DNA of 48,494 nt, the filler included, from Catajapyx aquilonaris (taxonomy: Eukaryota): NCBI GenBank assembly GCA_000934665.2. It is 2 parts of 2 records of this genome, joined end to end, with 100 filler letters (N's around TTAATTAATTAA, not from the genome) between each part and the next. Parts side by side here need not be neighbours in the genome. Positions count along the whole stretch, not along the records: positions 24,306 to 48,494 come from JYFJ02005549.1; 1 more part is not named here. One strand, 5' to 3'. The position numbers and the translations under genes are program-made. Position 1 is the first letter of the stretch; each line of letters opens with the position of its first letter. The notes under the pieces are model-generated. The model did no database searches. It was given only the letters and a program-made list of their open reading frames with translations, and was not told the origin of the DNA. This document shows positions 1 to 48,494 of this stretch, piece after piece.

Positions 1-199
1 ACTCGTAACGTTTTGTTTCACTTGTTACACTCTATTGAAATTTTATAGTCGCTACTGTAATAAATGCTCAAGTAATATGATAATTAATTAATTAATTAAT
101 TATCTCATTTTTTAAAAAAATAAAAAAACAAAAAAAACACACATTTGTTCAGTTAACGTTGGGGGTGGGGTGGCCTTGCCTGCCCTCCCCTACAACGTC

Positions 200-268
200 A
201 CAGGTGCTTGGCGCAGTATAGCCATTGCTGCTGTTGCGCCATTAAACCATTAATCAATCAATCAATCT
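200..268 (+). repeat. Probable 3' end of a SINE/LINE-type repeat ending in (AATC)n
   Basis: ACAGGTGCTTGGCGCAGTATAGCCATTGC (200-228) recurs as an exact reverse complement at 22356-22384. It is followed by a TTAAACC..(AATC)n tail. Confidence 0.45.
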
Positions 269-3200
269 AATGTTGTAGTCAGTTCGTGTAAATGAGCGAG
301 TATCATTAAGGCTTGAAATGTCAATCACTTGATGATGAGAACAGTACGGCAACGAGTGTCGCCACCTTTTTCACCTCCAGATTGGAACATCTTGTAATAT
401 TGTCTCTGCAGCGACAGTGGAGTAGATCTGATAAGAACAGTAGTGAGGACATCAGTTACAGTCGGGAAGGTGATTGAAAATTATGTGCATGTCCTTTCCG
501 AGGATCAGGTTTAGGTCCGTGGAAGGTCAAAAGTCAGATTCTCCTTGTCCTTGGAGGGCCAAACCATATTCCAGGGTTGATACTTTGTCGTACAGTCTGT
601 CCTTCCTTGTTATTCGTAGTGTGTGTAGTAGTAGCATAACACTCATAACTGCCTCAGCCACAGCCATTGGGCCTCTTTCACCTTTAATCTGTTCTGCTGG
701 AGTCTGTTTCTACTGATGCGACAATTACAGTGCTTGATCAGGGTGGGGCAAGTCCGCTACTTGTGGAATTTTTTCAAGTCTGGCGGCTTTGGTGATTTTT
801 GGTGGTGTTGTTGTCGGACCACATTCTGGATTATTATGTTACAAGCTATGCCTACGGCCTGCTTTTTTCTCATGCAGGTTGTCACTAGTTAATATACATC
901 TGAACTTGGCTTCTTGAAACAGGCTACTCTAGCAAGACCTGCTGGACAAAACGTCCGCGTCGTCTTGACTCCGAGGCTTAGATTCTGTGGGTCTGCTGGT
1001 GACGTGTTCTATTCAAAATGCGTTGATTATTGCAAAAAGGTATCGGATTCCCCCCNCCCCCCCCCCCCTAGTTGTAACGTGCAATACTCAGAGGAGAAAT
1101 AATTTTATTTATACTCAGTGTTGTATGCATGCTTTCAACAATATTCAAGTAGCAGTCTTCGTATATGTCTGTTAGTTTTATGAGGTATGTTGCAACTTCA
1201 GCTTTTGGTGAGCAGTCCCCCCCTCCCGACTTGCACTAGGATGTTGGAAACAAAGTTACTCGCAGTTTCCTACTGCTACGGCAGCAACTTGGTGAAGAAC
1301 TTTCCTTTTGAGTTACGAACTCTACCTTCACTTTTCTGTCCATCGGGTCGATTTCAAGGAGATACAGTATTTTCTTCTGTTTCACTCAATCTTGGAAACC
1401 GGGAGTCTGTTTACAGCACTTTGGTTTTGCAATATGTAACACAGAATTAGTACATTGTTCGATGATGCAGTAGGTTTACATTCCAATTTAAAAATTTTTT
1501 ATTGGACTACAATAGATTTTTACCATTCAAACAACTACCAAGCATGCTGGGTCTTGCAAGAAAGAAGTGAAGAACATGCTTATATAATGCCCAAAGAATG
1601 TTTCCAGGGTGTAAATTTTTGCGGAATTTGATGTAGGGTTATCCAAGTATTCATATACGTACATAATCTGACTTAAACTGCAACGATCTTGGATGTAGCG
1701 ACTTCATAATCGTCAATTCTAAGTGCATCAGTTGACGTTTGTGTTTCTATTAATTATTTAGTAATATAATTATAAGGAGAAAAACGCTATGATCTTAACT
1801 TTATTGTCTTCATGCAACTGTCTTATCTTTCTTCATAACACTTCATTATAATAAGAGTACTTTGTTTTACATGTACGCATTTGATATTTGTTATCCACTT
1901 ACAGTACTGAGAGCGAATATTGATGATTCAATATAAAAGGACCTTGCAGACTTCAGCAAGTCGGAACGATTCGCATTACTTGTTACGACTTGTTACAGCA
2001 GCAGAATATTCTGCACACCGCCTTCCTCGTAGCACTTCGCAATTGTAATTGCAGGGTAGAAATATGTCCCCCCAACATATAGAATAATTAAATCGCAATT
2101 TTGATATTTTCCATGTTATCTTTAGTTTCCCAGAATTATTGTCTATGAGATATTATACTCACCTGACAATATTTTCGCAGGTCCTCCAATTGACTGTGTC
2201 AGAGTTACGGCGACCAGACCATAAAGGCCCCGCGCCAATGTATCTCATCATCCACAATTATACAAAAGCTAATCAAAGTCAAGAATTTACATTTACTGCC
2301 CTCACAAAAGGAACTCCAATCAAAATAGCACGATTTAATAGAATTTACGTTAGAGAAATTACTTTGTACATTTTAAAATGAAACCACACGACCACCAGCG
2401 CCATCTATTGGCCATCATTAGTTATTGCTTTCGTCTTGCTCACCAGGGAGACGACCCACTATGCGTCCACCCTACTCGGCTGCTCACACTCGACTCTCTC
2501 TCCCTCTCCCCCGCCTCCCCCCTCCCCGCCGCCGGCAATAAGTGGTGCCAATCGCACCGCACCCCCAAGGTGCCAAACTCCCGGCGGGGAAGAGCAAGGC
2601 GGGCAGTACAATTCTGTCACAACTTCACGCTGCAGAGAAGTCCATGAAACTTGTGTGCTGCAATTTATTGTTCGTGCTGTTAATAACAATGTCGCACTCT
2701 TCCGCTGATGTCATTCTATGCGGATCATATCCAATGGAAATCTATTGGTGGTGCATAAACTGCCTCCAGAAAATTAAGCGAGATGTAATATTGATGTGGA
2801 TGAAGACTACATTTTATACTTACTGAAGACTTGTTGGACAAAGTAATTTCATATACGGTCATTGTCAATGTCAACATCAGTGGTTTTATTAGATGGACGC
2901 ATCATAGTCCACCCAACCGCCCTCAACGTCATCTCGGCTGCTCCTTTTACTTCCATTTTCTTTCACAGACGGCCAAGCTAAGGTGTAATATCACAGAATG
3001 GGGAACTAGCCTTCATTTTGGAAACTACATAATAAATTCGCCCATATTTTTTGGATTTTTTTTGGCATATTCCGTTTTAAGATATCAGTTCCCGTTCCGG
3101 AGTAATTGGGGTTTTTATGTAGGGAAATGGTGACGCGTCACTGTTTCCCTAGAAAATGTTGACGTCACGCGAAGTGAAATGAACGCAAAAATGGTGTTAT

Positions 3201-6200
3201 AGAACGCGCCCCGTCATTGTTGTAAAATGCTTCGCTGTGGTTAGCAACCGTCCCATTCCGTGAGCAAGATAGCGGCCGGGGCGCGTTTTTACTTCACGCC
3301 GCTCAATCAGCTCAGGGGCTGGCAGGGGTGCCAACTGGCAGGAATCATCTGTCACCCGAATTCGGCACATGAAGGCCCCCTTTCTCCACCTCGATGGCCT
3401 ACAGTCGCCTTGCGAATGCTTTCCGTCGTGTCCGCGGTTAATTCAAAGTCAAATTCCTCATATCTCGCAGTCAACCAGGCATTTTCGTGTACCCTTTCGA
3501 TTGGCAGCGGCGTTTTTCCCGCCAATTTTGAAGGCACTTTTAAATGTGCCGTAATTTATCCAGTAATGTCATTTTGATGCAACAGAGTGATGGAATGTAT
3601 GTTTACAGGCATGGGCTAGCTAGTTATGAACAAAAATTCCAAATCCCAGACCAAGGCTAGTTCCCCATTTCAATACGTTAGCAGATTCAAAGGGAAAAAA
3701 CATCAAGGAAAGGCCCAGAGAAGCGGTATTTATGAAAAGTTGGTAAATTTGGTGATCAGGAACAATGACGAAGGAGATTTCTCATACTTAGTTTGTCTTG
3801 TGGCGCCTTTCCTCGGATAGCTTCGTCTATACTGGTAGGGCCACCCAAGCCGGACAGGTCTTTGGGATAGGAGACAGACTAAGAGAGATGCCAGTCTTTC
3901 CTCTCTTCTTTTTCCTCTTCGTTTCTCTCTCCATCTGTCCCACCTTTGCGTCTTCTTTATAGCCAGATAGCCACAGTTGCTTTGGCTTCTTCCGAATAAA
4001 CCAAACCAAACCTTGCCTTTGTGACTTTATGCTGCTGAAGTTGCGATTGATATTGGTTAACAAATAGATATGCTTACTTGTCCGGATAACTTATGTTAAT
4101 GTTAATGTAGGTTGTCTGCATCTTCGCTTCCATATCTTCACAAATTGTCCTTAGCAGTAAAAATGTCACTGCTAAGACCATATCAGTATTGTCCTCTTGT
4201 GTGCATCATTGGTTAGTTTCATTAGCAATTTGCCATGACTGTACAACGTCACCCAGTTTTTGGTGCAGTATAGCCATCATTTTTAGCCCTCTCGACTTTA
4301 GTGGGAGGTCAAAACTGAAGTGGGAAAATGACATGTGTGCGTTTGGAATATTATTTCAACATGCTTATGTATGTATGTTTCTCATGAGCAAATTTTTGGA
4401 TTCGGAGTGGTATCCAATATTTTTATTTCAATGTCAATCAGAGTTTGACACTTATTCATAATTTAGAGTTGGCTGAATGTTTCCTCATTTATCATCATAA
4501 TCTGGATGTCTGAAATACGATTTACAAAGCATATGTCGTTAGTTAGATCAAGTGACACAATTATGTATACATACAATGGTACTCAAGATGTACTCTGGTT
4601 GCCGTGACTTTTAAGTTGTACAGTGTATAAGGTGATTCAGAAGAATACATCAGTTTATATTCAGATTAATAGAAGTAAGGAGCAAATTCATGTTATGATA
4701 TAGTTCTTGGCTGGGATTGGTTTTAATCAAGTTTTAGTCGTCGTGCAGGGTTGAATTATGTAGCACTGCAGAGTCAATATAATATAGTGTTGTCGACATA
4801 TGCTGTGATGTTCTGATAACTTTCGGGCACACGACGTAATGAAACAGTGCCGTATGGGAAATGTGTGTTTTATAGAACAGACATATTTGTCAAAATGTGC
4901 TTTATTTATGTGTGGTGGTGGTGGTAGGTTGAAGATTATTTGACAATTTTGGTGTGCATTGAACATTGGTCTAACGACTCTAATCCACTGTCTGAGGATA
5001 TGGAGCACATACTGGGATGAAGATTTCCATGTTATACACAGTCATTAATAAAGCGTATTTGCAGAGAGGGTAGGGTATTTTATGTTACACAAGCGCATGA
5101 AAACTTGTATGGATAATGTAAATGCTTCCGGTAAATCAGGTGACAATTGGTTGAGAGCTATTTATGTTTAATAATACAGATTCATAATTGAGAATTTAGA
5201 GTATACGAAGACTTAGTCATGAGATCCATACTGATAGATGGACAGGATAGGACCATAGTCATTTTTACACGTGAAACTGCTGGAACATCAACACCTCTGA
5301 AGCAAGCATTTGTCCAGTTTTGATGTTCCTTTTCTCCACACTACCCACAATAGCGCACTTGCACCATATTCAAGTGCCTTTGGAGACAGTATTTTTCTTT
5401 TTCGTCTTTTCCTATCTTCATCTTCGCCGATGACTTTTCGCCTTCTTATGGTGTGGGCAAGATCGCACATACCCTGGATTTTATCTTGTATCACTGGTTG
5501 TAATGTTTTCACCTTACCCGCCATCAACCTATCTTTGGTGCCAGGTGTTTCTCCTGATGATGTGAACGTGTTTTTCATTAATGTAATTTACCAAAGTAAG
5601 GCTCATTCAAGAGACGTAGCAATTGTTACAGAATTTAACGGGAATCAAAATGAAAGGCGCCTGACCAAATACTTAATCTAATCCGTATTAATAATGATAA
5701 ATTCCAAGGCAGTTTATTGAGGGTCTTCAACCGAGCTGGTCAGCAGGCGGAAATCATAAAACGTTGTGCATAAAATGGAGATCGTAATTACTAATTAGCT
5801 AAGAAATTACCTTCTATTTCATTAATTAATAATATTAAACTTGCGGTGGGAATAAATTGTGATCACAACCCTGGAAACCGTATGCAGGTACGATCAATGT
5901 TTGCGAGGCAACCAAAAAGTACTCCAGGCATAGTCTTGAAGCCAGTCTTCACTGGGGTTAATTCAGTCTCATTGTCTGCCATTACAGTGTCTAGTGGACC
6001 CACTGATTGTGAAAATGAGCTCACATGCTTCACTGAATGGCAGACTTTATTTTTTTCACTCTAAGCCAAGACATAGTTGGTAATTAGTTGGTTGGATGTT
6101 CAGGGTCAGAGTAACACGGGCATTAGATACACCATGTTTAGGTCCTACTTTATGTCAGGCGCTAAATCATTTTCCGGCTCGTTCTTGGTCCTGAAGGCTG

Positions 6201-9023
6201 TTTTGAATTTGGGTTAACCAATTCTGAAATTCAGGCGTTTATGACACCACATTTTTCACCCCATAGCTAGCTTGCTCTTGGTCGCTATTATTCAGATGAG
6301 AACATCTCCTTAAAAACAGTAAGGGACAACTGCTGCACCTTTCTTATGGAATTTACCGTATTGTCAACGAATCTATTGCAGCTTCCCATTATTATGAATA
6401 GAAATCCAAGTCAATATATTGATATCTCGTTAAATATGACGATGCGTGGCTAACCTCATAATTATGAATGGACTTGTTTGGTGAAGGAGACAAAGAGAGA
6501 AGGCATTGTTTCCTTTCGTCTTTCATCTCATAGTTTGTAGCTCCATCTGACCTGTCGATGTAGTGTATCAGCATCATATGAATCTCGGTTATTAGGCCCA
6601 ACAAAGCAACCTCTTCACCTTAACGCGTGGAATTCAGATAAATAATCACACTATGTGCAGCTCAAAAGTCGTTTGAGTATACTCGGATTGTTTTTTATCA
6701 CTGTGTGACCAGGTGTGTTGCCGTCAGATGGCACATTGAGTGCGATTGGAATTGGGTTCAGACCCCATAGGATGAGGTGGAATATATTTCGCTGCTGTCC
6801 CTCCATGTCAAATAATTCAAATTCTTTCTCTAAGCATTTACCCAACATTGAAGAATATAAATTCGAGCCCTGGCCTGCCGCACCTTGAGATATTTCGTCA
6901 TTCCTCTTTGAAGTGCACACCTGCTTCCGGTTACTCATGTTTATACTTGATTAGTTAATTACTTTTCATAAGGAAGATGTGGAGCCTATGCACATATTTT
7001 GCATAATACAAGCATGATCCTAAGATTAATCACCTGAATGATCCACAATTGGTAGCTAATACTCGTCCAACTGTTTTCTGATCCTCTGTTGCTGTTGGAT
7101 GATGGCAATGGCTCAATTGTCCCAGAAGACTCCGCCTTATCACGGGGTAACGTAAAAAATATGGCCTTGGGAGGCTAGATGGCAAGCCCGATGGCGCCAC
7201 TCTTTGACATGAGGGATTGGAGTATACAGTTCGGATCGTCTCTTTTCTCCAACCGCATGACCACGCCCCGTCTAGCGGGAGCCACAGGCGCCGCAGGGGC
7301 CGAGGCAGCAGGCGAAGGGGCGCCCCACCGCTACGGGAGAGAGCGACGCCACCCCTCACGCCCGAAGAGCTGGACCCTCGAGACAGATAGTATAGGGAGC
7401 CATCCTGCTAAATAAGCAGAAGAAAAGGGACGAGCGGTCACAACACTGCACCAGTGCACAAAGCCACCCGTCTAGGAGAGGTGCCCTAGCCTCACCTCTG
7501 GACGAACCTCTTCAGGTCCTCCACATGCGTCAGGACTTTCTCGACTTTCCCCTCCAAAGAGGCCTAAGTCACTGGCGACACCTGCTCCACTATCTTGAAA
7601 GGTCCGAAGTACTTTCCTAGCAAGGAATGCACGACCCCTTTCTCCGCGTCAGACAAGTGACGTTCTTTACGAAGAACCAGCATGCCTACGGCGTACTGCA
7701 TGTCTCTAAGGCCAGTATTTTTAATTCATTGTTCGCCTTCCTGGTGAAGGGATCTACTGTATATGCACTACAGCTTCTCTCAATACGTTCTCATTTCTTC
7801 TTCCACCTCTGTATCTACCAGTCCCGCTGTGCCTTCCGATCTGCCAATGATTGCAGATCGCCGTCGTAATTATTCTTCCTTGGCTGCACTACTGCTACTT
7901 CCTCTCCGTCCCACTTGTACCATACCCCATCGCAAATCAAATTGCCAATTTTAATTTTAATTAATTGTAATAATTGTAATGATAAAAGAGCTATCGGTGG
8001 ATTTGTTGGTATCGGCCTCGCCTCGGGAGATTTTCAAACGGCTTTGTCGCTGTTAAATCTAAATCTATCTGATCAAAACTTTGTCGCTGCTATTGCGTCA
8101 AAAGACGGTCGTTTAAGGTTATCCCTCTTTAACACACTAGTCTCTTAGTCTTCCTTTGAGGAGTCTTCTCCGGGAACTCCATGCTTGGCTATTAGGCCTA
8201 AGCTCATATTGCAGCGGTCTCAACATCAAAAGTTTGGTACCACGTTGGTAGTCGCACCTGATCCTTTCCTCGCTCCATATTGAATTTGTTTCGGGTAAAG
8301 AGACAGTATGGGCGTCGCGTCGGTTAGGATCAATATTGTTGTTTGTATCCTGGAGCACCATACTACATACACAGTATATGCTTCATGAACTTTCGGAAGC
8401 GATGGTTTCTTTCTCTTATTATGTTTGTGTAACATTGCGGATATTACAAAACCACTTTTGGCGCTTCGGCATCCAAAGGCGCCTTCATAATTTTGTTGCA
8501 CAATAAAACATTTTGCCTAGTTTCATTCTCACTTCTGATTTTTAGCAAGGTAATGTGTAATAAATTTGACACATGTGTGACCCGGGTGAGTACGCATGTT
8601 TAAAAGGAGAAAAGGTGTTAGGTCATTGTTGCGAATGCCTAGTCTCACAATCTGTTGTATAGATTATATACTACGTCATTTTGTCTCCTAGCTGGGCCAG
8701 TTAGCTGCTTTTTCCATCGCTATATACGCTTGTGGATGGTTATGGCGTACGCAAGTATACCAGTGGGAACTGCTTCCTCTCCACGTAAATGTTCGCTTCA
8801 ATTTCAAATTTGACGCTGCACCTGTCGATGGACATCTCTGAAGGACAGCTGTCAAAGTTGATCATTACTGACATGATTGCACCCATGGTTATTCCTCTTG
8901 AAGGCTCTGACGGTTCCCATGGCTCCGTTGACGAGGCCCCCCAAGACGTCCATGTTTCTCCTCAACATCACGCGGCATCCAGTCTCGAGCGCTAGGACCG
9001 CCTCCAGCCCGGCCGTTCTGGAC

Positions 9024-9152
9024 GCATCTTCATGGGATCCCCAATCTGTTCACCATGGTGCGCAGTCTTTCGTTACACCCATGGGATACACAAAGGTGCA
9101 TGCAGGGGACATACATGTACTCCCTGACTTCCAGTAGGCAGCAGATGCAGAT
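9024..9152 (-). pseudogene. Decayed C3HC4 (IAP/MDM2-type) RING finger remnant
   Basis: Minus-strand translation ICICCLLEVREYMYVPCMHLCVSHGCNERLRTMVNRLGIP*RC fits C-x2-C...PC-x-H-x-C-x-C-x2-C, with one Cys changed to Ser and an in-frame stop at 9030-9032. Confidence 0.55.
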
Positions 9153-10606
9153 TAAGGGATGCTGGCCTGCTCTGTCTCCAGCCTACTGGCCTGCTCTGTC
9201 GGCTGCCTCTTCAGATAATTCTTGGAGCATCGTGGTTCCCCTCTGTCTATCAGCTGCGTTGCCCGTGACTTTGTCCTCCACCTCCAGCCGCACAGTCCTC
9301 GGGCAGGACAAGTTCAACAGTTGCTTGTTGAAGACCTGGCACATGTCATTTTTCGGCATAAGTCACACAGGATTTACCGCCTGCCTTACACCAGTTGGAT
9401 GGAACACAGGGGTCTGAAGCTGCGTCGGTCCACACTTTGCTCCTGAGAAGGTTGATGGTTACGTTGGACACGTGCCGACACACACTTCGCTGATCAAGTT
9501 TTGGTATTGAGTGTCGTCCAAAGGTGTCGTCCTTTTGTCGGACGTTGCTGAGGAGCTCCTCATATTCAAAGGTTCGCGTCCCAGTTTCTAGGCAACTGTC
9601 AGAACAACATTATGACCCAAGTAAAGATGGCGGGTACCTCAGCCTGACTAATGGGAAAGGATAAGGAGTAGTACTTCCTCTAGGTATTATATATTATATA
9701 GCATGCGGTGGCGGTGGCGTAGCAAGTGGCAGCCGCCACTCCGAGCCCGACCAAAGTCAGTATAATACGAACTCTCCCTCTTCGGCTCACCATCACTGTA
9801 GCAGACACGGGTAGCCCGACTGAGTGGGGTTGGTGGCGTTGGCCAACCCCTGTCACATAAGCCACAGATGTAAGCGCAGCCACCAGAGAGACAGCCGCCG
9901 CCAGCCCCATAAGAACCATCCCTGTAAGGTTGTCCTCTCGTCCAGGGTGCTCCCCCTGCAGGTGAATCTGCAGGTGCTCCGGGAGAAGAAGAGGGCCCGC
10001 AACACTTTTAAGTACAAGTTGTACGTCTCACAGAGGGTTTTCAGGCATACACGTGCTTGCTTTCCACCATGCAGGGCCGACTACGACTGTAGGAAAACGT
10101 TGATTAACGGTGACTCTCATCGACATTTTTGTATTGCCCATGCCTTCGGCGCTGGATTGGCACAACATGTGTAAGTTTTTGTAGATATTTCTGCTGGGAG
10201 TTGTAGTCGACCAACTTGTAAAATGAGTGAAAGAGCTTCTCTCTGTGTTTTGTTGTAAGTGATTGGCACGCAAAGTGGCATTTACATGCTACCTGTAATG
10301 ATTTAATTATTATATAAGTGGATAGAACTCCTGCATGCTGTTCATGCATTGCTGTTGTGGAATCATGCGAGCTACAAAGAGACGTCTTATTTATATTTTG
10401 TCGCGCAGGTCAATATTATAAACGTTTGGAGGATGATACTAATAATGTAACAGAGGAATAAAACATGGAGCGCTCTGGCCTCACCTGCGCTGGGGGTTCT
10501 TCGCCATTCTTTCCTCTGCTGTCGTAGCAGAGTAACTTCTCTTTTTGAGTGTATTTCGGCGCTTCTTGGGAATGCCCCCCCCCCCCCCTTTCCCCTGGTT
10601 TCCCTT

Positions 10607-10618
10607 NNNNNNNNNNNN
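10607..10618. other. Small assembly gap inside poly-C tracts
   Basis: 12 N flanked by C homopolymers. Confidence 0.95.
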
Positions 10619-13071
10619 TCCCCCCCCCCCCCCATTTCACTGGATTGCCATTGGAGCGTTTCTTCTGACGTCCTGTTGTCCCTTTCTCTGCAATGAAGAT
10701 GGTCCTTTTAAAACTGTGATTTACTACATTGTGTTAATAATTGTCATTTGTAGATATAAAATAATATTTAATAATGACTATTAACTTATAAAATCCGTAA
10801 TATGTTTTACATACCTTTCAATTTTTATCAACCTTGTGCCTCATACTATGTTCCCAAGAAGCTGCTGACTTCAGTGGGTAAGTAGCTTTAAATGAAAAAG
10901 CAAAGTAGTAGTTGTAGGTTTATATCATCGAGTTCACCATTGCAATGCTGAAATGTGACAACAAAACAGTAAGATATTGTTAATGAGGAATAATAGGGCA
11001 CTTGCACTTAAGCATCAATATGGTCAGAACCGAAGGCATCTTCCACGACAATTGCCTGCATTCCATTTTACCCGGCTGTAATCTATGTATTCACTCCCAG
11101 CAGTGTCTAGACCTTGATATTCACGGCTATTTGTGCCACCAGAAATGTGTCATAGCTGAGAGGTATCTGATATCATGCTGAGTGGTGCTTCATGCACTTT
11201 CCCCTGACAGAGCCAAGCTTCTCCTCGTTATCTTTTCATGTGTACTGAATATACTGTTTAACTGGACTTCATCACACGCGGAGATCTACTCTGATTTTAG
11301 AATGTATCAATCCTTGTGAGACATGTGTGACCGATAGCAGTATGTGTCGTGGAGTGTCGAAGCTGGACATATGAGGGCCACTTACCATTTTATCGTTTTT
11401 TGGTGTGGCCTTGGTGGTGGCAGGAACAGCGTGTGTCAAGGCTGGTGGCGCTGGACGGATCAGGTACATGGACATCAGGGGTCACATTTAGCAGGCATCC
11501 TGTTGTTGCCCGTCATTCCGTAATTAATATGCGTCTCAAGTATCGTTTCTCTATGCAGCAAACTCCTAACAGACACCGCACTCATATCAAGTTTAATTTT
11601 TATCTGTCACTACTTACGGCAGACGGTTACTCCAATCGTTGTGTTATTATGAAGTGTTACAAGTCAGAATGTACTATTCGCTCTGTGCACGGTCATACAG
11701 CGCGAACCTGCTTTCCTCTCCATTTCTTTCCTCGGAATTTTATTGGCTTTTTTAATCGAAAAAAGTAGTTTGCTGTAGTATGTAATCGTTTTATGTGGCC
11801 CACGTACGTACAATTGGTCTATTTCTTCTAAGGAGGAATATAGAGATTACGGAGCAGTTGCCCCTCGACTGCAGGTGTTACTGTAGAGAAATGGCCGTCA
11901 TGATTATCGTCATTGGTAGGGTTAGATTGAATATAGCCAAAAGTCGCAAGTATGACTTTGACATCACTGACGTCTGAAGGCCGCATCCTCAGTCAAACCC
12001 TGCTCTGAGCTCTTTGAGAAAATTTTCCAGCGTGTGGAGAAGAGGTATCACGATGTGCCTCATCTCAAGGCTGTTCTTCACCTCAAGATTTATTGCTGTG
12101 GCCGTGGCTGGGATTACGTACGATGTTTCTGGAGTGCGAATCTCCTTACCCAAGACTGAGTTGCTTGTAGTAAATTATTGTGACTGTTCATCTCCGAGAA
12201 GTGACGACGGAGTGCTGCCTAAGGTTTCGTCCCACGAGATATCGTCGTATCTGGTAGCAAACCGTCTTTGGGTGTCCGTACTACAGTACTGTAGGTCCGT
12301 GAACAAAACGAACACGTTTTAGAACTCTGTGTCACATTATTTTGTGGTCATCTCATGTTCTTTTAACAAATAATCTCTGCTTGCAAAAATTGCTCGATTT
12401 ATATAATAGTTCTAGTAAGAATATTCATTGCAGTAATTGCGACTCCAAGAGAGGGCGCCAGTATTATTGCAGATAACTTTGAATTGGATGCACAATCATT
12501 CACAGTTATGCGAAATGTTTTTATTTTGCTGTTACATTGGCACTTCTAGTCTCCGACTATTGTCCCTGGGTGGCTCTACCAGCTATGGTACTGAGCTGGA
12601 CATTAATGGTGTACCGGTGGCGCCAAGAGCCGATGAGATCTTTACCACCTGATGGTACTGTCGTATCTCGTTGATTACTCCTGCGTTGCTGATATCCAGC
12701 TCGTCGTATCTGGGCTCTCTCTGACCTTATATACGTACGTCTTGATGGTGGTGGTTAGGGGAGAGTGGATCTCCTTGAAGTACTCATCTGTGTATTGGTG
12801 GCCCTATGTCCTTCATAGCAGGTACTGTACTAGCTGAGAGAATGGGAAAGCTTTGGCATAAAAACATTTTCTCAACGTCTGAATCTTATCTTAGTTATGC
12901 CATTTCGGCTACTCGTTTCCTCGTTCCAAATTAAATTACTGGGGAGTGTCCCCAAATGAGCCGCGGCACGAAATTAGTACAACTTAGGTTACTAAAGCAG
13001 CTGATGTGATTTTCAGGGGACAATATATTTGACATATACGAAGATGGCGAATTATGTAGCTCTGCTGCTTC

Positions 13072-13410
13072 AGTTGATTTGACGGGACCTTTCCCTTTGG
13101 GGCTCGACGGAGGCCTGGGTGACCAGGCGGAAGTCGAGAGGCCTGTCGGACGGGATTGGGGCGAGTTCCGGACCTTACGGGTTCGGGACTCGATCGTGGG
13201 ACGGGCGGCTCCTCTGGGTGTCGTCCCGATGGTCGAGTCTCGACCCTATGACGGCTTGGGTTCGATTCGGAAGCGAACGGGTGGTCCGCCCCTGTGCGGA
13301 CCACGATGAAAGGGACTTAGAGTGATGATATAGGCCCTATGTGGGGCCCGGGGTTTAAGGACCTACATGGTCTGGAATAACCCCGTTAATATCTGACTAA
13401 GTTGATTTGA
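13072..13410 (+). mobile_element. GC-rich, hairpin-rich insertion flanked by an 11-bp direct repeat (putative TSD)
   Basis: AGTTGATTTGA occurs at 13072-13082 and 13400-13410. The interior is GC-rich in an AT-rich context, with hairpins such as GTGGTCCGC-ccctgt-GCGGACCAC (13281-13304) and GGTCGA-gtc-TCGACC. Confidence 0.6.
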
Positions 13411-15440
13411 TTGCTGAAATAGACCCCGTGTACTCACATACTTCAAATGTGGAAAAATGGTCCATGATTTGCTCATATCCATGACAGCCATTTATTTTCA
13501 CATTAAGGTTTGTAATTTCAATTGTGCAACAAGTATATGGCAGAAGTGGACACCAATTTTCACGACTCTTCCTGTAGTACTTCCTGTCGCATGTCGAATG
13601 ATTACGCTCACTTCAGCAGTGAGGGACTTCCTCTGATTACTAAATGCAAGTTCGATTGCTAATCTGCCGTTTAATTGTTTTATGTAACCCACGTATGTGC
13701 CGTCTCGTTTTTCTAAGGATGAATATGGCAACCTTCGGGATCGAAGGAGCAGCTGTGCGCTCTTATTGGAGGCGGGCATGGTTATGGTCATTGGTAGGGT
13801 TTGATAGAATCATGCCAAAAGGCGCCTGTTTTCTTCCGCCTGCTCTGGGTCGACGGCTCCCCGGTTGGAGAACGATGATTTACGAACGCATCACTGGCAG
13901 TATTACCATAGAGGTTGCTGTACAGTACAACCATATCTTCAAATGCAGATGTGATTCATATCACCTCTTTTACCACTATGTAGCCTTTGGTCGAAGGATG
14001 CAGCGGATTTTATTCAGTTTCTCTTCGTGGTATTTTCTGCGTGTAAATAACCCGACAAGTAACGTCTGTATAGGGACCTCATCACTCGCGGAGATCTGAT
14101 TTTGGAAGATAAAATTACATGAATATAAATTATGATGTATTGGGTTGCAAGTCACTGTGAATACCTGCCCCACTTTCTCGGCGCTGTTCTCCTGGATTGT
14201 TTGACTCAGACCGTCACATTATTATTGACTACAATTAACTCAAGGTAATATCTTAGTTCAACATGTGGTGGATTGCTACAGTAGATGTATGTAGTGCTTA
14301 GACGGTGCATTATAGTCCTTTCCTGTAACCGTCTCATGGGATTGTAGCTGTGTTTATTGTAAATGTGATAACATAATGACGTCGCAATTATGGATTCTGA
14401 ACAATTACGATACCATAATTTTCTTCTTTGCCTAACAGCAAACGAATTTAATTAACCCTTCTGGTATTATCCTAGTTTTCTACTTCGCCTCTCTGTACGC
14501 CTCGTCGAAGGCCGATATTTTAGTGGTGCATTGAGTAATTTCCCGATATCTAACAAAATAAAGCTTTTCTTTGTGATCTTTCTGCACTGTTTTGAGAATA
14601 TAACATCCAGTGGATTGAAGTTATGATGAAATTTATTCCGTCTTTGTCTTTGTAGGTAATACCTTCTCGGCTATATACTTTCTCTTGGCTATATGTCTTG
14701 GATGTCTTAGAATACTTAGATGGTAGTAGTGGTGCTCGGACTGTACAGTGTTGGACATCAATCGTGGCATGTTGCTAGCGACATTTTTCCGAAGCGGCAG
14801 AAGAAGGTTATTCTGGAAATTCTGTTGGGTAGTGCACCACCTGGGCCTCGTCTGGGACTGTGTCCACAGACTTGTAGCAGTGGGAAGGACCAGGTAGTTG
14901 GTTGACGAGGAGTTGGGCGTTGATGAGATTGGAGGCGTTGTTTTTCGGAGCTAATATTGCTCTCTCACACAACCAACTGTGTCTCTGGTAGTTGAGGCAA
15001 AGATTGGGAAAGACCTTAAACAATTAACCTGCACTGACTTAAAAGTTGTGCCACCCCGGTACCCTTGCTGATGTTGCATTTTCTTGTGTAGCTGAAGGAC
15101 CTGTTCAAGATTACCCTGAGTAGCCCCGCCATCTAAAGGACAAAAATCAGGCTCATCTTGTAGTGTATAATTATTCTCTGCACCTATAGTTTTACGCTAA
15201 AGACCGCTTTGTTCGCCTCTTACTGTATCTTTGATGTGGTAGGTGTTGCTACCTAGCGGCCTTGGCAGTATTCAAAAAAATGTTGCCAGTCTTCAATTAG
15301 TTAGAGGTACGAAAATTCATGTGGATTTTACCTTTTAAAAATGTTGTAAGAATATTCGCGTGAGACAAATGCCGCCTTAGAGACTCCAACATGCGAAATG
15401 CAAGCTCCATCGTGATATGCCGCGTATGTCCAATCGCGTA

Positions 15441-15470
15441 TCTCTCCCTCTCCCTCTCTTCTCTCTCTCT
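15441..15470. repeat. Imperfect (CT)n microsatellite
   Basis: tctctccctctccctctcttctctctctct; it accounts for the ERERERER ORF. Confidence 0.85.
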
Positions 15471-15769
15471 AAGGTTACCCGAAAAGAGAGGGGCGAGAGA
15501 GGGATTCATTAAAAACTGTGTTCTTCGGCAAAGAAGGCCCAAACCCTTCCAGGTCCAAAATGCTGAAGCGTTGAAGGTCAGCTGCACGTCAGCTGTTAGA
15601 ATTCTTCCATTGAATGACAATATATTAGATTGGCTGGACTGCAGCCATTTCGATCCAACTCCCCTATGTTTCCACGTTTCCGTGATCTAATCCACTCTCA
15701 AGACACGAATTGTGCCATGTGGGTTGCCTTTCTTATTGGTCAGGATAACTTTGAACAGATCCTTTAGAG

Positions 15770-16095
15770 CAGGGCTTCCCAAAACTTTTTTCGCCGCGTA
15801 CCCCTTTTAAAATTTGTCAAGACAGTTTGTACCCCCATTCTCATCCTACCATATAATACGTAGTAATTGTGACCACTAATTACCAGTTAGTGTGATGGGT
15901 GTGCTTGCTTGCTTGCGCACAAGTGGTCAATGTTTGGTACAAGTGACGTCAATTTGAGTCTCAAGTCGTTTTCCACAGTCAGTCGATTCCGGTATTTTGT
16001 TTTGATGGATGTTGATGATGAAAAGCCAGCTTCACATAAATAGGTTGTGGCATAAATAGGTTGTGGCAAATGGAATGGGGTACAAACTGTCTTGA
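15770..16095 (-). mobile_element. Internally deleted hAT (Charlie/Buster-like) DNA transposon remnant
   Basis: ORF 15887-16069 encodes ATTYLCEAGFS...KTKYRNRL.VENDLRLKL...PNIDHLC..KQAHPSH, the typical Buster/ZBED5-type transposase C-terminus. The terminus CAGGGCTTCCCAAAACTTTTT starts at 15770 after CTTTAGAG (Charlie-like target). Subterminal inverted repeat ~15817-15840 vs ~16073-16095. Confidence 0.85.
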
Positions 16096-16257
16096 GTCTT
16101 AGTGTTTCAAAGCACAGCCTGCCATGCCAGCATAATCGTCAATTCTTTCCGCGCCCAAAAGGTGACGAGGGTTTTATGTCAAAATTCCTGATTTAAATTT
16201 CGATAATTTTTTCTTGGTCCTGTACTGGCATGTTTGGAATTAGCAATAAAATATCAA

Positions 16258-16288
16258 ACGGGTTCCTTATCCTGGATAAGGAACCCGT
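16258..16288. repeat. Perfect 15-bp-arm palindrome
   Basis: ACGGGTTCCTTATCC-T-GGATAAGGAACCCGT. Confidence 0.9.
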
Positions 16289-16453
16289 CCAATTCATTGA
16301 CGTGTCCATTTCGGGAAAATTATTCTTAAACTGCTGCGCCAGTTGGAGCACTAATCACTAACATCTGGGAATAAGTGCGCAGTTGTTTTGCACCTGGGAG
16401 ATGTGTCTAATTTGCAGTTCCACGGTCCTGCATATTGACACCATATGGAAGTG

Positions 16454-16501
16454 TTTTTTTTACGTTACCCCGTGATAAGGATTAGCCTTTTTAGGGGGGT
16501 A
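16454..16501 (-). mobile_element. Non-LTR retroelement 3' tail fragment
   Basis: Minus strand CCCCCC..CCTTATCACGGGGTAACGTAAAAAAAA. Identical core at 7135-7159 (+). Related motifs at ~16644, ~24055 and at the 3' end of the LINE copies (~27279, ~32260). Confidence 0.55.
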
Positions 16502-16745
16502 GGATACCCGCACTATTTTCTCTCCGTTTAACTTCATACACAGGTGCAAGGAGTCTAGGATGTAGGGTAGGGGTAGGGATTTTGGGGAGGGAACGTTGGT
16601 GCAAGTGCAATGTCGGTAAAGGGGCCATAATAACAATAATTCATACCCCGTTATCATCCATCGGCTCTTTAGGGGGGAAGTTTGTTTGGCCTGAAACGCT
16701 TTACTTTTCATTTTACTGTGCTCTTTGGGATAGGATAGGGACGGA

Positions 16746-16904
16746 AGGAAGCGGCTGTGGCCTATTAATTACGGAAGCAACTCCGGAATTTTCCTGGAAG
16801 GACCGTGGGAAACCACAGAAAACCACGGTCAGAGTTGCCGGCGCCGGGATTCGAACCCAGGACCTCCCGATTAGCAGTCGGACGCCTTATCCACTATGCC
16901 AACC
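16746..16904 (-). mobile_element. tRNA-derived SINE
   Basis: Minus strand: Pol III A box TGGCATAGTGG (16901-16891) and B box GGTTCGAATCC (16857-16847), followed by a non-tRNA body GGTTTTCTGTGGTTTCCC...AGGCCACAGCCGCTTCC. Confidence 0.85.
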
Positions 16905-19524
16905 TGCTTTGGTGGCAGAACCTTACTACACACTCACAATCATTTAATACACAAGGAGGTTGGAAACGTTCTTAAAAGGAAGATACTTGCTGTCATTGTT
17001 GCTACCGGTGTTTCAATTTGTCTTCTTGTCACCATGTCGAAACTTGACTTCACAATTGACTACACAATTATTATTGTCAGGTGGAAGTGTCTGTATGGTG
17101 CTCTTCTTTGTACTAATATAGATGGTCGGCTTTTGACGTTACTTAGGTTCACTAACGAGTTCTTGCAGTTTGGTCACTTCCTCTATATGTTTCCCCCATC
17201 AAAGGTGCTCCTTGACACCTTAATATATGCCATGGCTTCAGTTTCGCTATTTGCGTTTCCTCAGGTCATCCTATGACATTCATAATGGTGTGACCATTTT
17301 CATTGTAAAATAGTGTTGGGAGTGTGCCATGAGCAAGTGTTGGAGCATTGATTAATCCACGAAGTACTAGCGATAATAATTATGTAAGTTGTGACACGTT
17401 CTTGTCGTCACCACTCCGAATAATATCAGCGTGATTGTGGGCACTCTTGCTGTTGTGAACCTTTACCGACAGCCATCTTCACAGGAAATGTACGATGTGT
17501 GGATTGCATTCGTCGGATCTTGTAGCCTTAATGCACACCTTATTCACCAAAGAATAGTGGATCCGTATATTGAGTGGGCCATAATGCATTAGTTTCTGGC
17601 CACTTTCAAAAAAGCTGTGTTCAGTAACAGTTTTGTGTTCATGTTCTTAAATAATTACTGCGACTCCTAATTCACAAAATGGGAAAATAAGACTAGAATC
17701 TGTTGTATTTATCCTGGGTGGCTGGTAATCCGAGAATATGATTAACGAAATGTACCACATCGGCAATGATTATACTGTATATCTTTAAATGCTTCCTAAT
17801 ATTTTGAGAGCAGAATCCTGCGTCCATATCCACTGTGTTCATACTCTTGTTCAGATCCTGCTGTTGCCTTGCATGTTGCACCGCATTGATTATTGGCAAC
17901 CCGAAAATGAATGGACCTGCTTAGTCTGCTTTCATCAGTCTCACGTTATGTGATGGTTGGAGGATTTCTTAAGAATTCTAAGAAACAGTCCTTTCATTAT
18001 TCCATTTCATACAGTATGTGGGTCCACACTGGTAGGTGTTACATAACATTATTTTGGCAGTTGGCTTAGTAGGCCTTTACACAAACAACTCTGCAGGTTT
18101 TTTTTATGGTTTATATAAAATGCCCTTGTGTTGTTGTCATAGTCTGTGGTCGTCCTGGATATCTTTGCTTCAGCAGCTTTACTGCCATTTGAGAGAGTTC
18201 GAGTTTCCAGCATTTGCGACCTGTGCTCCGTTTGGACTGTTCATTCCCAAGGCGTATGTTGCCGTCAATTAACCCTACCAAAGTGGCCCTGCAGCCCCTC
18301 CTTCCCATTTATTTAAGCCACAATAATAATATATACAATAAAATATCAATATTCAACAATGCCATCTACTGCCATCAAAATCTAGCGCCATCAGTCATCC
18401 AACTTCGGGCACATACTGTCGTGGGTGGAGGCACTATTCCAGCCAGAATAAAATCTGTTGTAGGAGTGGCCTGAGGGACTTGGTACAAGTGATTTTCGCC
18501 TGTATTCATTCGTGTGTGTAACCATAGGTCTGTGTGGCCTCATTTTTGTGCACTTTCACGAAATCGGTGTCTTGTCGATGTTAGACATTATTTTTGTCAT
18601 GCTTGTTGCAATACTTATTGTTAGCGTGCATTGCTTAATTTCAACAAATGTAGCAGCAGTTTGGCATGTGTTGTCCCCATGTTGCTTATGGATGAACATT
18701 TTTTTTCGTGTCTTTGTTACTGATTTTGATTTATGAGAATTTAGAAGTGCTGATAATATGACATGTCCCTGATTATCCAAATGAATTTGTTTTGCCCCAT
18801 ATATCATCACGTTTCAGCTTGTTCTTATTCTCATATCATACAAAGTGTCATTTATTTATGTTGTCGCTTATCCCTGAATGGCCCATCCGATTGACCTTAG
18901 GTCCAGTTGCCTGCGCATTGCGGTGTCGCAATACCAGTTGCAGCCGGATCAGGTCATCGTCGTGCAATCTTAGTGACAGAGGCAGATTTCAGTGTCACTT
19001 TCCTCCCAATCAACGTCAATGGAAAAAGATGCAGTAAAATATAAAGCAAGGAATTTTATGCACTATTTGCGAGTTATCTTTTGTGCAGTGGTGATGCTTG
19101 TTCATTGATGACGGATTACGATGTAAACTGAGTGACTGTAAGTGAGTTTGTTAGGAACTGGTTGTCATGGTGAGGGTTGTCCATGGTAACGTTTACAGAA
19201 AACAAAAGCGTGCCAAAGTTGAATGTATGACCAGCATATTTTTCACTCATCAGTGGCCAAAATAAATGCATGTTATAGCCGAGATGAGGTGAAAATTAGT
19301 CTGTTATATCAGGAGAAAAAGTACACAAGGCCTTGGGGACGAAGTATGCCTGGATCTGCCTTTCGAGTCTGTTATAACCGAAAGTCCATTATAGCTGAGG
19401 CTGTTATGTCCTCCATTTTGTTAACTCGCTGTTGAAATGTAAGTGGTTTGACAATATATTGCTGATATCTTAAGAAGAGGTTGACACATTTCCAGTATAT
19501 CAGCAGAACGTAGCCGTAGTACTA

Positions 19525-19966
19525 TACAGGGTGTATCAGAACTCTACCGTAAGCTATGTGCCAATGGCATAAGGGGCACCAGAGCATCATTATATGTAGA
19601 GGGGTCATCATGTCTAGGCAGCCTCATTACGGAGATAATTGCCTTCAAACACGTAGTACAAAGTATCCTGGGAGGTATGGAAACCTTCAGCCCCGACATC
19701 GCATCACTCGTGAAAATAGCAGCTTTTCCATTTAGCTACTAGCATGTCGCATGTGTACTGCATGTCGCATGTGATCTGTGACAATTTGTGACAATCTGTG
19801 ACAATCTGTGACAATCACTCTTAGGCCCAATTGCTAAATCGCAAATGATCAATTATCTCAGTAATGAGGCTGCCTAGACATAATGACTCCTCTACATATA
19901 ATGATGCTCTGGTGCCCCTTATGCCATTGGCACACAGCTTACGGTAGAGTTCTGATACACCCTGTA
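19525..19966. mobile_element. Tc1/mariner-type MITE with ~115-bp TIRs
   Basis: TA-CAGGGTGTATCAGAACTCTACC... (19527) and ...GGTAGAGTTCTGATACACCCTG-TA (19964). Arms are nearly identical inverted repeats. TA target duplication; internal (ATCTGTGACA)n tandem repeat. Confidence 0.9.
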
Positions 19967-20854
19967 TAGTCAGGAAGATACCCGCTGTCTGACCACGCAA
20001 CTCACACCTTGGCACAATTTGAGCTTTTGACAAGCTCGGACTCTTCGGCACCTTGGGCAGGTTGACCATATGGTTGGCACAGCCAAAATTACTCGGACAT
20101 CGTATGCTGTATGTGCCCGGGAAGAAGGCATTTTGCGATGCTGAAACCTAAAATAAATACTCCTCATGACGTCCCCGACACGTCGCGTCGGTACAATTCC
20201 CCGTGGTATATGGTCCCGTATTTATAACGGACTTCAAAATATGGGCTTTGTCCGGTTTTTTTTCCTCTCGATTGATATGAGACAACTTTGCGGCGCGGAG
20301 TCGCTTGCCTTTCACCTTCTGTCTGTGTGCATGCTAGGACGTACAAGAGGCATCAAGCAGTTTAAATGTCCCGAATATGACAATATGAACTAGGGCCAGA
20401 ACCTTTTTGCATTTCCACCCTTATAAGTTGACCGTGTTTGCCTGGCCAATGGTAACAACTTTTGTGTGTTTGACTTCCTGAATATGTCGTCGGATTAATA
20501 TTTAAAACAAGGTTCCATTACTTCCTGGTTTTGAAGCCAGCAGTGGTTTGTTATCCTTGTGATTTCATGGTAAGCTGAATCAATTACTTGTGAACATGCC
20601 AAGAGTCCCGTGTGAAAAGTCCACCTGATTGATTTAATTACGTACAGTGACAAGGTGATTCAAATATTACGTGCAAATAATTATTTCTACATAAGATACC
20701 AAACTAAGCCATATACAGGGCTATTCAAAATGAATCACCTGGTTTCAAAAAATCGTCACACATAAAGTACTTGAGACAGGATGAAAATTATTTTTCAGTT
20801 GTGAGTGAGTGAGTGCGCAGGCAGAAGAGACCCGTCGCTGGGTCGTCCGCACTG

Positions 20855-21671
20855 TACAGTGCTGGACATATTAGCCGTCGCTGAATGTTTTTTTTTTCCG
20901 GCGGCGGCGGCGGCGGCGTTACCTGGCAACCCCGTCCGGCGGGCCAATGCAAACATCAGCCCATGGAGAGCGCTTCTATTGTTGCCACTGTTTACAAATC
21001 GAGCGAGTGAGTGCGCAGGCAGAAGAGACCCGTCGCTGGGTCGTCCGCGTCACTAGGCGTATTCGGCAATTCAGGAATCTGACTTCATGGGCTGTTTGGA
21101 TGTTCGGCAAATCAGGTGCCACGCCCCCTGAAGTAAGTGCGCATGCGCCCTACCTGACTTCCCAAGCTCAGGAACTTAGTGTACTCCTGACCTGACTTAC
21201 TTGCTGAGAAACATGGCGGACAACAAATTCATGTTATTGATGCAGCAGTGTTGCCAATGCAAAATGCCCAAAAACCCCGCGAGAGGACCCGAAAATACCC
21301 GATTTTACCCGCATTTTCATTTTACCCGCACCATTACCCGCAAGCGTCCGAAGTACGGCACCGAAATACCCGAACATTGGCATATCACTGGGATGCAGCA
21401 CAGGCGGGTAGGTGGGTCTCTCAGTTCGGCCGTTCGGCAATAATCTTCTGAGGGGCAGGGCTAACAACTCAGATATCACGTGACGCATCTCAGAATAATC
21501 TGAATTGCCGAATACGCCTAATCACTCGATTTGTAAACACTGGCAACAATGGAAGCGCTCTCCATGGGCTGATGTTTGAATTGGCCCGCCGGACGGGGTT
21601 GCCAGGTAACGCCGCCGCCGCCGCCGGAAAAAAAAAAGCATTCAGCGACGGCTATTATGTCCAGCACTGTA
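20855..21671. mobile_element. Tc1/mariner-type MITE with ~150-bp TIRs (host of a nested element)
   Basis: TA-CAGTGCTGGACATA... (20857-~21005) is inverted at ~21522-21669 ...TATGTCCAGCACTG-TA; both arms carry (GGC)n tracts. Confidence 0.9.
21054..21520. mobile_element. Nested MITE with 19-bp TIRs
   Basis: GGCGTATTCGGCAATTCAG (21056-21074) and CTGAATTGCCGAATACGCC (21500-21518), each flanked by TA. Confidence 0.85.
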
Positions 21672-24205
21672 CTACTGCATTTTCTTTGAGGCGAGCTTCA
21701 CCCATCCACACAGTGTTGACCTTCCCGACCGGGCCTTTTATCGCCCAGCGGCGAGCCCAGCGGTCAATATAATGTCCTTATTGGCCAGGCCGCTCACGGC
21801 GCTACCAGTCTGCTGTATACTTTGGGTAAGCCCTGCCACCTTGCGGCAGTTTGCTGAACCTCCCCTTCCACGCACCCACCCACCCACTTTTGAGCCTCAC
21901 TTTTTCCCCTTCCCTTTCCTCCCACTCGTCGGAGCAGTGGAGGCTGGTGGTGCTCGCCCCTGATGCCTGCCCCCTGGTCCAGCCCCCGGGCCAGGAGAGG
22001 GGGAGAAGCCTGCAGGTGAGCTGGGGGCATGACGAAGGGCGGGTTGGAACAGGCGGGTTAGCTGATGAGGGGGAACGAAGGGTGGGGGAATTTCTGGAAT
22101 GTTCCATCACACATCATGGCCGAATAACACTTTGGGTCTACTGCTTTTGGTGGCTGCATTATTGTTGGGAGGGCTTGAAGCACACAGCCTCTTGACTTGA
22201 GGGGCACTGGCTACCAAGGAGGGAACTCGACGGAATGTTCTGGAAGGTTCACCAGCATTCTAGGCCTAGCCTCTACCTTGAAGGGGTCGGCCAAAAGTAA
22301 AAAGTAAAGTGTGTGATGGATTTTTCCTGTGAAAACTGGGTAGAGAAGGTGCTAGGCAATGGCTATACTGCGCCAAGCACCTGTAGAAAGTAATGTGACG
22401 TATAGGTTTAAACACATCTGGACGTGGACTCTCTGTGCCGTACACGCTAAGGAACCACTCGACTGTTGTTTCTATAGCTATAGCCCATGAATTGATGTGT
22501 ATGTCAAGTATGATGTATTCCGACCATTTGAGAATTTGGAGTGGCTGTGTACGTATTGGAAAGGAGCTGGTATTTTCGTCGCTTTTTTATGTGGCTGGTT
22601 GCTATTACACTAACTACAGTTTCCCAGTTGTCGTTGGAATAGAAAGTCAGAAACGTGAATCAAAATCAGCCTTTCCTCTTTCATTTTTCTCATCTTAATT
22701 TTGCTAGGACACGTTATGGTCTTCAGGGCTCGGACACTACAATATTGTATTACTCAGCATATATCTGCAGTCCAAATACCAGTTTATTTAAAAATGCACA
22801 ATAACTTGCTGCGCTACATCGATGTTCCTGTCAGCCCTACTTCTGAGATGACTTTAAGCGCGTATTTCATAACCATTTGGAATGAAGGAAAGCATTAATT
22901 AATTGGGCGAGGCAATCCTTTGTTGTTTACTTCATTGTCAATATCTTGTAAGAATAAACTTTTGACCCGCCACCTCCTGCTGGGTATTCAGTATGGCTGA
23001 TACTGTCACTGGAGCATGGTGAATCAAATCAAAACCTGTGGGTCCATTGTACTTTGATTTATTCTGCCTTGATACGTGCGCGTACGTGCGTTACAAACAA
23101 AAGTCAGAAAGAGAAAGGTGAGATGGGTAAAGAGTGATAGGTCGGGAGTAACGACCAGCCCGCTCTTCGGGTGGTGACGTAAGGCCTGCTTCCACCTGTC
23201 GAAAGGCGCATGTGTTCATAGTAACATGCAGCCCACCAGTGGTACCTGTAGTTCACTGTAATTGGTGTGGGTCGTCTTTTATGATGGATTGGTGTCAAGA
23301 CAGAGTCCCCCTATAGCCTCTCTTGTGAGCTGTGAATCATGTTTCTCACATTAGTTTCTGAACTGCTCGAGTATTCCACTATGTCTTGTAAAAACCTAAG
23401 GTAATATCAGAAGTTAATTCACTGGAGAAGTTCTGACCTAAGAGTTGTCGACTTTTTTGGAGGCTCAGCGAGTAATATTTTGAGTCAGTAATCAGCTGTG
23501 GGAAAATATATGCATATTTGTCACAAGGAAATGGCCGTCAGTAACAGAATTTCCTCATTGCTTTTAGCTCTCCTCCACCAACAAGCAATATACACCTTTC
23601 ATCACACATGCACAGGCAGATGGTAGGTGTCTTCGTACGTACTACCTGGTCTTTCTGGCAGGGTCGTATTGTAATGTGAAGACTTGTGCTTTGGACAAGT
23701 ATGGGTATGCCTGAACACGTCTGTGGTATAGGCCTGAATTGTTCTAGAAAATTCGTACGGACGGTCTGGTGTACAGTGCAGGGACTCAAAAGCTGCGACA
23801 CATCATGAGGATTGTCTGCAATCAGCTAATGAGAGATTACTACAAAAATATGAGGTGCTCGAAAGTACAAGCTTCACTGCTGTTGGTAATTATTGTTACA
23901 TAATGAGTCTGGATATATGTCAATCTGCTTCCATAGATTTTTGGCCTCATGTAGTAGAAGTGAAAATTTGTCATTCTGCTATTGATTAGGTTTAATCCCA
24001 ATAATTTTTGGTGCAATTATCTGGATTTTTGCATTTTGTGTGTGTGTGTGTGTAATACCCCATGATAGGGCCTTGGGCCCTTTTAGGGGGGAAGGGGAAG
24101 TTCCCAAGGTGTAACACTTATTACGTCAAGTCAGGAGGGAAGTGTCACGGGGGTGTGAGGAATGAATAAGGGGAGTCAATAGTAATGGAATAACTGATGT
24201 ATTGA

Positions 24206-24305
24206 NNNNNNNNNNNNNNNNNNNNNNNNNNNNNNNNNNNNNNNNNNNNTTAATTAATTAANNNNNNNNNNNNNNNNNNNNNNNNNNNNNNNNNNNNNNN
24301 NNNNN
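24206..24305. other. Artificial contig spacer (N44-TTAATTAATTAA-N44)
   Basis: Exactly 100 nt and symmetric. TTAATTAATTAA places stop codons in all six frames and is a known linker for concatenated contigs. Confidence 0.9.
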
Positions 24306-25814
24306 ACTCCTCAGCGTCAGTACTAGGTCCCTGCACACTCGTTTTTCAAGTAAGTATCACAACAGAGCTGTATTTCGCGCCGACCTAAACTCCCCAATTA
24401 CCAAATACTGTACGTTTTGTGGCCAACGTTACTGTGGCTTTGCCACGACGAGGTGCATTCGGATGCGCTCTCTGAACTGCCCGGCTCTTCCACCCCGACT
24501 TCCGCCACTTCGTCGCGTAGGAAATATCTTCCTTTTTTTTTTTTAACTTGTCGACTAACTTGAAGACTTGGAAAACGCCAGATTCGTCTTGCTTCTTAGA
24601 CACCAGCTTCATAATGTTTTCTTCAACATGTTCCAGCGTGTAAGGGACATCGATCGTATCTTTAGCAGACTCGTCGATAGCCCGGCCGATGTTTATCGTG
24701 CAATGCTCTGGAGAAGTCGGATCTAAATTCTTCGGCTTGACGCCATACTTGTTCTTCCTCTGAAATGTATTATGTCTGAATCTACCATACGAATACACGT
24801 ACAGTACCATGCGGCACATGTTGGTCTGTCTCGATCGCAATCAGAAACTAGTGTGTGAGGGAGACTACTAACCTTAGATTCTGCATCAATTTCAATGAGG
24901 CCAGAGGCATGGCTGTCGCCTACGAACATGAACCCGGAAGAGGAGGGTTCCATTGCGAATATCCTACTGTTTACGGACCGTGTCCTGTAAGTGAGTCCGG
25001 GACACTTCAGGCATGTTTCTCTGGCAACCGTCAACTAATTGTTGGACACGACAATCACTAGCAACATGGATAAATAACTAAGGAACTTCATCGCATGTAG
25101 AGTATATTGTTGTAGGTAGACTTTCTTGTGCAGAATCAAAAAAGAGCCACCCACAATTATTAGAGAGCCTATACCCACAATATTCATCAGAAGTTAACCC
25201 GTCGAGTCTGCTTTCATTGAAGTTAAACATACCTGTTGCAACAAAATGAATTTGTGCGACTATATATAGTAGTGAAAACGAACACATTGAGAGACTCGCA
25301 TACCCTCCGATTAGCAGCACATCCTGTGTCTGCCAGTGAGATACAGATTCGCAAAAATAAAACTGCGGTCATACAATGGCATGAACTATACAAGGACGTA
25401 TTCGGCCATGTATTACATAATGATTGGGCATGACGACATTTTTTTTTTGCGTATGTCCGGATCTACGTAAGTGCGGACTACTTAATTGTTTAAAAAATGT
25501 AAATTAATATGAATAATGGATAAGATAATAGAGATCGCAAAAGTCAAAATCAAAATGACTGTCGTATTGATTATGAGATTAAACGGCACCATTTTGCCAC
25601 TAGGTACTGAATGATGCGACTCACCTAACGATGTAACGAATGAAAAACAAGCGCCGTGGTCATCTTGAGACAAATTGAACTGCCAGTGAAACTGAAAACT
25701 TTGAGCCAATGCAATCATCAATTCATTGGAAGAGTGAAATGTTTCATTATACTTTATTTGCCAAGTATACAATCGGTTTGTTTCCAATACCGCGTACTGT
25801 TTCTGTAAATCCGA

Positions 25815-26651
25815 TTAGCCGTAGACATAGAGCCGTGCTTCTGCGGAGACTCCTCCTTCTACCTGGCACCGGTACTTCCCGTTGTCTGACAATCTCGCGT
25901 TTTTGATAACCAGAGCATGCGACGACCACTTTGTCATGTAGTCGGCGAAGCTCGATTTGTCGTCGTAATCAGCACCCGTGGTGTCCAGAGCGTGCGGTAC
26001 TCCATTGCTGTCCAGCTTGGACCAGGTCAGAGAGTCTCCCAAGTGTCTAGTGTTCTCTCCACGTACGACACACACCAAAGCGGTGTCTCCTCCTTCCTGG
26101 ATGTACTCGTCCTGTAGTTCCACTGTGGTTGGTCTGGCACCCACAGCTGATGAAAAAACATCGCCAGACATGAACCTAACACTGTTGTCAATCTATAGAT
26201 CTGTAAAGTACATTACCTTGCACCACGTTGACTTGTATGTCCGAAAACTCTCCGCTTTGTACCTTGCAGCGGTATGTCCCAGCGTCTGACTCTTGAGCGT
26301 TTCTAAACTTGTACGTGAGTGCCCTCAAAGCAAGTACTCTAGGGTACCTAGCTGTAGTAAGCTCGTTGAACGGAATTCTCTCTGGTGTACCACCATCTGG
26401 GTCTAGTTTGAAGAGGGTTGCGTCGCAGGCCTTGTCGCTGTAACTGCGTGCGATGCAGACCAGAGAGCCGCTAGAGGAGCCTGCCTCGATTGACTCTTCC
26501 TTCGGTGCATATGCGAGGATCGGAGTCAGACAACCCGGTTCGGCTGCGGAAATTGATATGGTTTCATTCCACCTCTGTGGGAGATTGGCCAACACTACTC
26601 ACCTGCGTCTGCTACCAGCGGAATAATCAGCAGAAGGAGCAGGATGGCCAT
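25815..26651 (-). CDS. Ig-1: secreted two-Ig-domain protein, subfamily A, 235 aa
   Basis: Exons 26651-26603 (MAILLLLLIIPLVADA), 26543-26217, 26146-25815. GT-AG phase-1 introns, open frame. B-strand Cys and D-x-G-x-Y-x-C in both domains. AATAAA at 25758-25753. Confidence 0.9.
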
Positions 26652-26726
26652 GTTTCTGCGACCGAGGAACAGTGCTTCACGTTGACTGCCAGTGAAACCT
26701 ATGCTGAGAGAGGTATTATTAACAGT

Positions 26727-26735
26727 GCATCCGGT
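26727..26735 (-). promoter_or_regulatory. Conserved ETS-like motif ACCGGATG(C/T) with adjacent AGATA, upstream of Ig genes
   Basis: Same motif at 31603-31611, 42219-42227, 45823-45831 and 47123-47131; variant ACAGGATGT at 25319-25327. It lies in a block conserved between paralog promoters. Confidence 0.5.
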
Positions 26736-27278
26736 GTATGTGGGTGAGATACATATTCGTAAAAATAAATATACAATCACACAGTCAAGTAGATATAAGG
26801 ACGCAGTAGTCCATGTGTTGCATACTGATGGGGAAATACGGAAATATTTTATGTAAGCCTAGATAAGTAGGGGGCATCATGTAAGTGAAGCAGTGGCGTA
26901 ACAACTCGACTATTCGGAAAACCCCAATTCAATTTGGGAGTTTTCCGAATAGCCAGCAAGCAGCAAATAAGTAAGATTTATTTCTCACAAAGTACGACGA
27001 TTTCAGAAAATTCTTCTGGCGCGATTCTCAAGGTTGTCGTTCCGTATATTTTAGCATTTATATCAAAGACATTTGCCAATTCCAGCTATCGTAGATCCCA
27101 AATTTTGTACAAAAATTGGTCCTCGTCTGAAACCGCCAGGAAAAGTCCGAAACCGGATGTCGGCCATCTTGGGTCCAGCGGCCATGCAAAGACGGGAAAA
27201 ATCCCCCCCAAAAATTGTAAAATTCATCGGAGATAAAAACCAGAAGTGTGTTCGGATTCGCACAAGATGGCGAATTAG

Positions 27279-28790
27279 CTACCCCGTGATAGGGCGGTGC
27301 CCTCTTGGGGGGATACAGCACTCGGAGAACAACTAAAAATAGCGTACTAAACAATGTGTGGGTATAATACTGCATGTAAACATACATACATTATCAACAA
27401 CAAGGAAAGTCAAAAGGGAGCGATCCAGATATGATTATTCACGGAGCTCAATCCTTTTTAGTACAGACTCCAAGAAATTGTTTAAATTGTAAGTCAACTC
27501 CTTAGGCAAGGAGACCTGTTGTTGGCGTCAAGGATAAGGAAGAATCGTGTTCTGCAATCACGGAAATTTTTTCAAACAAGTCCCGTAAGAGTAAGATAAA
27601 GGAATGACTGATTCCAAGATGACCTAATTTTTCCAGTAATGTAGCATGCAAAATGGAGTCGAAAGCCCGAGACAGATCAATAAAATACTGAAATCCGTTT
27701 TCCCTCGGGTTTGGATGTGTAACGGTGTATAAGCGGTGCATTGAGCGAAAATATAATATGGTCGAGACAACCCTTACCTGCCCTGAAACCAGCCTGAGTG
27801 TCTGATAACCTGTTATGAGCATCCAGCCATTTGGTTAGGCGTCTGGTGAAAATAGACGTAGCAGATGTTGCCACCAAATCTCAGGGTCAATGAATTGTCT
27901 GCCCACGGCGGGTTAAAATTTTGAAACTGTGTTCCAAAAATATTAACGACTCTTTGGAGTGTAATAATTCGTGAAGTGAGGATCCGTATAATATTTTATT
28001 TTCTTAGCTTTGCACATGTTCCGGTAGGTTTTGCGGGCTGAGACATACAGAAAACGGTCCTTTTCCGAGCTCGTGATTTTCCACTCCTTTAATAGATTCC
28101 TTATATTGCGCTTAAATTCCAACACTGGGGCATCGAACCACGGTGGGTGAGACTTCCTAACGTGGGATGAACCGGGTCGCACTGGGGTAATACAAAAGCC
28201 CATATTCGGTCAGGAGTCGGTGGACTTCATTTTTGAGCTGTAATGCGAGTGGGGCTAATGTATGAATCGGACCGTTATCTATCAAGAAAAGCTGGTCTAA
28301 CTATGGCAGCAAAAAGTCGAAACCTTCGTTTGGGATTATTGTCAGCCGAAGTAGGGAAGAGAAGGGGGGCGCGGGCGGTTCCACTGGTTCGCTGGCCCGA
28401 AAGGAGCCGATAATAATAGGTAGGGGATCGGAAACAATAGAACTAAAAACAAAAAAATCCTAACAACAGGCAAACAAGTCAGCTGATGCAAACATATGAT
28501 ATAATCTATTGTACTTTGACATTGGTGGCTGACGAAGGTATGATTGCTAGGCGAGTCCGATGGCCGTGAGCCGTTCAATATGAGTAGATGCGACTGATCC
28601 AGAAAATTTGAAAGCTTTTTTCCCCTAGAGTTAAGCAATTTATCTAGAGCAATCATATACCTTCATGGGCGGTGGGTTGCGCACCCGCATTATGAGCAGC
28701 TGTTTCATTGGCAATACGGGCATTAAAGTCACCCATCAAGAGGAGGTCAGGAAAACCAGCGAAAATGTTCAATGAATTCGCAACATTCCA
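27279..28790 (-). mobile_element. Degenerate, internally deleted non-LTR retrotransposon (APE endonuclease + RT)
   Basis: Minus-strand motifs LLLMGDFNARI (~28745-28712), LILNG...HTF...STIDYII, PPWFD, QAGFRAGKGCLDHI and FIDLSRAFDSILH..LLEKL. Frameshifts and stops present; 3' tail motif at ~27279-27312. Confidence 0.9.
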
Positions 28791-29129
28791 TGACACCACC
28801 GTTCACCTTGGGTTTTCTCAAAGCTACTGAGGATGGATGGACCTGGGTGACCTCCAGATCGGGCACAAGATAAATGGGAGCTGCAAAAAATGCGCGCACA
28901 CCAACTTTAGGGGGGGGAATAATTACATTCAACTCATCACTGACACTAACACTTGCACTGACCATAAGGGTTTGGGGTGTTCGATGGAATTAGGAGGTGC
29001 TTGGGTCAGACACTGCCCGCTGCGAGTCCCCTGGGTGTCTTCAGACTGGGTAGGAATTCGAAGTAGGTGGTGGGGGCCTTTAGTGGGAGCGGTACAAGTA
29101 AAATGACAGAAAAAACCCGCATTTGATGA

Positions 29130-29675
29130 TAGAAGCAAGCCACTTTGCACACTTGTTCCTAACACCATAAGGTTCAATTTGACCCGCAGTACCCTCAACA
29201 TTTCCACGGAGGATTCAAAATGGCGACCATCTTTTCAAAATGGACGACAATATCGAAAAGTGTTACTTTTTGGGGTACTGATGAATGCGGGGTGTCGATT
29301 CCGCATGATTTAAGGTCGCTAAACTCGAATTTGGCCATACCAAGTTGCCATCTTGAATTATTTCGGCCCCAGAGGCGCCAATTTCTAAAATGGCGGCTTT
29401 TATTGTATTCACCTCAAATTGTCCTAGAAGCGAATGTGATGTGTCGATTCCGGGTAATTTCCACATGCGAAGCTCAAATATGAACTGACCTTGGCGACAT
29501 TTTGTGTCAATTAGGCCCCACAGGCGCTATTTTCCAAGATGGCGGCTGATGTATTCTGTAAACTCGGAACTAGTCGAAGCGGTACACAAAAATATGCTGC
29601 AAAATCTTGCAGAAAGCAAGCCACTTTGCACAGACGTTCCATAGACCAAGACGATCAATTTGACCCGCAGCACCC
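29130..29675. repeat. Unclassified repeat with internal direct repeats and AAAATGGCG/GCCATCTT motifs
   Basis: AAGCAAGCCACTTTGCAC...CAATTTGACCCGCAG.ACCCT at ~29131-29195 and ~29613-29676; GGCCCCA.AGGCGC...ATGGCGGC twice. Confidence 0.55.
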
Positions 29676-30683
29676 TGACCCCTGACCTTGTGGAGCGCTA
29701 ATAAATTATTAGAACGATGTAAACAAGTCAAGGGTGGCACAGTCGCCGCGGTTACGGAACTGGCAGTCAGCGCGGCGCTGCCACATCGTCGCGTTCTTCC
29801 TGCGAGTTCTTATTGTTCATGGAGGGGGGTATTTTTCATCCCAAAGTTTGGCCAAACCAAGACTTCCACACTCGTGCCCTTTCACACACTTGCGGTAATT
29901 CGGCGTAAAAACCTTGTCATGGGCTCGAATCTCACAGGTACCGACATGGAAAGGAGTGATTGCGGGTCAAAATCAAAAACTCTACCTGGCCGCGGCGGGC
30001 GCAAATATCGCCCCAGGAGAAAAATAAGCGCACCATCTCAAAGTGCAACTCTTTCGCGTCGAGATACTCCAGTTTCATGCCGATACCTCCATATTTGCGA
30101 CCGTGACAGCGAGAGGAAGAAGTGTCAAACTCACGGGCCGGCCCGCGACGGGCTCCCCGCAACAATGGATCGCGTAGCCTAGAGCGCGCTCATAAATTCA
30201 GGCCGGACCTTTGCAGTTTCCAATTCACTCATTCTAAGAGGCATCCAAAGTCTGCGCTGCGTCCAAATATGTAGGCCCTACATCGGGTTCAAGAGGATAA
30301 CCAAACAGATCTCCAATGTCAAGTCTCAGACCTTGCTGCCGGTGGTCGGGGGGGGGGGGGGNATGCAGCGCCAATAGATTCTCGGGACAAGGAGATTGGT
30401 CATACTCCGAGGCAGCTACATTTTTACTTTCTTCGTGCCCGTGAACCAAGTCCGGCCAATCTCACTTAGCTTATAGTCTCGAAGAAAGGCTTGGCGTCCA
30501 CCACGATCTCACGACTTTGTACGGCGGAGTGGACAACGCTTGGCTCCCAGACACTATCTCACAGGTTTTTTCGGCCGAGGACTTGGCGCGTTTTTTACGA
30601 GTGCGTTTTTGAGGGGGATACTTTATTCGCCAAGTATACAATCGGTTTGTTTCCAATACCGCGTACTGTTTCTGTAAATCCGA

Positions 30684-31546
30684 TTAGTAGACATAGAGCC
30701 GTGCTTCTGCGTGGACTCCTCCTTCTACCTGGCACCGGTACTTCCCGTTGTCTAACAATCTCGCGTTTTTGATAACCAGAGCATGCGACGACCACTTTGT
30801 CATGTAGTCGGCGAAGCTCGATTTGTCGTCGTAATCAGCACCCGTGGTGTCCAGATCGTGCGGTACTCCATTGCTGTCCAGCTTGGACCAGGTCAGAGAG
30901 TCTCCCAAGTGTCTAGTGTTCTCTCCACGTACGACACACACCAAAGCGGTGTCTCCTCCTTCCTGGATGTACTCGTCCTGTAGTTCCACTATGGTTGGTC
31001 TGGCACCCACAGCTGATGAAAAAACATCGCCAGACATGAACCTAACACTGTTGTCAATCTATAGATCTGTAGAGTACATTACCTTGCACCACGTTGACTT
31101 TTATGTCCGAAAACGCTCCGTTTTCTGCCTTGCAGCGGTATGTCCCAGCGTCTGACTCTTGAGCGTTTCTAAACTTGTACGTGAATGCCCTCAAAGCAAG
31201 TACTCCAGGGTACTTAGCTGTAGTATACTCGTTGAACGGAATTCTCTCTGGTGTTCCTCCATCTGGGTCTAGTTTGAAGAGGGTGGCGATGCAGGCCTTG
31301 TCGCTGTAACTGCGTACAATACAGACCAGAGAGCCGCTAGAGGAGCCTGCCTCGATTGACTCTTCCGTCGGTGCATATGCGATGGTCAGAAGCCGACAAC
31401 CCGGATCGGCTGGAAATTGACATGGTTTCATTGCACCTCTGTAGAGTATAATATAGGTAACGGGAGATCAGCCAAGAGACTGGCCAGCACTACTTACCTG
31501 AGACTGCTACCAGCGGAATAATCAGAAGAAGGAGCATGTTGGCCAT
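30684..31546 (-). CDS. Ig-2: secreted two-Ig-domain protein, subfamily A, 234 aa
   Basis: Exons 31546-31498 (MANMLLLLIIPLVAVS), 31409-31083, 31012-30684. Phase-1 GT-AG introns; recent duplicate of Ig-1. Confidence 0.9.
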
Positions 31547-32234
31547 GTTTCTGCGACCGAAGAACAGTGCTTCAAGTTGCTGACTGCCAGTTGCTGAGCA
31601 GCGCATCCGGTGTATGTCGGTGAGATACATATTCGTAAAAATAAATATACAATCACACAGTCAAGTAGATATACGGACGCAGTAGTCCATATGTTGCATA
31701 CTGATGGGGAAATACAGAAATATTTTATGTAAGCCTAGATAAGTAGGGGACATCCTGTAAGTGAAGCAGTGGCGTAACAACTTGACTATTCGGAAAACCC
31801 CAATTCAATTTGGAAGTTTTCCGAAGTGTCAAGTTGTTACGCCACTTCTTGGAATTGGGAGTTTTCCGAATAGCCAGCAAGCAGCAAATAAGTAAGATTT
31901 ATTTCTCACAAAGTACGACGATTTCAGCAAATTCTTCTGGCGCGATTCTCACGGTTGTCGTTCCATATATTTTAGCAGCTATCAAAGACATTACCACTTC
32001 CAGCTATCGTATAGAGATCCCAAATTTTGTACAAAAATTGGTCCTCGTCTGAAACCGCCAGGAAAAGTCCGAAACCGGATGTCGGCCATCTTGGGTCCAG
32101 ACTGCGGCCATGCAAACACGGAAATAAATCCAATTTCTTTTGTAAGATTCATCGGAGATAAAACCGGAAAGTGTGTTCGGATTCGCATAAGATGGCGAAT
32201 TAGATAGAATGATGTCTTACCGTGTCTTACATTA

Positions 32235-33025
32235 TTTATTTATTTGTTAATTTATTTACCTGCCCCGTGATAGGGAGGTGCCCTGTTGGGGGGGGGGGGG
32301 ACACAACGCTCGGAGAACAACGAAAAATAGAATAAACTATGTGTGGGCATAATACAGTAAACATACATACATTATTATCAACAACAAGAAAAGTAAAAAA
32401 GGAGCGATCCAGATAATTTATACAGAGCTCAGTCCTTTTTAGTACAGACTCCAAGAAATTGTTTGAATGGTAAGTCAACCCCCTTAGGTAAGTTGTTGAA
32501 CAAAAGGTGAAAACGATGTGTAACGGTGTATAAGGGCGGTGAGCGTAAATAAATGGTCGAGACAACCTACCTGCCCTGAAACCCGTCTGAGTCTCTGAAC
32601 CTGTTATGAGCATCCAGCCATTTGGTTAGGCGTCTGGTGAAAATAGACGTAGCAGATGTTTCCACCAAATCTCAGGGTCAATGAATTGTCTGCCCGCGGC
32701 GGGTTTAAATTTTTAAACTGTGTTCCAAAAAAATTTAATTAGTCTTTGGAGTGTAATAATTCGTGAAGTGAAGATCCGTAATATTTTATTTTCTTAGCTT
32801 TGCACATGTTCCGGTAGGTTTTTGCGGGCTGAGACATACAGAAAACTGTCCTTTTCCGAGCTCGTGATTTTCCACTCCTTTAAAAGATTCCAGAGTTAAG
32901 CAATTTATCTAGAGCAATCATATAGCTACCTTCATGGGCGGTAGGTTGCGCACCCGCGCCGCATTACAAGCAGCTGCTTCATAGATTGGCAATACGGGCA
33001 TTAAAGTCACCCATCAAGGGGAGGT
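32235..33025 (-). mobile_element. Second copy of the degenerate LINE with (TAAA)n tail
   Basis: GDFNARI-coding segment at ~32989-33020, TQTGFRAG remnant, and a (ttta)n tail at 32235-32258. Confidence 0.8.
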
Positions 33026-33499
33026 CAGGAAAACTAGCGAAAATGTCCAGTACTGCCCTTTTCAATGAATTCGCAGCATTCCATGACACCACCGTTCACC
33101 TTGGGTTTTCTCAAAGCTACTGGGGATGGATGGACCTGGGTGACCTCCAGATCGGGCACAAGATAAATGGGAGCTGCAAAAAATGCGCGCACACCAACTT
33201 TAGGGAGGGAAATAATTACATTCACCTCATCACTGACACTAACACTTGCACTGACCATAAGGGTTTGGGGTGTTCGATGGAATGAGGAGGTGCTTGGGTC
33301 AGACACTGCCCGCTGCGAGTCCCCTGGGCGTCTTCAGACTGGGTAGGAATTCGAAGTAGGTGGTGGGGGCCTTGTCCCGATGATATGTAGCGACCGTCTT
33401 CTTCTGCTGTAGGCGGTCGAGTGAGGTCTGTTAACTTGGAGTGCAAGGTTGAGCTAGAACAATAAAACATATGCAGGAATTTTGCACCCATTTTGCAAC

Positions 33500-34056
33500 A
33501 TTTTGTACCACCGAAAAAGAGTTTTGCACCCCTATAGTTAGTGAGTTATTAAGGAAACAAATTTGCACTCCAAGTTTACGCTGGAGTGCAAGTCACTCAA
33601 AGTAACGGTTACTTTGGCATGTCAGATTACCCTCATTTTGCTACCTTTTGTACCACCAACATCGAGTTTTGCACCGGTCTCCTTATGCGAAAAAAAAATC
33701 CACTCTAAGTTTCGCGCGGGAGAGGCGGTCATTCAAATTATGATTTTGGGGGAAAAAAAGGTGTTACATATCACTCCAGGTTCACCTTTTTGGTGAATAC
33801 ACTCTAGAATCTGACTCTATGCAGAGTGTGACGAGTTTTGTACCACCAAGAAATAGTTTTGCAACACCTTAACTTCACTTCATTTGGGGATTTTATACAG
33901 CACTCCAACTATAAGCGCTGCCGGGTGTGCTGACCCACAAGAAACGGTTTTTCATCTCTCCAACTTGCATTTTTTGGGGGGTAAATAGAGGCTAGAATCT
34001 GAGTCTACAGAGTGTCGCGAGTTTTGTACCACCAAGAAAGAGTTTTGCACCACCTT
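33500..34056. repeat. Degenerate tandem repeat, ~4 units of 145-190 bp
   Basis: TTTTGTACCACC.A.A...AGTTTTGCA recurs at ~33501, ~33646, ~33835 and ~34022; the last two units also share CTAGAATCTGA.TCTA..CAGAGTGT. Confidence 0.7.
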
Positions 34057-34469
34057 GAATTTACCTCTTTTTGGGGCATGCCTTCAAAAATAATTCCCTT
34101 TTGGGAAGGGTATATTGTTGCTGCTCTTTCCAACGTGTAATATACGTACAGTCAGATCAGGAATCAGTATGAGCTAAAATATTTCACAATGTCAGACAGA
34201 GGAATACAACACAGTGTTGAATCGTAACAAATTCGCCATGTCAACTGTTTCTGGTACCTCAGGGATCGACCCGAAATGACAGAAGCATGCTGTGCCCTAT
34301 ATATTAGGACTATTTATTGTTACAATGCATGAGTGCTGCAACTAGAATGCAATAAATTCTGGTTCTGTTATGGCTACTTTCCCGGATTTATATTTTGTTA
34401 TTGTACATGACATGAGGAGTGGTGAAATCTAAACTCTGGCAACAGTACAAATTGTGTCCTCAGCCAGGA

Positions 34470-37294
34470 TTATTCGATAGGAAGGACACACTGGAAGGCA
34501 GGGAGAGGAGGCCAGTTCTGATCCTGGTCGCAGACTGAATAGGCCAGAGGAAGGCCAGTGGTGCTCTGGAAGGGTTCCCTGCACCTGTACACGGCCATGG
34601 TACCCTCCGAGTGCCGCACATCGTGGCACTGCACCTCCCTTCCACTCGGGGCATGGCAACTCATCTCCATCTCTTCCATCGGAGGAGGAGGAGGGGCCTC
34701 ACAGGCTATCCTGTAAGGAACTGTGGACCAGTGTGGAGACAAGAACACATTGGTGATATCTACACTCTACATCATCAACGCACCTCCTGTTATTTCACAC
34801 ACGGAAAGTAGTCCGGCGTAATGTGGCAATGCGCCAAAGGAATGATGAGCCGGAAAATATGCCACAAAGTGTGAAGGCCCTTCTAGTGATGTTGGGTAAG
34901 TTATTCCCTTTCTCGTGTCGTTCAGCCATTCCCTGCAACAGAAATGATTAGTGTGGACAATCAGACATGGACTTCTGCAGGGGAGGGCCAGATTACTATT
35001 ACAAGATGCTTGAGTCATGACTGGTTCCATCAGTCCATCCCCACTCTTTGGTTAGGTTGTTCTTGGAGAGGCCGATCCAATAAAAGAAAATGCTGTAATG
35101 TCTCATTTCCTCAATCAGCCACTCCTGAAGCGGAAAGTTAGGCTCTTGTTAGCAAGGGCTAATATAATAAACTGTAGCCTACCTCCTACCATCAGTAATT
35201 GAAACGCCTGATTCCAAATAATCTCAGCTCATTGCTCTTGCAGGTCCAGCAAAGAACGGTGGCCAACCACTAAATAAAGGATGTTATTATTTGATCTGTA
35301 AAGTGACACTTTGAAGTCAAATACTCAGCAAATACTGTATTACAGAATAATTATGGCAATACTCTTAACATTTCTCGATGCCGTATTCAAAAACATCCAA
35401 TTTATCAGTTCACCATAATGGAATTAGGTTGTTCCAATTTACTTCGAAGGGCTTTAATTAAGCTTACCTTCTCTTCCTGTGAATTTACAGACACCAAATC
35501 CCCTCCGCTAGCTTTGCATCTCTCTCTGGCTTCAAACCATGTTGTCTTACGAATGGTCTCCAGGTAATAACAACTTGTGGAGCCTTCTCTATTCAGCCAA
35601 TCCCCAGGACACGAGTCATTTCGTATATCTGAAAAATTGAAAATAATGTGCTTGTGGTGAGCAACAGGACGACTCTGCTTAACCCCTTCGCTACCAACTA
35701 GGCCAAAAACGCATCTGCCTTGAGAAACGTGCCAGACGAATTCTCTGGGAGGTGAGAATGACGCCTTTCCGCCTTCCTCTTGCAATAAAATATTAAACAC
35801 TGATGATAGGAAACCAACTCGAATATTATGTAACGTGGATTTAAACAAGCTTTCCAACGATATATGACCGCATTAATTTTCTGGATCATTTCCGTGGGAG
35901 TTATTTTGAGTCAAACACAAGGACCTATATTAAATAAAGTAATAAACGGATAGTAGTTGCTTGCCCCTGACTGTGCCCCTGGCTACTCCTAGCGCCGCAG
36001 CCTTCCACCTGTAAGGTCCCGAGTTCGATCCCCGGATCGGCCAGAGGATACTTATGTGGATAGAGTTTCGATGGGTTGTCAGGACCCTTGACCTGACCCC
36101 CTAGCTAGCTCGCAGGGTGTGGGAATCGAAAATCTAGGCGTTTTCGGCCTAGCTGGTATAGCGAAGGATCCTTATAATATGGACAGTGCTTATGTTCACA
36201 TGAGTGTGAATGCCATTGAAATAGTTTAGGACTTCGTATTCCTACTAAGCAAGACGTGAATGGCACAAATAACCCCCAATCTAAATAATTAGAATGTTAC
36301 CAATAACCAATTTAAGTGGAAAAGTCACCTTTTTCTTTTTCACATACAGACTGCCAAACGATAAGACACTCTGTATTTAGAGCCCGGATGTTGTTGTAAT
36401 AAATCAGCACAAAACCACAATGATCGGTGAAATATCTTCCTGAAGGTTCGACAGTATCCAAGTTCCTGGAATAATTCAAGTTAATTAGTGAGTGTTGGGT
36501 ATACTGCAGGGGACAAGAGGTGCGTACCAATGCGGTGTCTAGTAGTTTGTCTTTCATAGCACTTGTTGTATACGAAACAGTACGCTATACATCGATTCCA
36601 ACATCAAAAATTCTGCATGAGTGAATTATTTGAAGATTTGTATTGCTAGCAGGATCTGTCAGTATGATGCTATCATGTGTATAGGATTAGACTAGGATGC
36701 ATGGTGCGCGATCTGATTTGGTGGCACACAACTGCAACCACATAACAGAAAAAACAACGACACTGTCTTGTATGAACCCATAAGTTGCCTGTGGATACAT
36801 ACAGTGATGGAGATCTTTGAAAGACCCTCCCGTCTATCCATTTCCACTTGTATCCTCCGACACCTGGCGATGTCTCCTCGTACACTGCTCTCATTCCAAT
36901 GAACCAGCCCGCTGGGTTACCCAGGAAGGTGGGATACATATTTGAAGCTATCCAATCCTGCTCAATGAATTTTGTTAGTATACTTCTATTGTTGTGAGCA
37001 TTTCTGTGGAATATTAAGCCTACCCATTCCTTATCAGAGTTCACCACCAGCAGATCACCACCCTTCTCTCGGCACGAGTCGCGAGATTCCTGCCAAGTTC
37101 TTAAGTCGTCCTGGAGCAAGTAGCAAGAGGTTTCGTCTGGAGGAGATATCCAGTCTGCAGGACATCTGGCAGCCAAGGCGCCTGAAGGAAAGGGAGAACA
37201 TTGAACATACTGATCATAACATTTTTTTCATATTCGCATGAGTATTTCCTTTGACCTTACCATAAGCCAGAAGGATGAGTGCAAAGTAGTACAT
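34470..37294 (-). CDS. CTL-A: secreted protein, two C-type lectin-like domains + 6-Cys Sushi/Wonton-like domain, 388 aa
   Basis: Exons 37294-37261 (MYYFALILLAY), 37181-37024, 36957-36803, 36465-36329, 35628-35468, 35124-35003, 34932-34784, 34720-34470. All GT-AG, frame continuous (1167 nt). Motifs CP.DW...SCY, TW.E.R..C...GGDL, WFIGM/WIGL, W.W.DG, VCE. AATAAA at ~34318-34313. Confidence 0.88.
35966..36287 (+). mobile_element. tRNA-derived SINE in intron 4 of CTL-A
   Basis: B-box-like GAGTTCGATCCC at 36021-36032 with a degenerate tRNA-like head and ~250-nt body. This intron is much longer than the matching intron in CTL-B. Boundaries approximate. Confidence 0.65.
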
Positions 37295-37667
37295 AGGGTG
37301 CTGCTGGTAATGAGCATTAGCCCAGACTGGTTGGATGTCGAGTGATGTTATCAGGATGTGTGTGTGGTAGGGAATATCATGTTATGCATAACAAGATTTT
37401 CCCCGCCACAAACATCCTTTTCTTTTGTGAGTCGTCCACATGACGGTGTGGGTTGGGGACAATATCAGTAAACATGAAAAGGTCTACTCTAATCACGCTC
37501 ACGTGATTTGCCAATCTTGTCTACTCATCATTTCCTCATCGTTGTAGCTTGAGACAGACAGGAACGAATATTAACTTTTCCTGATGTGGTCGCCCTATCG
37601 CTCTACATCCTGGCGCAGCATACGCGTCACACATCTGGAGATTGCTCACAAGTAACCTTGGTATGCA
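37295..37667. promoter_or_regulatory. Putative bidirectional promoter between CTL-A and CTL-B
   Basis: 373 bp between divergent ATGs. Contains TGATAA (minus, 37348-37353), CAGGATGT (37352-37359) and kB-like GGGAATATCA (37370-37379) and GGGGAAAATC (minus, 37395-37404). Confidence 0.6.
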
Positions 37668-39353
37668 ATGGATTCAAGTGGATTGTTCTGTTGCATTTTC
37701 CTCTTCATAACCTGTATTATTTCTGCAGACAGTAAGTTATGCAAAATAATCATAATCTTTCAGTCTCTGGTGATGTTGACAGTTTTGGCTGTTCGTCAGT
37801 CACTTTCTTTGAACCCTGACATATCATGCCTGATGTCCTATAATTAATAATCACCTTCAGCTGCTAGATGTCCCCTTCATTGGATATCTCCTCCGGACGA
37901 GCCTTACTGCTACCTGCTTCAGGAAGCACTGACGTGGCAAGAAGCACGTGAATCATGCCAAAATCAGGGAGGACATCTCCTAGTTGTCGATTCGGAAAAA
38001 GAATTGGTGAGGAGATCCTGTGGTGTTTAGTCTTCTGGTACATGATCATATACTAACTACGTCCTAAAAATTAAGGAGTGGCTTTCTTCAACAATTATTC
38101 GCAAAGGAAGGTGGTGGATTGGATTGAGAGCGACTGAAGAATATTCCACCGACGGAGCCTACCAATGGAAGTGGGTGGATGGCAATGATTATAACACGGA
38201 CTCATCACTGCCGTACGCAAGTACACGTGAACTTTCTGTAAAAAATTCTACAAACCTATTCTATTCCAGAACCTTTGACATGCACCATCTATACATAGGA
38301 ATTTACAGCGAAGACTGCGTGTTATCTCATAGCGGAAAGTACCACAGGCTTATTGACCACGGTTGTACTGAATTATCCCAATTTGTATGCGAGAAAGGTA
38401 CTGTAGAGTTACATAATTATTATTTCTATTAGAAGACTGCGGTCAATTCAAATAATTCAGTCTGGGTACTGATGTGTTCCAGAGAATGGAAGCGGAGCCA
38501 ATAGGTATTGTCCATCCATTTGGCGTCCGAGACGCGGTTCTTCAAGCTGCTATTTATTTGCTCCGCATAGATTTCACCTGACATGGGACCTGGCGAACAC
38601 ATTTTGCAAGAGAGAGGGCGGATATTTAATTTCCATCAATTCACCTGCAGAAATGGTATTGTTTGACTGCTAATTTGGACTAGGCGAAACTATATGTGCA
38701 CCAAGTGTCCTCGTTTACAGGAATGGTTGAAAAATAATACGAAAAGCCCCAGAGATGACCTTTACTGGATTGGTCTGTCAGACACTGACCGGGATGGAGT
38801 CTGGGAGTGGACAGATGGACGCAGCACTGTTCCAACTAACTCCACATTTCTGCAAGTAACATACAATCCATTACTATAATGAACAGTATGAATAATCCAA
38901 GTACAAAATTCCCCTACTGTAGGAAATGGTCTGAAGGCCATCCTCAAAGAAGACGAGGTTTGCACCACTTTGCGTACTTGACCTTAATGAATGAGGGTGG
39001 ACTGACTGTGAGAAGCGCACCAAAATTCGCAAGTTATGAATCGGTGTGTGAACGACGTGGAGGTAAGTTGTATGTTTAGTAACTTTCTCTACTCCTTTAA
39101 TGAAACCAATTTATTGGCAGTTGAGTACGTGGTGACCTGTGAGGCTCCTCCGTTGTCGGAGAACCAAGAGGTGAGATGCTACAAACTGAGTGGGACAGAA
39201 GTGCAATGCAGCGATGTGCTTCACGTGGAGGGCACCATGGCCATGTACCAGTGCAAGCCTCCTTACCGGAGCACCACTGGATTCCCCTATGCTTACTCCT
39301 TTTGTGAGCCCAATCAGAAATGGCCTGCTATTCCAGGTTTCCAGTGCCAATAA
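37668..39353 (+). CDS. CTL-B: paralog of CTL-A (signal peptide + 2 CTLD + 6-Cys Sushi/Wonton-like domain), 383 aa
   Basis: Exons 37668-37731 (MDSSGLFCCIFLFITCIISAD), 37861-38006, 38076-38212, 38270-38397, 38483-38655, 38721-38851, 38923-39062, 39121-39353. Same intron phases as CTL-A; requires a GC donor at 38852. Confidence 0.85.
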
Positions 39354-39685
39354 TCCGATTTCTTAATAACCTGTCCGATGAGGATAATTGTTGGCTGAGC
39401 ATCATTAAGAACATGGTCGCAGGCCTAGAAAAGAGCGAGCGGAGCGAGGGTTTTCCTAGTTAAAGTATAATTTTGGAACATATACAGTAGTAAGTGCTGT
39501 GACAGTGTTTTAAAAATATATTTATGGTAATAACCTGAATAGTACGTCATAACCTTTAAGCTCAATGGAAAGAAAAGCTCACCAGAATAGCGTAAAAACA
39601 AGATTACAACCATTGAACTACACTGCATATGCAGTACTTTATTTTCCATTGGTGACATGGTTCCAGCACAAGACATGGAACATTT

Positions 39686-40669
39686 TTACACGACCACAAG
39701 ATATGTCTCTTTATATATGTCATCCGTCAGTTGGCATCGGTAGCGACCAGCGTATCTCTTTTCGGCTCTTCTAATGTCAAGAACTTTAGTGTACAGTCCA
39801 ATGTCGTAATTGGAAGTATCCATAGTGGCCATGTTCCCTCCGGAGTAAAGGGCATCGACTGGCCATCCGTTCATGATCCTGACCCACTTGAAAGACACAT
39901 CTCTCAACATGTCATTGTGTCTGGCAACACACGGTATGCCAATATCGGCACCCCTGCGAACGTATACATGTGAAGGCATGTCACCAACAGATGGCCTAAG
40001 AACAACGGCTGGAATAATTTAATTATTAATAGCGAATATTGGAGGAATGTTTAAAAAATATGCACATAGACGATTTGGCTGTTACCTTCGCTGTCTTCTC
40101 GGTCAACCACGGTGACTTCGGTGTCCGCAAAGACGCCCTGTCGAGCCTGGCACCTGTACGTTCTGGAATTGGGCACGTTGCGCAACCACACCAGATTAGT
40201 GAGGATTTTGATACGACCAGCGATAGGAAGAGTGTTGGACTCTGTGCGATGACCAGCATTCCCAAGCGGCTTTGGACTCTGTGAGCCGTGGTTCAACACG
40301 AACCATGACACGTCGCAGTCTTCCTCTGCATGGTACTGGATCATGCAGATGATCATGACTGTGTCGCCTCGCCTGACCACTGTCTCTCTGGGGACGTACG
40401 TAATCTCCGAAGTGTTGCAAACAGCACCTGGGGACATAAATTGTAGAGGTTGTATGTACAGAGAGTGGTCGATATAGTCTCATACAGTGCTAACGAGCAG
40501 GGCCTTTTGGTCTAACTGTTGCCCCAGTGTAAATGTGTTAAAGGTTATTCCGCCATGGTTAGACCCTCCCAGTATCTCTTATCGTATATAATTTGTACAT
40601 TAGATAATTATTGTCCTCACCTGAATATCCTGCCAGCGAGATCACCAGGCATAGAATGCGCCAAATCAT
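39686..40669 (-). CDS. Ig-3: secreted two-Ig-domain protein, subfamily B, 237 aa
   Basis: Exons 40669-40621 (MIWRILCLVISLAGYS), 40427-40086, 40008-39686. Phase-1 GT-AG introns; RTYRC and AGRYRC F-strands. Confidence 0.9.
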
Positions 40670-40972
40670 GATAGGAAGCTGCGACTTGTGAGAGTTTGAA
40701 CACCTGGACTGCTTTTTCTCTTGCCGTGCTTATGAATGATGTAGATTCACTTGCTGGTGGCATCCTGCTTCCTTGGATTGACTGTTTATCTTCCCCTAAA
40801 ATAGGCAGGATGCAGATTTCATAACACAATTTTTACATCCTCCGGGTAGCAGCTGATGGGCTATCTACACGGTCTTGTACTGTACATACTTTTCACAAAC
40901 ATCGATATTTCTTGGCAGTGCTTTATTCTGAATTTTCACACTACAGTTCAGGTGAGTTCAGGAGTCCATTTT

Positions 40973-41924
40973 TTATAAGACCACTATGTTGGTCTCCTTG
41001 TATATGTCGTCCGTCAGTTGGCATCGATATCGGCCTGCGTCTTCCTTCCGGGCTTCGACAAGGATAAGGACGTGAGTATACAGGCCACTGTCGTAGTTGT
41101 AACTATTGGCTTCGTTGAATATCCCTCCGGTCTCACTGGGCTCACGTGGTTTCCCATCCACCATCTTTACCCACCTTAAGCGTCTCGTATTGAACTTCGT
41201 TTCGTCTTCCTCATCGTATCTGACAATGCAAGGAATGGGAACATCATCGCCTTCTCGAACGTACACCTCTTCGGGCAGGCCACCAACAGACGGTCTTAGC
41301 GCAACGACTGGAATAATTAGAATAATCAGTTGTAGAATATCAGACAAACCCTACCTCTCTTTGTGTGCATGGTGTTTCAAAATTGCATTTCGTGATCGCC
41401 AAATTACTAAATAACGTCTAGCTCTTACCTTCGTCGTCGACTGTCGGATCCACCACGGTGACTTCGACGTCCGCAAACCCACCGTTTTGAGCCTGGCATC
41501 TGTACGTTCTGGAATCCTGCACGTTTCTCAAATACAAGTAATTGGTGCGAAGTCCAATAATTCCGCTCGCAGTTGTTGTCGTTGAGTCAAAACTCCTATC
41601 AAGTGCTTTTGGTCTCAGATGACCAGGGTCAAACATGAGCCACCTTAAGCCGCACTCTTCCCCGTCCTCGTACTGGACAATGCAGATGAGCTCGGCTGTG
41701 TGGCCCCGTCTGACCACTATCTCTTGAGGCACATACACGACTTCAGAAGAGCTGCAGACCGCATCTGTGGACATAATTCAAATGTCATATGTGGGAATTT
41801 ATACCGATTTACCGATCCGTGTTACAGAATATGATTCACGTAAGAGATCATCATTGCAAGCACAGCATTACTCACCTGAAAATCCGGCCAGCGAGATCAG
41901 CAGGCATATAATAGGCCAAATCAT
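40973..41924 (-). CDS. Ig-4: secreted two-Ig-domain protein, subfamily B, 239 aa
   Basis: Exons 41924-41876 (MIWPIICLLISLAGFS), 41764-41429, 41307-40973. AATAAA at 40927-40922. Confidence 0.9.
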
Positions 41925-42657
41925 GATTTAAATCCGAATTTTTGGACCTTTGAAGCACCAAGACTGCATTTGCTGGAACTACGCTTATGACTAATGCAGA
42001 TTCACTTGATGGCTGCGTCCTGCTTCCCCTGATACACTCTTTATCGTTATTTTAAAATAACCTCCTGCGCAGAATCAATTCTTACAATAGCTTATTGAAC
42101 TGCCAGCGAAAGAGCACATCACTTTGAACCAATGAGCAGCTCATCTGTTCATGGGAAGAGTGAAAAATAATATTTATGTGGTACATCGAGAGAGTCGTAC
42201 CCTTCGATTAGTAGCAGCACATCCGGTGTATGTGTGTTAGATAGATATTCGCAAAAATAAAACTGCAATCATACAATGTCATAAAGTACAATAGATAAAG
42301 GACTCACTTTTGCAGGTGTTGCATAATGAACACTTTTTATTGCAGGTTCATTTCACTTCAAAGAGAACTGCTTTTGGCAATAATTATATTGAACCTTGTT
42401 TTATTGGACTTGCATACACACTGTATTAGGAAGGAAGAAAATTAATTCATTAATGCACCTGTCATCTGTACGATTAGCGATATGAGTGATGCCTATAGGG
42501 ATACCAAATAATATTGTTGGAGCTCCAGGAAGTAAATAAGTCACTCCTAGAACAAGACAATGGCAGTTACATGATGTCACTGCAGGCTCTGGAGATAATA
42601 ATTTTTTTTCTTCAATTTTGTCAATTTTTGTCATTTTTAAAGAATTAATGAATTAAT

Positions 42658-43523
42658 TCACCCCCCCATTACAACCAAGTTGGTGTCCTTGTAAATGTGG
42701 TCTATCAGTTGGCATCGGTATTGTCCAGCGTCTTCCTCTCTGGCGTTCTTGACCACCAGGACGTGAGTGTACAGTTGACTCTCGTAGTTGTAGCTCTCGT
42801 ACTGTCCGAAGTCTCCTCCTGTTGCGGCCACAGGACGTGCTTCATGTTCGCTGTCGTTTAGTTTAAGCCACTGGAAAGATCTTTCGTACGAAGGGTCTTC
42901 GTACCGGACAATGCACACGATGGCAATGCTGCCACCTTCTCTCACTTGCAGTACTTCTGGAAGGTCCTCCACGAACGGTCTCACAGCAGTCACTGAAAGT
43001 ACCGTAATGCAGCGTATATACAGGGAGATAATAATTATTATCAAACAACATAATATTGTACTCACCATGACTTTCCACGTCCGGATCCACCACAGTCACT
43101 TCGATGTCTGCAAACGCACCATTTTGAACCTTACACCTGTACATGGTCGACACCTGCGCATTGTACTTCCCAAGAAACCAGGTAGTTATTCGAACCAGGC
43201 CTGGAATCCGGACAGCCTCTGACGTTGCAATGTGCAGTCCTTGAACTGGTTTTGGTGTGAGGTCACTAGGGTCGAATTGCAGCCAGGTCACCCCGCATGT
43301 GTCACTATCATCGTCTGACTGTACGACGCACAGCAGCTCAAACTCATCTCCTCTTTTGACCGACACTTCTCTAGGAGCGTACACGATGTGCGGGTTACAT
43401 GTCGCATCGGCTGATGGACATAGTGTTGTTAGTATATGATGCATTTTGAGGTCCTCACATGTACTCACCAGACAACGTGAGGGCCAGTAGAAAAAGTGCG
43501 ATCATTGTTGACGGTACTCTCAT
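42658..43523 (-). CDS. Ig-5: secreted two-Ig-domain protein, subfamily B, 244 aa (alternative start 43505)
   Basis: Exons 43523-43469 (MRVPSTMIALFLLALTLS), 43410-43066, 42992-42658. Phase-1 GT-AG introns. Confidence 0.88.
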
Positions 43524-43696
43524 CCTCACTACACTGAGGTGGTCCTCTCACTAAAAATCAAGCTGACATCTCTCAGGTTATAATCTCCATAAGCTGCATC
43601 CGCTTGGGAAGATTAGCATTACGTAATAAAGTATGTACTGGTACCTTTTATTTGTCATTATTGTTTTACACTATACAAGTTTTCGCAAGATCTGGA

Positions 43697-44502
43697 TTAC
43701 CATACCACGAGATCTGCATCTGCGTAGATCACATTGCCCACTTGACATCGGTACGTCCCTGCATCGGCCTTCCTGGTATTGCTGATTACGAGCATGTTTG
43801 CGGACCATTTGTGAACGTAGTCGTCTACGTACGAGTCGGCATCGTAGTCAGCGCCAGTCCTGTCCAGATCAACCGGTTCTCCATCGCTGTCCAGTTTGTA
43901 CCACTCTATCGAATCGACCAGGTCTCGCATGTCCTGTCCACGTGCGATGCAGACCAAGCTGGCCTCGAACCCTGACCCAACACTCTCGCTCTTCATGGTC
44001 ACTGTCGTGAGTCGCTCACCAACACCTGAAAATACCGGGTATCACACTAGTTGTCAACCTACAGTAGACATTATTACCTCTGTGCACCACGTTGACGTGT
44101 ATGTCCACAGATTGACCGCTTTCGACCTCGCAACGGTACGTTCCGGCATCCGAATCCTGGGCGAAAGATGTGGTCAGCGTTGCAGTTGTCAGTGCCATTA
44201 GTCCGGAGAACCTCTCAATGGACGTCTCTTCGCTCCAATGTCTCCGTGGTGTGTTGTTGTCCAGTTTTCGTATTGTGACCTGGCATGGTGTGTCGCTATA
44301 GCTGCGTGCGATGCAGACCAAGGTGCCTCTCCAGCCTGCCTCGACCGACTCCTCTATCGGTGCGTACAAGATGGTCGGATTCACGCAGCTGGCAAATGCA
44401 CCTGAAGTATAGTCATTAGACCTCCAGAAGTGCGGTACTGACAGATTTGCGTACAGTACCTGAGATGAATGCGAGCGATGCAAACAGCAGCATGGTGGTC
44501 AT
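43697..44502 (-). CDS. Ig-6: secreted two-Ig-domain protein, subfamily A, 231 aa
   Basis: Exons 44502-44460 (MTTMLLFASLAFIS), 44401-44078, 44025-43697. Introns 58 and 52 nt; AATAAA at 43652-43647. Confidence 0.88.
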
Positions 44503-44637
44503 GATGCTTCCAGGAACAACGCCGCACAGAGAAACCCGACATAGCGATATGAATGCATCCGTTGAACAGTACGGTATCCGTTTATGGACGATACGACTTG
44601 GCCAAAATAGTACACTAGTACAATGGTTATCGAAGGT

Positions 44638-44676
44638 CAGGAGATGACGACTCATTAATTGAGTCGTAATCTCCTG
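44638..44676. repeat. 39-bp imperfect palindrome between Ig-7 and Ig-6
   Basis: CAGGAGAT-g-ACGACTCA-ttaat-TGAGTCGT-a-ATCTCCTG. Confidence 0.85.
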
Positions 44677-44808
44677 TCCTTCGAGTTGTATCATAATTCT
44701 TTGGGAGAAACAGTGTACATATATAGCAATGCTTTTTGAAGCTGCATCACTTTATTCTCCAGCACGTGCGTATTAATTACAATCGCGTTGTTGCTGTCCA
44801 TGATAATA

Positions 44809-45736
44809 TTATTCCCAGACCACAAGCTGTGCGTCTGCGTGGACTCCACCTTCTACCTGGCACCGGTACGTTCCAGCGTCGGACAGTCTGGCGTTTTTGA
44901 TAACCAGGAGATGACTGGACCACTCGTCGATGTAGTCAGAAAATTGGGGCGTACCGTCGTAATCAGCACCCGTCGTGTTCATATCACGCGGATCTCCGCT
45001 GCTGTCCATCTTGGACCAGGTCAACGACTCAGCCAGACTTCTGGTGTCCTCACCACGTACGATGCAGACCAAACCGATGTCTTCTCCTTCTGGCACGAAC
45101 TCTCTCCGCATGTCCACAGTCGTTGGTCTCTCACCCACTTCTGCTGGACAGACATGAACCTATATATAACGCCATGTTGTTAACCTGCTGGATCTACCGT
45201 ACCTTCCAGCACGTTGACTTGCATGTCCGCATACTGTCCACCTTGTACCTCGCAGCGGTATGTCCCAGCGTCCGACTCTCGAGCGTTTTGTATGGTGTAC
45301 GTGTATACTTTCTCAACAAGCAGAAAGGGGTACCTGCTTGTCATTTCCTTTTGGGCCGTAATTCTACGCGGTGTTCCTCCTTCGGGGTCCAGTTTGGAGA
45401 TGGTGGCCTCGCAGGGATATTCGCTGTAACTACGTGTAATACAGATCAGGGACCCTTGTGCGCCTGCTTCGATTGACTCTTCCGTTGGTGCGTACGTGAG
45501 GGTCGGATACAAACAATCAGAATCAGCTGAAAGTGTACTTGGAGTTATTAACTGTGTCACAAGTTTCGGACAAACATGTCCTGGAGCAACCATCATATGT
45601 GCAGCCTGGTATGAAAGATTGGATAGGTGATGATGTCATTATTGCGAAAAATGCATTCTTCTTGGCTTCTTGGAATATTATTCTTACCTGCGATTGCTTC
45701 CAGCCATAGAATCAGAAGAAGTAGCACGGTAGCCAT
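44809..45736 (-). CDS. Ig-7: secreted two-Ig-domain protein, subfamily A, 235 aa
   Basis: Exons 45736-45688 (MATVLLLLILWLEAIA), 45526-45203, 45143-44809 (tandem CAGCAG acceptor). AATAAA at 44756-44751. Confidence 0.9.
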
Positions 45737-46188
45737 GTTGCTGCCTGAAGCAATGTCACACGTTGACTACCGAAGAATGTCTACCATGTCCATCCAATCG
45801 CACCTTCCAATGCATAGTACGTACATCCGGTCATCGCAGATAAACATGCGGAAATGCAAAAATAAATAGCAAATATTTATTCAAGGTCAAGACTTGGCCA
45901 AGGACACGGCTACATTCCGATCGCATTTTTTCATTTGACGTCATCAGTATTGCTGTACTGGACCTGTCGGGCTTTCTGTGTGCTCGTTGCTGAGCAGAAA
46001 TATAGTCGAAGATAAATCCAAGAAATAATATATTAACTACAAACTCGCTCATTCCTCACTTTTGGAGCATAGTAGTTGTCACTGTAGGTATTTTTAAATA
46101 TAAATATAGGGTAACCTCCTGAATATGCTGCAACACTTTATTATTCACGTGCGTATTTTACAATCGGGTTGTAACTATCCAAGTGGAC

Positions 46189-47030
46189 CTATGTGTACCG
46201 TTCGTTATTACCCCAAACCCAAACCACAAGCTGTCCGTCTGCGTAGACTCCCCCTTCGACCTGACACCGGTACGTTCCAGCGTCGCACACTCTCGCGTTT
46301 TTTATTACTAGGAGATGCGCGGACCATTGGTTGATGTAATCGGCAAAGTACGAATCTGCGTCGTAATCAGCGCCCGTGGTGTCCACATGACGCGGTACTC
46401 CATTTCTGTCCAGCTTGTACCAGGCCAGCGAATCTAACAGCCGTCCAGTGTTCTGTCCTCGGACAACGCAGACCAAGCCGGCGTCTCCTCCTCTTTTAAT
46501 ATTCTCGCTCTGCATGGCCACAGTCGTGGGTCTACCATCAGATTCTGCTAGAACATGGCTAGTTATGTACAATATAATAATTTATTGTAGACATTACCTT
46601 GCACCACATCGACTTGTGTGTCAACAAACTCTCCATTTTCCACCTGGCAGCGGTATGTCCCAGCGTCCGACTCTCGAACGGTGTCAAATTTGTATGTGTA
46701 CGCTCTCAGAGCAAGTAGCCTATGGTATCTGGCTGTATGTTTTTCTTGGGTCGAAATCCTCTCTGGTCTTTCTCCGTCGGGGTCGAGTTTGAAGAGAGTG
46801 ACGTCGCAAGGCGTGCCGCTGTAACTTCGTGAAATACAGACCAAGGAGCCTTGCGATCCTAATTCGATTGACTCTTCCTTCGGTCCATATGCGATGGTCG
46901 GATATAGGCAACCGGGATCAGCTGGAAATGGACGATGGCAAGAAAATAATAATTATTACATTATTCCTCCAAATTGCTTACCTGTGATTGCTTCAAGCGA
47001 TAGAATTAACAGGACAAGCTTGGTGCCCAT
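46189..47030 (-). CDS. Ig-8: secreted two-Ig-domain protein, subfamily A, 243 aa
   Basis: Exons 47030-46982 (MGTKLVLLILSLEAIT), 46921-46598, 46547-46189 (TAGCAG acceptor). AATAAA at ~46142-46137. Confidence 0.88.
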
Positions 47031-47272
47031 GTTGTTGCCTGAAATAATGTCACACGTTGACTACCCGATGCGATGATCCGAATACGTCCAGCATCTTCTA
47101 ATCATACCCTCCAATGAGCAGCACATCCGGTCATGGCAGATACACATGATGCCTCCGGGTATAGCAGCTTATTGGTTGGCTACATACAGGGTTTTGTACG
47201 GCATACTTTTCACAAACATCGATATTGCTTAGGAGTGCTTTATTCTGAATTTTCATACTACATCAGGCGCAC

Positions 47273-48218
47273 TTACAGGACCACTATTTTGGTCTCCTTG
47301 TACATGTCATCGTTCAGTTGGCATCGGTACCGACCCGCGTCTTCCTTCCGGGCTTTGACAAGAAACAGGACGTGAGTATACAGGCCACTGTCGTAGTTGT
47401 AAGCATTGGATTGGCTGAATTTCCCTCCGGTGTCACTGGTCTCGCGTGGCTCCCCGTCCACCATCTTGACCCACTTGAAGTTCCTGTTGAACGACCTGTC
47501 TTCGTGATCGTATCTGATAACGCAAGTTATGGGAACATCATCGCCTTCTTCAACGTACACTTCTTCGGGCAGGTCAGCGACAGACGGTCTCAGAGCCACC
47601 ACTGGAATAATTAGAATAATCACTTATACGGAATATCAGACAAACTCTATCTCTTTTTGTGCGCATGGTGTTTCAAAATGGCATTTCGTGATCGCCATAG
47701 CAGATCGGCTCGTACCTTCGTCGTCTACTGTTGGATCCACCACGGTGACTTCGACGTCCGAAAACCCACCGTTTTGAGCCTGGCATCTATACGTTCTGGA
47801 ATCCTGTACGTTGCTCAAATACACGTAACTGGTGCGAAGTCCAATAATTCCACCCAAAGTTTCTAATTTTGAGTCAAACATCCCATCAATATCCTTTGGT
47901 CTCAAATAATCAGGGTCAAACATGAGCCACTTTAAGCCGCACTCTTCCCCATTCTCGTACTGGACAATGCATATGAGCTCGGCTGTGTCGCCCCGTATGA
48001 CCACTATCTCTTTAGGCGCATACACGACTTCAGAAGAGCTGCAGACCGCATCTGTGGACATATTTTCGCATATTATACTGTCGATGTAAATGTTACACCC
48101 TCACAATATACACGAACCTATATACATGCGAAAAATTATAGTCATTTCAAATTCAAGAATTACACTCACCTGAAAATCCGGCCAACGAAATCAGCAGGCA
48201 TAGAGTAGGCCAAACCAT
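47273..48218 (-). CDS. Ig-9: secreted two-Ig-domain protein, subfamily B, 237 aa; closest to Ig-4
   Basis: Exons 48218-48170 (MVWPTLCLLISLAGFS), 48051-47716, 47601-47273. AATAAA at 47244-47239; 3' flank homologous to that of Ig-4. Confidence 0.9.
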
Positions 48219-48494
48219 GGTTTGAAACCGAGTTTTGGGACTGTTTGAAGACTAGGACTGTATTTCGCTGGCACAATCTTACGACTAATGCACATTCATT
48301 TTGCTGGTTTCATCTGGGTTGCATCCTGCATCCTTCTATTTTGATCAACCAATTTTATCTTCATTTAAAAATAAACTTCCTGCAGGATTACCTCTTACAT
48401 AACCCAATATTGTTACTCTAATAGCATTACTGTCACGTCAGTTTTCCGATAGCGATTTATTACAATCTCTTTTCTTGCAGTAAGTGTTTACATG

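Follow-up and report, generated by a model that had tools for sequence, protein, structure and literature searches.

Why should two recent duplicates of one gene differ so much in one domain and so little in the next? The question is raised by Ig-1 and Ig-2, a pair of immunoglobulin (Ig) domain genes of Catajapyx aquilonaris (GCA_000934665.2) found in the window analysed here, a stretch of 48,494 nucleotides whose positions are used throughout. The first-pass annotation had seen that the first Ig domain, D1, differs far more between the copies than the second, D2, and had proposed diversifying selection or exon-limited gene conversion on a ligand-binding domain, with a V/C-like division of labour. 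The asymmetry is regional and not exon-limited. Taken together, our results show that it is real and suggest that it is largely an ordinary conversion mosaic, with a suggestive but unproven selection signal on the D1 tip.

The Ig-1/Ig-2 pair and its relatives

Both genes lie on the minus strand and have three exons each, separated by GT-AG introns, and both gene models consist of a signal peptide and two Ig domains. Of the limits given by the first-pass annotation, 25815 falls on the stop codon of Ig-1 and 31409 on the base that opens exon 2 of Ig-2. The features are as follows.

26603..26651, minus strand: Ig-1 exon 1, coding part, signal peptide, phase 1 (ATG at 26651, GT donor after 26603)
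26544..26602, minus strand: Ig-1 intron 1, 59 nt (GT-AG)
26217..26543, minus strand: Ig-1 exon 2, D1, 327 nt, phase 1-1 (Ig fold in the AlphaFold model)
26147..26216, minus strand: Ig-1 intron 2, 70 nt (GT-AG)
25815..26146, minus strand: Ig-1 exon 3, D2 and stop codon (Pfam Ig_3 and I-set above cut-offs)
25749..25814, minus strand: Ig-1 3'UTR to the edge of the duplicated unit (AATAAA at 25758-25753)
31498..31546, minus strand: Ig-2 exon 1, coding part, signal peptide (gene model)
31410..31497, minus strand: Ig-2 intron 1, 88 nt (gene model, GT-AG)
31083..31409, minus strand: Ig-2 exon 2, D1 (gene model)
31013..31082, minus strand: Ig-2 intron 2, 70 nt (gene model, GT-AG)
30684..31012, minus strand: Ig-2 exon 3, D2 and stop codon, without the terminal Gly codon (gene model)
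39686..48218, minus strand: seven further intact paralogs (A, B, C, Ig-3, Ig-4, Ig-5 and G), retrieved by tblastn with single-exon translations

The spliced open reading frame (ORF) of Ig-1 (708 nt) is intact. A contig from run X5, a second sample, matches positions 26217-26544 with no other letters and carries Ig-1 exon 2 fused straight to a D2 exon, intron 2 being removed at the predicted junction.

The models indicate that both domains are I-set-like members of the immunoglobulin superfamily. D2 of Ig-1 passes the Pfam cut-offs for Ig_3 (30.6 bits, cut-off 30) and I-set (28.8 bits, cut-off 23.7); D1 of Ig-1 alone stays under the cut-off (Ig_3, 19.8 bits), and D1 of Ig-5 passes that of Pfam 'ig' (27.2 bits, cut-off 21.8). 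AlphaFold modelled D1 and D2 with pLDDT values of 93.6 and 85.3, each with nine strands in the order A-A'-B-C-C'-D-E-F-G and without a C'' strand, and a Foldseek search with the D1 model matched at least 500 PDB Ig chains at E<=0.001 (best TM 0.5-0.67). The cysteines of strands B and F (Cys29/Cys92 in D1, Cys25/Cys93 in D2) are invariant in 9/9 paralogs; the family also has a second invariant pair in D1, Cys4 and Cys39. A V-set assignment of D1 was rejected: the model passes from C' (54-56) to D (60-66) with no strand in between, and the Pfam V-set score is 17.0 bits against a cut-off of 26.

The seven other paralogs, which served as outgroups and as a family baseline, share the three-exon plan with GT-AG introns and contain no internal stops. 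Synonymous divergence is saturated in most older pairs, where dS reaches about 1 or higher or cannot be computed; the closest pairs have values of about 0.4-0.8. Omega in the older pairs is 0.2-0.65. No family-wide rule of a variable D1 and a constant D2 exists among these seven paralogs: in each pair the identities of the two domains stay within about 10 points, and pair B-G reverses the order (D1 10.7% diverged, D2 16.1%). With the same strand order in both domains as well, a V/C-like division of labour finds no support. All nine gene models stop 0-14 residues past the last D2 strand, and in 8/9 genes an AATAAA lies 28-56 nt downstream of the ORF end. Protein searches revealed no relatives of the nine-gene family; a profile search of 1.84 billion representatives returned 435 matches at E<=0.001, with long multi-Ig proteins that score over many stretches at the top. 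The cluster adjoins genes with C-type lectin and Sushi domains.

Divergence along the duplicated units

Alignment of the two copies of the duplicated unit defined the following regions, which carry no strand.

25749..29080: duplicated unit copy 1, with Ig-1 (self-BLAST and MAFFT against 30618-33373)
30618..33373: duplicated unit copy 2, with Ig-2 (self-BLAST and MAFFT)
29081..30617: spacer separating the two units (repeats of high copy number; scaffold join marked by a single N at 30362)
25749..26234: low-divergence tract, Ig-1 coordinates (30618-31100 in Ig-2), 7/483 columns plus one 3-nt indel
26235..26679: high-divergence island, Ig-1 coordinates (31101-31574 in Ig-2), 38/443 columns, 8.6%

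The D1 exons of Ig-1 and Ig-2 differ at 26 of 324 in-frame nucleotides (26/327 over the whole exon), which changes 18 of the 108 in-frame residues, or of 109 with the shared split codon; five codons carry a synonymous change only. D2 has five nucleotide differences, none of them synonymous, that change four residues, besides a terminal Gly (3-nt indel). Intron 2 (1/70 nt) and the 3'UTR to the duplication edge (1/69) are near-identical. These numbers agree with the first-pass counts, and the contrast between D1 and D2 is beyond chance (Fisher p=1.4e-4 for nucleotides, p=0.0027 for amino acids).

The further claim, that D1 has diverged faster than adjacent non-coding DNA, holds on one side of the exon. 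Divergence in D1 exceeds that of intron 2 and the 3'UTR together (26/327 versus 2/139, p=0.005) and that of the far-upstream intergenic baseline (38/1211, p=4e-4), but not that of the non-coding DNA on its 5' side, where intron 1 differs at 6/57 aligned nucleotides, in addition to indels of 31 nt and 2 nt, and intron 1 and the 5'UTR together at 7/85. The first-pass annotation had left this side unexamined. The D1 divergence equals that of the 5' flank and intron 1 (27/338, a set that contains a badly aligned indel patch in the flank; odds ratio 0.99, p=1.0), and the D1 replacement rate likewise matches the tighter set of intron 1 and 5'UTR (p=1.0). Between the 5' and the 3' side of D1, non-coding divergence changes about six-fold (27/338 versus 2/139, p=0.005).

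Segments along the duplicated unit diverge by 3.2%, 15.5%, 3.0%, 8.6% and 1.4%. A step from 8.3% to 1.4% lies at position 26235, 18 nt inside exon 2 (58/696 versus 7/483; maximum chi-square, permutation p<=0.0006), and segmentation placed the limits of the tract and the island at the same break. The low-divergence tract holds the final 18 nt of exon 2, intron 2, exon 3 and the 3'UTR; the island holds the 5'UTR, exon 1 (5/49 nt differ), intron 1 and nearly all of D1. With sites polymorphic among the five closest paralogs, a Sawyer-type test gave a longest concordant run of 71 sites, located wholly within D2 (p=0.025), and an SSCF p value of 0.0056. Neutral-class sites of the island (12/162) are more diverged than those upstream (38/1211, p=0.012) and downstream (2/139, p=0.014), an elevation that rests on 12 changes; selection on D1 alone therefore cannot make the pattern.

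Since the break falls inside exon 2 and non-coding DNA on both sides shares the step, the proposed exon-limited process can be set aside. Recent conversion as the source of the D2 and intron identity, which the first-pass annotation had itself named as grounds against its reading, is what the mosaic points to. A contiguous stretch of lower divergence that includes non-coding sites, the pattern looked for in interlocus gene conversion, is present, and because the near-identical tract spans coding and non-coding DNA up to the unit edge, interlocus gene conversion is indicated. Judged from this one gene pair, it is the most likely cause of the 3' homogenisation.

Replacements in D1 and competing explanations

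The three clusters of D1 differences reported earlier (N-terminus, C'-D region, FG loop) exist, and on the AlphaFold model the first precedes strand A, the second occupies strand D and the DE turn, and the third lies at the end of strand F and in the FG loop. Mapping on the predicted structure showed the changes to be concentrated in the distal loops, which point away from D2. In this class, drawn after the differences had been seen and based on DSSP of the predicted model and textbook Ig topology, not on coordinates, 9/21 residues are changed; the opposite loops have none (0/26, p=2e-4), and the strands have 9/61. The changed parts are the N-terminal segment beside the Cys4-Cys39 pair, the stretch where the BC loop ends, and the DE turn and FG loop. 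In older pairs both loop sets vary alike (9/21 and 11/25 in Ig-1/Ig-5, for example).

For D1 as a whole, omega is 1.3-1.5 (ML 1.52), which is not different from 1 (LRT p=0.40, Fisher p=0.81) and is above 0.4 (p=0.004). With older pairs at 0.2-0.65, shared history and ordinary constraint are therefore insufficient as an explanation too. The 21 distal-loop codons carry no synonymous change and give omega > 1 (LRT p=0.009, for a post hoc partition and with a chi-square approximation that is rough in a class of 21 codons); outside them omega is 0.71 (ML), or 0.36 with a wider tip class. For diversifying selection, as first proposed for the domain, the tip loops give a suggestive signal and D1 taken whole gives none. 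Among the D1 changes that could be polarised (ten more could not), ten replacement and no synonymous changes fall on the Ig-2 branch and three of each on the Ig-1 branch (Fisher p=0.036). The Ig-2 figure is compatible with neutrality, its probability from site counts being 0.76^10 = 0.07.

The conversion mosaic might accordingly be joined by relaxed constraint only, the D1 replacements being neutral drift in a redundant young Ig-2 with no selected surface. The whole-D1 omega agrees with such drift, the polarised replacements are mostly those of Ig-2 and include P7, R65 and V94, which are conserved in Ig-3, Ig-4 and Ig-5, and all five D2 changes are replacements, as expected if constraint had eased throughout the gene once it was duplicated. 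We nevertheless consider this rather unlikely. Half of the replacements (9 of 18) fall on the 21 of 108 residues in the distal loops (p=0.0012 versus all other residues), the opposite loops are unchanged though as free to change in older pairs, omega in the rest of D1 falls below 1, and ORFs, splice sites and poly(A) signals are intact in both copies.

An error of assembly would make Ig-1 and Ig-2 two haplotypes of one locus laid in tandem, and the D1 peak a polymorphism. Homology ends at 29080 and 30618, exactly where high-copy repeats start, and the tandem order of the genes runs through the scaffold join within these repeats. Summed contig depth in the spacer is 600 to 26,000, compared with about 30-50 on unique parts, and the contigs of all four runs fail to cross 30243-30362, departing from the window at 30242 or jumping this interval. 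Alleles of highly heterozygous invertebrates may differ by as much as the copies do (1.4-8.6%, with indels). Depth argues otherwise: a contig of about 1.5 kb from the unique 3' flank of Ig-1 into D2 has depths of 23.4 (run X2) and 30.9 (run X3), and copy-specific contigs 14.7-25.1 and 20.1-36.1, respectively. The flank/copy ratio is about 1.2, as for two real copies with 18% of the contig shared; for haplotypes next to a collapsed flank, a ratio near 2 would be expected. The argument is weak, since depths of contigs are a coarse measure. We judge a false duplication improbable.

Import of the 5' block into Ig-1 or Ig-2 from a third, more distant paralog that lies beyond the window, the 1.4-3% of the other segments then giving the true duplicate age, would account for neutral-class sites that are more diverged than both flanks, and three Ig-2 FG-loop states do recur in paralogs of the other subfamily. 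A donor related like the older pairs would, however, bring many synonymous differences, and the Ig-2 branch has none alongside its ten replacements; nor does any paralog in the window match the Ig-2 states as a continuous nucleotide tract, and a comparison with the other windows scanned brought up no further copy, so that we regard import as very unlikely. Least credible of all is the main first-pass reading, a uniform copy history with D1 alone accelerated by diversifying selection or an exon-limited process: the excess of D1 over intron 2, the 3'UTR and the far-upstream baseline and the tip-loop omega agree with it, but it is contradicted by the break inside the exon and by the step shared by non-coding DNA, the D1 synonymous sites (5/77) being as diverged as exon 1, intron 1 and the 5'UTR.

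The account that we prefer, and to which we give about an even chance as a whole, combines tandem duplication, a conversion mosaic and selection on the D1 tip. Ig-1 and Ig-2 would be tandem duplicates whose exchange produced the mosaic of divergence. The homogenised stretch, probably a recent one and most likely due to interlocus gene conversion, presumably not to unequal crossing-over, would measure 486 bp or more: it begins in exon 2, 18 nt short of its end, takes in intron 2, D2 and the 3'UTR, and reaches the unit edge. This homogenisation would explain why D2 and its flanking non-coding DNA are about 1.4% diverged. The 445-bp block upstream (5'UTR, exon 1, intron 1 and D1; 8.6%) would have escaped. 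Its amino-acid replacements would have accumulated at about the neutral rate overall, on the D1 end loops far from D2 and mostly on the Ig-2 lineage. The divergence step runs over coding and non-coding DNA, the replacements are concentrated in loops, and the family has no general asymmetry. Selection on a putative binding surface at the D1 tip may drive the replacements; that it also keeps conversion out of the island is a possibility we rate slightly below even. A wider proposal, which we find unlikely, is that the nine-gene cluster encodes lineage-restricted secreted recognition proteins whose specificity is set by a disulfide-tethered patch at the D1 tip, new duplicates diversifying the patch under positive selection and conversion keeping the rest uniform. 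If true, this would be a germline system of variable tip and constant body, renewed with each duplication, in place of fixed V and C domains.

Comparison with known systems

The VCBPs of amphioxus and Ciona and the FREPs of molluscs are secreted products of diversified multigene families, with one or two N-terminal Ig domains and a defining C-terminal domain that is chitin-binding or fibrinogen-related, respectively. Membership of the nine genes in these families was rejected, their ORFs ending right after D2 without either domain; their D1 also differs in not being V-set.

The two- and three-Ig proteins ZIG of C. elegans and Dpr/DIP of Drosophila resemble Ig-1 and Ig-2 in size and in their I-set-like domains. 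Foldseek matches to D1 include the Ig1 chains of Dpr1 (rank 1), DIP-eta (rank 10) and ZIG-8/RIG-5 (rank 19), with an identity of 15-20% and TM of 0.48-0.61, a similarity that appears generic. In profile searches of solved chains, Dpr2 and DIP-alpha chains (E = 5e-7 to 6e-5) scored no better than those of titin, NCAM, contactin or antibodies. The nine-gene family differs in its extra invariant Cys pair in D1, its cluster of nine genes and its models, which end directly after D2.

In the MHC, immunoglobulin V genes, KIR and Ly49, conversion and diversifying selection act together on recognition families. The Ig-1/Ig-2 pair is like these in having Ig-fold domains encoded in a tandem gene array and in replacements concentrated on exposed loops; unlike them, the nine-gene family has no family-wide hypervariable domain, and D1 and D2 diverge alike in other pairs.

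The nearest parallels are two pairs of duplicates. Exon 5 of the human genes for red and green opsin shows a divergence peak at selected sites amid ongoing conversion (PMC3924837), and GOT1p1/p2 of the copepod Tigriopus californicus have an island of divergence under interlocus conversion (PMC3728101). According to the two reports, near-identical stretches that include introns lie there beside a short high-divergence block, as in Ig-1/Ig-2, and the block holds functionally distinct residues, read as selection opposing homogenisation. Ig-1/Ig-2 differ from the cases so described in that one genome was read and that the island also covers exon 1 and intron 1. A strong contrast between a variable D1 and a constant D2 can arise mostly from the chance end of a conversion tract, and whoever compares recent duplicates exon by exon therefore has to take in the whole of the non-coding DNA around the exons. 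If the tip replacements are adaptive, Ig-1 and Ig-2 would show where a secreted and uncharacterised Ig family has its binding surface, and would offer a compact invertebrate test case for selection opposing gene conversion.

Gene structure and the nine-gene family

The window holds eukaryotic DNA whose introns are short. Ig-1 and Ig-2, two neighbouring duplicate genes, lie on the minus strand and have three exons each: exon 1 encodes a 16-residue signal peptide (phase 1), exon 2 (327 nt in both) the Ig domain D1, and exon 3 a second Ig domain, D2, together with the stop codon. All four introns have GT-AG borders; intron 1 is shorter in Ig-1 (59 nt) than in Ig-2 (88 nt), both copies of intron 2 are 70 nt long, and AATAAA is found 56 nt past the stop codon. 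Neither a transmembrane segment nor an additional domain was found past D2 in the two gene models, which points to small secreted two-Ig proteins of 234-235 residues as the predicted products.

Genes, duplicated units and copies of the 17-nt motif
26651-26603, 26543-26217, 26146-25815, minus strand: exons 1 to 3 of Ig-1
31546-31498, 31409-31083, 31012-30684, minus strand: exons 1 to 3 of Ig-2
25749-29080: duplicated unit, copy 1 (Ig-1)
30618-33373: duplicated unit, copy 2 (Ig-2)
39686-48218, minus strand: seven more intact genes, each with a signal-peptide exon, a D1 exon and a D2 exon
25313-25329, 26721-26737, 31597-31613, 42213-42229, 47117-47133, minus strand: 17-nt motif

The family thus has nine genes in the window. 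They form two subfamilies, one made up of Ig-1 to Ig-5 and the other of A, B, C and G; every one of the nine paralogs has Cys4 and Cys39 in D1. In both Ig-4 and Ig-5, two acceptors in tandem close intron 2 (AG, three bases, AG; at 45141-45146 and 46545-46550 on the minus strand), and use of one or the other could lengthen or shorten D2 by one residue at its N-terminal end.

The 17-nt motif, whose core may resemble an ETS-type site, is present in five copies, where chance would give 0.21. Three of them precede the start codons of Ig-1, Ig-2 and Ig-5 by 50-90 nt, and a fourth is in the C-B intergenic region; the fifth, found downstream of Ig-1, is an orphan followed by a TATA-like run, and no recognisable gene was found there. 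Since two 44-N gaps are present at 24206-24305, about 1.5 kb downstream of Ig-1, sequence may be missing beside this orphan promoter-like element. On the minus strand at 34470-37227, between Ig-2 and the seven-gene array, are exons that match the start of a C-type lectin domain twice (18.8 and 20.2 bits, as fragments under the cut-off) and a Sushi repeat once (20.8 bits).

Independent contigs and the assembly around Ig-1 and Ig-2

The Ig-1 stretch was found in five public sequencing runs, four from one sample and the fifth, X5, from another sample and study; none of the five is listed as an RNA run. A 683-nt X5 contig carries Ig-1 exon 2 with no differences and passes directly into a D2 exon and 3'UTR; intron 2 has therefore been removed at the predicted junction, and the contig looks like a spliced transcript, although the kind of run is not on record for X5. 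Its D2 part mixes letters, agreeing with Ig-1 at two places and having no 3-nt gap against Ig-2; it could come from a recombinant allele, or the assembler could have fused two transcripts into a chimera. D1 of Ig-2 had no coverage by X5 contigs, which speaks neither for nor against its expression.

Ig-1 and Ig-2 might be read as stacked haplotypes of one locus, but a contig spanning the unique flank of Ig-1 into D2 has about 1.2x the depth of copy-specific contigs, not 2x, which weakly favours two real copies. Between the units lie 1.5 kb of high-copy repeats with a single-N scaffold join. Contigs of all four runs do not follow the window across 30243-30362, and the tandem order of Ig-1 and Ig-2 therefore rests on the scaffold join. 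These runs leave unfollowed the 120 nt that lead up to the single N at 30362; in this stretch X5 has 25 other letters, and X1-X3 have loose ends at 30242. The likely reading of 30243-30363 is a scaffold join or a misassembly inside a repeat. Summed contig depth at 26882-27275 and 29049-30624 runs from several hundred to about 26,000 (about 30-50 in unique DNA), and these intervals are high-copy repeats that lie upstream of Ig-1 and fill the spacer between the units. The Ig-1 unit also holds retroelement-like ORF fragments (27502-28662, minus strand; weak RVT_1 match, 16.6 bits), and its 526-nt stretch 28101-28626 is missing from the Ig-2 unit.

The divergence step between Ig-1 and Ig-2

The first-pass annotation had described a variable D1 next to a near-constant D2, intron 2 and 3'UTR and had suggested diversifying selection or gene conversion limited to an exon. 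Its counts were confirmed on recount and its interpretation was supported in part. D1 differs between Ig-1 and Ig-2 at 26 nt, with 18 residues changed and five purely synonymous codons; D2 differs at 5 nt, all five of them replacement changes (4 residues changed, none synonymous), and by one 3-nt indel. Intron 2 differs at 1/70 positions and the 3'UTR at 1/69. The two domains differ in divergence at both levels (Fisher p=1.4e-4 for nucleotides, p=0.0027 for residues). An indel-based realignment of the D1 N-terminal cluster was rejected because the outgroups favour the ungapped codon alignment. A hand count of the listed differences gave 19 transitions and 19 transversions, with no sign of a deaminase-type bias.

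In place of PAML, GENECONV and RDP, we used our own maximum chi-square scan, binary segmentation, a Sawyer-type run test, Nei-Gojobori counts and a pairwise GY94-type likelihood. The maximum chi-square scan of 1179 aligned columns (26951-25749) put the break after 26235, leaving the last 18 nt of exon 2 on its 3' side; differences number 58/696 5' of the break and 7/483 3' of it (permutation p<=0.0006). Binary segmentation, applied to the entire duplicated unit, gave the following partition, with two short poorly aligning patches between segments.

Divergence between Ig-1 and Ig-2 by segment (Ig-1 coordinates)
29080-27801: 3.2%
27800-27218: 15.5%, repeat-rich, alignment doubtful
27190-26727: 3.0%
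26679-26235: 8.6%, the high-divergence island
26234-25749: 1.4%, the low-divergence tract

The island contains the 5'UTR, exon 1 (5/49), intron 1 (6/57 and two indels) and D1 (26/327). With a 5' flank that includes one badly aligned patch, D1 does not exceed its 5' non-coding DNA in divergence (OR 0.99, p=1.0), and non-coding DNA differs about six-fold between the 5' and 3' sides of D1 (p=0.005); a tighter 5' set of intron 1 and 5'UTR (7/85) left the answer unchanged. The D1/D2 contrast is regional. With a break inside exon 2 and 5' non-coding DNA as diverged as D1, the exon-limited process does not hold.

The low-divergence tract disregards exon borders and reaches the edge of the duplicated unit, which is what interlocus gene conversion or unequal exchange leaves. 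The Sawyer-type test covered 343 sites that vary among the five closest paralogs; its longest concordant run (71 sites, p=0.025) lay within D2, and the sum of squared fragment lengths gave p=0.0056. The D1/D2 asymmetry is for the most part a trace left by recent homogenising exchange. The first-pass annotation had named recent conversion, as a full account of the D2 and intron identity, as an outcome that would count against its own reading, and the tract pattern agrees with that outcome.

Neutral-class sites of the island (5'UTR, intron 1 and synonymous D1 sites) differ at 12/162, versus 38/1211 upstream (p=0.012) and 2/139 in downstream non-coding DNA (p=0.014), which points to an older coalescence of the island than of its flanks. 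Selection on D1 codons alone cannot produce such a coalescence; neither history nor selection explains the island by itself. A reverse mosaic is seen between B (40973-41924) and G (47273-48218), with D1 at 10.7% (dS 0.16) and D2 at 16.1% (dS 0.40), intron 1 failing to align; copies in the nine-gene cluster may thus exchange sequence often.

Possible selection on D1 and known systems

Omega of D1 was 1.33 by Nei-Gojobori counts and 1.52 by pairwise codon likelihood, not different from 1 (p=0.40) and above 0.4 (p=0.004). Since older pairs in the family have omega of 0.2-0.65 in both domains, ordinary constraint does not act on D1 of Ig-1 and Ig-2. When changes were polarised with Ig-5, Ig-4 and Ig-3, eight of the 18 residue changes were derived in Ig-2, two in Ig-1 and eight were ambiguous; for nucleotides, Ig-2 had 10 replacement and no synonymous changes and Ig-1 three of each, with 10 ambiguous (Fisher p=0.036). 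These changes fit accelerated protein change in Ig-2. The lack of synonymous changes there argues against import of the diverged block, since a distant paralog of the usual kind would have brought synonymous differences with it.

The D1 model that AlphaFold gave from the nine paralogous sequences of this domain (pLDDT 93.6) has strands A-A'-B-C-C'-D-E-F-G. Distal loops were defined as DSSP-unpaired stretches at the domain end far from D2 (N-terminal segment 1-7, BC 34-40, DE 67-69 and FG 95-98), the domain end on which each loop lies being taken from textbook Ig topology and not from model coordinates.

D1 residues changed between Ig-1 and Ig-2
Distal loops: 9/21
Opposite-end loops: 0/26
Strands: 9/61

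Distal loops exceed the opposite loops (p=2e-4) and all other D1 residues (p=0.0012). Older pairs change both loop sets alike (distal and opposite, 9/21 and 11/25 for Ig-1/Ig-5; 2/20 and 6/23 for B-G), which suggests that the empty opposite loops are not just constraint. The distal codons carry replacement changes only (likelihood ratio test versus omega=1, p=0.009, for a small class of 21 codons chosen after the data were seen), and the remaining 87 D1 codons have an omega of 0.71; a wider tip class of 31 codons has 15 replacement and no synonymous changes, versus six and five elsewhere in D1. Residues 5-7 and 40 flank Cys4 and Cys39, whose inferred pairing probably ties the N-terminal segment to the BC loop. 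The signal of tip-focused diversification, mainly in Ig-2 and on top of the exchange footprint, is suggestive but unproven.

The proposed V/C-like division of labour is no family rule: for the remaining paralog pairs, residue identity in D1 and in D2 differs by no more than about 10 points (70%/63% for Ig-1/Ig-5, 58%/63% for Ig-1/Ig-4, 51%/50% for Ig-1/Ig-3 and 51%/51% for A/B), and B-G is reversed. The strand order of the D2 model (pLDDT 85.3) agrees with that of D1; no C'' strand was found in the D1 model, and the V-set match of D1 was below cut-off.

A word-indexed protein search with D2, covering longer proteins only, gave 142 candidates, none at E<=0.001. A profile of the nine D1 domains had 435 matches at E<=0.001 among 1.84 billion representatives; the 150 matches listed were generic Ig proteins by appearance, and close kin were not seen among seven short matches inspected. 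Generic Ig clusters were returned by the ESM Atlas, generic IgSF by profile searches of solved chains and only generic Ig chains by Foldseek with the D1 model, and a literature search found nothing specific to the nine-gene family. The two-Ig family is without detectable close relatives in the libraries searched. VCBP and FREP families are defined by their C-terminal domains; an identity with either was rejected because these domains are absent from the Ig-1/Ig-2 gene models.

The Ig-1/Ig-2 pattern matches a known divergence peak of duplicates under conversion, which in exon 5 of the red/green opsins was used to locate selected sites (PMC3924837) and has been described in an arthropod for the copepod GOT1 paralogs (PMC3728101).
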